Assembly (NCBI GenBank): GCA_016219175.1
Contig: JACRCD010000044.1
Coordinates: 54,116 to 118,115 of the forward strand
DNA from: Deltaproteobacteria bacterium
Lineage (GTDB): Bacteria; Desulfobacterota; Desulfobulbia; Desulfobulbales; SURF-16
Reading direction: 5' to 3'
DNA: 64,000 nt
Shown: positions 1 to 64,000 of the stretch, one piece after another
Position numbering within the stretch: position 1 is the stretch's first letter
Layout: each line of letters opens with the position of its first letter
The notes under the pieces: model-generated
Database searches by the model: none
Seen by the model: the letters and a program-made list of their open reading frames with translations, nothing else
Told to the model about the DNA's origin: nothing
Made by a program: the position numbers and the translations under genes

Positions 1-387
1 GTCTGGCTGAACACCCCTGTTTTTCCGCTGGAAGCGTGCGGCACCAGCGGCATGAAGGCGTCGCTCAACGGCGTGCCCCATTGCAGCATTCCGGACGGCT
101 GGTGGCTTGAGGCCTTTAACGGCGTCAACGGCTGGTCGTTTGACGGCGGCGATACCGGAGGCAGCAGGGACCAGATTGATGCCGAGTCCCTCTACCGGGT
201 GCTGGAGGAAAAGATTGTGCCCCTCTACTACCGGGTGGATGAGAACGGGGTGCCGTCGGCCTGGGTACAGACAATGAAAAACGCCATCAAGAGCACGGCG
301 GCGCAATTTTCAGCTCGGCGTATGGTTAGGGAATATGTTGACAAATTCTACAGCAAGGCGGCTCTTTTTACGTCCGAGGTGCTGTAG
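1..387 (+). CDS. glgP: alpha-glucan (glycogen/maltodextrin) phosphorylase, C-terminal part (5' truncated by window)
   Basis: Frame open from base 1: VWLNTPVFPLEACGTSGMKASLNG (PLP-lysine motif EAxGTSGMK), then DGWW and FSARRMVREY. Confidence 0.93.
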   Translation, partial: VWLNTPVFPLEACGTSGMKASLNGVPHCSIPDGWWLEAFNGVNGWSFDGGDTGGSRDQIDAESLYRVLEEKIVPLYYRVDENGVPSAWVQTMKNAIKSTAAQFSARRMVREYVDKFYSKAALFTSEVL

Positions 388-426
388 GGCGGCGAATCAA
401 TCAAACAGGTTTGGGAGAGGACGAGC

Positions 427-888
427 ATGGTTAAAATATCGGCTTTATGGGTGGTCATGGCGGCATGTCTGTTTTTCTGGAGCGGCTTGTCTTGCCATGC
501 CGAGGAAATGAAGCAGGATGGCCGTTTCGTTGCCAAAGGGGACGGGACCGTGCTGGACGGCAAGAACAAGCTGATGTGGGCGGTGCAGGACAATGGCGGG
601 GATATCGCCTGGGAGGAGGCCAAATCGTATTGCGAAAAGTTCCGGGCCGGCGGCTATGCCGACTGGCGGCTGCCGACCCTGGCCGAGCTGGAGACCATTC
701 TTGACCCGGCCAGTGAGAAGCGTTTCAAGACATTTGAGCCGATCACCTTGAGCGGCTGTTGCCCCTGGACCTCGGACACCAGGCAAAACAGGGCGAAAAC
801 CATATTCTTCATGATGGGTGAGATGAATTCTTTTGTGAAGACGACCACCAGCAGCATGCGGGCCCTGCCGGTGCGGAATGCACCGTGA
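427..888 (+). CDS. secreted DUF1566 (Lcl C-terminal) domain protein
   Basis: Signal peptide; motifs DGTVLD..LMW, WEEAKSYC, GGYADWRLPTLAEL, C-terminal LPVR. Confidence 0.85.
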   Translation: MVKISALWVVMAACLFFWSGLSCHAEEMKQDGRFVAKGDGTVLDGKNKLMWAVQDNGGDIAWEEAKSYCEKFRAGGYADWRLPTLAELETILDPASEKRFKTFEPITLSGCCPWTSDTRQNRAKTIFFMMGEMNSFVKTTTSSMRALPVRNAP

Positions 889-1069
889 TCCTTGCGCCTG
901 CTTTTTCGGTGGCGCATGACGATATGGCTCCGTGGGTCAAAAGGTTACGAAGGGGTGTGGGTTTGGCCGGATCTCCGAGTATCCCGGGGCCAGTCGGCAG
1001 TGACGCCATCTCTTTATGACCACTGTGCAATAGATAAATATATTCCCATAATTTCAAGGAACTGCCCTC

Positions 1070-1444
1070 ATGCCTAAGTTGAAGTTGCTCATCGCCGAAG
1101 ATTCCAAGTCCATGCAGAACTTTTACAGAACAATGCTGTCAGCTGATCACTATGAACAAAAAATCGTTCCGGACGGCGAGCAGGCACTGGAAGAATATAA
1201 GGCCTGGCGGCCGGACATCATTCTACTTGATATGAATATGCCTGTCATGAACGGCTATCAGACCCTGAAAACCATCAGGGAGAGTTGCCTGGACAAGTCG
1301 ACCACCATCATCATGGTCACCTCGGCCAGTGAAAAGCATGACATCATCGCCTGCGCCAAGCTTGGCATCCAGGGATATATCGTCAAGCCATTTAAGGCCG
1401 AGGCCATCAATAAGGCCATTCTGCAATATCATAAGGTATCTTGA
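1070..1444 (+). CDS. single-domain response regulator (CheY-like receiver)
   Basis: LIAEDS, ILLDMNMP (phospho-Asp), MVTS, YIVKPF. Confidence 0.93.
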   Translation: MPKLKLLIAEDSKSMQNFYRTMLSADHYEQKIVPDGEQALEEYKAWRPDIILLDMNMPVMNGYQTLKTIRESCLDKSTTIIMVTSASEKHDIIACAKLGIQGYIVKPFKAEAINKAILQYHKVS

Positions 1445-1526
1445 AAAAATAGACCTTTCTCGATTCCGTTTGTCTTGAGTCTGCAATACCTACGGTTTGA
1501 GAACAAGTCATGAGAACAGGATCACT

Positions 1527-1937
1527 ATGAAGCCCTGCCGTGAGTGTAAACAGCAGATATCTGAACAGGCATTTTCCTGCCCGCATTGCGGGGCGCCTTT
1601 TCCGGCAAAGGTGAAATGGGACGGCTGGGGTTTTGAATATAAATCCGGACTGACCGTATTCGGACTGCCGCTTGTTCATGTCTCCTTCAAGTACCGGCCA
1701 AACAGGGGGCCTGTGGTGGCAAAAGGGATTCTGGCCATCGGACAATTCGCCTGCGGACTTCTGACCATATCTCAGTTCGGGATCGGAGTGGTCAGCATCA
1801 GTCAGTTCACGGTCGCGGGGTTCGCGCTTGCCCAGTTCGCCCTGGGGTACTCGATCATCGCCCAAATGGGCCTCTATATCCATTCGGGACGCGGCCAGGT
1901 GGTGCGCAGCATAGCCAAACTGCTCGGGTTACCCTGA
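1527..1937 (+). CDS. zinc-ribbon membrane protein
   Basis: N-terminal CRECKQ..CPHCG followed by Gly-rich hydrophobic xGQF repeats; ATG at 1527 preferred over TTG at 1497. Confidence 0.75.
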   Translation: MKPCRECKQQISEQAFSCPHCGAPFPAKVKWDGWGFEYKSGLTVFGLPLVHVSFKYRPNRGPVVAKGILAIGQFACGLLTISQFGIGVVSISQFTVAGFALAQFALGYSIIAQMGLYIHSGRGQVVRSIAKLLGLP

Positions 1938-1993
1938 ATTTTTCAAGACCTTGTTCCCCGTTGTCTCGTGAATAATTAATGTCCCCGGATGGG

Positions 1994-2623
1994 TCATTTC
2001 ACCCGGTGAATCTTGCATATTTCGTCCAGGCCGGTGATGCAGACATTGAGATCCTTCAGCAATCCGTCCTCAAGGCCGTAGATCCAGCCGTGCACGGTCA
2101 GGGACTGGCCGGATTTCCAGGCGTTCTGGACAATGGTGGTATGGCAGACATTGGCCACCTGTTCAACGACGTTGAGTTCGCAGAGCAGGTTTATTTTTTC
2201 CTGTTCAGTGGGCAAGGCCTCGATTTCCGCCTGATGAAAACGGTAGACATCCTTGATGTGCCGCAGCCAGTTGTCAATCAGCCCGTGTTCCCTGGGTTCC
2301 AGCGCCGCCCTGATGCCATTGCAGCCATAATGGCCGCAGACGATGATGTGTTTTATTTTTAAGACATCAACGGCATACTGGATAACCGAGAGACAGTTCA
2401 GGTCCGTATGGACGACGACGTTGGCGATATTGCGGTGCACAAATATCTCGCCGGGCAGCATGTCGACAATCTGGTTTGCCGGCACCCGGCTGTCGGCGCA
2501 GCCGATCCATAAATACTCCGGATGCTGCTGGGTCGACAGTCTGGTGAAGAAATCCCGGTCCGCCTTTGTGGTCGTTTCCGCCCATTTCCTGTTTTTGTCA
2601 AAAAGATGTTGCAAGGCCTGCAT
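1994..2623 (-). CDS. can: beta-class carbonic anhydrase
   Basis: IGCADSRVP, HRNIAN, CGHYGC zinc ligands. Confidence 0.96.
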   Translation of the reverse strand: MQALQHLFDKNRKWAETTTKADRDFFTRLSTQQHPEYLWIGCADSRVPANQIVDMLPGEIFVHRNIANVVVHTDLNCLSVIQYAVDVLKIKHIIVCGHYGCNGIRAALEPREHGLIDNWLRHIKDVYRFHQAEIEALPTEQEKINLLCELNVVEQVANVCHTTIVQNAWKSGQSLTVHGWIYGLEDGLLKDLNVCITGLDEICKIHRVK

Positions 2624-2738
2624 GAAGGTTCCTCAAGGGGAAGTGATTTGTGAAAATACGAAGCTCTTTTTATCATTAATCGGATCAAGATTCGATAACT
2701 AATTGTGCGCCAGGAGATTTCTCGGGCCGGGAAAGTAA

Positions 2739-2899
2739 GATGAACTCGTAAAAAGTCGGCGACAAAGCCCAGATGGCTAAGTAACAAAATTCGATATACA
2801 AGGCGTAGTGTATTTTTGAGAGTGAGGCAATACATGTGGTATGCCGAACGAACAAAAATGCGCTACAACGCAGTAGATCGGATTTTTTACGACGCCATC
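2739..2899 (+). mobile_element. MITE family A, copy 1 (161 bp)
   Basis: TIRs GATGAACTCGTAAAAA / TTTTTACGACGCCATC; 6-bp direct repeat AAGTAA on both flanks; near-identical to 3764-3924 and 21611-21771. Confidence 0.92.
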
Positions 2900-2931
2900 A
2901 AGTAAAGAGCGAGGTATCAGGGCAAGGGGGA

Positions 2932-2968
2932 AGGGCCGGGGAGTGTGGCTGTCACACTCCCCGGCCCT
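2932..2968. terminator. perfect 16-bp GC-rich hairpin downstream of the 3011-3361 gene
   Basis: AGGGCCGGGGAGTGTG-gctgt-CACACTCCCCGGCCCT; no clear U-tract on the minus strand. Confidence 0.5.
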
Positions 2969-3010
2969 AGGGGGGGAGGGGGAAAGATATATAATTATTT
3001 TACCGCGGGC

Positions 3011-3361
3011 TTAATGGACACAGCGGGCAATGAACTGGTCCAACTGCAGGGCCTGGGCCGGTGAAAGCCCTTTAAAGCTGACATAATGATGTCTTATCCG
3101 CACCATATCCGTGGGAACCCTGATATCGGAAACGGTTTGCACCGGGATGTTTTTCAGGCTGAAGCCGTCATAGACAACATCCATGCTGGCAGGGTTAGTA
3201 AACCACTGCTCATTGCCGACATAGCGGAAAACAAGCCCTACTTTGTTAATTTTAATGATATGAAACGGGATGGCAAAGTCGAAAATGGCAAGAGTGCGGT
3301 CTTTGGTTTCGAACTGTCTGTCACTGTTTTCACTGAGCAACCCGGCGGTTAAAGCGTTCAT
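3011..3361 (-). CDS. PilZ-like protein (degenerate c-di-GMP motifs)
   Basis: Collinear with the PilZ pseudogene at 21158-21595 and similar to 20783-21166; RxxxR and DxSxxG motifs not retained (INKVG). Confidence 0.7.
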   Translation of the reverse strand: MNALTAGLLSENSDRQFETKDRTLAIFDFAIPFHIIKINKVGLVFRYVGNEQWFTNPASMDVVYDGFSLKNIPVQTVSDIRVPTDMVRIRHHYVSFKGLSPAQALQLDQFIARCVH

Positions 3362-3426
3362 GATCAGCCCTCTCTTTGTATTTGGTCGTCTTCTCATTTT
3401 TGCTTTTCACTTTGATTATTTGATTG

Positions 3427-3442
3427 TGCAAGACCCATACCA
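3427..3442 (-). promoter_or_regulatory. sigma54 (-24/-12) promoter
   Basis: Minus strand TGGTATGGGTCTTGCA = GG-N10-GC with TTGC, about 65 bp upstream of the ATG at 3361. Confidence 0.65.
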
Positions 3443-3520
3443 CATGGTGGTTTTTTGTTGTTTCTCTTTTGTTTTCGACTGGTTAACCTGAGGGAGGGTG
3501 ATATAGCGCAAAGAACGGGG

Positions 3521-3557
3521 CTGGGTTATTCACCGTTTGTGTGGTGAAATAACCCAG
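3521..3557. promoter_or_regulatory. inverted repeat, candidate enhancer-binding-protein site (UAS)
   Basis: CTGGGTTATTCACC-N8-GGTGAAATAACCCAG, 80-115 bp upstream of the sigma54 site. Confidence 0.4.
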
Positions 3558-3678
3558 TTTCTGGCGAGGTGCTGGTCAAATTCCGGGAGAAATACCGAGA
3601 AAAGGGGGGGGGTGATGGGGGGGTAAGCCGCTGTCACAAAATAACATCGTCATTAAATTCCCATGAGCGGCATAAGGA

Positions 3679-3978
3679 GAGGCTCTTGCAAAATAAGCAA
3701 AAGAGTGCTTCCTGTCATTTCGACCGAAGGGAGAAATCTAATAAAATCAAGGCGATCAAAGATGATGGCGTCGTAAAAAATCCGGTCTACTGCGTTGTAG
3801 CGTATTTTTGTCCGTTCGGCATACCACATGTATAGCCTCACTCCCAAAAATACACTACGCCTTGTATATCGAATTTTGTTACTTAGCCATCCGGGCTTTG
3901 TCGCCGACTTTTTACGAGTTTATCAAAGATTCCTCACGGCGTTCGGAATGACACGCAAGTTCATTTTGCATGAGCCTC
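3679..3978 (-). mobile_element. MITE family B, copy 1, interrupted by a family A MITE
   Basis: TIRs GAGGCTCTTGCAAAAT / ATTTTGCATGAGCCTC; removing 3764-3930 gives a 133-bp element matching the reverse complement of 45874-46006 and 61493-61624. Confidence 0.9.
3764..3924 (-). mobile_element. MITE family A, copy 2 (161 bp)
   Basis: Reverse-orientation copy; 6-bp TSD AAAGAT at 3758-3763 and 3925-3930. Confidence 0.92.
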
Positions 3979-4019
3979 ACGAAATAGATATAAATGCCCA
4001 AGTTATTTCGTAACGGCCC

Positions 4020-4805
4020 CTAAATAGTATTTTTCTGTCCGCAGAACCACTTCGCCAGATTTTTGGCCAGGAGGAGATTGCCGTCCTGCAGAAACTGGTT
4101 CTGGAAAATGGCGTCATCACCAAAAACAACAAATTCGCCTGATCCGTTTTTACCGGCCAGCACCAGGGAAAAGGCCTGCACTGCGTCTTGTTCATTGAGT
4201 TCGCCGTTCTGATTCAGGTCAACCCAGGCTTTATGGGTGGTGCGGGCAACAATGCTGATATCCTTTTTCTTTTCCAGCAGGGCCCAGCCTCCGTATACAT
4301 TAAAGCTCTTCAGCCCCTCGGTCAGAGGGTGGGGGGTCAGGTCCTTGATCTGAAAATTCTTGGGATTGTTATCGATAATATTTTCCTGCTCGGCAACAGC
4401 GGCATTTGACACGGCAACCCCCATCTGCGGCAGCAGCCCGGTGAGCGGCTGGGCGATGTGGGCCATGACCGCCAGTTTGCCGCCGTGGTAAACGAATTTC
4501 ATGATGGACAGCACCTCGGGCGGGGTGATGGGGGCAAAGGGGCCGGAGATGATGAGCACATTCACCCCTTTCAGGACGTCGTCGGTAATGGGGGTGGTGG
4601 TTGTTTTAATCTCGGCCCCCTGCTTGACAAAAACAGCGGCCAGGCCGGATAGGTCAAGGGGGCGTTCCGTTTCCACCAGAAACTGCTGGCCGTGAGACTG
4701 GTCAAACAGCACGACGGGGCCGGCGGCCCGCGCTGCGGGTGAGGCAAGGAGAAAAACGGTGAAAGCAATGATTATTGCTGCGCATCGGTGCATAAAGAGA
4801 GTCAT
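4020..4805 (-). CDS. secreted DUF4350/GldG-like (class I GATase-like fold) protein
   Basis: Signal peptide, VLFDQSHGQ, VLIISGP, FVYHGGKL, VVFGDDAIFQN; ATGA overlap with the upstream gene's stop. Confidence 0.75.
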   Translation of the reverse strand: MTLFMHRCAAIIIAFTVFLLASPAARAAGPVVLFDQSHGQQFLVETERPLDLSGLAAVFVKQGAEIKTTTTPITDDVLKGVNVLIISGPFAPITPPEVLSIMKFVYHGGKLAVMAHIAQPLTGLLPQMGVAVSNAAVAEQENIIDNNPKNFQIKDLTPHPLTEGLKSFNVYGGWALLEKKKDISIVARTTHKAWVDLNQNGELNEQDAVQAFSLVLAGKNGSGEFVVFGDDAIFQNQFLQDGNLLLAKNLAKWFCGQKNTI

Positions 4806-5767
4806 GGGCTTGGTTTCCTCGTGTCGGCTGCGGGAAAAAGATCTTTGATCCTTTCCCATATTGTCAGAAAATGATCCCTGTTGTGACAGGACAGGGTGAA
4901 GACAAGTTCGTCTTTTTCAAAGGATGGACTGGGTTCAAGGCGTGCGTCCCCCGGCAGGTGCAGTCCCGTGGTAAAATGTTGAAATTCTTTCTCGGCCAGG
5001 CTCAGCCGCGGAAAGCGGGCGCGGGTGAGCCACCTCATCAGATTGGCGGTTTTCTGCGGGATGTTTGCCTCGGGATGGTGGATGATGTCGTCCACCTCGG
5101 GATCCGCCAGCAGGGCGGAGATGGAGGTGTTGCCACGGGCCGCGAGCTCCCGGCAGCTAATTGCCAGTTTCTTCTGATTGCCGACGCTGAGATGCAGCGA
5201 GCTTATGGCGGCAAACAGGGTCATGCGGTCGCTGAAGGAAAACTTGCCCAGTTCAAAAGCCACCTTGTCGTCAAGAGTCCCTTCGTGAACCGCGGCAATA
5301 AGAGGTTCTTCCAGTTCAAGGAGCTTGAGATCGCGGCCAATGAGATAGGTTGATGATGCCAATCCCATCAGGGGTAGGAAGCGTGTCGCCAATTGCTCCT
5401 CATCAAGCCATTGCCGGCATTTTTTAAAAAAAACAGCCCTCTCCACCGGGGTGAGGGGACGGGACAGCAGGGCGTCCTCCAGGCAGATGGCCCAGGTGGC
5501 AATCTCGTCTGTTTTGTCAGTGATCTTGTGGCAGTCATAGGAGGCGGCCGGGGCGATCCGCCAGGCGGCGAGCAATCTCTTCCTCCCGGAGACGATAACA
5601 AATGAAGAGTGGGATTTCTCCTTGACAATGGGGGGATGGAGAATGCCGCAACGTTCGATGGATTGGCACAGGGCCGCGGGCGCTTCCGCAAGGCAAAAAG
5701 GCGGCGCCAGGGAATAGCTCTCGTCCGATAAATCGATATGGTTGATGTTGATACGGGATATATGCAT
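4802..5767 (-). CDS. ParB/Srx N-terminal domain protein
   Basis: SIERCGILHPPIV and IVSGRKRLLA (ParB box II-like); GAGGAG RBS before the ATG at 5767. Confidence 0.82.
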   Translation of the reverse strand: MHISRININHIDLSDESYSLAPPFCLAEAPAALCQSIERCGILHPPIVKEKSHSSFVIVSGRKRLLAAWRIAPAASYDCHKITDKTDEIATWAICLEDALLSRPLTPVERAVFFKKCRQWLDEEQLATRFLPLMGLASSTYLIGRDLKLLELEEPLIAAVHEGTLDDKVAFELGKFSFSDRMTLFAAISSLHLSVGNQKKLAISCRELAARGNTSISALLADPEVDDIIHHPEANIPQKTANLMRWLTRARFPRLSLAEKEFQHFTTGLHLPGDARLEPSPSFEKDELVFTLSCHNRDHFLTIWERIKDLFPAADTRKPSP

Positions 5768-5876
5768 AATCTCCTCTTTGGCGTTGCGCTTTTCTCTCCT
5801 GGCTATATACTGCAAAAAGCCCAAACCTATAAAGATAATTTTTAACAAAGCTGTCCGGTTATGATTAGATGGAAGA

Positions 5877-6548
5877 ATGATTGTTAACAAGAGGCAGGAC
5901 GTGCGGGTTATCATGATTGCCGCCATCACCCTGTGCGGACGTATCAGTCCCGCACCGGTAGGGAGCGGGCTGGACCGGCGTTTCCTTGAGAAAATGCGGG
6001 ACGAAAGCGACGCCAGTCTCATGGGCTGCGGCACCTTGCGCCGGGATAATCCGGAAATGCGCGGCAGCGGGGAAGGATGGCGGCATCGGTTGCGGGCCTT
6101 TATCACCGCTTCAGGCCATGTCCCGCTGCGGGAGAAGGCAGTTTTCGCCAGAGGCCCCGCCCCGCTGGTTTTTACCGGGCCTAACCTTGTCGATACCCTT
6201 GGCGTGCTGCTGGCGGGTAAGGCGGAGGTTCTCGCTTTGCCCGCGGGTTCGGGCGGCTTGTCCATTGGTGGGGCGATTGCGGAACTGGGGAGGCGGGGAG
6301 CGCGGTCGGTGCTGCTGGAAGGCGGCTCCCTGCTCAATTACCATGCCCTCCGGCAGAGGGTGGTGGATGAAATCATGGTGACGATCACCCCGCAACTTTC
6401 AGGCGATGAAAACGGCGCCACCCTGGCGGATGGTCCCACTCCCCTGGGCGCGCCCTTTTTGCCCCTGGGTCTTGTTTCCTGCCGTCAGGAAGCCACGGGC
6501 GAGATTTTTGCCCGTTACCAGATACTTTATGAGGATAACCATGCATAA
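5877..6548 (+). CDS. RibD C-terminal / DHFR-family reductase (stand-alone, no deaminase domain)
   Basis: AITLCGRIS, LMGCGTLRRDNP, SVLLEGGSLLN, VDEIMVTITP. Confidence 0.88.
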   Translation: MIVNKRQDVRVIMIAAITLCGRISPAPVGSGLDRRFLEKMRDESDASLMGCGTLRRDNPEMRGSGEGWRHRLRAFITASGHVPLREKAVFARGPAPLVFTGPNLVDTLGVLLAGKAEVLALPAGSGGLSIGGAIAELGRRGARSVLLEGGSLLNYHALRQRVVDEIMVTITPQLSGDENGATLADGPTPLGAPFLPLGLVSCRQEATGEIFARYQILYEDNHA

Positions 6549-7293
6549 ACAGGAGCTGGCCATACTTTTTTCCGGAGGGTCCGACTCCCTGGCGCTCTAC
6601 GCCCTGGCAACAGCCGGACATCATCCGGATCTGCCCCGGCCCAGGTGTATTCATCTGCTGAATATGTTAAACGGCATGGGGCGTTTTCCGGATTTCACCA
6701 CCAACCGTTTCACAACGGCAAAGAATATCCTGGCCAGACGCTTCCCCGCCTCCGGGGAGATGCCTGAAGCCTTTCTGGTTGAGCTCGATATGGGGCGGCT
6801 GTGGCAGGGTTTATGGCTTGACCGCTATGAGGAATTGATGCCCGGATACGGAGGCCGGAACCTGGTCTGTGTGGCCTGCAAGCTGGCCATGCATATCAGG
6901 GCGATCCTCTATTGCAACGAACAGCTGATCCCCACCCTGGTGGCCGGCTATACCAAGAAGCAAAGTCACTACCCCGAGCAGACGCCGGTATTCATGGAGA
7001 AGATTGCCAGGTTCTCCGCCCAGTTCGGGCTTTCCGTGCGCTTTCCCGTCTATGAAGATTTCGCGGAGGTGATGACCACCCGGCACCTGCTTGAAGACTT
7101 CGGCCTCCCCTCCACAGGGGGCGGGGAAAGAAAGTGTCTGTTCAGCCAGACCTTGACCACCGCCACAACGCAGGAGATCGGCGCTTACCTGGACGATATG
7201 CTTCCCCGGGCGCAGGAATACATAGAATGTGTTCAGGACGGCAGGGTACGGGAGGCGGCCGCCTGTTTTCCGCCGGGAAATGAAAATCATTGA
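6541..7293 (+). CDS. PP-loop (adenine nucleotide alpha-hydrolase, QueC/TilS-like) protein
   Basis: ILFSGGSDS PP-loop, CVAC motif, distal KCLF; overlaps the upstream stop. Confidence 0.75.
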   Translation: MHKQELAILFSGGSDSLALYALATAGHHPDLPRPRCIHLLNMLNGMGRFPDFTTNRFTTAKNILARRFPASGEMPEAFLVELDMGRLWQGLWLDRYEELMPGYGGRNLVCVACKLAMHIRAILYCNEQLIPTLVAGYTKKQSHYPEQTPVFMEKIARFSAQFGLSVRFPVYEDFAEVMTTRHLLEDFGLPSTGGGERKCLFSQTLTTATTQEIGAYLDDMLPRAQEYIECVQDGRVREAAACFPPGNENH

Positions 7294-7380
7294 AAAGATC
7301 GCAGCTGGATGAGTCCGCGGTTGATAAAAAAGCCGGGCAGATGCCTGGATTGTGGCGTGAGATCCTCGGGGAGATAAAAA

Positions 7381-8298
7381 ATGACGCAGGGCATACGTGT
7401 TGACGGGGAACCGCCGCTGATCAGCAGGGAAATTCATGAACAGGTGGTTGCCGGGGGCACGGATGTGCCGGAGCAGACCCCCTCGTTTGCCATTGCTCTT
7501 GATGAGGTGGGCATTTCCGGGAAAACGGTCTGGGTATTGCTGCCGGAAGGAAGGCTGCCCTTTACGGCAGCCATTACGGTTGATCTGCCGGCCGCTGCCA
7601 GGGGTATTCATATGTCCCGGCTGGAGGAGGTCATAAGCGATCTGTATGATCAGCCCTTTACCCGCCTGAGCCATTACGTCGCCACCCTTGCCCTGGGGGT
7701 GCTGGCGCGGCAGAGGGGCAAGACGGCCCGGGTGTGCCTTGCGGGAAAACGGCCGCTGATCCGGCGGTCGAAAATCAGCCGGCAACTCTCGGTTGACCCG
7801 CTGCTGGTCAAGGTGGAGGCCCGGGTCAGCATAGAGGATGACCAAACCACTGTCACCCTGACAAACGGCGTTGGCGTCTGTCATATCACCTCGTGTCCCT
7901 GCACCCAGGTCTACAACCTTGATGTTTTTGCGCCAAGGGGAGAGTGCCCCCCGCCCACCCATTCCCAGAGGTCGCAGACTTGGCTATCCTTGAGCGGTCC
8001 GGAAAACGTGCCTGACTGGAGAGAGATGCTCTGCTGTCTGGAAAGCTCGCTGCATCTTACCCAGGATCTGCTCAAACGTGCCGACGAGGCGGAAATTGTC
8101 CTGCAGTCCCACCGTCATCCCCAGTTTGCCGAGGATGCGGTGCGGGAAACGGCCAGGGCGGTTGGTCGCAGGTTTCATAACATCCTGCCGGACAGCACCG
8201 GGGTGATCATCGAATCCCTCAGCCTGGAAAGTATCCATATTCACGATGTCTGCTGCCGGCTGCAAACGACCCTCGGGGCGATCCGCGCCGGACTTTGA
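7381..8298 (+). CDS. folE2: GTP cyclohydrolase, FolE2/MptA family
   Basis: RGIHMSR, TSCPC, HSQR, FAEDAVR, ESIHIHD. Confidence 0.88.
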   Translation: MTQGIRVDGEPPLISREIHEQVVAGGTDVPEQTPSFAIALDEVGISGKTVWVLLPEGRLPFTAAITVDLPAAARGIHMSRLEEVISDLYDQPFTRLSHYVATLALGVLARQRGKTARVCLAGKRPLIRRSKISRQLSVDPLLVKVEARVSIEDDQTTVTLTNGVGVCHITSCPCTQVYNLDVFAPRGECPPPTHSQRSQTWLSLSGPENVPDWREMLCCLESSLHLTQDLLKRADEAEIVLQSHRHPQFAEDAVRETARAVGRRFHNILPDSTGVIIESLSLESIHIHDVCCRLQTTLGAIRAGL

Positions 8299-8301
8299 GC
8301 C

Positions 8302-9747
8302 ATGACCGGAAATCAGCTGTGTAACTATCCTGTTTTTTTGCTGGAGATCATTGGCGATCTGGCGGTTCGCCATGGGGCCGGGGTTTTCGTGGTTGGCGGG
8401 ACGGTGCGTGACTGGCTGAGCGGGGTTGCCCCCCGCGACCTTGATCTTGCCGTTTCCCGGGGTGCGCTTGATTTTGCCGGGGATCTGGCCCGGCTGACCG
8501 GAGGAACCTTTGTGCTGCTGGATGAAAAGGAGCAAACCGCCCGGGTGGTCTGGCATGAATGTGTGGTTGATGTTGCCGGTTTCAGGGCTGGGGCCACGGA
8601 CATCAGGCAGGATCTGGTCAAAAGGGATTTTACCATCAATGCCATGGCCCTGCCCTTTGGTGTCGGTCTAGCGGAGGGACCGGACCCCGGTCGGATAATC
8701 GATCCCGCCGGCGGCAGGCATGATCTCAAAGGGAAAATCATCCGGGCCATCAGTCCGGAAGCCTTTGTCGATGATCCGCTCCGTCTGCTGCGCGCCTTTC
8801 GTTTTCATGCTGAAACCGGCTTTGTTATCGAACCGCGGACCTGGCAATGGCTGGCCCATTACCGGGGCCTTCTGGCCGATGTCTCCCCTGAACGGTTATC
8901 CCATGAACTTGACTGCATCATGGCCAGCAAAAGGGCCTTCGCCGCCGTGCTGCTGCTTGACAGGGCGGGGATTCTGACCGGGCTTTTCCCGGAGCTCGCC
9001 CCGGGGGCAGGGCTTGAGCAGCCGGCCAGCCATCACCTTGATGTCTTTCATCATAATCTGGAAGCGCTGCGCCGGATGGAGGAAATTATCAGGCAACCGG
9101 GTGATTTCTATCCGGGCCATGGCGAGTTCATGGGGGGATACCTTGCCGGCGGCAAAAGAGTTGTCCGGCTCAAATGGGCCGCCCTCTTTCATGATCTCGG
9201 CAAGCCGGCCGCCTGCCGCAGGGTGGACGGGCGCATCACCTTTTACAACCATGACCGGATCGGCGCGGATCTTCTCGCCGGTATCTCGAAACGGCTGCGC
9301 TGGAGCAGGGAACAGTTTGAACGAGTCAGCCGTTTTATCATTCTGCATATGTGGCCCTTCCATCTGAGCAACGTGAGAAGGAAAACAGGGGTAACAGCCA
9401 GGGCCTGTCTGAAAATCTACAAGGCGGCCGGCGATGACCTGCCCGGTCTTTTTCTGCTGGCCATGGCGGACAGTCTGGCCGGCCAGGGGGTGGACAAGCC
9501 TGCCGGCATGGAAGAGGAGTTGGCCACCCTCTACAGCCAGGTGGTGGATGTCTGCAAAAACCAGGTGGAGCCCGTGCTGGCCGGACCACGGCTCCTGACG
9601 GGCCGGGATCTGATTGGGCTGGGACTGCGGCCGGGACCTGTTTTCAAGCAGATATTGGCAGAGGTTGAAAGGGTGCAGGTGGAGGGAAAGGTCGGCAACC
9701 GTGAGCAGGCCCTGGACTGGGTCAACCATTTTTTGTCTCCCCATTGA
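8302..9747 (+). CDS. CCA tRNA nucleotidyltransferase / poly(A) polymerase with HD domain
   Basis: VVGGTVRD, DLDL, KRDFTINAMA, DDPLRLLRAFRF, LFHDLGKP. Confidence 0.93.
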   Translation: MTGNQLCNYPVFLLEIIGDLAVRHGAGVFVVGGTVRDWLSGVAPRDLDLAVSRGALDFAGDLARLTGGTFVLLDEKEQTARVVWHECVVDVAGFRAGATDIRQDLVKRDFTINAMALPFGVGLAEGPDPGRIIDPAGGRHDLKGKIIRAISPEAFVDDPLRLLRAFRFHAETGFVIEPRTWQWLAHYRGLLADVSPERLSHELDCIMASKRAFAAVLLLDRAGILTGLFPELAPGAGLEQPASHHLDVFHHNLEALRRMEEIIRQPGDFYPGHGEFMGGYLAGGKRVVRLKWAALFHDLGKPAACRRVDGRITFYNHDRIGADLLAGISKRLRWSREQFERVSRFIILHMWPFHLSNVRRKTGVTARACLKIYKAAGDDLPGLFLLAMADSLAGQGVDKPAGMEEELATLYSQVVDVCKNQVEPVLAGPRLLTGRDLIGLGLRPGPVFKQILAEVERVQVEGKVGNREQALDWVNHFLSPH

Positions 9748-9843
9748 TTTCATTTGATTTTTTTAAACATGACGTTGTAGGCTAGAAAAAAATGACCCCG
9801 CTTTGCCTTGTTACTGAAAAGCCCATGGAGACAGGTTGACAAC

Positions 9844-12330
9844 ATGAAAAATGGAGACACAGATACCCCGCAGAATCCGGCGTATGCGACAATCATCAGT
9901 TCCAAAAATTCCGAGCAGTTCAAGGAAAGGATTAAGCACCACCTGATGAGCTTCCAGGGCCGCGATCCCATGCGGGCCGGGCCACGGGATATCTATAAGG
10001 CGCTGTCCTACGCCCTGCGGGATGTGCTCGTGGAAAAATGGATCGAGACCCAGAAAAATTTCTATGCCAAGAAGAGCAAGAGGGTTTATTACCTGTCCCT
10101 TGAGTTCCTGGTAGGCCGGACCCTGGGTAACAGCCTGATTAACATGGGGCTGATGGGCGAGGTGTCCAAAGCGCTGGAACAGCTTGGCTATGATCTTGAG
10201 GAGATCAGGGAGATGGAAGAGGATGCCGCGCTCGGTAATGGCGGTCTGGGCAGGCTTGCCGCCTGTTTCATGGACTCGGTCGCCACTCTGAAGATCCCGG
10301 CTTACGGATACGGTATCCGCTATGAGTATGGCCTTTTTTATCAGAAACTGATTAACGGCTATCAGGTGGAAACCCCTGATAACTGGCTGCGCTTTGGTAC
10401 GCCCTGGGAGTTTGAGAGATCCAGCTATCTTTTTCCGGTCCATTTTTACGGCAAGGTCTACACCTATCTGGATAAGAGCGGCAACTACCGTTCCGAGTGG
10501 GTCGACACCGAGGATGTCATGGCCATGGCCTGCGACATTCTTGTTCCCGGTTTTAACAACGGACATGTCATCAATATGCGGCTGTGGACGGCCAAGGCAT
10601 CCCGCGAGCTTGATCTCAGTATTTTTAATGCGGGAGATTATATCCAGGCCGTGCAGGGCAAGGTCACCTCGGAAACGATTTCCAAGGTGCTCTATCCCTC
10701 CGATGAAATCAGGGAAGGGCAGGAGCTGCGTTTGAAACAGCAGTATTTTTTTGTGGCCGCCACCTTTCAGGATATCATGCGCCGCTATAAGAAAAAGAAC
10801 ATCTCCTTTGACCAGTTCAGCAATCAGATCGCCGTGCAGCTCAACGACACGCATCCGGCCATAGCCATCCCCGAGCTGATGCGCATTCTCCTTGATGCCG
10901 AGGGATTAAGCTGGGAAAAGGCCTGGGATGTCAGCACCAAAACCTTTGCCTATACCAATCATACCCTGATGCCGGAAGCCCTGGAAACATGGCCGGTGGA
11001 CCTTATCGGCCGGGTTCTGCCGCGTCATCTGCAGATCATCTATGAGATCAACCAGCGTTTCCTCGACCAGATTGCCCAGAAATACCCGGGAGACAGCAGA
11101 AGGTTAAGGGATATGTCCATCATCGCCGAAGGGGAGACAAAGCGGGTGCGGATGGCGCATCTGGCCATTGTCGGCAGTCATTCCGTCAACGGGGTGGCTG
11201 AGCTGCACACCCATTTGCTCAAAACAAGGATTTTCGGCGATTTTAATGAGTTCTACCAGGGGAAATTCAATAACAAGACCAACGGCATCACCCCGCGCCG
11301 CTGGCTGCTGAAGTGTAATCCCGGTCTGGCAGCCCTTGCCTCGGGGAAAATAGGCTATGAGTGGGCGACCGATCTTGACGAACTGCGAAAACTGGAAAAA
11401 TTTGCCGCGGACCCTGCTTTCCAGAAAAAATGGCGGTCAGTGAAACTTGACAACAAGAGGCGTCTGGCCCGGCTCATTGAAGAGGTCTGTGGGGTGAAGG
11501 TGAATCCCGATACGCTCTTTGATGTGCAGGTGAAAAGGATTCATGAATATAAACGCCAGCTTCTCAACGCCCTGCATGTCATTGCCCTGTATCACCGCAT
11601 CATCGGCGAGCCTGGGGTTCATGTCACCCCGCGCACTGTTATCTTTGCCGGAAAGGCCGCGCCTTCCTATCGAAAGGCGAAACTTATCATCAAGCTGATT
11701 AATTCAATTGCCGAGGTGGTCAATAATGACCCCCGGGTCGGCGATAAACTCCGGGTGGTCTTTATCCCGAATTATAATGTCTCCCTGGCTGAAAAAATCA
11801 TTCCCGCGGCGGATCTCTCCGAGCAGATATCAACCGCGGGCACCGAGGCCTCGGGAACCGGCAACATGAAGTTTTCTCTAAACGGCGCGCTGACCGTGGG
11901 CACGCTGGATGGGGCGAATATTGAAATTCTTGAGGAGGTGGGCAAGGAAAATATTTTCATTTTCGGACTTACCGCCAGCCAGGCGGAATATGAAAAGCTG
12001 CACAAGAGCCGCACGCCTGCCGCTGTGTATAACGGTAATCCCGTGGTGAAACGAATTGTTGACAGCATCGGGGATGGTATGTTCAGCTACGGAGACCGGG
12101 AGATTTTCCGGCCGATCGCCGAGGATTTATTAAATGAAAATGACCCGTATCTGTTGCTGCTTGATCTGGAATCCTACCTCGACTGTCAGGAGAAAATCGG
12201 CGCGGCCTTCCGCGATAAGAAAACCTGGACGGAGAAATCGATTCTCAATGTGGCCCGCATGGGAAAATTTTCCAGCGACCGCACGATCAGGGAATACGCC
12301 CGGGATATCTGGGGCATAAAGGATATTTGA
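9844..12330 (+). CDS. glgP: glycogen phosphorylase (E. coli/eukaryote-type)
   Basis: LGNGGLGRLAACF, QLNDTHP, KRIHEYKRQ, EASGTGNMK. Confidence 0.97.
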   Translation: MKNGDTDTPQNPAYATIISSKNSEQFKERIKHHLMSFQGRDPMRAGPRDIYKALSYALRDVLVEKWIETQKNFYAKKSKRVYYLSLEFLVGRTLGNSLINMGLMGEVSKALEQLGYDLEEIREMEEDAALGNGGLGRLAACFMDSVATLKIPAYGYGIRYEYGLFYQKLINGYQVETPDNWLRFGTPWEFERSSYLFPVHFYGKVYTYLDKSGNYRSEWVDTEDVMAMACDILVPGFNNGHVINMRLWTAKASRELDLSIFNAGDYIQAVQGKVTSETISKVLYPSDEIREGQELRLKQQYFFVAATFQDIMRRYKKKNISFDQFSNQIAVQLNDTHPAIAIPELMRILLDAEGLSWEKAWDVSTKTFAYTNHTLMPEALETWPVDLIGRVLPRHLQIIYEINQRFLDQIAQKYPGDSRRLRDMSIIAEGETKRVRMAHLAIVGSHSVNGVAELHTHLLKTRIFGDFNEFYQGKFNNKTNGITPRRWLLKCNPGLAALASGKIGYEWATDLDELRKLEKFAADPAFQKKWRSVKLDNKRRLARLIEEVCGVKVNPDTLFDVQVKRIHEYKRQLLNALHVIALYHRIIGEPGVHVTPRTVIFAGKAAPSYRKAKLIIKLINSIAEVVNNDPRVGDKLRVVFIPNYNVSLAEKIIPAADLSEQISTAGTEASGTGNMKFSLNGALTVGTLDGANIEILEEVGKENIFIFGLTASQAEYEKLHKSRTPAAVYNGNPVVKRIVDSIGDGMFSYGDREIFRPIAEDLLNENDPYLLLLDLESYLDCQEKIGAAFRDKKTWTEKSILNVARMGKFSSDRTIREYARDIWGIKDI

Positions 12331-12413
12331 TGGCTGTTGCGAATTAATCATTGCATTCTGCGTAGTTACGTTTTTTCTAATGAAGGCTTAGCCGGAGACG
12401 ATGTCGGACCGTT

Positions 12414-13472
12414 ATGTATCGCGACTTCTATAATTTAAAGGAAAAACCTTTTCAGATAACAACCGATCCGCGTTTTCTCTGGCTTGGTGAAAAACACAAG
12501 GAAGCCTTTGCCACCCTCAAGTACGGCATTTTGGATGATAAGGGTTTTTTGCTGCTCACCGGTGATGTGGGGACCGGCAAAACAACCCTTATCAATGCCC
12601 TTGTCAGAAGTCTCACCTCCAAGGTGATCCTGGCTAAAATACCTGATCCGAAGCTTGAGGAGATGGATTTTTACCGGATTATCGCCAGTCAGTTCGCCAT
12701 AAAAAAGCCTTTCAACTCCAAGGGCGAATTTCTGTTGATTTTTACCGAATTTCTGGAAAGGGCCTATGGCGCGGGCAAGCAGGTGCTGCTCATTGCCGAT
12801 GAGGCCCAGCGTTTAAGCCCGGCTTTGCTAGAAGATATCAGGCATCTCTCCAACATTGAAAAAGACCATGTCAAGCTGCTCAATATTTTTTTCGTCGGCC
12901 AGGTTGAATTCAACAATATCCTTCTGGAAAAGAAAAACAGGGCCATCAGGCAGAGAATAACCATTCATTACGCCCTTGAGCCGCTCACGGAAACGGAAAC
13001 GGGCGAATACATCAGCCACCGCCTGCTCATGGCAGGCTGCGGTGATGAGATTTTCAGCGAGGATGCGGCCCGGGAGGTCTACAGATTTTCCGGAGGCGCT
13101 CCTCGCCTGATAAATATAATTTGTGACCGGGCCCTGCTGACGGGATTTGTGGAAAACAAGAAGAAGATCGACGCCGTTGTGGTCAAGGAGTGCGCCGGTG
13201 AGCTTGCTATCTCTCCCTATGTCGAGAAGGCCGAACCGGAAAAATCCGACGCAAGGGAGCAGGATATCTCCCAGCCGGATAACGGCGGGAAAGCTGCTCC
13301 GGCACCCTCCGGCGGGTCCGGCGGCAACACGGCCGGAAGTGATGACTTTGAGCTTGACCTGGCGGGCCTCAGAAAGAAAAAGGGCGGCATGCTGGGGATA
13401 TTTTTGATCTATTTCGCCCTTGTTGCCCTGATAGGGGCTCTCTGCGCGTATTTTTTCTATCTGCCTTATTAG
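12414..13472 (+). CDS. ExeA/GspA-family AAA ATPase with C-terminal TM anchor
   Basis: MY..FY.LKEKPF, GDVGTGKTT, IADEAQ, PRLINIICDRALL; terminal hydrophobic helix. Confidence 0.9.
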   Translation: MYRDFYNLKEKPFQITTDPRFLWLGEKHKEAFATLKYGILDDKGFLLLTGDVGTGKTTLINALVRSLTSKVILAKIPDPKLEEMDFYRIIASQFAIKKPFNSKGEFLLIFTEFLERAYGAGKQVLLIADEAQRLSPALLEDIRHLSNIEKDHVKLLNIFFVGQVEFNNILLEKKNRAIRQRITIHYALEPLTETETGEYISHRLLMAGCGDEIFSEDAAREVYRFSGGAPRLINIICDRALLTGFVENKKKIDAVVVKECAGELAISPYVEKAEPEKSDAREQDISQPDNGGKAAPAPSGGSGGNTAGSDDFELDLAGLRKKKGGMLGIFLIYFALVALIGALCAYFFYLPY

Positions 13473-13479
13473 CGCTAAA

Positions 13480-13564
13480 AGGTGTTTAGGCTGTAGACTG
13501 TAGCCTATAGGGCTGTCGGTACTCATTTTTTTAAATGCCTTTCCCGCCTTCAGCCTGAACATCT
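13480..13564. repeat. imperfect 17-bp inverted repeat in intergenic spacer
   Basis: AGGTGTTTAGGCTGTAG ... CTTCAGCCTGAACATCT. Confidence 0.5.
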
Positions 13565-13586
13565 GCCCGGTTTGAGGAGAACAGGA

Positions 13587-14474
13587 ATGGGGATACGGTC
13601 GCGTATTGTTCTGATAATGGGGATATTCAGTCTCATCGCCACGATGGTCATCGGCGGGGCAAGCTATAAGCTTACCGAGCGCAATGCCGTCATGGAGGCC
13701 CGCAAAAAAGGGCAACTGCTTTTTAACTATATCATTTCCTCCCGCAAATATTTCATGACCGAGCAGCGCGCGCTGATCATGGAGCTTATCGAGGATGACC
13801 GTTTCTATCCGGAACTGATGTCCGGTTTTGTCGTCAGCCGCGGGGTCTGGGATATCTTCAAGCAAGACCATAAGGGATATGTCTTCAAGCAGGCGACGCT
13901 TGATCCGCTTTATAAGGCAAACAGGGCGGATGGCGATGAGGTGAGGATGATTGAGGCCTTCCGCCGGCGTCCTGATCTGCAAATGCAGGAAGGTATTATC
14001 GAAAAACAGGGGGAGAAGTATTTCTATCTGGCCTATCCCATCAAAGTCGACGCCAAGGATTGCCTCCGCTGTCATGGCGACCCGCTGGATGCCCCAAAGG
14101 ATCAGGTCGAGATCTATGGCGTTGAAAACGGCTATCACTGGCCAGCCGGCGATACCGTTTCCGCCTATGTCGTCTATGTCTCTATTGGGGAGGCGTTGGC
14201 CTCGGCCAAACGGATGGCGGGAATGCTTTTTCTGATCGGCATCGGTTGCTTTTTCCTGGCCTTGCTTGCCATCGGCTTTTTTCTGGACCGGAGCGTTATC
14301 GGTCCGATTGAATATCTCACCGATCGCGTTGAGGAGATCAGTCAGGGGAAAAATCTGCAGGAGAGTTTCAGGCATGATACCCATGACGAAATCGGCATAC
14401 TGGCCAGGGCGGTTGAGCATTTGCGGCACAGCATGATCAGAAGGGGACAGGGAAAAGGGCATGATCAGAATTAA
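13587..14474 (+). CDS. DUF3365/Tll0287-like c-type haem sensor with HAMP domain
   Basis: Two TMs, NRAD..E motif, CLRCH haem site, C-terminal HAMP (DEIGILARAV). Confidence 0.85.
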   Translation: MGIRSRIVLIMGIFSLIATMVIGGASYKLTERNAVMEARKKGQLLFNYIISSRKYFMTEQRALIMELIEDDRFYPELMSGFVVSRGVWDIFKQDHKGYVFKQATLDPLYKANRADGDEVRMIEAFRRRPDLQMQEGIIEKQGEKYFYLAYPIKVDAKDCLRCHGDPLDAPKDQVEIYGVENGYHWPAGDTVSAYVVYVSIGEALASAKRMAGMLFLIGIGCFFLALLAIGFFLDRSVIGPIEYLTDRVEEISQGKNLQESFRHDTHDEIGILARAVEHLRHSMIRRGQGKGHDQN

Positions 14475-15447
14475 CAGCCGGAAAATTTTGCTGCACCTTT
14501 TTTGCGCGGGCTGCCTTGGCCTGGTTTTTGTTCCGCCCCTGCCGGCTGCCGACTGTGATGCGGTCCTTGGGCGGCTGAGCGGGCTGACAGGCCTTATGCA
14601 GCGCCAGCAGTTGCTGCTGCAGGGGATTAAGGAGTGTCCGGATGATTACCGGATCAATTATGCTTATGCCTATAACCTTGAGAGGCTGCGCAAGTATCAG
14701 GAGGCCCTGTCTTACTATGAGGCGGCTGTGAGGCTGAAACCTGATTTCGCCAAGAGCTACGTCGGCATGGGGGATGTCTATCTCGTCATGGGCCAGGGCA
14801 AGGCGGCCGTTGATGCCTTGCACAAAGGATTGAGCCTTGATCCGGACAATGTCTGGGCTCAGCGTTCTTACCGGAAGGCGCTGCAGCTTGATAAGGGCGG
14901 GGTTGCCCCGCCTGCCGGGGCGGAGAGCGGATCCGCTGGGGAAATGGCGAGACGGCCGCCTGTTCCCGGAACCAATGCCGAACCTGCCAACGAGATTCAG
15001 CAGACTGTTGCCGTCAGGCAGCCTGCCGCGGCCAGGGAGGGGGTCACTGCCATCACCGCGGAGGATTTCGTGCGCAGCATGACCCGCACCGATCAGGGCT
15101 CCGTGCTGAGCATGCAGATCCAATTTGACATTTCTTCAGGCAACCTGACTGGCGAGGCAAAGGAAAAGCTGGACAGCGTTGTCTGCCAGGCCTTGCAGAG
15201 CATGGAACTGCGGGAGAGCCGCTTTGAGGTGGCCGGTCACACCGATGACCGCGGCGCCCCGGAGCATAATATGTATCTTTCCCGGATCCGGGCTCAGCAG
15301 GTCAGGGATTACCTCGTTACCAGCTGCGGCATTAATCCCGACAGGCTGACCGTGGTTTATTACGGGCAGGAACGTCCGGCCTTTCCCAACACCACCAGAC
15401 AGAACCGCATGCTGAACAGGAGGGTGGAATTCAGGCGGCTGCCGTGA
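14461..15447 (+). CDS. TPR + OmpA-like peptidoglycan-binding protein
   Basis: Signal peptide, TPR helices, GHTDDRG..N..LS..RA and NRRVEF. Confidence 0.9.
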   Translation: MIRINSRKILLHLFCAGCLGLVFVPPLPAADCDAVLGRLSGLTGLMQRQQLLLQGIKECPDDYRINYAYAYNLERLRKYQEALSYYEAAVRLKPDFAKSYVGMGDVYLVMGQGKAAVDALHKGLSLDPDNVWAQRSYRKALQLDKGGVAPPAGAESGSAGEMARRPPVPGTNAEPANEIQQTVAVRQPAAAREGVTAITAEDFVRSMTRTDQGSVLSMQIQFDISSGNLTGEAKEKLDSVVCQALQSMELRESRFEVAGHTDDRGAPEHNMYLSRIRAQQVRDYLVTSCGINPDRLTVVYYGQERPAFPNTTRQNRMLNRRVEFRRLP

Positions 15448-15514
15448 AGGTGTCGTCATAAACACCTTCGACAATCTTCATTCTATCCCCTGCGCAGTTA
15501 CACCCGAACATCCC

Positions 15515-17293
15515 TTATAGAGACTGGTCGGGAGGGCACGCGGCCTTTGCCGGGGGCGCCGCAAGTGTCTTGACATTCATGGCCTGGGCCATGATGGAAA
15601 AATATGCCTCCCTGTAGGTGTTGAGGTCGAACAGCCCTTTGTGGGTGGCGAACTTGCCGGAGCGGTCCCGTTTGATTTTTCCCTGCATTGCGTAGTTCAG
15701 GATAATCTGGGGGACATCGTAGTGGTGGATGGTGTTGTATTGCACGGACCGCCCGTTTTCAATGAAATAGATGCGGTTGGTGTGAAGATAGCCCTCCTGT
15801 TTGCCCAGATAATTAAAGTTGTCGTAGGTGCCGGGACCACGTTGCAGCGGGGGCAGATGGTCGCTCATCAGAATAATAAGGCTTTTGGGGTCAACCTTGA
15901 GGAGCCCCTTCACGTAAGCGGCAATGGCCTCGGTGCGGTAGTAATATTGGTTGACGGACTTCTCGAAGTGGTCATCCTGGTAGTCTCCCAGCACTTTGAT
16001 GATCTTGGGGCGCTGGTCCGTGTCGATCTGGTGGGGGGTGTGACCATAAATGGACATGATGTAATTGAATATGGGCGCATCGGGATTTTCCTTGATCCGC
16101 CGGGCGACAAATGCCAGGTTCTGGGCCAGCAGGTCGCCGTCGAACATGTATTTCTCTCTCTTGTCTTCCTCCTTGGCCGCATCCTCCGCCATCTGGTTGG
16201 AAACCAGATAGGTTTCGCCCACCGGCGCATATTCGCTGGGATAATAGGTTTGCTCAAAGCCCAAGCCTTCATAGGCGTTGACTGAATTGAAGAAATCCGG
16301 CACAAAGGCGTTGGTGGCGACAGTCTGGTAGCCGGCCTGACTGAGAATGTTGGGCAGACAAAGGGTTTTGGCCCCGGTGAAGACATTGAATTCGATGCCG
16401 GAAAGTTCCCGCATGGCTGGCACCCCGCAGAGCACTTCAAATTCGGCCTGGGCTGTCGCCCCTCCGAAAACCGGGGATACGGAGTATCCTCCCTTGTCCT
16501 TGAACAGTTTCTCAAAGTCGGGGTGGACAGGGTTTTGCGAAAAACGGGCATTCTGGAACAGGGTCGGGTCCATGAAGCTCTCGAGCACGATCAGATGGAC
16601 ATTGCGTTTGGTTCGCTGGTCGGAGATTGTATGGACGACCTTGCTGTATTCCATGAGCTGTGGCGGTTTGTCCCGGTAGGCTGCTGTTTTTTCATAAGAG
16701 CTGTTCTGTCTGGCCTGGTTGTAAAGCATCATGCTGATCCGGCCGTTATTGTAAGCGCTCTTGGCGTCGGAATAAAAGACAATCTCTTGCTGCGTTTTTT
16801 CAAAACCACGCATGAAAGGGTCAGGGATAAAGGCAACAGCCAGGCCGAGGGCCAAAAGCGGCACACCGCCCAGAGCCAAGACACGGATGCGCCGCCATTG
16901 CAGGGAGAGGAAAAAGGCCAGCAGGGGCAGGCCGCACACCAGAATGATGAGAATCTTGATCCCGTTGGGGATTATATGGAACAGCTCCGGTAACTCGGAG
17001 ACTTCATTAATACGCAGCAGTCTGCCCAGTTGCAGGAAATATACATCGGAAATTGCGTAAAGAAGGAGGATGGGAATAGCCGCTATCAGAAACTGGAACC
17101 GCGATTTGCGGGTGATCTGGTTGAAATAAAAGTAGATGTAGAGAAGAAGCGGGGTCTCAAGGCGCCAGGCCGGCAGCAAGGCGGGCAAGCAGCCGTAGAG
17201 CTCGGCAATCCAGGTATAGACCAGCAGAAAGAGCAGGAAGAAGGTGTAGCGATTAACCGCCAGGAGCTTCAGGTGCGAAAGAGAAAAACGCAT
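15515..17293 (-). CDS. LTA synthase family / phosphoglycerol transferase (sulfatase fold)
   Basis: N-terminal TMs, LIVLESF, FGGATAQAEFE (catalytic Thr), SDHLP. Confidence 0.88.
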   Translation of the reverse strand: MRFSLSHLKLLAVNRYTFFLLFLLVYTWIAELYGCLPALLPAWRLETPLLLYIYFYFNQITRKSRFQFLIAAIPILLLYAISDVYFLQLGRLLRINEVSELPELFHIIPNGIKILIILVCGLPLLAFFLSLQWRRIRVLALGGVPLLALGLAVAFIPDPFMRGFEKTQQEIVFYSDAKSAYNNGRISMMLYNQARQNSSYEKTAAYRDKPPQLMEYSKVVHTISDQRTKRNVHLIVLESFMDPTLFQNARFSQNPVHPDFEKLFKDKGGYSVSPVFGGATAQAEFEVLCGVPAMRELSGIEFNVFTGAKTLCLPNILSQAGYQTVATNAFVPDFFNSVNAYEGLGFEQTYYPSEYAPVGETYLVSNQMAEDAAKEEDKREKYMFDGDLLAQNLAFVARRIKENPDAPIFNYIMSIYGHTPHQIDTDQRPKIIKVLGDYQDDHFEKSVNQYYYRTEAIAAYVKGLLKVDPKSLIILMSDHLPPLQRGPGTYDNFNYLGKQEGYLHTNRIYFIENGRSVQYNTIHHYDVPQIILNYAMQGKIKRDRSGKFATHKGLFDLNTYREAYFSIMAQAMNVKTLAAPPAKAACPPDQSL

Positions 17294-17442
17294 AGTTGGT
17301 GTCGTGTCTTGCCTTTGCAAGGCACCCTTTTAACGGAAAAGATATTTCCAGTAAAGTTGGGTAAATCAGATCCAGATAATAACGAAATATTATACTCATG
17401 AAGGGCTATATATGCAAGGTGTTCGTGAAACTGCCCAGGAGC

Positions 17443-18843
17443 TCAGATGGTGCGGACCTGCACTGTCTCAACAAACTTGCCGCCCGCCAGGATATCAGAG
17501 AGGACGATAATCCGGTCGCCCGTCTTAACCAGATTTTGCCGCTGCAGCTGTTCTATGGAGCGCTGAATGGAAACCTCCGGGTCATTTGAAAATTTGATGC
17601 GGAAGGCATGTACCCCCCAGTAAATGCCGAGTCTGCGTCGAACATGGGTGGTGTTGGTAAAAGCGAAAATCGGCGCAACGGGACGGCATTTGGACAGGAG
17701 CACGGCCATCAGGCCGCGCCTGGTGATAACCAGCGTTCCCACGGCCTGGAGGTTATTGTTGAGGATGGCCGCACTTCTGGCGATCTCCTCTTTGGGTTTA
17801 TTGGTCACCTTCACCCGGACGGATGTTTCCAGCCCCATCTGTTTTTCAATCCGCCTTGCCACCGCATCCATGGTTTCAAGGGCCTTGAACGGGTGTTTGC
17901 CCGTGGCGGTCTCTCCGGAAAGCATGATGGCGTCCGTGCCCTGCAGCACCGCATAGGAGATATCCGTCACCTCCGCCCTGGTCGGGGTGGGATTGACAAT
18001 CATCGATTCAAGCATGTGCGTGGCCACCACCACCGGTTTGCCGGCTATCCGGCATTTGCGGACGATCTCATCCTGCAGCAGGGGCACCTCCTCATAGGGA
18101 AGTTCCGCTCCCAGATCCCCGCGCGCAATCATGATGCCGTCAGCCACGGCAATGATTTCATCCAGATGGGGGATGGCTTCCGCGCTTTCAATCTTGGCCA
18201 GGATATCGATGGGCGCTTTTTTCTCCTGCAGGTAGCTTTGCAGCTCCGCGATGGCCGAGGCCTGACGGACAAAGGACAGGGCAATGAAATCGACGTGGTT
18301 GTCAATGCCGAAATTGATATCCTGCCAGTCTTTGTCCGTAATGGACGGCAGATCAGCGCTTTTGCCGCGGATATTGATATGCCGGCGCGAGGTGAGCACC
18401 CCGTTGTCAAGGCATATGCAGCGGACATCTTTTTCCGTCACCTCCTTGACCAGCAGGCTGATCATGCCTCCGTCAATCAGGACAATGTCACCGAACTCCA
18501 CCTCCTTGACAAAGCCGTCATAACTGACCTCAACACAATACGGTTCGAGTTCCGCCTGGCGTCTGACCGTCAGAGTCAGTGGCGCGCCTTTCTTGAGGAC
18601 CATGTCCCGGCTGACATCTCCTGTTCGTACTTCCGGTCCCTTGGTGTCAAGCAGGATGGCGGTTGAGGTCCCGCATTTTTTATTGATCCTCTTGATGCTC
18701 CGGATCACACCCTGATGCCACTCCCGGGCGCCATGCGACATATTGAGGCGCGCCACATTCATGCCGTTTTCCACGAGCATTTTCAGCATGTCAAATGACG
18801 CTGTGCCAGGGCCGATGGTGCAGATGATTTTTGTTTTACGCAT
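17443..18843 (-). CDS. pyk: pyruvate kinase
   Basis: KTKIICTIGP, RLNMSHG, LDTKGPEVR, ARGDLG, MLSGETA. Confidence 0.98.
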   Translation of the reverse strand: MRKTKIICTIGPGTASFDMLKMLVENGMNVARLNMSHGAREWHQGVIRSIKRINKKCGTSTAILLDTKGPEVRTGDVSRDMVLKKGAPLTLTVRRQAELEPYCVEVSYDGFVKEVEFGDIVLIDGGMISLLVKEVTEKDVRCICLDNGVLTSRRHINIRGKSADLPSITDKDWQDINFGIDNHVDFIALSFVRQASAIAELQSYLQEKKAPIDILAKIESAEAIPHLDEIIAVADGIMIARGDLGAELPYEEVPLLQDEIVRKCRIAGKPVVVATHMLESMIVNPTPTRAEVTDISYAVLQGTDAIMLSGETATGKHPFKALETMDAVARRIEKQMGLETSVRVKVTNKPKEEIARSAAILNNNLQAVGTLVITRRGLMAVLLSKCRPVAPIFAFTNTTHVRRRLGIYWGVHAFRIKFSNDPEVSIQRSIEQLQRQNLVKTGDRIIVLSDILAGGKFVETVQVRTI

Positions 18844-19098
18844 TGCGTTAATAGCCTTTATGAAGTTTCCATTAATTTATATAGCAGCCTGCGATTTGTA
18901 CAGTTCTTCCTGTAAAAAAATGCGAAAGGTGGTTTGGGGAGGTAGTTGCTGGGAATATGCCCCAATGAAAAGGTTCATGGGCGGAAAAAATGGGCAAATG
19001 CCGCATGTCAGGATAGGGAGTAGGGGAATGCGTCTGGTTGCTTATGGTTATCTTATTGATTTCTTAACTGAAATTATGAATGGGTCTTTTGGGGATCC

Positions 19099-19114
19099 TG
19101 GCATGAATTGTGCT
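19099..19114 (+). promoter_or_regulatory. sigma54 (-24/-12) promoter
   Basis: TGGCATGAATTGTGCT = GG-N10-GC; IHF-like ATCAATAAGATA on the minus strand at 19049-19060. Confidence 0.65.
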
Positions 19115-19144
19115 AAAAAATTATTGCACATATTATTCTTCGTG

Positions 19145-19224
19145 CCTATGAAAAGGCCAACCCTGTCGGGTGACGGGGGCGGAAAGCCACGGATTTCCAA
19201 GTGAAACAGCCGGGCTGCCATAGG
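19145..19224 (+). ncRNA. GEMM-I (cyclic di-GMP-I) riboswitch
   Basis: P1 CCTATG/CATAGG; AAAGGCCAACC..GGCGGAAAGCCACGG..ACAGCCGGGCTGCC matches the deltaproteobacterial GEMM pattern; lies in the leader of a GGDEF/HD-GYP gene. Confidence 0.8.
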
Positions 19225-19307
19225 TGGAGCAAGCCCTTATTGAACGAGATAAAGGTTTACGTCCATCTTTGTGCAAAGATGGACGTTTTTTTATCCGGGA
19301 GGGCTTC

Positions 19308-20618
19308 ATGGACAAAGAACCTGGCTATGATGAATTGCTTGAAGAAATTACCTGTCTGAATCAACAGCTGGCTGAGCTTGCGGAAAAAAACCGCGAACTC
19401 ATCCAGCTGTCCAACACTGACGGGCTGACAGGGCTTTATAACCACCGGTTTATGATGGAACGGTGCGAACATGAATTCCGCAGGGCAAAGCGTTATAATA
19501 GAGGTTTTTCCTGTGTTCTGCTGGATATTGACCATTTTAAGGCGTTTAATGACACCCATGGGCACCAGTTCGGTGATCATGTTCTCAAAAAATTAGGGGT
19601 TCTGTTACGGGAAAATTCCCGGTCAACGGATACCTGCGGCAGGTACGGCGGCGAGGAATTCATCATCCTCATTCCGCAGCCCATTGAGGAGGCCAAGGAG
19701 TATATTCTCCGCCTCCACGGTATGATTGCCGCGCAGGAATTTTGCCATGGGGATATCAGGGCAAGGATTACGGTGAGCATCGGCCTGGCTGATTTTCGTG
19801 GTGAAATGCAATCCTGGCATGAAATAATAGCCAGAGCTGACCAGGTTTTATATCTGGCCAAGAATTGCGGCCGGAATATGGTCAGGACTTGGTCCGGGCG
19901 CGGCAACAAAAGGGCGGAGATTGTCAACGATCACGATATAAATAATCTTAAGAAACAATTTGCCGATATTTATCAACAGGTTAAGGAGAGTTATGTTGAA
20001 TCGGCCAATGCTCTTTTGCAGGCAATTGATGCCAAGGATCATTACACGTTGCGCCATTCCCGGAACGTGGCGGGATACGCAATCCGCCTTGCCGAAGCCT
20101 GTGGTATGAAAAAACAGGAGATTGAGATAGTTAAAAACGCCGCATTATTGCATGATCTGGGGAAAATCGGCATAGATGAATGTTTGCTGGTTAAAAAGGA
20201 AACCCTGTCAGGTTGTGAATATGAAATTTTAAAACGGCACCCGCTGATAGGGGTCAATATCCTAAAAAATATCACCCTGCTGGCCAGGGAAATACCCCTT
20301 ATCCTCCATCATCATGAACGTTTTGACGGTAGGGGGTATCCCTATGGCCTGCAATCACATGAAATTCCGTTGGGGGCCAAGATACTGGCAATTGCCGATG
20401 CCTTTGATGCCATGACAACGAACCGGGCATTCAAGGCAAAAATGTCACCATCCGCGGCCTTGCGTGTCATAGACTCGGAAAAAGGGCAGCAGTTTGACCC
20501 TCGGCTGGCCGAGGTATTCTGCGGATCCATGTTATCTTTGCACAAAGACGGCACGAGCCTGTCTCCCTTGATGATTTCAACCGCCGAGCGGGAGCTGCGG
20601 AGTGATATGAGACTATAA
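19308..20618 (+). CDS. GGDEF + HD-GYP bifunctional c-di-GMP enzyme
   Basis: DGLTGL, DIDHFK..ND..GH..GD, GGEEF; LHDLGK, HHERFDGRGYP; GGAGG RBS before 19308. Confidence 0.93.
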   Translation: MDKEPGYDELLEEITCLNQQLAELAEKNRELIQLSNTDGLTGLYNHRFMMERCEHEFRRAKRYNRGFSCVLLDIDHFKAFNDTHGHQFGDHVLKKLGVLLRENSRSTDTCGRYGGEEFIILIPQPIEEAKEYILRLHGMIAAQEFCHGDIRARITVSIGLADFRGEMQSWHEIIARADQVLYLAKNCGRNMVRTWSGRGNKRAEIVNDHDINNLKKQFADIYQQVKESYVESANALLQAIDAKDHYTLRHSRNVAGYAIRLAEACGMKKQEIEIVKNAALLHDLGKIGIDECLLVKKETLSGCEYEILKRHPLIGVNILKNITLLAREIPLILHHHERFDGRGYPYGLQSHEIPLGAKILAIADAFDAMTTNRAFKAKMSPSAALRVIDSEKGQQFDPRLAEVFCGSMLSLHKDGTSLSPLMISTAERELRSDMRL

Positions 20619-20782
20619 TTGCCCTTCGCTATCGCGCTGCCGGGCGGGAGAATGCAGGGGGGCTGGTTTTTTCAAAAAAAAAGAAGTAGCATACAAAGTG
20701 GCAGCCTTGTGAAAAGGCGAAAGAGAAGGCGGAAGAGTATTTCCCGCTGCCTGAGAGACAAGAAACCGCATGAGGGAAATGA

Positions 20783-21166
20783 ATGAATGACGAAAAATTG
20801 ATGCAAGAACGAAGGAAAGAGAAAAGATTCCGCATGCGCGATGGCACTTATGCCTTTCTTCGCGCTTCCGCCAACAAAACAGGGCAGGTAATAGATTTGA
20901 GCAGGACCGGTCTTGCCTTCTCTTACTCGTCACACCACGGCATCCCTGTTGAGTCCCGTGGCTTGCTTGATCTCATGGCGGAGGAGGGTGTTTTGCTGGA
21001 AAGGATTTCCTATATTACGATAAATGACTGTCTGATCAACTGCGAAACCTTCTTCGTGCCGGGGATAACTCTGCGCAGGCGTTGCGTTAAATTTGATACC
21101 CTGTCTCCTGAAGGTATCTTGTCTATTCAGTCGATCATCGAGAGATTCGGCCGGATTTTACAGTAA
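20783..21166 (+). CDS. PilZ domain protein
   Basis: RKEKR (RxxxR) and DLSRTG (DxSxxG). Confidence 0.88.
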   Translation: MNDEKLMQERRKEKRFRMRDGTYAFLRASANKTGQVIDLSRTGLAFSYSSHHGIPVESRGLLDLMAEEGVLLERISYITINDCLINCETFFVPGITLRRRCVKFDTLSPEGILSIQSIIERFGRILQ

Positions 21167-21595
21167 TCTCACGGGAAATCGTACAGAAGAATCCTTGATC
21201 CCGCGGGCTTTACCCCGGCAATGGGGAATAAAACGATGCGGATTTCTCCCCTGCGCGGGTGAAAGTCGCCGGAATTTCGCACTGTGGCGCTTCATTTGCG
21301 TGAGATCAGCGGACAAGTGGACAGCGGATACTGATTGCATCGGGATTTTTTTTCAGACAAAGCCCATCGCGGACGTTATCGAGCTGTATCGGGTTGTTGC
21401 ACCATCTTTTGTTGCCAACATGACGAAATGCCAAACCGCTGATACTTATGTCAATAATATGAACGGGATGGCAACCTCCAGAAGCACAAGCGTACGGTCG
21501 TTGATCTTGTGCCGCTTGTGGTTTCTCTCTTTAGTTTCCCGTGAAGTTGGCGGGCCTGCAATAAAATAACCGGTCTCATGCCAAGCTGCATTCAA
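21158..21595 (-). pseudogene. frameshifted PilZ gene, paralogue of 3011-3361
   Basis: Spliced translation RNHKRHKINDRTLVLLEVAIPF/IIDISISGLAFRHVGNKRWCNNPIQLD..LKK/IPMQSVSAVHLSADL..LSPAQ aligns along the 3011-3361 protein; -1 shift near 21461 and +1 shift in the T8 run at 21346-21353; ends approximate. Confidence 0.82.
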
Positions 21596-21610
21596 GAGGG
21601 GCTCAACGTT

Positions 21611-21771
21611 GATAAATCCGGAAAAAGTCGGCGACAAAGCCCAGATGGCTAAGTAACAAAATTCGATATACAAGGCGTAGTGTATTTTTGAGAGTGAGGC
21701 TATACATATAGTATGCCGAACGAACAAAAATGCGCTACAACGCAGTAGATCGAATTTTTTACGACGCCATC
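21611..21771 (+). mobile_element. MITE family A, copy 3 (161 bp)
   Basis: 6-bp TSD AACGTT at 21605-21610 and 21772-21777; internal sequence near-identical to copy 1. Confidence 0.92.
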
Positions 21772-22174
21772 AACGTTTGTGGCATGTCATGCAGAGCCGG
21801 CTGCGCGCCTCTCCGATGATCAGATGGTGTTTCTCTTTAATCATCAGGTTGTGGCATGATATGCAGGTCACCTCGTTGTTTTGGAGATTGAGGCCCGCTG
21901 CTTCAACCTGGGCCCGGGGATGGAATTCCGATTCCTTGCCCGCGGGCGGATATTGTTTAAAAACCGGATGCGATGCCGAGGGAGTGATGGCGCAGTCGGT
22001 TGTGCAGGGGCTGATGTTCGGGCTGATTACCCCGTCATGGCAGGTGAGGCATTTCCTGGGTTCGTCCAGTTTGACAAGAAACTGGTGATGGGGAACCTCC
22101 TGTGCGCCAAGCAGACTTGGGCCGCATAAAAGTTGGCTGACCAGCAGAAGGGAAACCCCGAATTTTTTTTTCAC
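21770..22174 (-). CDS. small periplasmic multihaem cytochrome c (3 CXXCH)
   Basis: Signal peptide; CLTCH, CISCH, CMTCH; SHPV motif. Confidence 0.88.
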   Translation of the reverse strand: MKKKFGVSLLLVSQLLCGPSLLGAQEVPHHQFLVKLDEPRKCLTCHDGVISPNISPCTTDCAITPSASHPVFKQYPPAGKESEFHPRAQVEAAGLNLQNNEVTCISCHNLMIKEKHHLIIGEARSRLCMTCHKR

Positions 22175-22319
22175 ACCCGCTTACCCTTTTATGATGGAAA
22201 AGAAAATTGTTGCAATGGCTGTAGGTCATCCTATCATGTCTTCTGCCGCGGGAGCAAATTATTATTGCAAGCCGACGGAAAGTTGCTGATGAAAAGGGCC
22301 AATAAAGATGCCCTGTAAC

Positions 22320-22440
22320 TGCTGGCGCTTGACTTTTTTTTAAATTACCTCTTCCCATGACCCGCGGGCGCCCCTCCGTGGCATCGACGGTTTCAACCAG
22401 GGGTTGCTTGAGGATCATGGCGACAGCTTCGATGGCTATG
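22320..22440 (+). pseudogene. decayed HisKA (histidine kinase H-box) fragment
   Basis: From 22356: HDPRAPLRGIDGFNQGLLEDHGD, compared with the family pattern SHDLRAPLRxIDGFSQALLEDYGD; no start codon or rest of kinase. Confidence 0.65.
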
Positions 22441-22875
22441 CGGAACTTGTGCGTGGCGGTCTGCCCGCGGACGACAGGAAGGTGAAAGGTTCCGATATCC
22501 CGGCTCTTGTTTTTTGGGGCCGTCCAGGGCTGTTGCGCAATCGCAACATTCAGGCTCGGCCCTGCCGCACCTAGGGTTTTGCCCAAGCGTCCCGCTCAAA
22601 TCCGTCTTGAAATCCCTTGTAATTTCCGGAAAGCTTAATTGCGGACAAGCTTCTTTAAGTATCCGCCCGCGCGTTGCCGCCGGGATTTTCGTTTCCCGGC
22701 CAGTCATTAAAGAGCTTGTTTGTTCTCTTTTGCTGCTGTTATAATACGTAAAGCGTCCCCACCCGGACGAAGAGATGGAAGGCCCAGAGCGCAACGCCTA
22801 CCATGGAAACCGCGGCCTGATCCAGGTCTTCCGGCGCCGGCGGTCATTGCGAATGGAAAAAAATTGAGGACAGGC

Positions 22876-25770
22876 ATGCCACGACTGCGCGATATATCTA
22901 TCAGGACAAAGCTTTTTATTCTCATGGGGCTTACTGCTGTCCTGTCCTTGGTCCTTGTTTCATCGGCGCTGGTGATTTATGAAAAAAGGACAGCTGAGCA
23001 GTTTCTTGTCAGGCAACTCAACTCCATGGCGGATGTGATTGCCTTAAACAGCGGGGCCGCCATGGCTTTCCAGGATAAAGAGGCGGCAGGCGAGATATTG
23101 CACTCACTGGCCGCCAAAACGGAAATCGCCGTGGCTATGCTGCATGACAGGCAGGGCAATGTCTTCAGCAAATTTGCCAGGGAAGGCGTCAATGATGAGG
23201 AGATTGTCAGTGAGCTCCGGCAGGCCTATCCGGACCAGCAGGAAATGCGGCAGGAGCTGGAGGGGAAGGGCGGTATTTCATTCCTGGCGGCCGGTCATGT
23301 GCATGTTATCCGGCCGGTGCGCAAAGGGTCCAACCTGGTTGGGGCTGATGAGCTGATCGGGGCCATTCACCTGGTTGATGACATGCAGCAGCTCAACCGC
23401 CGGCTGCATGCCTACTATACCGTTGTGACCATTGCCGTGGTCGTGACGATTCTGGTTGTGCTGGTTCTTGCCGCACGTCTGCAGAGATTATTCACCGAAC
23501 CCCTGATGGAACTGATGCAGTCCATGGGCGCGGTGAGCCGGCAAAGGGATTATACGGTGCGAGTCGCCAGGCTGAGCAATGACGAATTCGGCACCTTGAT
23601 TGATCAGTTCAACGACATGATAGCGGAGATTCAGGGCAGGGACAGGGCGCTGGAATCCTATACTTCCGGCTTGCAGGAGAAGGTTGATGTTCGCACTGAA
23701 GAGCTCTCCCTGGCCAATGCCCGGCTCGAATCACTGGTGGGGGATCTTGAGATGGCCAAGGCGGCGGCGGAACAGGCCAGCAGGGCAAAGAGCGAATTCC
23801 TGGCCACCATGAGCCATGAAATCAGAACACCGATGAACGGCATACTCGGCATGACGGAACTGTTGCGGGGCACCGGGCTCAACAACCGGCAGCTCAGGTT
23901 CACCCAGACAATCCAGCGGGCGGTTGACTCCCTGATGGGGGTTATTAATGATATCCTGGATTTTTCCAAGATCGAGGCCGGTAAGCTTGAACTGGAGAAC
24001 CATACCTTTAATCTGCGGGAACTGGTGGAAGATACCGCGGAAATGCTGGCTGAGTCTGCTCACATCAAGGGTCTTGAGCTGATTCCTGTTTTTCCGGCCC
24101 AGGTCCCCGAGCTGCTGCAGGGGGACTCAAACCGTTTGCGTCAGGTTCTTGTCAACCTGCTGAGCAATGCCATAAAATTTACTGATTCAGGAGAGGTGTT
24201 GCTGCAGGTTGACATGGTAACCGGCAAGAATAATCAGGTCACCTTGCATTTTGCGGTCCAGGATACCGGTATCGGTATCACTCCGGAGATCAGGGAGCAT
24301 ATATTCGAGGCCTTTTCCCAGGCCGACAGTTCCACCACCCGCAAGTACGGGGGGACAGGGCTTGGTCTGGCGATTTCCCGCAAACTGGTGCGCCTGATGG
24401 GAGGGGAAATCGGAGTTAACAGCGAGCCCGGTAAGGGGGCTACGTTCTGGTTCACCGTTGCTTGTATACGGCCGCCGGACATGATGATAACCAGCGATGA
24501 GCAGCTCATGAAAAATCTTCTTGGTCTGCGGGTGCTGATCGTCGATGATAACGCCGTCAACCGCGCCATCCTGAAAAATCAGGTACGCTCCTGGGGGATG
24601 AGCAGCGATACGGCGGCAAATGGTTTTCAGGCCCTGGAAAAACTACAGCTGGCATTATCCGAGGGGAGACCGTATGATGTTGTGCTCCTTGACTGGCATA
24701 TGCCGGAAATGGATGGCATCGAGTTGACCAGGATCATCCGGGAAGAATACAGCAAAAAACAGCTGAAGTTGCTGATGCTCAGCTCGGCGCCTTTTGATGA
24801 GGAGTCGCTTAAGGCATCAAGGGCCGGGGTTGATCTGTATCTGACTAAGCCGGTGCGGCAGAGTCTTCTCTTTAACAGTTTAATAAGTTTGCTTGGCGAG
24901 CCCGCGGCCGATGACGGTAAGGAAGAAAAAAACGATAACGGTATCGGGGGAGAATCCCTGTCTTTCGGCGCTCGGATTCTTTTGGCCGAGGATAATTCCG
25001 TCAACCAGGATGTGGCCCGGGAGATGCTCAAATACATGGGCTGCCAGGTTGATATTGCGGAAAATGGCCTTGAGGCGGTTGCCGCCGCGGCAAAAACGCA
25101 ATTTGATCTTATTCTGATGGATTGTCACATGCCGCAGATGGACGGCTTTACCGCCGCCAGGGAAATCCGCCGCCTCGAAGCGGCTGCCGGGGTAAAAAGG
25201 GGTGTGCCCATGGTCGCCCTGACCGGTGATGTGCAGGCGGGCGTCAGGCAGCAGTGTCAAGAGGTGGGCATGGATGACTATTTAAGCAAACCGTTTTATA
25301 TGGATGACCTGCAGAATGTGCTTGAAAAATGGCTTCCGGCTCGTATCAGGCCACAGGCCGCCAGCGTCGGGACAGAGGAGGCTGAGACTGAAACGGAGGA
25401 AGAGACCGGGTCCGTGCTGGACCGGAGGCGTCTCGACATGATCCGTGCCATGCACCGGCCCGGCAGCCCACCCGTGCTGGACAGGATCATTGCCATTTAT
25501 AATGAAAGTTCCCCGGAAATTTTGCGTTCCATCCATGAGGCGGTGAGCAGGGGCGATGGCGAAGCGCTCCGTGAAGCCGCCCATAGTCTTAAGACCAGCA
25601 GCGCCAATCTCGGCGCGGCTGAACTTGCCGGCTTGTGTAAGAAAATGGAAGAGATGGGACGGATGGAAAAGATTGCGGCCGCGGAGACGCTGCTTGAGGT
25701 TCTTGATGACAGGTATCAGACGGCGCTGTCCGCTCTGTCCCTTGAGATAGAGAAAAGCGGCGATGAGTAA
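22876..25770 (+). CDS. membrane hybrid sensor kinase (periplasmic CHASE-like, HAMP, HisKA, HATPase, 2 REC, Hpt)
   Basis: [28 protein letters not shown], two receivers, AHSLK Hpt; GAGGA RBS before 22876. Confidence 0.95.
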
Positions 25771-28030
25771 TTCCAAGTTGCATTCAGACCAAGATCGCGA
25801 AGACAGGCGAGCAGCGACGGGACAGGACACGGGGTACGGCGGGGAGCCGCACGGCGCGGCCGCCAAGGGTATTGGCTTGCAGGCGGCTTGGCGGAAGAGA
25901 ACCCCGGGCGAGCAGCCGGTTATCCTCATTGTCGACGATGACCTGGCCCAGCGTCTGCTCATGCGGGAAACCCTTTACGATATTGACCTTGTGGTCCTGG
26001 AGGCGGAAAACGGCGCGGAGGCCGTTAAGGTGTTTGGGCGGAATCCTCCCGATCTCGTGCTGATGGATGTGAAGATGCCGAAGATGGACGGTTTTGCCGC
26101 CTGCGCCATGATGCGCAAGCTGCCGGGCGGACAGGATGCCGCCATCGTTCTTGTCACCGGGCTTGACGATTTTGACTCCATTCAGCAGGCCTTTGACATC
26201 GGCGCCACAGATTTTATTACCAAGCCTGTCAACTGGCCCCTGCTCAGCCACCGGGTGCGGTATCTGCTGCGGGCAAGCAAGGCGTTCCGCAATCTGCGCC
26301 AGAGTGAAAGACGTTTGTCCATTGCCCAGAATATAGCCAGTCTGGGCAACTGGGACTGGGACATTGACAAGAATACGGTTTACTGCTCCGAGCAGATGTA
26401 CAGAATTTTCGGCTTTACCCAAGGGGAATCCGCCGCCGCCTATGAAATGTTTCTGGCCCGGGTGCATCCCGAGGAGCGCGAATCAGTCCTGGATCAGGTT
26501 AAAAAGGCCCTGCAATCCAGAAAACCCTACAGTATTGATTATCGGATTGTTCTGCCGGAAGGGGCGTGCCGTAACGTGCATGAGCAGGCTGACGTGGTCC
26601 ATGATGCCGACGGGAATGCCGTCAGCATGCATGGCACGGTGCAGGACATCACGGAGCGGATAAACGCCGAGGAAAAGATACGTTATCTCGCCTATTATGA
26701 TGCCTTGACCGGATTGCCCAACCGGCAGCTCTTTCTCGAGCATGTCAACCAGGCCCTGCTTACCGCCCAGCGGGACAGGAGTAAACTTGCCCTGCTGTAT
26801 CTCGATCTGGACAGGTTCAAGCGCATCAATGATACGCTGGGGCACAGCGCCGGGGATAAATTGCTGAAAAAGATATCCATCTGTCTGGCGGACAGCATCC
26901 GGTCCTCCGATATTGTCGCCAAGGCATGTCTGCCCTGCAAATCCGGGGTCACCCTGTCGCGGCTGGGGGGAGACGAGTTCACCATTCTGCTCACCGGACT
27001 TGCCGAGGGAGAGCATGCCGCCCGCGTGGCCCGGCGTATTCTTGAACTGTTGAGCCTGCCGGTCAATATCGCCGGCCAGGAGGTTTATGTTTCCGGGAGC
27101 ATAGGCATCACCCTCTATCCAAGTGACGGGGATGATGTGGATACGCTGCTCCGCAACGCTGATGTCGCCATGTATCATGCCAAGGAAAGCGGCAGGAATT
27201 CCTTTCAGTTTTTTTCCGAGCAGATGAACAGCCGGGCCATGGAAAAGCTGAGCATCGAGACTGACCTGAAAAAGGCGCTGGAACGGCGGGAGTTGCTTGT
27301 CTATTACCAGCCCCAGATCGATTTGATCACGGGAAAGGTGGCCGGGGTTGAGGCCCTGGTCCGCTGGCAGCACCCCCGGCTCGGCCTGGTTTCACCCGCC
27401 ATGTTCATTCCCATTGCCGAGGAAACCGGATTCATTGTTGAAATCGGCGGGTGGGTGATGCTTGAGTCCTGCCGGCAGGCGCGGCAGTGGCAACAGCAAG
27501 GAGTCCCGCCGCTGCGCATGGGGGTTAATATCTCCAGTCTGCAATTCAAGCAGCAAAGCATGGCATCCCTGGTGAGACAGGCGCTGGAGGAGACCGGCCT
27601 TGAGGCCCGTTATCTGGAGCTTGAGCTGACGGAAAGCGCCATCATGCAGAATGTCGATCAGGTCAATGACACTTTGAATGAATTAAAGGAAATCGGCGTC
27701 AATCTCTCCGTGGATGATTTCGGTACGGGGTACTCGTCGATGAGCTATCTGAAGCGTTTTCCCCTGGACACATTGAAGATTGACCGCAGTTTCGTCAAGG
27801 ATATCACCACGGACCCGAATGATGCGGCCATTATCAAGGCCATTATCGCCCTGGCCAAAAGTCTGGGCCTGAAAACCATAGCAGAGGGGGTGGAAACGGA
27901 GGATCAGTTGCGGTTCCTGCGGGAGCAGCGCTGTGACGAGATGCAGGGTTTTCTGGCCAGCAAGCCCCTGCCGGCTGCGGAAGTGGAGCAATTTTTTGCC
28001 GAGAAGAGAAAATTCTGTCAATTTTTTTAA
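25763..28030 (+). CDS. REC-PAS-GGDEF-EAL protein
   Basis: VDDD/LMDVKMP, PAS ending [32 protein letters not shown]. Confidence 0.95.
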
Positions 28031-28096
28031 TTATTATTAACAACGCCCATGCTGCGTGGTTTTAACCATGGAAAGAATGAGGCCGGGAAGATCCTT

Positions 28097-28750
28097 ATGA
28101 TAAAAAAAACAACCTTCGTTGCTCTGCTGCTTATTCTGGCCTTTGTTGCCGCATGTTCAACAACCGCTGTGACAGGGACATGGCGTGATGACAACTATGC
28201 GGGCGGGCCTGTTAAAAAGGTGTTGGTTGTCGGCATGTTCAATAACGATGTTGTCAGAAGAACAAGCGAAGATGAGTTTGTTGCCAGGCTAAGGGAGAAG
28301 GGGGTTGAAGGCGTGGCCAGCTATCGGATTTTTCCTCTTAATCCCGGTACCCCCGCGGAGGAGATTGGCGCGAAAATAAAAAACAGCGATTTCGAATCAA
28401 TGCTTATTTCCCGGGTGGTGGACAAGAAGCAGGTGCAGGAGATTTATCCGGGAGGCGTTTATTCCCCATACGGTTATTCCCGGCGTTGGGACAATTATTA
28501 CGACAGCTGTCTGGAGTATATATACAGCCCCGGCTATCGTTCGCCGATAATCGTCATGGATAATCCGGATCATGCGGCGAAACGGCAGATCTACATGATA
28601 GAGACAAATCTCTACAGTGTCCGCGACCAAGCCTTGGTCCTGTCCATCCTGTCCGATAGTTATTCAGGACTTTCCTATGAGGCCCTGGTAAAGGATTTCG
28701 TGAAAACCGTCCTCGGTAAACTTTCGGAAAACAAACTGCTTGCCAATTGA
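28097..28750 (+). CDS. lipoprotein (DUF4136-like)
   Basis: Lipobox VAAC; Tyr-rich central loop; ETNLY motif. Confidence 0.7.
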   Translation: MIKKTTFVALLLILAFVAACSTTAVTGTWRDDNYAGGPVKKVLVVGMFNNDVVRRTSEDEFVARLREKGVEGVASYRIFPLNPGTPAEEIGAKIKNSDFESMLISRVVDKKQVQEIYPGGVYSPYGYSRRWDNYYDSCLEYIYSPGYRSPIIVMDNPDHAAKRQIYMIETNLYSVRDQALVLSILSDSYSGLSYEALVKDFVKTVLGKLSENKLLAN

Positions 28751-28831
28751 TATCCCGTTTCCCATACGGCAATTATTGTTAAACATACGACACGAATTTG
28801 TTGATCTGGCCCGTTCAGCCGAGGTGTAGCC

Positions 28832-29464
28832 GTGCAAGCAGGAATATGGAAAATAAATCCGGAAAATGTCATGGCCTGCCCCTATTGCGATCTGCTGCTG
28901 AAAAAGGTCGGGCTTGAGCGGGGACAGAAAGCGGTCTGCCCCAGGTGCGGCCATCTGCTCTATGCCTCGAAAAAAAATTCGGTTGACAAGACCCTCGCTC
29001 TTTCTTTTTCCGGGTTGGTTTTCTATCTTCCCGCCAACTTCATGCCGCTCATGACCCTTGATACCCTTGGCATTGAAAAGAGTGCTTCCATCTATGACGG
29101 GGCTGTCGCCCTTTACCAGCATCATTATTTTTTCGTAGCGGGGATGGTGGTAGTGACCAGTCTTGTTTTTCCCCTGATCAAGATCTCCATTCTTTTTCTC
29201 GTCTCCCTGGCGCTCAAGCTGCGATTTTATCCTCCGGGCCTTCCTCTGCTGATGCGCTGGTACCGTCACCTTGACGAATGGGGGATGCTTGAGGTCTACA
29301 TGGTCGGCATATTGGTGACAATTGTTAAAATGTATCATACGGCGCATATCCGGTATGATGCCGGATTCTTTTGTTTTATTGCCCTGTTGCTGGTCGCCCT
29401 CGGTTCTTCGGTGACCATGGATAAACATCTTTTCTGGCGTCTCATTGAGAAAAAAGGGCAATGA
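28832..29464 (+). CDS. pqiA: PqiA/LetA-family membrane protein, N-terminal half
   Basis: CPYC..CPRC zinc ribbon, LPAN..P, WGMLEVY. Confidence 0.9.
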   Translation: MQAGIWKINPENVMACPYCDLLLKKVGLERGQKAVCPRCGHLLYASKKNSVDKTLALSFSGLVFYLPANFMPLMTLDTLGIEKSASIYDGAVALYQHHYFFVAGMVVVTSLVFPLIKISILFLVSLALKLRFYPPGLPLLMRWYRHLDEWGMLEVYMVGILVTIVKMYHTAHIRYDAGFFCFIALLLVALGSSVTMDKHLFWRLIEKKGQ

Positions 29465-30123
29465 ATCCTATCCGCTACACGGAAAACTCCCAGGGCATGA
29501 CCGGCAAGGGCGGCTTTCTCACCGCCAGGGCGGCGGGGCTTGTCCTGTGTGATGACTGCCACAAGCTTATGCCATGTCAAAACCAGGCGGGACAGCGGGT
29601 TTCCTTCTGCCCGCGCTGCGGGGCAAGCGTGCATATGCGCAAACCGCAAAGTCTCAGCCGCACCTGGGCCCTGGTGATAACCGCCGTTATTCTTTCGCTT
29701 CCGGCCAACATGCTGCCGATCATGCAGGTGGATCGTCTCGGGGCTTCCGACTATTCCACCATCATGGACGGTATCATTTATTTTTTTGAGGAAGGTTCCT
29801 ATGGTATCGGCATCATCATCCTGACCGCCAGCGTGCTGGTGCCCTGTTTTAAGATTTTCGGCATTATGCTGATCCTGCTGTCGATCCATTACAAATGGAA
29901 AAGCTGGCTCAGGCATAAGACGTTGCTGTTTCGCATTATAGAATTTGTCGGGCGCTGGTCGATGCTTGATATCTTCGTCATTGCCCTTCTGCAGGTGCTG
30001 GTGAGCTTCGGTTACCTGAGCTCCGTCGCCTCGGGGCCGGCCGCGACTTATTTCGCCGGTGTTGTGCTGTCAACCATGCTTGCCGCCGTTACTTTTGATC
30101 CCCGCCTGCTGTGGGACGCATAA
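29461..30123 (+). CDS. pqiA: PqiA/LetA-family membrane protein, C-terminal half
   Basis: CDDC..CPRC, LPANMLPIM, GRWSMLDIF, FDPRLLWD. Confidence 0.92.
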   Translation: MNPIRYTENSQGMTGKGGFLTARAAGLVLCDDCHKLMPCQNQAGQRVSFCPRCGASVHMRKPQSLSRTWALVITAVILSLPANMLPIMQVDRLGASDYSTIMDGIIYFFEEGSYGIGIIILTASVLVPCFKIFGIMLILLSIHYKWKSWLRHKTLLFRIIEFVGRWSMLDIFVIALLQVLVSFGYLSSVASGPAATYFAGVVLSTMLAAVTFDPRLLWDA

Positions 30124-30141
30124 TCATATTGAGGAAGAACC

Positions 30142-32844
30142 ATGCTGGCGCCTGATGTGAAGAAGAGAAGAGGAATTTCCCCGATCTGGATACTGCCCAT
30201 TGTGGCCCTGCTGATCGGCGGCTGGCTGCTCTATAAGGCGATGCGGGAGGCGCCGGTGGAAATTGTCATCCACTTTGACAGCGCCGAGGGGGTGACAGCG
30301 GGTAAGACGAAGGTGATGTATCTGGGAATTCCGGTGGGGGTTGTGCGAGATATCGTGGTGGACAGGGGATTGCAGTCTGTTTCCCTGATTATTGATATGG
30401 ACCGGCGGACGGAAGAAGGGTTGGTTGAGGACATGGCCTTCTGGATCGTCAGGCCGGAGGTGTCGGCCGGCAGGATAAGCGGCCTTGAGACACTGGTTTC
30501 CGGCAGCTATATAGAAACCCGCAAAGGGGTGAGCAAGGTTTCCTGCCGGGAGTTCATGGGGCTGCCCCACGCCCCTGCCGTCCCCGCCAATGCGCGTGGT
30601 CTGCATTTCAAATTGCAGGCTGACGAACTGGGCTCCGTGCAGAGAGGAACAAGGATCTTTTTCAAGAACATAGAGGTGGGCGCGGTACAGGGCTATGCCC
30701 TCGAAGATGGCGAGAGGGTGACCATCGACGGTTATATCGAGCCGCAATATAAAGATCTGGTCAGAAAGGAAACCCGTTTCTGGAACAGCAGCGGCATTAC
30801 CTTCAAGGGTGATCTGTCCGGATTTAAAATACATCTGGAAAGCATGGCCTCCCTCATATACGGAGGCATCAGCCTCTATACCCCGGAAGAAAAAAAGGAC
30901 AGTCCGGCCGCCGAAAACGGCCAGCTTTATGCCTTATACAAGGATTTTGATGAGGCTGACTACGGCATCAAGATGACCCTGCAGCTCCCGTCGGCCATGG
31001 GTTTGGCCTCGGGATCGTCCAAGGTGATGTTCCGCGGCTTTGAAATCGGTATCGTCAAGAATCTGACCTTTAATCAGGACGAGAAACACAGCGTCACCGC
31101 CCATATTCTCATGGACCCGAGCGCTGAGTTTGTTCTCAGAAAAGAGACGAAGTTCTGGGTTGTCAAACCGCAGCTGTCCGTCAATCGGGTGGGAAATCTT
31201 GAGACACTGGTAAAGGGCTCCTATATTTCCTTGCAGCCGGGCGGAGGCGAGACCTGCGACCGTTTCCACGTGCACGAGCAGCCCAGTTACGATGAGATTC
31301 TGGAACCAGGCAAAAGGTTCACCCTGGTGACGGATAATTCCAGGTCCTTTTCTCTCGGCGCTCCGGTATTGTACCGGAAACTGCAGGTGGGCGAGATCAC
31401 GGGTTTTGACCTTGCTCCGGACGGCAACCGTGTGCTGGCGGTTATTTTCATCCGGGAAAAGTTTGCCCATCTTGTCAGAAGCGATTCGGTTTTCTGGAAG
31501 GCCGGCGGGATCAAGGTCGAGGCCGGTCTGGACGGCATCAATGTGGAAACCGAGACGATTACCTCCATGATTGCCGGCGGGGTGGCTTTTGCCAGCCGGG
31601 AGCTTGAACAGGGGGCTGATGCCTCCGCGGCAAAAGAAAATACGAGCTTTAAACTGTTCGAGAATTATAATGAGGCGGCGGATGCTGTTACCTTTTTGAA
31701 ACCCAAAGGGCTATCCTTACGAATTCGAACATCGAGCCTGAAATCCTTTGCCGCCGGCTCGCCCATCCTGTTTAAACAGATCGAGGTGGGGGAGATAACG
31801 GGATTTTCTCTTGATGAAAAGGGTCAGGATATCATTCTGGATGTTTTTATTGCGGAAAAGTATGCCCATCTGCTTAAAAAGACGAGCAGGTTCTATAATG
31901 TGAGCGGCATCAGTGTGGAGGGCAGTCTTGCCGGCATCCGGCTGAGTACCGGCTCGCTCAAGAGCATTGTTGAGGGGGGGATCGCCTTTTATAATCCCGG
32001 CAAAGGGGGGCCGGCAGGGGAAAATGACCTCTTTGCCCTTTATGACGATTTCCAGGCGGCCGAGGATGCGGATAAAACAGAGCTGACTCTGCATTTTACC
32101 ACGCCCGGCGGGCTGAAGAAAGGGATCGAAATCAGGTGCCAGGGAATAAAAATCGGCGAGGTGAAGACGGTTCACTACGGCCGCGACAGGCAGTCCGTTG
32201 TTGCCCAGGCCCTGGCCGACCGGGGCGCTGAGACCTTTTTCCGTCAGGATACGCGGGTCTGGCTGGTAAGCCCGGAATTTAATCTTTCCGGGGTTAGAAA
32301 TCTGGATACGGTTATTTCCGGACCGTATATTGAGGTGATGCCCGGGAAAGGGGAGATAACAACAGAGCTTGCGGCAGCTGAGACCCCTCCCCTGACGAAC
32401 GGGGCGCAGGGCGGGCTTGATATCGTGCTGGAAACCGCAACCCTCGGTTCCCTGAAAAGAAACTCACCGCTGTATTACCGCCAGGTCCCCGTGGGCTCCG
32501 TGACCGGGGTTGAGCTCTCTCCTTCGGCGCAGCAGGTGTGGGTGCATGTGTTCATAAAAAAACCGTATGACGCCTTGATCCATGAGAATACCAGATTCTG
32601 GAATTCCAGCGGCATCAGGGTCGACGCCGGCCTTTTTTCCGGGCTGCGGGTCGATACGGAATCGGTTGAAGCAATCATGGCCGGGGGCATCAGTCTGGCA
32701 ACCCCCGAGGGAAGCGGGATGGGCCCAGAGGCGGGACCAGGCCAACATTTTCTGCTGCGGGACAAAGCCGAGGAAGACTGGCTCACCTGGAACCCGGCCA
32801 TCCCTCTGGAAAATGAAAGTAACATCGTGAAATATTATGAGTGA
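30142..32844 (+). CDS. letB: multi-MCE lipid tunnel protein, LetB/YebT type (about 7 MCE domains)
   Basis: SPIWILP N-terminus, seven repeats of the G..V.Y/F.G..VG.V..FW pattern over 900 aa. Confidence 0.85.
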
Positions 32845-35590
32845 ACGACAGAAAATAATAGCCATCTTCAGCGCGACAATCGTTCTTCTCATCTCGCTGG
32901 TTTCCGGGGGCAGCATCTTTTTTCTCTATAAAACAGCCATCAGGGAGCAGGGCGTCAGACTGCTTGAAATGGTCATAGACAGGGCGCATGTCATTGAAGC
33001 CCTCAGCAAGGAGCTGGAACATTCCTCAGCGGGCAATACGTCCAAATCCGTGGCTAAGGGGAAAGAGGATCTGCTGCTGAAGCTCATGCAGCATGCCTCG
33101 GAAAAGCCTGCATATAATGAGCGCATGGCCTCTCTTTTTTCCGGTGCGGGGGAAAAGAGTCCGGAAACACTGGAGTTCGTCATCGGCCGTCTGGTCGACG
33201 GCAAGGCTTTTTTCATCAACTCGCTCGGCAACGAGATGCAGCCCATGCCCTTTGACCGGGTGCGGTTTAAACCGATCGGCCTGGCCATGTCCGGGCAAAC
33301 CGGGGTGAAGCAGATGCCTGATCATCTCGGCGTGCCCTCGCTGGTGGCCTATACCCATATCGAGGCAACCAACTGGGGGCTTGCCGCTAAAATCTCCATT
33401 GTGGACCTGCGCTCCGCCTTTTTACGGGCGAGTCTCCTGTCCGTGGGCATTGCCCTGCTTCTCCTGCTGGCCGGGGTTGTCGTTCTCCTGGCCATTGTCA
33501 ACCCGCTTGTCGCCAATCTGGAAAGCGCCAGGGATCAGGCCGCTGCCGCCAGTCGCGCCAAAAGTGAATTTCTGGCCAATATCAGCCATGAGATCCGCAC
33601 GCCGATGAACGGCATCATCGGCATGAGCGACCTTGCCCTGCAGACTGATCTCACTGTTGAGCAGCGCTCCTATCTCAAGACCGTGCAGAGCTCCGCCAAG
33701 AATCTGCTCGGACTGCTCAATGATGTCCTTGATTTTTCCAAGATCGAAGCGGGTCAGCTGGAAATGGAGATTCTGCCTTTTGATCTGCGGGAAACCATCG
33801 AGACCTGTGTGCAGACATTCGCCGCCCAGGCCCACGATAAGAATGTGGAGCTCTTTACCCACCTGCCGGCTGAAATCGAGACGGACCTGGCCGGTGATCA
33901 GCTGCGTTTGAGCCAGATACTCTTTAATCTGGTGAGCAACGCCGTCAAATTTACCCCCTCCGGGGAGATCGTCGTCCGGGTTGAACATGAGGAAGCGGTT
34001 GAGACCGGGGATGGGTCCATCCCCCTGCATTTTTCCGTTTCCGACACGGGCGCCGGCATCGCCCCCGGCAAACAGGAGATGATCTTTGACAGTTTCAGTC
34101 AGGCGGATAGTTCGGTGGCCCGTCTGCATGGGGGAACGGGGCTCGGACTTTCCATCGCCAAAAAACTCGTGGAAATGATGGGTGGCAGGATCTGGTTGGA
34201 AAGCACTCCCGAGGTCGGCAGCGTCTTTCATTTTACCGCCCGTTTCCGGCCAGGGGCGCCCGGCAAGCAATCTGCGGCCTTCCTCAAGGACACTGCCGCA
34301 TTTCCCGTGCTAGTGGTCGATGACAACGAGACAAACCGTTATATTCTCAAGGAAATTTTAAGGAGCTGGAATTTTCCCGTGTCCGAGGCGGCCTCGGCCG
34401 AGGAGGCGCGGCGGGAGGTGGACCGTGCCAACCGAACGTCCCACCCGTACAAACTCCTTATCCTTGATTACCGCATGGGCGCCCTGAGCGGACTGGATCT
34501 GGCGGAACAGCTGTGCGAAAGCCCAGGCGAGTCCATGATGACCTTTATTATCCTTTCCTCCGCGGTGGAGCAAGGGGTTTCCCGGAGGTGCCAGGGCATC
34601 AATAAATGTTTTTTCCTCATGAAGCCTTTTAAAAAGGATGAGCTGGCGCGCTGCATCATGTCCGCCATGAATGGCGAACATGATGCCCGCCCCAGCGAGA
34701 AAAACGCTGACTTTGCCCGCCCTGGCCGGCTCGTTACCGTTCTGCTGGCGGAGGATCACCAGGTTAACAGGGATCTGGCCAGGATCATGCTCGAACAGAA
34801 AGGATACAAGGTGCGGGAGGCTGAAAATGGCCTTGATGCTCTTCGTTCCCTGGCGGACAGCAGGGTTGACCTTGTGCTGATGGATGTGCAGATGCCGGTC
34901 ATGGATGGTTTTGCGGCAACCAGGATTATCCGTCTCTGTGAGAACGGTCAGCCCGATGAGGTCTTGCGGCTTTTTCCGGTGCTTGGCGAACAAGGTTATG
35001 AAGGGCTGGCGCGGAAAATTTCAGCCGTCTGGAATGGCAGGCATCTGCCCATTGTGGCCATGACCGCGCATGCCATGCAGAAGGATAGACAGCAATGCCT
35101 TGATATGGGCATGGATGGCTATCTTACCAAGCCTTTCAATGCCCCGGCCCTTTATCAGGTGATTGAAAGTTTGACCGGCAGCCCGGATCCCCAAGGCCAA
35201 GGGGGTAGTGCCGGAGAACTGCCGGAAATTTCAGCCGAGCAGGCTGCCACGGTGCTTGATGCCGTGCGCCATAAACTCAAGCAACAATACAATCTGCAAC
35301 CGGAAAAGATCGGGGAAATTCTGAGGACTACGGTGAAAAGCCTGAAGAAGAATCTGGAAGAGGCGGAACGGGCTGAAGTCCTTGGCGACCACAAGGCGCT
35401 CACTTACGCCGCCCACGGCATGAAGGGCATTCTTCTTAATTTTTCACTTGAGGAACAGGCCGCTTTGGCCAGCCGTCTTGAGCTTGCGGCCAGAGAGGAG
35501 ACGCCGGCGCCTTTCAAGCAGATGCTTGCCGAGCTGCGCCGGAGTCTGGCCGGTTTTTTTGCGGAACAGGTTGCCGGAAAAGAAAAATAA
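32837..35590 (+). CDS. membrane hybrid sensor kinase (Cache-like, HisKA, HATPase, 2 REC, Hpt)
   Basis: Two TMs, [23 protein letters not shown], two receivers, AHGMKG. Confidence 0.94.
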
Positions 35591-35696
35591 AGCTGACCGG
35601 AATATCATTTCAGAGGTTCTATCCAGGCTCCGTCTTCCGGCGGTCTATTCTGAAAAAAAAGCATGAAAATCTGTCAAACCGGAATCGAGGAAAGCA

Positions 35697-38087
35697 ATGT
35701 TATTTTTGCCGCAATCAAAAGAATTTCATCATCTGCTTGACCAGATTTTTCGTATAGCCGGTAACGGCATGCGGGTGATTGACAAGGACTTTACCGTCCT
35801 CAAGGTCAATGACGTTTTCGCCGCTTTAGCGGGATCAAGCAGAGAGGAGCTGGAAGGGAAGAAATGTTATGAGGAATTCCCCGGCCCTGTCTGCCATACC
35901 GAACTTTGCCCCCTGGCCCTTCTGCGGGAAGGCAAGGAAAGTGTGGAATTCGTGGCTGGGAAAGTCCGCCCGGACGGCTCCACAATCACCTGCCGTCTGC
36001 GGGCCGCGCCCCTCAAAAACGAAGAAGGTGAGTTCCTCGGCATTCTTGAGGATTTTCATGATATCAGCGAAATGTTGCAGGCGGAGCAGACCCTGCGCAT
36101 GGCCAAGGAGGTTGCGGAAGCGGCCAATGAAGCCAAAAGCGAGTTCATGGCCAATATGAGCCACGAAATACGCACCCCCTTGAATGGTATCATGGGGATG
36201 ACCGAGCTGGTGCTGGGTACGGAACTCTCTTCCGACCAGCGGCGTTTTCTGGAAATGGTTAAAACCTCGGCGAACCGGTTACTGGATGTGGTCAACGAGG
36301 TGCTTGATTTTTCCAAGATTGAGGCCGGCTCCTTCGAAATTGAACATATACCGTTCAGTCTCGCCGATGTTGTCGGTAACTCCTTGAAGATGCTGGCCTT
36401 CAAGGCCCATGATAAAGGCTTGAAGCTCACCTACGAAATTGAACAGGACCTGTTTGACGGCTTTATCGGTGATCCGGGCCGTTTGCGGCAATTGCTCGTT
36501 AATCTGGTCAGCAACAGTATAAAATTTACCAGGGCGGGGGAGATTTCCGTCACCGTCAGGCAGACAAAAACTCCGGGGCCATCCGGCGTTTTTACAGTGC
36601 AGAAGGGGCTCCGGGACATGGCCTTGCAATTCACGGTATCGGATACCGGCATCGGCATTGCGCCTGAGATGCAGGAAAATATTTTCAAGGCCTTCAGTCA
36701 GGTGGACGGTTCCACGACACGCAGGTATGGCGGCGCCGGCCTCGGGCTGACCATCTGCGCCCAGCTGGTTAATATGATGGGTGGTGAGATATGGCTGGAA
36801 AGCGAGCAGGGCAAGGGGGCAACCTTCCATTTTATTCTGTTGCTGCAGACCCAGGCCCATCAGGTCCAGGCCTTCGAGCCTGTGCCGGTCAGCGAGCTGC
36901 AGCACCGGTCCTTTCTGGTGGTTGCCACCAATCCCTCCGGCCGTTTCGTCATCAAGGAAATGCTGAATGAATGGACAACAGGGGTGCAGATTGCCAATTC
37001 AGCGGATGATGCCCTCAAGATGTCCGAGGAGAATCCTTACGATATCATTATTCTCGATTCCCTGCCTTCCCACGACCATGTCTTCGATCTTGCCGAAAAA
37101 CTGCGCAACATCAGCAAGTCGGCGAAATTGATCATGCTGACTTCCACGGGGCAGCGGGGGGACGCGCTGCGTTGCAAGGAAGTCGGCATATCCTCCTATC
37201 TCTTGAAGCCGGTAAGCAAAACAGAACTTCTGGAGGCCATACGCACGGTGCTGAGCAGGCAGGGGGCAGGCGATATGGATCTCCCGCTGGTGACCCGGCA
37301 TTCGATCAGGGAAAATCAGCATACCCTCAATATCCTGCTGGCCGAGGATGAGGAGATCAACAGGGTGCTGGCTGTTGAGTTGATTCGCGCTGAAGGATGG
37401 CGGGTGACAACGGCGGAAAACGGCCGGCAGGTTCTGGCTGCCTTGAAGGATGATGCCTTCCATGTTGTTATCATGGACATCCAGATGCCGGAAATGGATG
37501 GACTCGAGGCGGTCTCCCTCATCCGTAAAAGGGAGAAACAGACCGGCGAGCATATCCCGGTCATTGCCCTGACCGCTCATGCGCTGACCGTGGACCGGCA
37601 GAGATGTCTTGACGCCGGAATGGACGGTTATGCCGCCAAACCCATCGACATGAACTTGCTGAGAGGTGAGATTGAGCGGGTGCTTGGCAAGGATCTGAGC
37701 ATGAAGACGGTGACCCTCACCCCGAGAAGAAAGGGTTCGGAATTTCTTGATTATGACGCCTTTCTCTATGACAGCTGTAATGGCAAGGTTGAGCTGGCCA
37801 AGAAACTGCTCAGGCATCTGCTGCATGTCAGCGGCCCCCAGTGGCTGCGCGAGGCTGAAGCGGCCGTGCTGGCCCGGGACGAGGCGCGCATCAGGAAGGT
37901 CTGTCATTCCCTCAAGGGCACTGCCGCCACGGTGTGCGCCAATGCCTTTGCCGAGGCCGGCGCTCGTCTCGGCAAACTGGCCCGGGACGGGAAAATGGAG
38001 GAAACGCCAAAGGGTCTGGAGCAGCTCAAAAAAGAATTCAACCGGATTGTGGAATGGGCCAGGGCCAGCGAGCTTGATTTAATGTGA
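35697..38087 (+). CDS. cytoplasmic PAS hybrid kinase (PAS, HisKA, HATPase, degenerate REC, REC, Hpt)
   Basis: PAS with GKKCYE..CHTELCP, SHEIRTPLNG, MDIQMP, CHSLKG. Confidence 0.94.
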   Translation: MLFLPQSKEFHHLLDQIFRIAGNGMRVIDKDFTVLKVNDVFAALAGSSREELEGKKCYEEFPGPVCHTELCPLALLREGKESVEFVAGKVRPDGSTITCRLRAAPLKNEEGEFLGILEDFHDISEMLQAEQTLRMAKEVAEAANEAKSEFMANMSHEIRTPLNGIMGMTELVLGTELSSDQRRFLEMVKTSANRLLDVVNEVLDFSKIEAGSFEIEHIPFSLADVVGNSLKMLAFKAHDKGLKLTYEIEQDLFDGFIGDPGRLRQLLVNLVSNSIKFTRAGEISVTVRQTKTPGPSGVFTVQKGLRDMALQFTVSDTGIGIAPEMQENIFKAFSQVDGSTTRRYGGAGLGLTICAQLVNMMGGEIWLESEQGKGATFHFILLLQTQAHQVQAFEPVPVSELQHRSFLVVATNPSGRFVIKEMLNEWTTGVQIANSADDALKMSEENPYDIIILDSLPSHDHVFDLAEKLRNISKSAKLIMLTSTGQRGDALRCKEVGISSYLLKPVSKTELLEAIRTVLSRQGAGDMDLPLVTRHSIRENQHTLNILLAEDEEINRVLAVELIRAEGWRVTTAENGRQVLAALKDDAFHVVIMDIQMPEMDGLEAVSLIRKREKQTGEHIPVIALTAHALTVDRQRCLDAGMDGYAAKPIDMNLLRGEIERVLGKDLSMKTVTLTPRRKGSEFLDYDAFLYDSCNGKVELAKKLLRHLLHVSGPQWLREAEAAVLARDEARIRKVCHSLKGTAATVCANAFAEAGARLGKLARDGKMEETPKGLEQLKKEFNRIVEWARASELDLM

Positions 38088-38121
38088 CGGCAGGTAATAG
38101 CCTAGCCTTTTCTAGGAATCC

Positions 38122-39381
38122 ATGTTCAAATTTCTCCATACAGCCGACATACATCTCGATAGCCCGTTAAAGGGGCTTGAGTCCTATGAGGACGCCCCGG
38201 TGCAAGAGATACGCGGGGCCACGCGGCGGGCCTTTGACAATTTAATTGACTTTGCCATCGAAGAGAAGGTTGATTTCATCCTCATTGCCGGAGATTTGTA
38301 TGATGGCGATTGGAAGGATTACAATACCGGCCTTTTTTTTATCAATCGCATGGGGCGGCTGCGGAGGGCTGGCATCAGGGTGTTCATCGTTTCAGGCAAT
38401 CATGATGCGGCAAGTCAAACCACCAAGGCATTGCCGCTGCCGGATAATGTTCTCCTGTTTTCCGCAAAAAAGGCTGAAACGAAAGTGCTGGATGAACTCA
38501 GGGTAGCCGTTCACGGTCATAGCTATCCGAGCCGGGTTGTGAATGAAAATCTCGCTTTGCGCTATCCCGGCAAACATGCCGGTTATTTCAATATCGGCCT
38601 GCTGCACACGGCCCTGACCGGCCGGGAAGGACATGAGCCGTACGCGCCCTGTTCGGTGGATGACTTGCGTGCCTCCGGATACGACTATTGGGCCCTGGGT
38701 CATGTGCACCAACAGGAAATTGTGGCTCGGGATCCGTGGATCGTCTTCCCCGGCAATCTTCAGGGACGCCACATCAGGGAGGTTGGCGCCAAAGGGGCGA
38801 CCCTGGTAACCGTTGCGGAAGGCAGGGTGACGGAGGTGGAGCAGCGGGAGTTCGATGTGCTGCGCTGGGCTCTGCGCCGGGTTGATGTGTCGGCCTGCGA
38901 GACGGTCGATGCTGTTTTCAGTCAGGTGCGACAGGCGATTGAGGGAGGGCAGGCGGCGGGTGACGGCAGACCCCTGGCCTTGCGGTTGATCCTTGCCGGC
39001 ACCCCTCCGGTGCATGGTGATCTTTTTGATCGGGCGGCCCAACTAATTGATGAGTTCCGGGCCGTGGCGGCCTCGGCAGGGGGGATGTGGCTGGAGAAAG
39101 TTCTCCTGCAGACCCGGCGGAGGACGGATCTGTCCGACATCGTCGGCCGGGATACAGCCTTGTCCGGTCTGCTTCATTCCCTGGCGGATCAACGGCTTGA
39201 TATTGAAGGGCTCTTTGACCTGCTGCCGGAACTGTCGGCCTTGAAAAGTAAACTGCCACCTGAGCTCTTTGCCGGAGACGAACCTTTCCTGGCCGACACC
39301 CCAGGGCAGATGGAGTTTTTGCGGTCTGAGGTAAGAGAGCTGCTGGTGGCTCGGCTGCTCCGGCATGGAGGCCATGGATGA
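38122..39381 (+). CDS. yhaO: YhaO-like Mre11/SbcD metallophosphoesterase (DNA repair exonuclease)
   Basis: HTADIHLDSP, AGDLYD, GNHD, WALGHVH, PGNLQGRH. Confidence 0.92.
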   Translation: MFKFLHTADIHLDSPLKGLESYEDAPVQEIRGATRRAFDNLIDFAIEEKVDFILIAGDLYDGDWKDYNTGLFFINRMGRLRRAGIRVFIVSGNHDAASQTTKALPLPDNVLLFSAKKAETKVLDELRVAVHGHSYPSRVVNENLALRYPGKHAGYFNIGLLHTALTGREGHEPYAPCSVDDLRASGYDYWALGHVHQQEIVARDPWIVFPGNLQGRHIREVGAKGATLVTVAEGRVTEVEQREFDVLRWALRRVDVSACETVDAVFSQVRQAIEGGQAAGDGRPLALRLILAGTPPVHGDLFDRAAQLIDEFRAVAASAGGMWLEKVLLQTRRRTDLSDIVGRDTALSGLLHSLADQRLDIEGLFDLLPELSALKSKLPPELFAGDEPFLADTPGQMEFLRSEVRELLVARLLRHGGHG

Positions 39382-42300
39382 GGATCAGACGGCTCGAGCT
39401 GAGGGCGTTCGGGCCTTTTACGGACAGGACCCTGGAGTTTCGCGGCGACAAACCGGGACTGCATATTATCTATGGTCCCAACGAGGCTGGTAAAAGCAGT
39501 TCCCTACGTGGACTCAAGGCCTTGCTCTACGGCTTTCCGGAGCGTACCGCGGACGGTTTTCAGCACGCCAATGAAAATTTGCTGGTGGCCGGATGTCTGC
39601 AGGCTGAGGATGGCAGGGAGATCTGCTTTCAGCGGCGCAAGAGAAGAAAGGCGGATATCCTTGATGGGGCGGGCAATCCTCTGGCCGACGGTGCGCTTTT
39701 TTCTTTTCTGCCCGGTATCGACCAGGGGCTTTTTGAGTCTCTGTACGGTATTGACCATGCCGTTCTGGTGCAGGGTGGAGAGGAGATCCTCGCCCAGAAG
39801 GGGGAGGTCGGGCAGACCCTCTTTGCCGCTGGCTCCGGGATCTCCTCCCTACGTTCCATCCTCGATTCCCTGGAAGGTGAGGCAGATGAACTTTTCAAGG
39901 CGCGGGGTTCACGGCAGCTGCTCAATACGGCCATTGCCGAATACAGGGAACTGCTGAAGACGGTCAAGCAGACCAGCCTTTCCAGCCGGCAGTGGCAGGA
40001 ACATCGGAAACAGCTCGATGATGCGGAAAGGGAGCGGCAACGGCTGCAGAATGAGCGGGAGGCCAAACAAAAGCAGGTGCATCACCTGGAGCGGTTAAAA
40101 CGGGCCATTCCCTTTCTTGCCAGGCGGGCAAAACATTTGCTGCAACTGGAAGAGTTGGGTGAGGTACAGGTGTTGCCCTTGGATTTTGCCGGCAAGAAGA
40201 GAGAAGTGGAACAGCAGCAGCGAGAAACCTTGTTGCAGCTGCAGCAGGCCGGAGGTAGGCTGGAACGGCTTGCAAGGAAGAAGGAAGGCGTAGGGTTTAA
40301 TCAGGTGCTGGTGGATCATGCCTGGTCGATTGTTGATTTGCACCAGCGGCTTGGCCAATACCGCACCGAAGGACGTGACCGGGAAAAAAATGAAGGAATG
40401 CGGATTGGCAGCCGGACCGAGGCGGCGGAGCTGCTGAAGCGCATTCGGCCGGATTTGGCGCTGGCGGATGTTGAGTTGCTGCGGTCGGTGCTTCTTAGAA
40501 AAAAAACAATCCAGGAGCTGATCAACGGTTACCATACCCGGGAGCTACAGGTTGCCCAGGCGAAAAAACATGTCGGGGAGGTGGAACGGCAAATCAAAAG
40601 CGTTGCCGAGGATTTAGAGCAGTTGCCGGCGGCAAAGGATGTCAGCTCTCTGGCCCGGGCGGTAAAACACACAGGGAGGACCGGGGCAATCGATGCGGAC
40701 ATCAAGGCTAAAATCCGTGAAATTGAGAGTGATAAAAAGGAATGTGCGTCTGATCTCAACAGGCTGGGGTGTTGGTCAGGAGAGTTGCACCAGGTAGTTG
40801 ATTTACCCTTGCCACTGCCGGAGACGATCAAAAAATTTGCCGCCCGGTATCAGGATCTGGAAGATGCTAGGCGTCAGTTGGCAAATGAGAGCAGGGAGAC
40901 TGACAGGGAGCTGCAGCAGGCGGTTGACGAGAAAAAAAAGATTGAATATGGCGGGGAAGTGCCCACGGAGGAGGAGCTTGCGCTTGTACGCGGCAAGCGT
41001 GACAATGGTTGGGCGCTTCTGTGCCGGAAGTGGCTGTCGGGAGAGGATGTCGATCTGGAAAGCCGGGCGTATGACCCGCTGCTCTCGTTGCCTGCTGCCT
41101 ATGGAAAATATGTGACTGCAGCCGATACGCTTGCCGATCGTCTGCGCCGGGAGGCGGACAGGGCGGCCGGTTTTGCCGCCATCAGAGCCCGCCTGGAAAG
41201 TCTGGAAGCGAAAAAAAAGGATATTGTCCGCAGGCAGGAGGAGTTTACAGGAGAGATGCACGCCATTGCCCTTGCCTGGCAGGCGATATGGCGGGAAAGT
41301 GGTATCAAGCCGCTGTCACCTGCGGAAATGGCCTCCTGGCTCAATGAATTTTCTGCTATCCGCGCCAGGGTGAAGGAGGTCGCGAGAAAAGAGCAGGAGC
41401 TCGCTGAAAAAAAGGAGCTGCGGCACACTTTACAGCAGAGCCTGGTCATGGAACTCGAATTGCTGGGTGAGGTCCCCCAAAAAACCTCTGTGGAGCTGGA
41501 GCCTGTTATTGTCTTCAGTGAAACGGTGGTGACGGAACATGAGACAAATCAGGCCGGCCGGATGCGGCTTGGGGAGAAAAAAAAGGAACTGCGGGAGAGC
41601 CTGGCGGCTGCCGCCCAGGATCTGCAACTCGCGGAAAAGACATTGACGCAGTGGCAGGGACAATGGCAGGACGCCGTGCAGGGCATGGTGATAGCGGGTA
41701 GTACCCTGGCGCCGGCTGATGCGAATAGCATGCTTGATGATCTGCAGAACTGCTTTGCCAAGATCAAGGACGCGGAGGTGTCCCGCAAGCGTATTGCCGG
41801 CATGACTAAAAACATGGAAAAATATGAGCAGGACGTCAAATCCTTGCTGCAGCGTGTCGTCCCGGAGCTGCTCAGCGAGCCGCCGGACCAGGCGGTGACC
41901 AGGCTGCAGGCCATGCTTGGCAAGGCAAATGAGGACAGAGCCCTGCTGGCCAAATATGTTGAGGACATGGCAAATCTTGAAGAAGAGATCCGCCATGGCG
42001 AAGATACCCTGAAAAGCCTGAATGGACAGATGGGGGAGTTTTTGCGACTTGCCGGCTGTCAAGACGGCGCGGAGCTGGACAAGGCAATTGATCGGTCCGC
42101 CGAGTGGCGCAAAATCAGGGAGATGCTCAATGAGGTCGAGACGACACTTGCTGAAATTGCCGAAGGTCTTTCCCTTGAGGACATAACCCGTGAGACCCTG
42201 GGTCTCCACTCCGCGGAGTTGCAGGGACAGATCGATGCCTTCAAAAGAGAGATCAACGAAGAGCTGAGCCCGAGGATTGATGAATTTTTCGAAGTAATCG

Positions 42301-42884
42301 GCCGTGAGAAAAATGAACTCGGCAAGATGGACGGCGGCTCGCTCGCCGCCGAGGCGGCGGAGAAATCCGAACGGGTGCTGGCCGGGATACGGCGACTTGC
42401 CGACCGCTATGTGCGGGTTAAGCTTGCGGCAAGGGTGCTTGAGCAGGAAATCGAACGATACCGGGAAGAGCATCAAGACCCGATCCTCAGACTTGCCTCC
42501 GGATATTTCGCGGAATTGACCCTTGGCTCCTTTGCCGGCCTACGCACTGATATCGATGAAAACGGCAAGCCGGTTCTTGCCGGCCTGCGTCCGGATGACT
42601 CGCGCGTCTATGTGCAGGGAATGAGTTCAGGAACCCGCGATCAGCTCTATCTCGCTCTGCGCCTTGCCACTCTGGAATGGCGTTTGCAAAGCAGTGATTC
42701 GATGCCCTTTATTGTTGATGATATCCTTATCAATTTTGATGACCGGCGGGTAAAGGCAACCCTGAACGTCCTGGCCCGGTTGGCGGAAAAAACACAGGTA
42801 GTCCTTTTTACCCACCACAGTCAGGTTGTGGAAGATGCCCGGTCGCTGGCAAGCGAAGGGCATGTGCTGATTCATGAGCTGTGA
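39378..42884 (+). CDS. yhaN: YhaN-like Rad50/SMC-type ATPase (AAA_27)
   Basis: GPNEAGKS, long coiled coil, MSSGTRDQLYLALRLA, VDDILINFDD, FTHH. Confidence 0.92.
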   Translation: MRIRRLELRAFGPFTDRTLEFRGDKPGLHIIYGPNEAGKSSSLRGLKALLYGFPERTADGFQHANENLLVAGCLQAEDGREICFQRRKRRKADILDGAGNPLADGALFSFLPGIDQGLFESLYGIDHAVLVQGGEEILAQKGEVGQTLFAAGSGISSLRSILDSLEGEADELFKARGSRQLLNTAIAEYRELLKTVKQTSLSSRQWQEHRKQLDDAERERQRLQNEREAKQKQVHHLERLKRAIPFLARRAKHLLQLEELGEVQVLPLDFAGKKREVEQQQRETLLQLQQAGGRLERLARKKEGVGFNQVLVDHAWSIVDLHQRLGQYRTEGRDREKNEGMRIGSRTEAAELLKRIRPDLALADVELLRSVLLRKKTIQELINGYHTRELQVAQAKKHVGEVERQIKSVAEDLEQLPAAKDVSSLARAVKHTGRTGAIDADIKAKIREIESDKKECASDLNRLGCWSGELHQVVDLPLPLPETIKKFAARYQDLEDARRQLANESRETDRELQQAVDEKKKIEYGGEVPTEEELALVRGKRDNGWALLCRKWLSGEDVDLESRAYDPLLSLPAAYGKYVTAADTLADRLRREADRAAGFAAIRARLESLEAKKKDIVRRQEEFTGEMHAIALAWQAIWRESGIKPLSPAEMASWLNEFSAIRARVKEVARKEQELAEKKELRHTLQQSLVMELELLGEVPQKTSVELEPVIVFSETVVTEHETNQAGRMRLGEKKKELRESLAAAAQDLQLAEKTLTQWQGQWQDAVQGMVIAGSTLAPADANSMLDDLQNCFAKIKDAEVSRKRIAGMTKNMEKYEQDVKSLLQRVVPELLSEPPDQAVTRLQAMLGKANEDRALLAKYVEDMANLEEEIRHGEDTLKSLNGQMGEFLRLAGCQDGAELDKAIDRSAEWRKIREMLNEVETTLAEIAEGLSLEDITRETLGLHSAELQGQIDAFKREINEELSPRIDEFFEVIGREKNELGKMDGGSLAAEAAEKSERVLAGIRRLADRYVRVKLAARVLEQEIERYREEHQDPILRLASGYFAELTLGSFAGLRTDIDENGKPVLAGLRPDDSRVYVQGMSSGTRDQLYLALRLATLEWRLQSSDSMPFIVDDILINFDDRRVKATLNVLARLAEKTQVVLFTHHSQVVEDARSLASEGHVLIHEL

Positions 42885-42902
42885 AGGGAAGCCGGCGATC
42901 AT

Positions 42903-44876
42903 CTACCGGATGCCGCGCTTTCTTTTCTGTTTGCATTCATACATCAGGGTGTCAGCCTGGTTCATCAGCTCTTCAATGGATTGGGGATATTCAGGGTCAT
43001 AACGGACCATGCCGGTGCTCATCGACAAATTGTAGCTGCGTCCGGCAACCCTGTTTCTTTCCTCCATATTGGCGTCAAGCCGGCTCATGACGGTTTTTTC
43101 ATCGGTCGGATCGACGAGCAGTACGGCGAATTCGTCTCCTCCCAGCCTGGCGATGATGTCCGAGTCCCTGAAGGTCTGACGCAGGAGCTGCGCCGTCTCG
43201 ATCAGCACCTGGTCCCCGGCATGATGGCCCATGTTGTCATTGACCCCTTTCAGGTTGTCCACATCGGCAAAAATCAGAAAGATGTTTTCTTCCTGGCGTT
43301 TGGCCACCAGCAGTTGTCTGGTGGCCATGGTCATAAAGCCGCGCCTGTTCAGGAGGCTGGTGAGTTCATCGGTGATGGCGATTTCCCGAAGCCTTGTTTC
43401 ACTCTGCCGCAGTGATTCCTCCATTTTTTTGCGCTTGGAGATGTTGATGGCCAGGCAGACAATGCCGTAGATTTCTCCCTTGCTGTCTCTCATGGGCGAG
43501 GCGCTGAAATGAACCGGTATTTCCTTACCCCATTTTGTCCGGTAGCTGAGTTCACATTCCCTGATGATTTCTCCTTCGGCAAGGTTGCTGAAAGGGCAGT
43601 TGACGGCGGCCTCATCCTGTTTCAGGATAAATCCCAGGGGGCGGCCGGCCAGCTCATGGAGTTCATAGCCGAGCATGGCGCTGGTGGAGTTGTTGATCAT
43701 CTCGATGGCGCCATCGTGGCCGAGAACGACGAGGCTTTCCTGCATGGAGCTGAGGATGGTGTTGAAGTAGTCCCGGGAGATGGTGGTTTCCTTGAGGTTT
43801 CTGGTCATGACGTTGAAGGAGCCGATCAGCCGGCCGATCTCGTCTTGTGACTTGATGACGGCAATCTCGCTGAGATTGCCCTGGGCGATGCCCTTTGCCG
43901 CCTGGGTCAGCCTGGAAAGGGGCAGGGTAATGCCTTTGGACAGCAGGTATGAAAGAATGGAGGCCAGGATAAAGAACGTAATAAAAAGATACAAGAAACC
44001 GAGGCGCATCTTCTTGACCTGCCGCATGAATTCTTCGTGGGGCAGAATTGCCAGGATGGTCCACCGCGGTTCCTGAATGTATGCCTTGGCGACAAAGGAA
44101 TCGACGCCCCGCACCGGGACGCGCAGGAAACCGGGTTGCCCCTCCTGGGCGGGAGGGGCGAAAAGGTTGGCCGGCCCTTCTTCTTCCTTTGCCAGGCAGA
44201 ACATGACCTTGCCTACGCTGCCAAGGGAGGGCTGGTTCGATAGGGACATGATATTACCCAGGGCGTCGCTTACCGCAAGATAACCATTTTCTCCGATCTT
44301 TATGTCGGTCAGGCTCTCGGCGATTTTCTCGTAAGGCAGAGTGGCCAGCAGCATGCCGGCGAATTTGTTCTCAGAATACCGGAATTTGGCAATGGCCAGC
44401 TTAAGTGCGGGCGCCTTGGGGTTGTTGAACATCTCGTCCTGGAAGATGAGCGCTTTGTTCGGGTGGCTGAGGGTTTTTTTAAAAAAAAGGCTCTGGCTGA
44501 AATCCTGAAAATTCTGAGAGATCTCGCCATCAATGATGCGCATCTCTTCAACGCCCCGTTCGTTGATGAAACTCAGATTGGGGAAACTGTGATGAAATCC
44601 GGCCAGGTACGAGGCCAGGGCCGTCTCACGGTAGTTGGTGGAGTAATGGACAATCTCCTGCCCGTCCGCGATACGGTCAAGCAGGTCCGCCCTGGCTGCG
44701 AGAAAGTTGTTGATACTGCGCGCGGCATGGTCGGCGATAAAGGTGAGATGCTCTTTCTGACTGGTTTCCAGCGAGGAGTGTATGTAGTGATAGGAGACAC
44801 TGGCCAGCAGGATGTTGGTGAACAGAATAATCCCCGTGTGCGAGAGCAAGAGGGTGATTTTAAGGGAATGAAACAT
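42903..44876 (-). CDS. Cache-HAMP-PAS-GGDEF diguanylate cyclase
   Basis: Two TMs, DEIG HAMP, PAS, RDSD I-site, GGDEF. Confidence 0.93.
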   Translation of the reverse strand: MFHSLKITLLLSHTGIILFTNILLASVSYHYIHSSLETSQKEHLTFIADHAARSINNFLAARADLLDRIADGQEIVHYSTNYRETALASYLAGFHHSFPNLSFINERGVEEMRIIDGEISQNFQDFSQSLFFKKTLSHPNKALIFQDEMFNNPKAPALKLAIAKFRYSENKFAGMLLATLPYEKIAESLTDIKIGENGYLAVSDALGNIMSLSNQPSLGSVGKVMFCLAKEEEGPANLFAPPAQEGQPGFLRVPVRGVDSFVAKAYIQEPRWTILAILPHEEFMRQVKKMRLGFLYLFITFFILASILSYLLSKGITLPLSRLTQAAKGIAQGNLSEIAVIKSQDEIGRLIGSFNVMTRNLKETTISRDYFNTILSSMQESLVVLGHDGAIEMINNSTSAMLGYELHELAGRPLGFILKQDEAAVNCPFSNLAEGEIIRECELSYRTKWGKEIPVHFSASPMRDSKGEIYGIVCLAINISKRKKMEESLRQSETRLREIAITDELTSLLNRRGFMTMATRQLLVAKRQEENIFLIFADVDNLKGVNDNMGHHAGDQVLIETAQLLRQTFRDSDIIARLGGDEFAVLLVDPTDEKTVMSRLDANMEERNRVAGRSYNLSMSTGMVRYDPEYPQSIEELMNQADTLMYECKQKRKRGIR

Positions 44877-44879
44877 GGG

Positions 44880-45707
44880 CTACTCTTTTCCCAGGGCTGG
44901 AAAAGCGCCATGTTCCATAATGATTTCTTCCGCCTGGGAACTGTGCAGGAAGTTGAGGAAACCTTGGGCGGCGGGACCGGGGCCATCTTTCCATGCCAGG
45001 CCAAGCAAGGAGACAAGTTTGTAGGCGCCCTTGTCGACATTTTTCCTGCCAGGTGAAACACCATTGAGCCGCAGCACTAAAAGCCCCGGCTGATGCGCGG
45101 CCTCGGCCTGGTTTGCGTAGCCGATGGTCTGCCTGTGTCCGCCGATGGTCGTGATGTTTTCCTGGGTCGAATACAGTGTCTGCCCCGCCTGTTTTTTCAT
45201 AACCTTGAAGGCCGGGATATGCGTTTCGATAACAGTCAGAGAGGAATCACCCTTTTCCCGGTTGTCCACGTAGATTCTTTCATGGGGGCCGCCCACGGCG
45301 CTCCAATGGGTGATGGCCCCGGAAAAGATAGCGGCGGCCTGCTCGTCGGTTATGCCCTTGACCGCGCTCACGCTGGTATTGGCCAGGAAAACCACGGGTG
45401 ACCGGGCAAAGAAGAGATAGGAGAGATTGAGCGCTTTTTCTTTTTTGCTAAGAGGCCGGGATACCCGGCCCAGCTGGCATTTGCCGGCGGCGGTGGCCTT
45501 GATGCCGCCGCCGCTGCTGCCGATGGAATCAGGCACCTCGATACTGACAGCCGGCTGGCTTTTTTGATACCCCGTTGCCAGACTGCGGAGGAGATTCTGA
45601 CTGTCGCCCGTGCCGCGGATGACAATTTTAACTTCCGCCCCGCCGGGTATGGCTGTTGTTGTCAGGCAGGCAAGAAGACAGGACAGAAGCAACCAGACCT
45701 TTTTCAT
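44880..45707 (-). CDS. PstS-like periplasmic substrate-binding protein
   Basis: Signal peptide, GTGDS, SIGSSGGGI, IFSGAITHWS.VGG, RE.GDSS; GGAGG RBS. Confidence 0.85.
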   Translation of the reverse strand: MKKVWLLLSCLLACLTTTAIPGGAEVKIVIRGTGDSQNLLRSLATGYQKSQPAVSIEVPDSIGSSGGGIKATAAGKCQLGRVSRPLSKKEKALNLSYLFFARSPVVFLANTSVSAVKGITDEQAAAIFSGAITHWSAVGGPHERIYVDNREKGDSSLTVIETHIPAFKVMKKQAGQTLYSTQENITTIGGHRQTIGYANQAEAAHQPGLLVLRLNGVSPGRKNVDKGAYKLVSLLGLAWKDGPGPAAQGFLNFLHSSQAEEIIMEHGAFPALGKE

Positions 45708-45873
45708 GCAGTTTCCTCCTGTATTATTGTAACGGTTCAGGTGGATAGACTGTAGGGAGCCTTGAAGGTGGACATTGTTTCTGCCGCTGGCGTTTAGCCC
45801 ATGGGCGCAATTACTTCGACAGCCTATTCTCATTCAATACCAGTCGTCATGGTTTTGTCAAATTTTACCGTAA

Positions 45874-46006
45874 GAGGCTCTTGCAAAATGAACTTGTGTG
45901 TCATTCCGAACGTAGTGAAGAATCTGTAATTGCCTTGATTTTATTAGATTTCTCCCTTCGGTCGAAATGGCAGGAGGCGCTCTTTTGCTTATTTTGCAAG
46001 AACCTC
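45874..46006 (+). mobile_element. MITE family B, copy 2 (133 bp)
   Basis: TIRs GAGGCTCTTGCAAAAT / ATTTTGCAAGAACCTC; flanks GTAA / GTAC. Confidence 0.88.
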
Positions 46007-46224
46007 GTACGGCAAGGATTTTTTTCAGCCAATTTTTTTCGCGCTTCAACAACCTTGATTGAGCCCTGCCTTGAACAAGTTTCGACAATTTGTTTCCAGA
46101 GCTCGACAATAATGTCGGCGGGAAAGAGTGAAAAGGAGACCGGGGCTGGTTTTTTGGAAAATAAATTGGTATTTTTTTAAAAAATAATTTCTGATATCAA
46201 TAAGATATGGATTTTCAATAATAC

Positions 46225-46240
46225 TTGGCACGTAAGTTGA
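46225..46240 (+). promoter_or_regulatory. sigma54-like promoter (-12 GA variant)
   Basis: TTGGCACGTAAGTTGA; ATCAATAAGATA at 46196-46207; palindrome CGACA-ATAA-TGTCG at 46104-46117. Confidence 0.6.
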
Positions 46241-46307
46241 AATAACAACTATGCAAACAACGGCATACAACTCTTCATCATATCTTTTCCCCAAGGAGGA
46301 ACACAGC

Positions 46308-46751
46308 ATGAAAAAGATGATAGCAGCAATGGCATTAGTGGCGACAATAGGGTTTTTAGGCATTCAGCAGGCGGGCGCCCAGCGGGGGCCCCAGGGGTGG
46401 ACCGGCGGACCAGGCGCGGCGAACTGCCCGAAGGTGACCGGCGCAGCGCAGGCCCCTGTCATGGATGAAGAAACCCGGCAGATATACAACGCTTTCATGG
46501 ACGCCACCGTGGAATTGCGCAAGGAAATGTTCAGCAAGAGGGAGCAAATGCGAGCCCTGCAGTTTGCAGACCCGGTGGATGAGCAGAAAATAGATGCGTT
46601 GGCCCAGGAGATGTTCGATCTGCGCACCCAGATTCAGGAAAAGGCCACTGAGCTGGGATGGCAGGGCGGCTTTGGCGGTGGTTTCGGACCCGGCTGTGAC
46701 GGCCCGGGCAGAGGCCGGGGTTGCAACGGTCCCTGGTCAAATCAGAACTAA
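46308..46751 (+). CDS. ZraP/Spy/CpxP-family periplasmic protein
   Basis: Signal peptide, Gly-rich termini, helical core T.ELR..M..KR...D..KI..LA.E..DLR; AGGAGG RBS. Confidence 0.82.
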   Translation: MKKMIAAMALVATIGFLGIQQAGAQRGPQGWTGGPGAANCPKVTGAAQAPVMDEETRQIYNAFMDATVELRKEMFSKREQMRALQFADPVDEQKIDALAQEMFDLRTQIQEKATELGWQGGFGGGFGPGCDGPGRGRGCNGPWSNQN

Positions 46752-46780
46752 GAACCTTCATTCCTTTCCTCTTCTCCTCT

Positions 46781-46819
46781 AAAAGCAGCCCCTGAACATG
46801 TCGGGGGCTGCTTTTTTTA
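46781..46819 (+). terminator. rho-independent terminator
   Basis: AAAAGCAGCCCC-loop-GGGGCTGCTTTTTTT. Confidence 0.85.
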
Positions 46820-46879
46820 TTGGCTTTTTCCAATCGGCAATTGATCCGGACCGGCACCACGTAACTCTTGATCTTTCCG

Positions 46880-46950
46880 GTGGGGTGGGCAGGATCTATT
46901 GCCCACCGTTCCGCGGGGGCAAACGATGAACTCATTTGCACAACCCTACG
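46880..46950. repeat. degenerate GTAG-type REP doublet
   Basis: GTGGGGTGGGCA..TGCCCACC followed by an inverted partner ending AACCCTACG. Confidence 0.5.
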
Positions 46951-46962
46951 AAAAAAAAGGCG

Positions 46963-48441
46963 TTACAGCGGACTGGAAGGATGGTCAAAAAGACTTGCCA
47001 AGGCCTTATCAAGCGGGAAACCGGCGGGAAAGTGGTGGTTATAAAAGGTGGTGGCTAACCGCCATTCTTTTTTTACCTCCTCAAGATGGGCGTTGATCTG
47101 TCGCATGAAACCATCAACGTGGGCGCGGTCAAGGAATTCCCCGTAAAGAAGATAATCTTTCCCCTTGCGGAAAAGCATCACTGTTTCCGGCGCATGGCTG
47201 CTGCCGTTTCCCCATTCCGACACGGATTGCAGCAGTTTGTGTCCGAGTTCATCAAGAATCTGGTCGGCAACCACATGGCCTGTTTTCCGCTGAAACTTCT
47301 CGAAAGCCGGAACATCGACCAGAAAAAGGTCGTAGTTCAGGGCATTGTTGCGCAACAGTTTGGCGTCATCAAGGAAATAGAGATAACGGTAATTGTAGAA
47401 ATCCGTCAGGGGTTCCCTGAAATAGGTCTTGCGCCGGAATACTTCAATGTCTTTCATGAATCCGGCTGTCACCTGCCGGGGGGGAGTGACCTCCGGAATC
47501 CGCCCGGCTATTTTTTTCAGCACGTTGACTATGTCCTGATCGAGCTGTCCCGCCGTTGCCTCCTGTTCGAGAATGGCCAAGGCTCTGTCCTGCGGCATGG
47601 AATGTTTGTAGGGCCTTCTGGAGACAAGGGAATCATAGGTGTCCGCCACGGCGATGATGCGGGCGAAAAGGTCGATTTCATCACCCTTGAGTCCGGCCGG
47701 ATAACCGCTGCCGTCGAGCCGTTCATGATGGTTGAGGATGATGTTGGTGATGCGGTCGTCCTGCAGGTGCCGGGCAAAGAGTTTGGCCCCGACCAGGGGG
47801 TGGTACTGCATGATGAAGCGGTCCCGCGGGTCAAAGTTGCCTGGTTTGAGCAGCACATCGTCAGGAATGGCGGTTTTGCCGATATCATGGACCAGGCAGC
47901 CGAAGCGAATGGCTTTCAGGTCATCATCGCTTAGCTCCAGTTCCCGGCCGATGAGGCCGGCAATCTCGGCAACCTGGGCCGCATGTTCAAAGGTGTACTG
48001 GTCCCGGTTGGCGAGCATCTCGGCCACGATCTCCAGGATATCGTGCTGCATGACCTCGCTCTGGCGGCGGATTTTTTCTTCGGCCGCGCGCCGGTTGCGC
48101 ACCTCCTCGGCAAGCAGCGCATTGTTTTCCCGGAGCTGCTCACGGCTCTGCTTGATTCCGGCGATGGTGCGTCCGGTAAAAGTAATGACCAGGAAAACAA
48201 AGATGGAGCCGCCGAATAAAATGAGGGATGAGAGGATTTCCTGCGGGAAAAAGGCCTGGTCACCCAGCAGCGCCAGCGAACCGGCATAGCCGCAGAGAAA
48301 AAGCGCCATCAGCCAGAGGAGAGGGTGCCAGCGGCTCTGGAGTTCATCGGGCAGGCTCCTGGTCATTTTCCGGCCCAGCGCAATGGAGGCGGCAAGCAGG
48401 ATGATGCCGGCGATGATGAAGAAGGCGGAAATGGTCGTCAT
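46963..48441 (-). CDS. membrane HD-GYP phosphodiesterase with degenerate C-terminal GGDEF-like domain
   Basis: 3 TMs, VHDIGK, HHERLDGSGYP, RRPYK; C-terminal EPLTDFYN..GHVVAD..RKGKDY lacks GGDEF. Confidence 0.88.
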   Translation of the reverse strand: MTTISAFFIIAGIILLAASIALGRKMTRSLPDELQSRWHPLLWLMALFLCGYAGSLALLGDQAFFPQEILSSLILFGGSIFVFLVITFTGRTIAGIKQSREQLRENNALLAEEVRNRRAAEEKIRRQSEVMQHDILEIVAEMLANRDQYTFEHAAQVAEIAGLIGRELELSDDDLKAIRFGCLVHDIGKTAIPDDVLLKPGNFDPRDRFIMQYHPLVGAKLFARHLQDDRITNIILNHHERLDGSGYPAGLKGDEIDLFARIIAVADTYDSLVSRRPYKHSMPQDRALAILEQEATAGQLDQDIVNVLKKIAGRIPEVTPPRQVTAGFMKDIEVFRRKTYFREPLTDFYNYRYLYFLDDAKLLRNNALNYDLFLVDVPAFEKFQRKTGHVVADQILDELGHKLLQSVSEWGNGSSHAPETVMLFRKGKDYLLYGEFLDRAHVDGFMRQINAHLEEVKKEWRLATTFYNHHFPAGFPLDKALASLFDHPSSPL

Positions 48442-48809
48442 AAAAATCCCGTCAGCAGGTGCACGGTGAGCAGCAGGCCCAAAGCGCCGATGATGCCGTT
48501 GGTCAGCATGCCGACATGGAGGTTATAACCCGGCGGTATTTCCGCCGGGGTTAAGGTTTTAACTACTTTTTTGTGTTGAAAAAGCGAATAAATGGCAAGG
48601 AGGGAACCGAGCAGCACGAAGGTAACCCCGACCGAGAAGGAAAAGTGCCGTTGAAAGGTTTTGAGGGTCCCTCCCATGGATATCTGCGCAAACAGGCCGA
48701 AGCGCTCAATGACAAAACCGAAGGCCATCAGCGAGGAGCAGGTTCTGTTCCACGACAGGAGGGTGCGTTCCGCGGCAAAGAGCACTCTGGGATCTTTCAG
48801 CTCAGACAT
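48438..48809 (-). CDS. DUF202/YidH inner membrane protein
   Basis: DPRVLFAAERTLLSWNRT. Confidence 0.9.
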   Translation of the reverse strand: MSELKDPRVLFAAERTLLSWNRTCSSLMAFGFVIERFGLFAQISMGGTLKTFQRHFSFSVGVTFVLLGSLLAIYSLFQHKKVVKTLTPAEIPPGYNLHVGMLTNGIIGALGLLLTVHLLTGFL

Positions 48810-48843
48810 CAGGCCACCCGTTTGTTGCTATCCGTATCAATCA

Positions 48844-50634
48844 TCACTTTTCGGCAGGCTCCGGCAGTGACCGGCATTCCAGAAAGATGCGGGCCCGGCA
48901 GACGGCGCATATCTGTTTGTCAAGACGGCCAAAGATATCGGCAATGGCCTCGGTTTTTGATTCGTAGATATTATCCGTGCCGATATCAAGCAGATAGCCG
49001 GTCAGTTTGAAGTGATTGCAGATACCCTCCTTGATGTCGTACAGGTAGAGTTGCCCTCCCCCTGCCTCCTTTTCCTTGGCCAGCCGGGTAAGGAACTCGG
49101 CCCCGGCCATGTCGATGAAATTAATGCCGCTGGCCACGATGAGAAGATGTTTTTGTCCTGGGTTTTCACCATGCATTTCCTGCAGTCGGTCCATGGCGTG
49201 GTTGACGGCGCCGAAATAGAGGGAACCGTCGATGCGCACGATTTTCAACTGCGGGCACTCGGGCAGGGCGCCATCCGTGGTAAAGGGGCGTTCCGGCAGA
49301 CGCGGGTCCGGGACCCTGGCCAGAATGCGCGGATGGGAGGTGCGATTTAAGTACACCACCAGAGAAAGGATGACACCCAGCAGGATGGCGAATTCCAGTT
49401 CCAGAAAGAGGGTGGCCAGAAAGGTGGTGGTCATGATCACGCTTTCCGCGAAGCTGGTTTTGAAAATTCTGGTGATGTGACGGAAATCAATGAGGCCCCA
49501 GGCCACCAGAAAAAGGATGCCCGACATGGCGGCGTTGGGAAGATAGATGGCCAGGGGAGCGACCAGGATGACAACAACGATCAGCAGGCCGCCGGCAAAG
49601 ATGGCGGCCAGGGGCGTCTTGGCCCCGGCCTGGTAATTCAAGCCGCTCCGGTTGAATGAACCGGTTGCCACATAGCCGGAGAAAAAGCAGCCGATGATAT
49701 TTGACAGCCCCTGGCCGATGAACTCCTGGTTGCCGTCCAGGTTCTGTCCTGTCCGATCCGCCAGGGAGCGGGCGATGGACACGGCCTCGGTCAGGGCAAA
49801 GAGTGTTGTCGCCAGGGTGGCCGGGGCCAGCAGCTGGATATTGTGCAGGGTGAAATGGGGGGCGGACAGGGGAGGAAGGGTGGCGGGCAGGGCGCCCACC
49901 GAGGCGATCTGCGTCACCTCTGGCCCCATGAGGCGGGACATGACCAGGGCGGAAGCGCTGCCCACCAGCATGGAAACGATCATGAAAGGGAATTTCGGCC
50001 AGAAACGCCGGACCAGCAACCCGGAAATCAAGGTGATCACGCCGACCGAGGTCACATAGGGGTTGATTTCCCGCCAGTGGCTTATGACATTATAGACCGT
50101 CACATGGAAATGGCTGGTGCGGGGCAGAATGAGTCCGAGAAAATGTTTGAACTGGCTGGAGGCAATGAGAATGGCGGCCCCGGCTGTGAAGCCTACCACC
50201 ACGGAATGAGAGATGAAATTGACCAGGGCGCCGAAACGGGCCAACCCCATGACCAGCTGGAGCAGACCCACCATCATGGTCATGGTCAGGGCCAGCTGCA
50301 CGTACTCCACGCTGCCCGGTTCCGCATGGATGCTGAGCGACGAAAAGAGGACGATGGAGGCCGCGGTGGTCGGGCCGGAAACCAGCAGCCAGGAGGAGCC
50401 GAAAAGCGCGGCCACGATGGCCGGCACCATGCCGGCGTAAAGACCGTATTCCGGCGGCATGCCGGCAATGGTGGCAAAGGCCACGCCCTGGGGCAGGGCG
50501 ACGATTGCGCCGGTGAGGCCGGCCAGCAGGTCGGCGCGCAGGGTTCGGGGCGTGACCTTGGGCCACCACTTCAAAAACGGCAGAAAAATGTTCTGCCAGC
50601 CTTGCTGCCGCGGCCGGTAATCTCTTATTTCCAT
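48844..50634 (-). CDS. SulP/SLC26 anion transporter with STAS domain
   Basis: DLLAGLT..LPQG, GLY, GPT, NQEFIGQG, GSFNRS, RIDGSLYFG; C-terminal CAVC..C. Confidence 0.95.
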   Translation of the reverse strand: MEIRDYRPRQQGWQNIFLPFLKWWPKVTPRTLRADLLAGLTGAIVALPQGVAFATIAGMPPEYGLYAGMVPAIVAALFGSSWLLVSGPTTAASIVLFSSLSIHAEPGSVEYVQLALTMTMMVGLLQLVMGLARFGALVNFISHSVVVGFTAGAAILIASSQFKHFLGLILPRTSHFHVTVYNVISHWREINPYVTSVGVITLISGLLVRRFWPKFPFMIVSMLVGSASALVMSRLMGPEVTQIASVGALPATLPPLSAPHFTLHNIQLLAPATLATTLFALTEAVSIARSLADRTGQNLDGNQEFIGQGLSNIIGCFFSGYVATGSFNRSGLNYQAGAKTPLAAIFAGGLLIVVVILVAPLAIYLPNAAMSGILFLVAWGLIDFRHITRIFKTSFAESVIMTTTFLATLFLELEFAILLGVILSLVVYLNRTSHPRILARVPDPRLPERPFTTDGALPECPQLKIVRIDGSLYFGAVNHAMDRLQEMHGENPGQKHLLIVASGINFIDMAGAEFLTRLAKEKEAGGGQLYLYDIKEGICNHFKLTGYLLDIGTDNIYESKTEAIADIFGRLDKQICAVCRARIFLECRSLPEPAEK

Positions 50635-50996
50635 TTGTATTGTCCTGTTTTTTCCATGGTATATGTTTCTGTTATATCACGCAAGGGGCGGAAAGAGGAA
50701 AACAAAACGCATTTATTCCGTGCAGTCGTGCCTCGACAATGGTATTGATGGGTTATAAAAGGCAGCAACCCTTTGGTTTTTGTGAGAAATTTGTAGCGCC
50801 GCTCAAATTCGCTTGAAAGTTGCCGAAGCATGGGGTAATCACCATATGGTGCTACTTTGTATCATCTGGGGTCGGCTGGGCGGGGTATAAAAAATGACGA
50901 AGCGGGATAAAGCGGTTGAGATCATGTTCTGAAATGACGATAGGAAAGAGCAAGCGCTGCCGTTGAAAAATGTGAAAAATATCATGAGGGTGACAA

Positions 50997-51320
50997 ATGA
51001 AGAGTACAGTATTTGGTGAAGCCGGAGAGCTGATGGCCGATGGCCGGCTTTCCAGGAGGATTTCCGCCGAGGAGTTTGATGGAAATTCTCTGTTATCCTT
51101 GACAATACACAACCTTGCCATGGACACCTCCGAGGCGTGGCTCCTTAATATCAGCGACACCGGCATGGCGGTCACCACCCCATGCGCCCTTGAGCTTGGG
51201 CAGATGGTGGGAATTGCCGCACGGTTCAAGAAGAGAATTCCCAATAAGGCAGTGGTGATGTGGTCGTTGCAGGAAAACGGGGAATATCGTTCCGGTTTGA
51301 AATTTGTCAGTGCCATGTGA
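50997..51320 (+). CDS. PilZ domain protein
   Basis: Arg-rich N-terminus, NISDTG, VMW..Y.SGLKF. Confidence 0.75.
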   Translation: MKSTVFGEAGELMADGRLSRRISAEEFDGNSLLSLTIHNLAMDTSEAWLLNISDTGMAVTTPCALELGQMVGIAARFKKRIPNKAVVMWSLQENGEYRSGLKFVSAM

Positions 51321-51346
51321 TTTTTTTTTTATATAAACCGCCAATC

Positions 51347-51390
51347 GCCCAGGTTTTCGCAAGGATTTTGTGAAACCCGGGCTTTTTTTT
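51347..51390 (+). terminator. rho-independent terminator
   Basis: GCCCAGGTTTTCGCAA..TTGTGAAACCCGGGC followed by T8. Confidence 0.7.
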
Positions 51391-51628
51391 GTTTTTTCCG
51401 GTGTTGACTTGCAGAGCCCGATTCATTAGGCTTTCTGGAAACCACTCAGGTCTTTTCGTTGAAAGTCCTGTTCCCTTTTTAGGAAACTCTCTTTCGTGCT
51501 TCGTTGTTCCTGCTCGCAGGGCTATGAGAGTTTGCCCATGGACTGAAGGCTAGAGGGCGGTCGGTCCTGATATAACCATATGACGCCGCGCTGCCGGCCC
51601 TTCAGCCGCCAGCCCCACCGGAGCAAAC

Positions 51629-54097
51629 ATGGGACAGAAGTCCGATCAAAACGTCTTTGTCAGGTTTGACAGACTGCGGGACAGTCTGAAACAAATTGTT
51701 TTCGATCAGGATCTGGCCGTGGATGAGGTGGTGGATGCCTTCCTGCACATGGCTTATAAACCGGTCGAATCCCCTCCCAAGGCGATTTTCACCTTCCTTG
51801 GCCCTCCTTCCGCGGGCAAGACCTACCTTGGCCGCACCCTGTCAGCCCAGCTCTCGGAATATTCGGCTTTCAAGCTGTTTGATATGGAGCAGTTCAGTGA
51901 TCCTGAAAGCGGGACTCAGCTGCTGGGACAGAGACTGACCGTTGACGGCGGCGTCCAGGATGGAGAGTTGCCCTGTTTTATCAGGGAGCACCCGAAAGCA
52001 ATCATTCTCTTTGATGCCATTGAGAAGGCGGACAATCAGCTGCAGCTAGCCCTGCTCAATCTGTTCACCCGCCGTGAGGAGGACAGCGGCGTCAACTGCG
52101 GCGAAGTAATCGTGATTTTTACCTCCAGCCTTGGCAGCGGTTTTTTTCAGGACAGAAAATACCGGCAGGACTTCAAGGAAAACAAGCTGCGGGCCCAGGC
52201 CCTGGTTATGGAGGCCATCTCCAAGGAAAAAAAAACCGTGTACGACAGCGTGCAGCCGGCTCTGGCTCCCGGTTTGCTTGCCGCCATGGCCAGGAATTTT
52301 ATCATCCTGTTCAAACCGTTAAGTCTTGAAACCATGGCCCGCATCGGCGGGCAGGCCTTGAATAGTCATGCCGAGCAGTTTGCCAAACTAAGCGGAATGA
52401 AAGTGGAATACCATGATTTCGCTCGCCTTGTCACCCTGCTGACCCTGTCCTTTTCTCCGGATATAAGCGCCACCAGGGTAAGGCAGAAACTGCCCGATCT
52501 CGTTCTCGGCAGAATCATTAATCTGGTCCGGGACCAGAGGAAATATCCCCGTCACATCGTCTGCGGACTCTCCCGGCAGGCCCAGACCTTTCTGGAGAAA
52601 ATTCTCCGGGATAAAGAGGCGCTGCTGCAGAGACTTTATAAAAAGAACGAAACCGTGGAGATTTCCTGGAAAGAGACGTGGTGCGGGGAGAAACTCACCT
52701 GCACCATCAACCGGGCGGAACTGAAAAGATTGCCGCCGGCCAGCGGTTTTTTCAGGGAGCCGTTGCCGAATATGGAGTTCTCCACTCTTGAGTTTAAAGA
52801 CATCGCAGGCAACAAGGCCACCAAAAAAAATCTAAAACAGATTGTCAGAATTCTTAAGGAACCGGAGCTGGTCAAGAAATTCGGCATCGACATGCCGAAG
52901 GGATTGCTGCTGTATGGGCCGGCCGGCGTGGGCAAGACGATGCTGGCCAAGGCCTTTGCCCGGGAGACGGAAAGACCCTACGTCTATGTCTCCAGGAGCA
53001 ATCTTTTTGATGCGGACTACATCCGCCATGCCTATGCCAAGGCCCGGGAGTTCGCTCCGAGCATAGTCTTTCTTGACGGCATTGATGTCAAGGGACTTAT
53101 CGAGGGCGTCTATGCCTCCATGCCCGATGATCAGCTGATCCTGGAGATTGACACCTTGTCCGCTGACCCTGCTGACTCCGTCTTCACCGTGGCCACTGCC
53201 CAGAACAGGGACGATGTCAGTGCCCGGGTCATCGCCCCGAACAGGATTGACACCTTTGTCGAGGTTCCCGAGCTTGACCGGGACGCCAGGCGTTTTTTCA
53301 TTGAAAAGATTCTGGAAAAACCCAATGACGGGAAAATCAACGTGGAGAGGGTGATCCGTTATATCTCCGGCATGAGCGGCTACGACCTGCAGCGCATCGG
53401 CAAGGAGGCCTCTCTTTACGCCATCCGCAATGATCTTGACTGTATTACCGAAGAGATCCTCATCGAGGAAATAAACATTATCAAGTACGGTTACAAGCTG
53501 GAGAAAAAGCACATCCGCAATCTTGAGCAGGATCTGAAGATTACCGCCTTTCATGAGGCCGGCCATGCCGTCCTGTCCCATCTCCTGCTGCCGGATATCA
53601 AAATCGAGCAGGTGACCATCGCCCCCAGGCTGAAATCCATGGGATTCATCTCGTACAGCATGGGTGAGTTCCCCGGCAATATCTCCAAGGAGGAGGTGTT
53701 CGACAATATCTGCGTACTTCTCGGCGGCCGGGCCTCCAGCATCAGAAAGTTCGGCGCCAGGGGGATTGACACCGGCGCGGTAAACGATCTGGAGGTTGCC
53801 ACCCATCAAGCCTATGCCGCTGTCGCCAGTCTCGGCATGGATGAGGAAATCGGCTATGTCCACACGGACACCCTGTCCCAGAATGTGAGCAGGCAGATGT
53901 TTCTGTCCAAGGTTGAGGCGAGGGTCAGTCATTGGATGAAGGAGGCGGCCGCCAAGGCTGAGGTGCTCGTTGAAAAACACTGGGCCAGGGTTGAACGGCT
54001 GGCGTCTGTCCTCATCCGGCAGGAAATTGTCGATGGCGCCGAGCTGGAGAAGATCATGAAGGAGGGAGTGACAAAGGTTCAGGGGGTAAGGAATTGA
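51629..54097 (+). CDS. soluble fusion of ClpB-D2-like AAA + FtsH-like AAA + M41 metallopeptidase
   Basis: GPPSAGKT/FDAIEKA; PKGLLLYGPAGVGKT/FLDGID; TAFHEAGHA, LGGRA, TGAVNDL; no TM or signal. Confidence 0.88.
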   Translation: MGQKSDQNVFVRFDRLRDSLKQIVFDQDLAVDEVVDAFLHMAYKPVESPPKAIFTFLGPPSAGKTYLGRTLSAQLSEYSAFKLFDMEQFSDPESGTQLLGQRLTVDGGVQDGELPCFIREHPKAIILFDAIEKADNQLQLALLNLFTRREEDSGVNCGEVIVIFTSSLGSGFFQDRKYRQDFKENKLRAQALVMEAISKEKKTVYDSVQPALAPGLLAAMARNFIILFKPLSLETMARIGGQALNSHAEQFAKLSGMKVEYHDFARLVTLLTLSFSPDISATRVRQKLPDLVLGRIINLVRDQRKYPRHIVCGLSRQAQTFLEKILRDKEALLQRLYKKNETVEISWKETWCGEKLTCTINRAELKRLPPASGFFREPLPNMEFSTLEFKDIAGNKATKKNLKQIVRILKEPELVKKFGIDMPKGLLLYGPAGVGKTMLAKAFARETERPYVYVSRSNLFDADYIRHAYAKAREFAPSIVFLDGIDVKGLIEGVYASMPDDQLILEIDTLSADPADSVFTVATAQNRDDVSARVIAPNRIDTFVEVPELDRDARRFFIEKILEKPNDGKINVERVIRYISGMSGYDLQRIGKEASLYAIRNDLDCITEEILIEEINIIKYGYKLEKKHIRNLEQDLKITAFHEAGHAVLSHLLLPDIKIEQVTIAPRLKSMGFISYSMGEFPGNISKEEVFDNICVLLGGRASSIRKFGARGIDTGAVNDLEVATHQAYAAVASLGMDEEIGYVHTDTLSQNVSRQMFLSKVEARVSHWMKEAAAKAEVLVEKHWARVERLASVLIRQEIVDGAELEKIMKEGVTKVQGVRN

Positions 54098-54279
54098 GCT
54101 GCGTTTATTTTCCTTTACCGTCAATGGAAGGGCGGATGAAATCCTTTGGTTTTCCACGCACCGCATCTAAAAAAAATACAGTGAAAGGCATGGAAAAAAT
54201 ATGCAGGGAATAAGCTGAAATGGTAAAGATGCAGGTGTGACAGTGGCGCTGATAAAAATCTAATGCTTGAGGAAAAAAC

Positions 54280-54672
54280 ATGAAATTGATGCGGAAAACC
54301 ATAGCCCTTGCCCTGATGACCCTCCTTGCCGCCTTCACGGCCGGTTGCGAACAGAAAAAGGAAGAAGCTCAAGTCGCTCCCGCGGTAAAGAGTGCCCCCG
54401 CCGCAACGGATAAGGCGCCCGCGATAGCGGTGCAGCCGTCCGCAGCCGAGGAAAAGGTTCCCGCGGCGGTGGAACAAGCGCCGGCGGGAGAGGATAAGCT
54501 TCCAGGGGCCGAGATCCTGACGCCGGAGGAAGAGGAAAAGCTTCCAGGGGAAGAGATCCTGGCGCCTGAGGAGGAAGAGGTAGAGATCCCCTCGCCTGAC
54601 GCCGAACCGGAGGGCGCGGCCGGAGAAAGAGGTCAGGCCCCTGCCTCAAGCGGGCCAGCCGGGCAGAGGTAA
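54280..54672 (+). CDS. Ala/Glu/Pro-rich low-complexity lipoprotein
   Basis: Lipobox TAGC; GAGG RBS; acidic, likely disordered tail. Confidence 0.78.
   Translation: MKLMRKTIALALMTLLAAFTAGCEQKKEEAQVAPAVKSAPAATDKAPAIAVQPSAAEEKVPAAVEQAPAGEDKLPGAEILTPEEEEKLPGEEILAPEEEEVEIPSPDAEPEGAAGERGQAPASSGPAGQR
54496..54579 (+). repeat. 42-bp tandem duplication (14 aa x2)
   Basis: KLPGAEILTPEEEE / KLPGEEILAPEEEE. Confidence 0.85.
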
Positions 54673-54683
54673 TTCAGAATGAC

Positions 54684-54722
54684 AAAGCCCGGGGGCGGTT
54701 AGGAAGCGCCCCTGGGCTTTTG
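54684..54722. terminator. bidirectional terminator between convergent genes
   Basis: AAAGCCCGGGGGCG-loop-CGCCCCTGGGCTTTT. Confidence 0.8.
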
Positions 54723-54734
54723 CTCATGCAGAAG

Positions 54735-55829
54735 CTATTCATCCCCATCTTCTTCTTCATCCGGGCAGCTTTCCTCATCAACCCGCCGGAGACCGTCCAT
54801 TACCAGCTTCATGAACTCGCCGATTTCCGCGGCCTTCATTTCCTCGGGTGATAGACCGGGGCTGAATTTGAAGCGGCCTCCTTTTTTTTCCGCGATGATG
54901 TGGTACAACGCCTCCTGATTCTTCTCTCCCGCGTAACTGGCATTGATGATGCAACCTTCCCGGAAAGAGATGCGGGCCTCACCTTTCAGGAATTCAATGG
55001 AGAGTACCCCTGTTTTGCTGTTCATGTGGAAGATCTGGAACAGGTCCACCTGGGGTATTTCATCCAGGGAGCCGCTCATGGCGGAGGCTATTTCCTGCAG
55101 ACGCGCGGCGTTGCTCCTGGTGAGCCGGTCGGAGAGGAGGCGGATAAAATAAACATAGAGCGAAGGATTGTCGCTCAGCAGTTTTTTCATCTCATCCCCG
55201 TTGATGGTCAGCGCCTCGGTGGTGTCAATGGCCCTGACCGTGGCGCAAACGGCCTGGGAGGTAAACTGGCTCATCTCACCCAGCACCTCGCCGCGGCCCA
55301 GCACGGCAATCCTCTCCTCGCCGTCCAGCACCGCCACCTTGCCCGACAGGATGATGACCACATAGCGGCCTTCCTCTCCCTTGCGGAATATGTCGGAGTT
55401 CGGGGTAAATTTTCGGTAGGTGAAACAGGGCAGGACCTTGGCCAGGTTTTCTTTATTCAGGGCCTGGAAGATACCGATATTTTCCATTCCGTCAGCCAGC
55501 CGGTGGGGAAGATGCGTTTGCGTGCCGAGGATCTGCGCCAGGGAAACAGCAGCTTCATCCTGCGAGGCCGCCTTGTTGAAATTCATTTTGAACTTGATAA
55601 GACCGGAACAGCCGGAGCAGCTGAAGAGCTTGTCGGAGCTCGATTCTGCCTTGTCCTGGGAGAGCAGGGAAAAGAGCAGTTCCGTCATTTCCCTGGCCAG
55701 GATAAGGCAGACAGGTTTATTGCCGGGGACCAGCAGGGCCTTATCCGTCAGCTCCAGATTTTCGTTGAGTTCATAGAGAGGACACTTCTTGTTCTCAACA
55801 ATTTGGAAGATTGCCTTAAAAGCGCTCAT
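54735..55829 (-). CDS. cNMP-binding + DUF4388 protein with Cys-rich N-terminal domain
   Basis: CPLY..VCL..CSGC; IF.KGE.G..GEVLGEMS; MSGSL...DLFQ...KTGVL...F.EG.I..A. Confidence 0.85.
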   Translation of the reverse strand: MSAFKAIFQIVENKKCPLYELNENLELTDKALLVPGNKPVCLILAREMTELLFSLLSQDKAESSSDKLFSCSGCSGLIKFKMNFNKAASQDEAAVSLAQILGTQTHLPHRLADGMENIGIFQALNKENLAKVLPCFTYRKFTPNSDIFRKGEEGRYVVIILSGKVAVLDGEERIAVLGRGEVLGEMSQFTSQAVCATVRAIDTTEALTINGDEMKKLLSDNPSLYVYFIRLLSDRLTRSNAARLQEIASAMSGSLDEIPQVDLFQIFHMNSKTGVLSIEFLKGEARISFREGCIINASYAGEKNQEALYHIIAEKKGGRFKFSPGLSPEEMKAAEIGEFMKLVMDGLRRVDEESCPDEEEDGDE

Positions 55830-56063
55830 TATAATATGTTTTCCATGAGGTGTTGTTTTTCGTAGCTCCCGTACAGTTAATTCTTGTTCTTAGCTGTATC
55901 TTTAGCTATTGTTTTGGTAGCTGTACAGGTGTTTAGACGGAAGGTTGCCGGCTGGAAAACCGGTGCTAAAAACATATATGAAGTGAGTTCCAGCCCTGCG
56001 GCCCATAGTCCGCGGCCCCACATCCGAGTCATTAACTTACCATTTTTCCGGGATTTTTCCTCT

Positions 56064-58112
56064 ATGTCCGTATCCAATAGCCATCTGGCGGAAGAATATG
56101 ATGAGATCAAGAACAGATTTTCAGCCTCTCCTTATATTCGGATTCTTGCCACCACTGGAACTCCTCCGGAAAGTTATGAAATTGAATACCGGGTCAAAGG
56201 CCTAAGCAAGGTTGCCGAAGGGCGGGCTGTTACCGTAGACACCCATCGGGTGCAAATTGTTCTGCCCTTCGGTTATCCTCATTTTCCGCCCAATTGTAAA
56301 CCGCTTACCGCAATTTTTCATCCTGATTTTGATCCTGACGCCATCTGCATCGGCGATTTCTGGAACAGTTCTCCTTCCCTGGCGGATCTCATCGTCCATA
56401 TCGGCAAGCTGATCAGTTATCAGGCCTGGAGCATGGAAGATGTCTTTAACCTTGAAGCGCTCAACTGGGCGAAAGCAAACACCGAACTTCTGCCGCTTGA
56501 CAGGGCTGACTTCACGGCGAGGGTGGAGCAACGGGATGAAGAACCTGCTTTGTCTGCTGGTGATGTGAATGAAAGCAAAGGGTCATCCCCTGTCCAGCCC
56601 GGTGAGGCGGAGATTGCCTCTCCGGCTGCCGCAATAGCGCCAACGCCCCCGGTTCACCGGGACAGAGGCCCGGGAAAAGCCCGGACATTAATGAAGTGCG
56701 CCGGCGCGGTGCTTTTGTTCGCTTGCGCCTTTGGAGCCCTGGTGATGTTTGATTTTTATCATTATGACAGGGCAAAGCGCACATGGAGCGAGGTGGCCTC
56801 CCTGGTTGGTCAAAACAACTATGTTGAGGCCGACACGCGGCTCAAGTCAGCCCAGGCCTTGCTGGATAAGGTGCTGTTGGTCAAAAAAAGCGAAAGGCTG
56901 GCCCTGCGGCAGGAGATTAGTAAGCTCCGCGATTCACAACCCTTTAAAGAAGGGGTGAGCGGCAGAAGTCTGGTGGATGGCCGTTATGTGACAGCCAAGG
57001 AACAGCAGGAAATCAAAGAGGTGTCCGAACTGCTGGCCGAAGGGGAAACGCTTGCCGCGGCGGAGAGATGGGCCGAGGCCGTTGAGGTGTACGGCAAGGC
57101 GGCGGCAAGAAGTGCAACGCTCGGTCCCCTTGCCCCCATGCCGGCTGAGCGGGTCGATGGCTTGCTGAAGGAAAGCCGCGTTCATGAGCAGATCTCGACC
57201 GGCAACGCCTACAGGTCTGAAAAAAAATGGGACAAGGCCTTGAACCATTTTGAAGAGGCTTTGGCATTGCTGGACGGGATGCAGGGTGAGCAGTGGCTGA
57301 CCACCAGAAGTGAGGTCGAGGTGCTCATCGGCGAGTCTGGTTTTTTGACGCATGTAGAGCAGGGCAACGGTTTTTTTTCAGGCAAACAATGGTCCCAGGC
57401 CGCAACCAGCTATGACAAGGCCTTGAAGATGATCAAGTTAAAGCGTGAGGAAGGGGACTTTGATGTGAAAAAAGTCGCGGGACAGCGCGATCTGGCCCGA
57501 TTTAATGCGTTCTATGAGACAGGGCTGGCGGATTTCACCGGCGGGCGCTGGGATGGGGCCATCGCTAACCTTGAGAAGAGTGAAGCGCTGCTGGCTACCG
57601 CCAGTGCAGCCGGAACCCTGCGTGATATTACCGCAAGCAGTATCAAACGAAAAATTCTCAAAGCGCAGGTGAACCGGGGAGAGGAGGCGGTGGCGGCCTA
57701 TCTTGAAGAGGAAAAATACGGCCAGGCCAGCGCGGCCCTGAAATCCCTGGTCGGTTTGATAGACAAAAGCCCTTTCGCATCCGAAAAGGAGTTTGCGCAG
57801 GTGAGAAATTCGGCTGCGGACAGAATGATCAAAAACCGGTTTCTTGATGAAATCCAGCAAAAGATAACCTATCTGCACGGCAGATATGAGGCTGTTTTCA
57901 AGGAATTTTTCCCCTCTGTCGCCCGCTCGAAACTTTCCGACCCGCAAATCACCTTTGTCAAACAGGAAGGAAATCTTCTCGTTTTTAAAATGCAATGCCA
58001 GGAAGAGGTCAGAAGTCAGAATTTTACCCTGGAGATGATCTACCAGTATGACACGAAATCCGGGGAATGGAGCGCCCGTCCCCAGGCAGAAGGCAACACG
58101 GACGACAGGTGA
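56064..58112 (+). CDS. E2/UBC-like domain + TM helix + TPR-repeat protein
   Basis: IVLPFGYPHFPP..T.IFHPDF..ICIGDFW..SL..L UBC signature (Cys95); TM about aa 213-229; repeated W..A...Y/F..AL TPR helices. Confidence 0.85.
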   Translation: MSVSNSHLAEEYDEIKNRFSASPYIRILATTGTPPESYEIEYRVKGLSKVAEGRAVTVDTHRVQIVLPFGYPHFPPNCKPLTAIFHPDFDPDAICIGDFWNSSPSLADLIVHIGKLISYQAWSMEDVFNLEALNWAKANTELLPLDRADFTARVEQRDEEPALSAGDVNESKGSSPVQPGEAEIASPAAAIAPTPPVHRDRGPGKARTLMKCAGAVLLFACAFGALVMFDFYHYDRAKRTWSEVASLVGQNNYVEADTRLKSAQALLDKVLLVKKSERLALRQEISKLRDSQPFKEGVSGRSLVDGRYVTAKEQQEIKEVSELLAEGETLAAAERWAEAVEVYGKAAARSATLGPLAPMPAERVDGLLKESRVHEQISTGNAYRSEKKWDKALNHFEEALALLDGMQGEQWLTTRSEVEVLIGESGFLTHVEQGNGFFSGKQWSQAATSYDKALKMIKLKREEGDFDVKKVAGQRDLARFNAFYETGLADFTGGRWDGAIANLEKSEALLATASAAGTLRDITASSIKRKILKAQVNRGEEAVAAYLEEEKYGQASAALKSLVGLIDKSPFASEKEFAQVRNSAADRMIKNRFLDEIQQKITYLHGRYEAVFKEFFPSVARSKLSDPQITFVKQEGNLLVFKMQCQEEVRSQNFTLEMIYQYDTKSGEWSARPQAEGNTDDR

Positions 58113-58273
58113 GCCTGACGGGTATTGTTCATTTTTTTCCTGGTTGCCATGCAACCATCTTCCGCTTCTCAACGTCTTTAACAACATGACAGGGTTTGTT
58201 AAGATTTTTTTCCGCTGAGGTGACCGGCATGGAATATGGCAGCAGAAACTGGAAGCTAAGTAGGGAATCAGCA

Positions 58274-58642
58274 ATGCGCGTTGCGGTTTTTTTGCTGATG
58301 TTGATGCCTGCGGTGTGTTCCGCTTTTGAGATTTCCATTGATGTGGCCCCCGGAATCATGAATATCCAGAGCCTGGGCCAGCAGGTTACCATTCACACAT
58401 CAGTGGATTTTGCCGAGGTGGATGTGGCAAGCGTTTTTTTAAACAGTGTGCCCGTTTCCAGCTGGAAGGAAGATGACAGGGGATATTTTGTCGCCAAATT
58501 TTTGATGGAGGACGTCAAGTCCCTGCCCTTGATTATCGATGACTATAACACCTTGAAGCTGGTCGGCATGACCCTGGATGATGAAGAATTCTGGGGGGAA
58601 CAGGAGATTCTGGTCATCAATGTGATTCCCTCCGGTCAGTAG
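58274..58642 (+). CDS. small secreted beta-rich protein of unknown function
   Basis: Signal peptide ending VCSA; IDVAP..NI.S.G..T, DDRGYFVAKF, F.GE.EI.VI. Confidence 0.7.
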   Translation: MRVAVFLLMLMPAVCSAFEISIDVAPGIMNIQSLGQQVTIHTSVDFAEVDVASVFLNSVPVSSWKEDDRGYFVAKFLMEDVKSLPLIIDDYNTLKLVGMTLDDEEFWGEQEILVINVIPSGQ

Positions 58643-58655
58643 GAGAACCGCTCCT

Positions 58656-58829
58656 GATTCCTGCTGGAAAAAGGGCTATCCCGCCTTCATGGTCACCGCT
58701 ACCGCCCCGTGCCGCTATCCGTCTTATCACACAGGGCAAGACACCCTGGACAAGGTGCGGTTTGCCCCCTTGGCCCGGGTGACCGGGGGGTTATTTACGA
58801 TGTTTGCCGAATTGGCTGGCCGGGGGTAA
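58656..58829 (+). pseudogene. C-terminal remnant of an M28 family peptidase
   Basis: DSCWKKGYPAFMVTATAPCRYPSYHTGQDTLDKVRFAPLARVTGGL..* compared with the M28 pattern SFW..GYPA.MVTDTA.FR.P.YHT..DT.DK; no start or N-terminus. Confidence 0.72.
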
Positions 58830-58871
58830 GCGCCTATCTGTCCGGAGAGACCGGCTGTTGCCCTCTGGCCG

Positions 58872-61235
58872 TCAGCCCTCGGCTTCGACCCGCATGTAGC
58901 TGATCTGCCGGTTGATCAGATCATCCATGCGGGCCAGGTACGTTTCCAGGGGGAGCCCCAGGAGGGAGGCAAGTCCGACCCGCAGATCAAGGACCTGGAT
59001 ATCACCGGCCAGGGAGGGGGAATCGACAACCTTTTCCGCTTCCTCGTACCGGGTCATTTTTATCATGGCCTTGGCCCGGGTTATTGCCGCTTCCGTGCTG
59101 GCGGATGGGGTCCGACCGAGGATGGCCAGGGTTTTTTCAGGTTGGTTGGCGGTCAGCAGAATCCGGCCGGCATGCTCATGCATGGAACCGTCCGGAGGCA
59201 GCAGGTCAAGCAGATCATTGGCCTGCTCCCGCAAGCCGAGTTTCAGGTAAAAATTAAGCAGGCTGAGAAAGTCGGTCATCTCCTGGGTGAGCTTCCATGG
59301 TACGGAGTCCCTGAGGGTGAGGTAGTACAGATTCTCATTCTGCTTGCGCAGGCCGGCAAGATCATTGAAACGGTAAATGTTGCGCGGCGGATTTTCCAGA
59401 AGATCATTGATGTTTTGCAGCAAAACCGGCTCCATCACCTGATGCAGAAAGACCTGGAAGGAGACGCTTCGCCCGGCCAGCCCGGGGTGGCCGTAATCCC
59501 CGGGAAATCGTACCTCGAACTGGTTGACCGCACCTGCTCGCATGCCCAGCAGGCCACTCTCGAAATCAGGCAGCACCTTGCCGCTGCCCAGAACAGCGTC
59601 CTGGAAATAGGCCTCTGTCTCGGGCACAATCCGTCCGTCAAGCAGTCCCTTGCAGTCGTATATGACCCTGCAGCCCGGGGTAACCGTGCCTCGCCGTTTG
59701 AATTTGCAGCCGGTGAAGGGTCCGGCCAGGAACTGATTCGCCTCGGGGCTATGGGAAAATTTCTCCCGCAGGGTGGTCAGGCAGGCATGGGCCGCCTGAA
59801 ATTCCTCCAGCAGAAGATATATCTTCGCCAGCATGATGTGGGTTTCCGGACGACCGGCAAGCGCCTCGTGGTTGGCGGTAATAAAACCCGCCACTTCAAA
59901 AAGATTGCTGCCCGTGGCGATGTTTTCCGTGAAATCCTGACGGTTGAGGCGCCACAGCAACCCCATCTGTCTGATTTCTGCCGCGCTCATGGTTTCGGTA
60001 TGAAAGTCGCGGCAGATGCATTGGTAGGCAGGCCTGGTCATGGCCGAGGGTTTGATGCCATGGGCGGCTGGGTCGTCCAGCATGGGGATGCCGAAGAAGA
60101 GATGCAGCTGCTGGGAAATGGAATTGCCGCTGATCACCACCTGGTTTGCCTTGACGAAATCCAGGGTTTTTTCGGCGTGCCGGAAAGATTCACCGGGCAG
60201 GCCGAAGAGGGTGAAGAGTTCGACGTTGATGCCCGCTTCCCGCACCTGTTTGATGACGCTTGACATTTTTTCCGGATCAAGTCCTTTGTTGATCCTGGCC
60301 AGCACCCCCCTGTCAGCTGATTCAAGGCCGAAAGCCAGGGTGGTGGCCCCGGCTTTTTTGAGCAGGGCGAGCAGTTCCGCGTCAATGAGATTATATCTGG
60401 TCTGGCACCAGAAGGTGAGGCCGGGACATTCGGCAATGAGGCGCTGCAGCAGATCAACCAGCCGATTACGGGAATAGGCGAAGTTGGGATCGGCAAACCA
60501 CAGGTCATTGATCCCCCTGGCCCGCAGGTATTTGATTTCGGCAATCACCCGGTCCAGGGAATGAAACCGCACCTTTTTGTTGCTGGCCCGGGTCGTGTAG
60601 CAGAAGGTGCATGGCGAGGTGCAGCCCCGGGAGGTCAGCAGGATCACCCGGCTTTTGCCCCTGATGTCAATGATCTCTTCCAGGTAGGGCGAGGGCAGGA
60701 GATCCAGGTCGTCGGGAACAGGTGCGGCGGGGGTGGTGATAATTTTTTCCTGATCCAGGAAAGTGATGCCCGGCGCCTCGGAAAGCGGGCTGCCGTTATC
60801 GAGCGCCACGGCCAAAGCGGGCAGCACGCTTTCGGCTTCTCCCCGGCATAAGACGTCCACGTCTTTCATCTGCCGCAGGGCTTCGCCGTTCATGAAGGTA
60901 ACCTGGGGGCCGCCCAGGATTACCAGGATGTCCGGCCGGATCTGTTTGGCGTAGCGGGCCCAGACCAGGATCCTGTTGATGTTTTCCTCATAGGTCGAGA
61001 AGCCGAGTACCGCCGGTTTTGTTGACTGCAGTGTGTCGCGCAAGAGTTTGGGGGAAAGCGGGCTGCCTTTGTAGTCGCCAAAAATCGCGCCGCTGTAGCC
61101 GGATTTGTTGAGGGCGGCCAGACCGTAGCCTTGGGAGATGGGAATGGTGTCCGGCGAATCAATGGTTGCCCATTGGTTGACATGGATGAATAGAAATTGG
61201 GTTTTGTTTGCCTGTCGGCTTCGATTCATGATCAT
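58872..61235 (-). CDS. B12-binding radical SAM protein fused to a trigger-factor-type FKBP domain and TPR-like tail
   Basis: LGGPQ..GEAE B12 domain; SRGCTSPCTFC; FGLESA; G.RV..D..G.LDG..LGSG..LPDFE.GL.GM.AG..V.FP.DY...LAG....F.V. Confidence 0.88.
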   Translation of the reverse strand: MIMNRSRQANKTQFLFIHVNQWATIDSPDTIPISQGYGLAALNKSGYSGAIFGDYKGSPLSPKLLRDTLQSTKPAVLGFSTYEENINRILVWARYAKQIRPDILVILGGPQVTFMNGEALRQMKDVDVLCRGEAESVLPALAVALDNGSPLSEAPGITFLDQEKIITTPAAPVPDDLDLLPSPYLEEIIDIRGKSRVILLTSRGCTSPCTFCYTTRASNKKVRFHSLDRVIAEIKYLRARGINDLWFADPNFAYSRNRLVDLLQRLIAECPGLTFWCQTRYNLIDAELLALLKKAGATTLAFGLESADRGVLARINKGLDPEKMSSVIKQVREAGINVELFTLFGLPGESFRHAEKTLDFVKANQVVISGNSISQQLHLFFGIPMLDDPAAHGIKPSAMTRPAYQCICRDFHTETMSAAEIRQMGLLWRLNRQDFTENIATGSNLFEVAGFITANHEALAGRPETHIMLAKIYLLLEEFQAAHACLTTLREKFSHSPEANQFLAGPFTGCKFKRRGTVTPGCRVIYDCKGLLDGRIVPETEAYFQDAVLGSGKVLPDFESGLLGMRAGAVNQFEVRFPGDYGHPGLAGRSVSFQVFLHQVMEPVLLQNINDLLENPPRNIYRFNDLAGLRKQNENLYYLTLRDSVPWKLTQEMTDFLSLLNFYLKLGLREQANDLLDLLPPDGSMHEHAGRILLTANQPEKTLAILGRTPSASTEAAITRAKAMIKMTRYEEAEKVVDSPSLAGDIQVLDLRVGLASLLGLPLETYLARMDDLINRQISYMRVEAEG

Positions 61236-61492
61236 AACGGCTCCGCATAATCATATTTCGAGGTTCAAGATGTTTTTTGTCTGTTTGTCCTTTTTTTCCG
61301 GCGTGGCGGCAGGCCACGCGACAGAGCAAAATTATCTGGAAAAATTTCGCTTGTCAACCGGGTTTGCTCATATTGGCGGAAAAAAAGAGAGCCCCCTGCC
61401 ATGGGCAAATTGCTTTGTCGATTTTATCCCGGGGGCGTGATAGAATAACAAAACGGTGGTTAGCCGCCCGGTTGACAAAATGCGGATTAGAC

Positions 61493-61624
61493 GAGGCTCT
61501 TGCAAAATGGACTTGGGTGTCATTCCGAACGCAGTGAGGAATCTTTAATTGCTAGATTTTATTAGATTTCTCCCTTTGGTCGAAATGACAGGAACCACTC
61601 TTTTGCTTATTTTGCAAGAACCTC
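61493..61624 (+). mobile_element. MITE family B, copy 3 (132 bp)
   Basis: Same TIRs; perfect 4-bp TSD AGAC on both sides. Confidence 0.9.
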
Positions 61625-61682
61625 AGACGATACAAGCTTAAATTATAGGTACTTGTGCCTATAGGATGATTTTTTTGCCCTC

Positions 61683-62657
61683 ATGACCCAATACAGACCT
61701 CTGGCCATTATCACTCATCCGCAATACCTGGCGCATGACACGGGAGGAGGCGAGCATCCGGAATGCGCTGACCGGCTGCGCGTTATTCACAGGCAGCTCG
61801 GCAAGAGCCTTCTTGCGCCCTTTATCTCCGAGAGAGTGGCCATGAAGGCTACGAGGCAGGATATTCTTGCCTATCATGAAGAATCGTACCTTTTCCGCCT
61901 GGAAGAAACAGCGCTGAGGGGTCAGACCTATATCGATCACCGGGACAACCAGATCTGTTTTGAATCGTTTGAGGCGATTCTGCTGTCCGCGGGAGGGGGG
62001 CTGACCGGCATCGATCTGCTGGAAGAGCAGGGCCCGGACCTCTCTTTCTGCTGCGTCAGGCCGCCTGGCCACCATGCGGAAAAGGCGGCGGCCCTCGGTT
62101 TTTGTTTTATCAACAATGCGGCGGTGGCGGCACGATACTGGCAACGGTGCCACGGCCGGCAAAAAATCGCCATCATCGATTGGGACGCCCACCATGGCAA
62201 CGGCATTCAGGATGCCTTTGAGGATGATCCCGATGTTTTTTATATCAGCATCCATGAGCATCCGACCTTCAGTTTTCCGGGCACGGGTTATGCGGAGGAA
62301 AAAGGGCTGGGAGCGGGAGTGGGCGCAACCCTTAACATCCCTCTGCCGCCCGGCGCGGATGACGCTCTCTTTCTCCATGTTCTGGAGAGATATGTGGAGC
62401 CCGCCCTGGATGTTTTCCGGCCGGAAAGGCTGATTGTGGCGGCGGGATTTGACGGCCACGTGCTTGATGACATGTCCGGGCTTTCCTACAGCACGGAACT
62501 CTTTGGCGTGATCGGGGAGAGGATGTCGGCCCTGGCCGGTAAGCATTGCGAGGGGAAGGTTCTGTCAATTCTTGAGGGTGGATATCATCTTGACTCTCTG
62601 GCCGCCGGCGTGGAACGCTACCTGCTCGGCCTGGCTGGGATGCGGGTAAAGGAGTAA
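61683..62657 (+). CDS. histone deacetylase family protein (AcuC/AphA-like)
   Basis: HPE..DR, RPPGHHA, GFCFINN, DWDAHHGNG, AGFD, LEGGY. Confidence 0.95.
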   Translation: MTQYRPLAIITHPQYLAHDTGGGEHPECADRLRVIHRQLGKSLLAPFISERVAMKATRQDILAYHEESYLFRLEETALRGQTYIDHRDNQICFESFEAILLSAGGGLTGIDLLEEQGPDLSFCCVRPPGHHAEKAAALGFCFINNAAVAARYWQRCHGRQKIAIIDWDAHHGNGIQDAFEDDPDVFYISIHEHPTFSFPGTGYAEEKGLGAGVGATLNIPLPPGADDALFLHVLERYVEPALDVFRPERLIVAAGFDGHVLDDMSGLSYSTELFGVIGERMSALAGKHCEGKVLSILEGGYHLDSLAAGVERYLLGLAGMRVKE

Positions 62658-62660
62658 GGA

Positions 62661-63338
62661 ATGTATATAGCGCGTCATATGACCACATCGCCGGTAACCG
62701 TGACCCCGGACACTCTTTTGCCGGAAGTCCGTGAAATCATGAACAGCCGGAAATTCCGCCATCTGCCCGTGGTGGATGAGCGGAAACGTCTGATCGGCAT
62801 GATCACCGACAGGGATCTGCGCTCCGCCTACCCTTCCTCCCTGCTGCCGGAAGACAAACGGCAGGTTATTCTCGACAATGTGGCCAAAACGCAGGTCCGC
62901 TCGATCATGGCCCAGAAGCTCATCTCTCTTTCCCCCCTTGCCACCCTGGATGACGCCCTTTATTTTCTCTCCAGGGAGAAGGTCGGTTTGTTGCCGGTGG
63001 TTGATGAGGAGCAGCATATTCTCGGGGTTTTTTCCGTGCAGGATCTGATGAAGGCTTATAAGAAGCTTTACGGCATCGGGGAGCGCGGGTCGGCGCTCAT
63101 TGCCGTGGAAGACGACGGGCTGCCCAAGCCCCTGACCCGCATCGTCAGGGCCCTGGAAGAGAAAGAAATCCGTTTTTCACGTCTGACCAGGGTTCATGGA
63201 GAGCAAGGGGAAAAGAATATTATCTACCTGCGGGTACACACCTTTAACCTCAATGGGGTGCACAAGGCGCTCAAGGAAATAGGCATGGCCATCATTGTGC
63301 CGGATTTACACGACATGCTTGGTAAAAGCCGCTCCTGA
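62661..63338 (+). CDS. acuB: CBS-CBS-ACT protein (AcuB-like)
   Basis: Two CBS domains (FRHLPVVD, GMITDRDL, LPVVD) plus C-terminal ACT-like region; follows the deacetylase gene. Confidence 0.85.
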   Translation: MYIARHMTTSPVTVTPDTLLPEVREIMNSRKFRHLPVVDERKRLIGMITDRDLRSAYPSSLLPEDKRQVILDNVAKTQVRSIMAQKLISLSPLATLDDALYFLSREKVGLLPVVDEEQHILGVFSVQDLMKAYKKLYGIGERGSALIAVEDDGLPKPLTRIVRALEEKEIRFSRLTRVHGEQGEKNIIYLRVHTFNLNGVHKALKEIGMAIIVPDLHDMLGKSRS

Positions 63339-63380
63339 CCGAGCTCAGGTAATCTTCATCTCACCCTTGTCCCTGCGCCC

Positions 63381-64000
63381 ATGCCGATGAGAAACACCTT
63401 GCCCCTAAAAACTTTTATCACGCTGACGGTTCTGATCGGCCTTGTCGAGTATGGACTCATGTATTTTCTCGGCGCCACTCCGGTTGACCAGCATGCCTTT
63501 GCCGTGGGCACCCTGGATTCCCTGCTCCTTATTCTCATTCTTTTTCCGTTTCTGTATCTGCTCGTCTACAAACCCTTTAATAAAAACATCCAGAATCTCA
63601 CCCTGGCCAAGGAAAGCGCGGAGGAGTCCCACGACCGTCTTCTTGCGGTGCTAGACAGTATCGATGCCATCGTTTACGTGGCCGACATGCAGACCCATGA
63701 GCTGCTTTTTGTGAACAAATTCGCCAGGGAAATATTTGGCGATATCCGCGGGGAGATATGCTGGCAGACTTTACAGGCCGGCCAGAGCGGGCCATGCTCC
63801 TTCTGCACCAACGATAAACTGGTCGATGCCGCCGGACTGCCCTTGACATGCAGATGGGAATTCCGCAATACGATTGACGGGCGCTGGTATGATATCCGGG
63901 ACAGGGCGGTGCGCTGGATTGACGGCAACCTGGTGCGCCTGGAAGTTGCAACCGACATTACCGAACGCAGAAAATCCGAGGAAAAAATCAAACAGCAGAA
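63381..64000 (+). CDS. membrane PAS sensor protein (3' truncated by window)
   Basis: Own translation: two TMs, then VLDSIDAIVYVAD..ELLFVN..CW..CSFC..DITERR; frame open to the window end. Confidence 0.85.
   Translation, partial: MPMRNTLPLKTFITLTVLIGLVEYGLMYFLGATPVDQHAFAVGTLDSLLLILILFPFLYLLVYKPFNKNIQNLTLAKESAEESHDRLLAVLDSIDAIVYVADMQTHELLFVNKFAREIFGDIRGEICWQTLQAGQSGPCSFCTNDKLVDAAGLPLTCRWEFRNTIDGRWYDIRDRAVRWIDGNLVRLEVATDITERRKSEEKIKQQ

What the first reader, a model, noticed from the sequence alone, without database searches (positions are those of the whole stretch)
56064..58112. Orphan ubiquitin-conjugating (E2)-like domain wired as a transmembrane receptor
Seen in sequence: the first ~150 aa carry the UBC signature LP..YP..PP...T.IFHP, then IC (Cys95, codon 56346-56348), then W...L..L. 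HPD replaces the canonical HPN. After that come a Pro/Ala linker, basic residues, one TM helix (about 56700-56750) and about 450 aa of TPR-like repeats. Established: bacterial E2s usually sit in operons with an E1 (ThiF), a JAB peptidase and a Ubl, and act in conjugation or antiphage systems. None of those partners is recognisable in this 64 kb. Inference: an N-in cytoplasmic E2 coupled to a periplasmic TPR sensor would be a receptor whose output is Ubl conjugation, Cys chemistry or UEV-like binding. I know of no characterised example of this architecture.
Basis: partly seen in the sequence, partly recalled or inferred. Interest (0 to 1): 0.85.

Follow-up and report, generated by a model that had tools for sequence, protein, structure and literature searches.

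The report
Membrane-anchored E2-fold protein family
A bacterial membrane protein really does carry a ubiquitin-conjugating-enzyme (E2) fold on its cytoplasmic end, but many relatives lack the catalytic cysteine and no dedicated activating enzyme or ubiquitin-like partner was found, so it most likely acts as a docking module paired with a neighbouring regulator gene.

Summary
ORF 56064-58112(+) encodes 682 aa: an N-terminal UBC/E2 fold (AF2 pLDDT 89.7; UBE2S Z 13.9; family profile hits 184 PDB E2 sequences), a disordered linker, one TM helix, about 360 aa of TPR-like helices and a small C-terminal alpha+beta domain.

HPD is invariant (80 of 80 species), but the Cys95 position is C 51, R 18, K 11. 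Two relatives from another family of the phylum have Asp there.

The own genome (98.4% complete) has one true ThiF, inside a thiF-thiS-thiG operon, and no JAB match. Thioester chemistry therefore cannot be the family's conserved function.

The gene is not orphan. A divergently transcribed gene encoding a 4-Cys domain, an optional cNMP-binding domain and PATAN (DUF4388) lies directly upstream in 75 of 80 loci.

The family is mostly single-copy and nearly confined to one order, found in 165 of 301 genomes there. Record titles of the best loci name Desulfobulbales, including cable bacteria.

Best reading (0.5): a bitopic adaptor whose cytoplasmic E2 fold is a non-catalytic docking surface for the PATAN partner. 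The binding itself is inferred, not shown.

A distant relative with HPN plus Cys sits in an E1/Ubl/E2 cassette, which shows what a catalytic context looks like.

I rate it a new variant of a known kind, interest about 0.6.

The parts
56064..58112 (+). Whole gene: 682-aa bitopic membrane protein (UBC fold, linker, TM, TPR-like solenoid, alpha+beta domain)
   Evidence: Translation. Orthologues align from Met1. Full-length AF2 model has pLDDT 85.4.
56064..56513 (+). UBC/E2-fold domain, aa 1-150 (predicted cytoplasmic)
   Evidence: UQ_con match. Family profile hits 184 PDB sequences at E<=0.01, the 60 listed being E2 chains. AF2 pLDDT 89.7. Foldseek and VIA top hits are UBC-fold proteins, Z 13.9.
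56319..56327 (+). HPD motif (H86-P87-D88), counterpart of E2 HPN
   Evidence: Codons CAT CCT GAT. Aligned to HPN. Invariant in 80 of 80 loci.
56346..56348 (+). Cys95 codon (TGC) at the position of the E2 catalytic Cys
   Evidence: Across 80 species the position is C 51, R 18, K 11. It is Asp in G327 and G365.
56523..56693 (+). Pro/Ala-rich disordered linker, aa 154-210
   Evidence: pLDDT below 50 over aa 154-210.
56688..56744 (+). Single transmembrane helix, aa 209-227
   Evidence: Kyte-Doolittle 19-aa mean of 2.13. There are 4 K/R in the 15 aa upstream. All 34 homologues have one hydrophobic stretch (two of them listed as two overlapping windows). Helix begins at aa 208 in the model.
56820..57908 (+). 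TPR-like helical repeats, aa 253-615 (predicted periplasmic)
   Evidence: Secondary structure. Foldseek matches Hop, CTPR, RapH and LGN. Pfam TPR_2 at aa 380-402, E 2.8e-9.
57930..58076 (+). C-terminal four-stranded sheet, aa 623-671, packed with helix 575-615; holds invariant C645 and W669
   Evidence: No Pfam family. Atlas neighbours are generic alpha+beta only.
55830..56063 (.). 234-bp divergent intergenic region shared with the partner gene
   Evidence: ORF coordinates. In related loci the partner ends 128-763 bp from the E2 start. No significant promoter-like site in the intergenic stretch.
54735..55829 (-). Conserved divergent partner gene, 364 aa: 4-Cys domain, cNMP-binding domain, PATAN (DUF4388)
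   Evidence: Pfam hits. Adjacent and divergent in 19 of 21 loci and 75 of 80 loci. Alignment A3.
55560..55829 (-). Partner N-terminal domain, aa 1-90, with four invariant Cys (C16, C41, C71, C74); no known family
   Evidence: Invariant columns in A3. No Pfam hit. Found in 184 of 301 genomes of the order, often in several copies.
55167..55415 (-). Partner cNMP-binding domain, aa 139-221 (absent from the short partner forms)
   Evidence: PF00027 E 6.3e-17. PDB profile hits PKG, PKA-R and CRP. Missing in the 206-231-aa partners.
54771..55076 (-). Partner PATAN / DUF4388 domain, aa 252-353
   Evidence: PF14332 E 1.7e-20. DUF4388 equals PATAN according to passages of bioRxiv 10.1101/2021.06.11.447907.

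Best explanation
The gene encodes a lineage-specific, mostly single-copy bitopic inner-membrane adaptor.

Shown: the N-terminal 150 aa adopt the canonical UBC/E2 fold. The residue at the catalytic-Cys position is dispensable across the family.

Inferred from hydropathy and charge: the E2 fold faces the cytoplasm. The TPR-like solenoid and the small C-terminal alpha+beta domain face the periplasm.

Inferred from gene pairing: the E2 fold works as a non-catalytic protein-docking surface, as UEV, RWD and AKTIP/Fts domains do in eukaryotes. Its most likely client is the divergently encoded cytoplasmic protein made of a 4-Cys domain, an optional cNMP-binding domain and a PATAN domain.

Together the two would link something bound by the periplasmic TPR domain to a PATAN-type output. 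By analogy with cyanobacterial PatA-type regulators, that output could be control of type IV pilus, secretion-ATPase or cell-pole machinery. This last step is speculation by analogy.
For: 1. The fold and homology are real.

2. The catalytic position is not conserved.
- It is C 14, R 12, K 10, Y 1 in 37 genomes and C 51, R 18, K 11 in 80 species.
- On a FastTree of 75 full-length proteins the state changes at least 2-3 times.
- Two relatives in another family of the phylum have Asp there.
- The gene nevertheless stays intact and mostly single-copy.

3. No cognate ubiquitin machinery was found in the own genome (98.4% complete).
- The single true ThiF lies in a thiF-thiS-thiG-radical SAM operon.
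- The second, weak ThiF match is the Rossmann motif of a pyridine-nucleotide oxidoreductase.
- There are no Prok-JAB or JAB matches.

4. The partner gene is adjacent and divergent in 19 of 21 loci and 75 of 80 loci. The two sets overlap. The pairing spans three families of the order. The other neighbours differ between families: the FtsH-like gene upstream is seen in 4 of 21 loci, and f16/f17 have their own synteny.

5. Conservation within the E2 domain is concentrated in the YPxxPP loop (aa 67-80, 9 of 14 positions at 90% or more) and the HPD loop (aa 86-100, 7 of 15). Helix 1, which I recall as the E1/E3-binding helix of canonical E2s, is the least conserved (1 of 17).

6. Every one of 34 homologues has one hydrophobic stretch, and 30 of 34 carry at least 3 K/R in the 15 aa upstream.

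7. PATAN domains are protein-binding output modules. They localise to the membrane through partners still unidentified, and they bind PilB1 and PilC in Synechocystis (passages read in bioRxiv 10.1101/2021.06.11.447907).

8. Contrast case: a distant relative (E 3.9e-8 to the family profile) that keeps HPN plus Cys lies in a ThiF-E1 / YukD-like Ubl / E2 cassette. This shows what a catalytic context looks like.
Against: - No direct evidence shows that the two proteins touch.
- HPD, D90 and W100 are invariant even in Cys-less members. As I recall, HPN is normally degraded in UEV and RWD domains. The active-site loop is therefore under a constraint that a plain scaffold does not obviously explain.
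- Cys95 is kept in 51 of 80 species, including this one, so lineage-specific Cys chemistry is not excluded.
- The partner is not adjacent in 4 assessable loci: L078, L081, L125 and L132, the last titled Ca. Electrothrix gigas. It is also missing in 2 of 21.
- The partner family has paralogues that occur without the E2 gene.
- The type IV pilus link rests only on cyanobacterial PATAN-REC proteins. No pilus genes lie nearby.
- Topology was inferred from hydropathy and charge, not from a dedicated predictor or an experiment.
Confidence: 0.5

Rival explanations
1. Scaffold without the PATAN partner. The E2 fold is a non-catalytic module that homo-oligomerises, as RWD dimers do, or binds some other cytoplasmic client. 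The divergent PATAN gene is only co-regulated from the shared intergenic region.
For: The Cys is dispensable. Four assessable loci lack the adjacent partner, yet their E2 ORFs are 786-962 aa long, like those of their relatives. G327 and G365 have a UBC-TPR protein with no adjacent partner. Partner paralogues exist independently.
Against: Adjacency in 75 of 80 loci across three families, with the other neighbours differing between families, is stronger than co-regulation usually needs.
Confidence: 0.2
2. Genuine E2-type transferase in the Cys-bearing lineages, including this one. Cys95 accepts a ThiS/MoaD-like or unrecognised modifier, charged by the housekeeping ThiF or without an E1. It passes the modifier to a substrate at the membrane, possibly the partner protein.
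For: Cys95 aligns with the catalytic Cys. The HPD loop is invariant. The fold is closest to catalytic E2 cores, and nearly all top Foldseek/VIA hits are catalytic E2s. A distant HPN+Cys relative is linked to an E1 and a Ubl. ThiF and ThiS exist in the genome.
Against: 29 of 80 species have R or K at this position, and two further relatives have D. The only ThiF and ThiS sit in a thiamine operon. No JAB peptidase was found. Helix 1 is poorly conserved. The gene is mostly single-copy and conserved across three families of the order, unlike mobile conjugation or defence cassettes.
Confidence: 0.12
3. Thiol or redox/metal sensor. C78 and C95 of the E2 fold, together with the partner's four invariant Cys (a Zn or Fe-S site), sense redox or sulfide state. 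Lineages with R or K have fixed one signalling state.
For: C78 and C95 are both present in 51 of 80 species, and both are lost in 15 of 80 (V/A78 with R95). The partner has four invariant Cys. The record titles of related loci name taxa that I recall as sulfur-cycling anaerobes.
Against: 14 of 80 species keep C78 while lacking C95. I could not measure the C78-C95 distance, since no coordinates were available. No metal or redox motif was recognised by Pfam.
Confidence: 0.08

Closest known systems
Canonical eukaryote-type E2 core (Pfam UQ_con, e.g. UBE2S, UBE2C, Ubc13)
   Same: Same alpha/beta UBC fold (Z 13.9, rmsd 3.0 A over 131 aa). Shares the YPxxPP loop, an HP[ND] loop, a Cys at the aligned catalytic position in this protein, and the conserved Trp.
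   Different: HPD replaces HPN. The Cys is replaced by R or K in 29 of 80 species. The window protein scores below the Pfam cut-off. No dedicated E1, Ub or E3 was found in the genome. The domain is fused to a TM helix and a periplasmic TPR domain.
Non-catalytic E2 variants: UEV (Mms2/Uev1, Tsg101), RWD, AKTIP/Fts
   Same: A UBC fold used as a binding module without thioester chemistry, which is what the family-wide loss of Cys implies. Fts (8qat_D) appears among the Foldseek hits at rank 17.
   Different: As I recall, those lack an HPN-type loop and bind ubiquitin or act in eukaryotic complexes. Here HPD is invariant, the window protein still has the Cys, and no ubiquitin was found (that search had a silent control).
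Tail-anchored ER E2s (Ubc6 / UBE2J; recalled, not tested here)
   Same: A cytosolic E2 domain tethered to a membrane by a single TM helix.
   Different: In those the TM is at the extreme C-terminus with no luminal domain, and they are catalytic with E1 and E3 partners. Here about 450 aa follow the TM.
Bacterial E1/Ubl/E2(/JAB) cassettes (Iyer, Burroughs and Aravind 2006, PMC1779556, passages read; example G657 locus L144)
   Same: A distant sequence relative: the family profile hits the L144 E2-like ORF at E 3.9e-8. It shares the YPxxxP and HPN-type loops.
   Different: L144 has ThiF-E1 (PF00899, 1.5e-49), a YukD-like Ubl (E 1e-5, 26.6 bits against a 27-bit cut-off) and a soluble 189-aa E2 with HPN plus Cys. 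The window gene has none of these neighbours. It is membrane-anchored and pairs with a PATAN protein.
PatA-type PATAN regulators (PixE, PixG, LsiR of Synechocystis)
   Same: The partner gene carries the same PATAN/DUF4388 output domain.
   Different: Those are PATAN-REC proteins driven by chemosensory kinases. Here PATAN is C-terminal, preceded by a 4-Cys domain and sometimes a cNMP-binding domain, and it is paired with an E2-fold membrane protein.

Membership tests
UBC / E2 superfamily (Pfam UQ_con clan) | UBC alpha/beta fold (N-terminal helix, beta-meander, C-terminal helices) | tested here: met
   AF2 pLDDT 89.7. All 50 Foldseek hits shown are UBC-fold proteins, catalytic E2s apart from Fts. 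VIA Z 13.9.
UBC / E2 superfamily (Pfam UQ_con clan) | Significant sequence similarity to UQ_con | tested here: met
   36 of 37 family members match UQ_con at E<=0.01, best 3.4e-9. Family profile against PDB E2s gives 1.1e-6. The window protein alone is below the 27-bit cut-off at 19.8/23.1 bits.
Catalytically active E2 | Conserved catalytic Cys | tested here: not met
   Present in the window protein. Across the family it is C 51, R 18, K 11 of 80, and D in G327 and G365.
Catalytically active E2 | HPN motif | tested here: inconclusive
   HPD in 80 of 80. The Asn is replaced by Asp. The effect on catalysis is unknown.
Catalytically active E2 | Cognate E1 and Ubl encoded in the genome or neighbourhood | tested here: not met
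   The only ThiF and ThiS are in a thiamine operon on another contig. The other ThiF hit is an oxidoreductase Rossmann motif. The genome is 98.4% complete.
Catalytically active E2 | Thioester formation with a Ubl | not testable with these tools
   Needs a biochemical assay with a C95A control.
UEV-type E2 variant | UBC fold lacking the catalytic Cys and binding ubiquitin or a Ubl non-covalently | tested here: inconclusive
   Cys is lacking in 29 of 80 relatives but present here. No UEV family was among the Pfam hits at E<=1. Binding cannot be tested here.
Prokaryotic E2 of E1/JAB/Ubl cassettes, CBASS Cap2 or Bil type | Operon or fusion with an E1 (ThiF) and a JAB peptidase | tested here: not met
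   No ThiF or JAB in the window or next to any of the 21 fetched loci. No Prok-JAB or JAB in the genome. No Prok-E2 family among the Pfam hits.
TPR repeat proteins | Tandem 34-aa helix-turn-helix repeats | tested here: met
   TPR_2, TPR_11 and TPR_1 pass the cut-off at aa 380-402. Helical repeats span aa 253-615. Foldseek matches Hop, CTPR, RapH and LGN.
PATAN (DUF4388) proteins (the partner gene) | PF14332 domain above the cut-off | tested here: met
   73.7 bits against a cut-off of 25. Partners in other loci score 60-71 bits.

The most novel reading that the evidence does not exclude
In the Cys-bearing lineages, this one included, the membrane-tethered E2 fold is still a working transferase. 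It is charged by the housekeeping ThiF/ThiS pair or by an unrecognised route, and it modifies the PATAN partner or another membrane-proximal target in response to what the periplasmic TPR domain binds. That would be a transmembrane receptor whose output is Ubl-type conjugation. The R/K lineages would then be natural locked variants.
Probability: 0.1. Interest if true: 0.9.

Novelty: new variant of a known kind. Interest (0 to 1): 0.6.

Why it matters
Bacterial E2-fold proteins described so far sit in E1/Ubl/JAB cassettes tied to conjugation or phage defence. This family shows the same fold with eukaryote-like YPxxPP and HP[ND] loops, but it is conserved and mostly single-copy across three families of one bacterial order and is wired into a membrane protein paired with a PATAN regulator.

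If the docking reading is right, it parallels the eukaryotic UEV, RWD and AKTIP exaptations of the E2 fold. It would also name a membrane anchor for a PATAN protein, which the Synechocystis study left open.

The family occurs in cultured strains named in record titles: Desulfobulbus alkaliphilus DSM 24258, Desulfogranum mediterraneum DSM 13871, Desulfogranum japonicum DSM 18378, Desulfofustis glycolicus DSM 9705, Desulfopila sp. IMCC35006 and Desulforhopalus sp. IMCC35007. It also occurs in a cable bacterium. The question is therefore open to experiment.

Tried and rejected
Complex prediction. I folded the E2 domain (A2) with the partner (A3). The result was no verdict: median 0.42, while a control with chain 1 swapped scored 0.24. 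It is neither support nor evidence against.

RNA expression. No RNA holder was listed for 54700-58200.

No earlier findings were seen.

Literature.
- I ran four searches for a description of this family and one on DUF4388/PATAN. No paper in the listings describes this family.
- Burroughs et al. [quoted passage not shown] It may list this architecture.
- Supplementary trees of bioRxiv 10.1101/514885 (bacterial UBCs) could bear on novelty and were not seen, because supplements are closed.
- Automatic labels already call relatives E2-like. JGI uses 'ubiquitin-protein ligase'. One Atlas cluster is named 'ubiquitin-conjugating enzyme E2 family protein'.

Link between Cys95 and a cNMP-containing partner.
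- The raw table looks striking: C/long 46, C/short 1, R/long 2, R/short 14, K/short 9, and 8 not assessable.
- One of the R/short rows, L090, is an artefact of my ORF routine.
- On the tree there are only 2-3 changes of the Cys state and 2 of partner length. Of 2 independent pairs, neither was informative.
- I rejected this as evidence of co-evolution. Six rows under 400 aa were left out of the tree.

Upstream FtsH-like gene (51629-54097) as a partner. It is present in only 4 of 21 loci, all with an E2-like protein of about 700 aa and a long (362-364 aa) partner, as in the window. Rejected.

The NCBIfam FlbB hit (18.3 bits against a cut-off of 110) covers the TM helix. Rejected.

The own-genome partner paralogue on C22 has an uninformative neighbourhood: NrfD, Fe-S, nitroreductase and restriction-modification genes.

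The partner 4-Cys domain has no Pfam family, no PDB relative beyond the cNMP domain and no Atlas model.

The C-terminal alpha+beta domain has only generic structural neighbours.

Short homologues are mostly on short contigs and are probably contig-end fragments, so they do not show a standalone form.

The ubiquitin PF00240 search found nothing, but its control rang in no genome. It says nothing either way.

The promoter and terminator scan gave nothing above shuffles in the intergenic region.
Full report
OBSERVATION.

The ORF at 56064-58112(+) translates to 682 aa without stops. The start ATG, the HPD codons (CAT CCT GAT, 56319-56327), the Cys95 codon (TGC, 56346-56348) and the TGA stop were read directly. 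A longer frame from TTG 55884 exists. The orthologues aligned all begin at the Met of 56064.

The resemblance to E2 enzymes is real:
- Pfam UQ_con matches at E 6e-4 for the whole protein and 5.9e-5 for aa 1-160. Both scores are below the 27-bit cut-off.
- phmmer against PDB retrieves E2s, and the best alignment shown puts HPD on HPN and Cys95 on the catalytic Cys.
- A profile of the N-terminal domain from 37 genomes (A2) hits 184 distinct PDB sequences at E<=0.01; the 60 listed are E2 chains, best 1.1e-6.
- 36 of the 37 members individually match UQ_con, best 3.4e-9.
- AlphaFold2 on A2 gives pLDDT 89.7 and pTM 0.86. All Foldseek hits shown are UBC-fold proteins, catalytic E2s apart from Fts, best E 1.6e-6. 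VIA-align gives Z 13.9 and rmsd 3.0 A over 131 residues to UBE2S.

The full-length model (pLDDT 85.4) has these parts:
- the UBC domain, aa 1-150;
- a disordered stretch, aa 154-210;
- a helix starting at aa 208 that contains the only hydrophobic segment, aa 209-227;
- helical repeats, aa 253-615;
- a long helix packed on a four-stranded sheet, aa 575-671.

Foldseek on this model returns TPR proteins (Hop, CTPR, RapH, LGN) and E2s. All 34 homologues have one hydrophobic stretch (in two of them it is listed as two overlapping windows), and 30 of 34 carry at least 3 K/R in the 15 aa before it. With no N-terminal signal sequence, this implies that the E2 domain is cytoplasmic and the TPR part periplasmic. 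That is an inference; no topology predictor was available.

WHO HAS IT.

The N-terminal domain was found in 165 of 301 sampled genomes of the window's order. By family:
- f1: 24 of 39.
- f16: 69 of 73.
- f17: 69 of 73.
- f7: 1 of 16.
- f10: 1 of 3.
- The other twelve families: none.

Nearly all genomes have one copy, and six have two. The own genome has one.

A pattern scan of 185,579 species genomes found 285 relatives. The record titles of the best 80 name almost only Desulfobulbales taxa: Desulfobulbaceae, Desulfocapsaceae, Desulfurivibrionaceae, Ca. Electrothrix gigas and several DSM strains. The rest carry broader labels (Proteobacteria, delta proteobacterium, Thermodesulfobacteriota, uncultured bacterium), and one reads Desulfobacterales.

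In a sample of 401 genomes of the phylum there were only three hits outside the order, against six inside it counting the window's own genome:
- Two genomes of one genus (G327, G365) encode a protein of about 1,055 aa with UBC and TPR parts.
- One genome (G657) gave a weak hit at E 3.9e-8.

Against 1.84 billion representative proteins the profile finds 319 clusters at E<=1e-30 and 908 at E<=1e-10. Among the best 150 the domain is N-terminal in nearly all (one exception at residues 205-348 of a 352-aa protein). Most are 650-1,040 aa long.

IS IT A CATALYTIC E2?

H86-P87-D88, H61, D90 and W100 are invariant in 80 of 80 species. The residue at the catalytic position is not: C 51, R 18, K 11. In the 37-genome set it is C 14, R 12, K 10, Y 1. 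The second cysteine, C78, is C 65, V 8, A 7.

On a FastTree of 75 full-length proteins, with six rows under 400 aa left out, the C versus R/K state needs at least 2 changes and C/R/K at least 3. The tree is unrooted, so it does not say which state is ancestral.

The two relatives from another family read HPN, but have Asp at the Cys position.

The own genome is 98.4% complete:
- Its one true ThiF lies next to ThiS, ThiG and a radical-SAM gene, which is a thiazole operon.
- The second ThiF 'hit' is a Rossmann motif in a pyridine-nucleotide oxidoreductase.
- Prok-JAB and JAB are not found.
- The ubiquitin search is uninformative because its control was silent.

Cys chemistry in this particular lineage is not excluded.

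A useful contrast comes from G657. There the distant relative is a soluble 189-aa protein with HPN and a Cys. It lies directly after a ThiF-type E1 (PF00899, E 1.5e-49) and a 94-aa YukD-like Ubl (E 1e-5, just under the cut-off).

WHAT GOES WITH IT.

I clustered ORFs from the window and 20 fetched loci. One neighbour is conserved: a divergently transcribed gene, adjacent in 19 of 21 loci.

In the 80 named loci it lies upstream on the opposite strand, 128-763 bp from the E2 start, in 75. One of the five without it has only 369 bp of flank. The two sets of loci overlap.

In the window this gene is 54735-55829(-), 364 aa. It has:
- an N-terminal domain of about 90 aa with four invariant Cys (C16, C41, C71, C74) and no known family;
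- a cNMP-binding domain (PF00027);
- a PATAN/DUF4388 domain (PF14332).

Partners of 206-231 aa lack the cNMP domain.

Other neighbours change between families. The upstream FtsH-like gene is seen in 4 of 21 loci. In f16 and f17 the surrounding genes are SecDF, HD, HAD and a SIS-CBS protein.

The 4-Cys domain family is wider than the pair. It occurs in 184 of 301 genomes, often in several copies. A full-length paralogue with 39% identity sits elsewhere in this genome, in an uninformative context.

MECHANISM.

[quoted passage not shown] It localises to the inner membrane and binds PilB1 and PilC. It stays at the membrane when both are deleted, so 'additional proteins mediate membrane localization' (passages of bioRxiv 10.1101/2021.06.11.447907).

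Five things together favour one reading:
- the family-wide dispensability of the Cys;
- the absence of a dedicated E1, Ubl or JAB;
- conservation focused on the YPxxPP and HPD loops rather than on helix 1;
- the mostly single-copy, order-restricted distribution;
- the tight divergent pairing with the PATAN gene.

Under that reading (0.5), the cytoplasmic E2 fold is a docking surface that holds the 4-Cys/cNMP/PATAN protein at the membrane beneath a periplasmic TPR sensor or scaffold.

What is shown: the fold, the architecture, the variability of the Cys, the gene pairing and the lack of dedicated ubiquitin machinery.

What is inferred: the topology, the physical contact and any downstream target.

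The main point against a plain scaffold is the absolute conservation of HPD and D90. That suggests the old active-site loop is itself the functional surface, or that it binds something. R or K at position 95 could pair with these acidic residues, which is speculation.

Rivals are a scaffold with a different client (0.2), a genuine transferase in Cys-bearing lineages (0.12) and a thiol or metal sensor (0.08).

COMPARISON AND NOVELTY.

By fold and sequence the domain belongs to the UBC superfamily. It fails the tests for a catalytically defined E2 family (Cys conservation, cognate E1 and Ubl). It also fails the tests for the bacterial E1/JAB-linked E2 cassettes described in PMC1779556 (passages read).

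It works most like UEV, RWD or AKTIP-type inactive E2 folds. It differs from them in keeping an HPN-type loop and, here, the Cys.

Its membrane tether recalls the tail-anchored Ubc6/UBE2J enzymes (recalled). The topology and the large ectodomain differ.

Databases already label relatives automatically as E2-like. I found no paper that describes the family. One key survey, Burroughs et al. 2008, was not available, and supplements were closed.

I rate it a new variant of a known kind, with interest 0.6. A specialist would be surprised by a eukaryote-like E2 fold conserved across three families of a bacterial order, tied to a membrane and to a PATAN regulator. The function is still inferred.

Noticed in passing
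window 51629-54097 (+): An 822-aa FtsH-like protein has two AAA+ modules (AAA_2 at aa 50-198, AAA at aa 426-547) and a Peptidase_M41 domain. It has no hydrophobic segment at the TM threshold I used, so it may be a soluble double-ring FtsH relative. It lies upstream of the pair in 4 of 21 loci, all with an E2-like protein of about 700 aa and a long partner, as in the window.
   Followed up: partly
window 58872-61235 (-): A 787-aa fusion of a B12-binding radical-SAM enzyme with TPR repeats and an FKBP-type prolyl isomerase domain. It is conserved downstream in 5 of 21 loci, all with an E2-like protein of about 700 aa and a long partner, as in the window.
   Followed up: no
window 55560-55829 (-), and G000:C22:30977-32068: The partner's N-terminal domain of about 90 aa has four invariant Cys (C-x24-C-x29-C-x2-C) and matches no Pfam family. 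It defines a family present in 184 of 301 genomes of the order, often in 2-5 copies. A full-length paralogue with 39% identity is in the same genome.
   Followed up: partly
L144 (G657:C68), locus coordinates 6818-9777 (-): A compact cassette in another family of the phylum: ThiF-type E1 (424 aa), a 74-aa ORF, a YukD-like Ubl (94 aa), a soluble E2-like protein with HPN and Cys (189 aa), and a DUF4870 membrane protein.
   Followed up: partly
L143 (G327:C63) 5254-8418 (-), and L145 (G365): A UBC-TPR protein of about 1,055 aa from another family in the phylum. It has canonical HPN but Asp at the Cys position. Its single TM is far downstream, at aa 650-668, and a TPR lipoprotein-like gene follows. 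No PATAN partner is adjacent. UQ_con scores above the cut-off at 30.4 bits.
   Followed up: partly
L004 (G225:C105): In one genome of the same genus the open frame carrying the E2 domain is only 207 aa, although it lies inside a long contig. This may be a frameshift, a pseudogene or an assembly error.
   Followed up: no
window 46963-48441 (-): An HD-GYP-type (HD_5) protein with a weak, partial GGDEF match, likely a c-di-GMP phosphodiesterase. It lies a few kb from the cNMP/PATAN gene.
   Followed up: no
window 55167-55415 (-): In the partner's cNMP-binding domain, the position where I recall the phosphate-binding Arg of CRP and PKA (the R-[ST]-A motif) reads V/C-A-T-V in the alignment. The ligand may therefore not be cAMP or cGMP. 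The motif is recalled, not tested.
   Followed up: no
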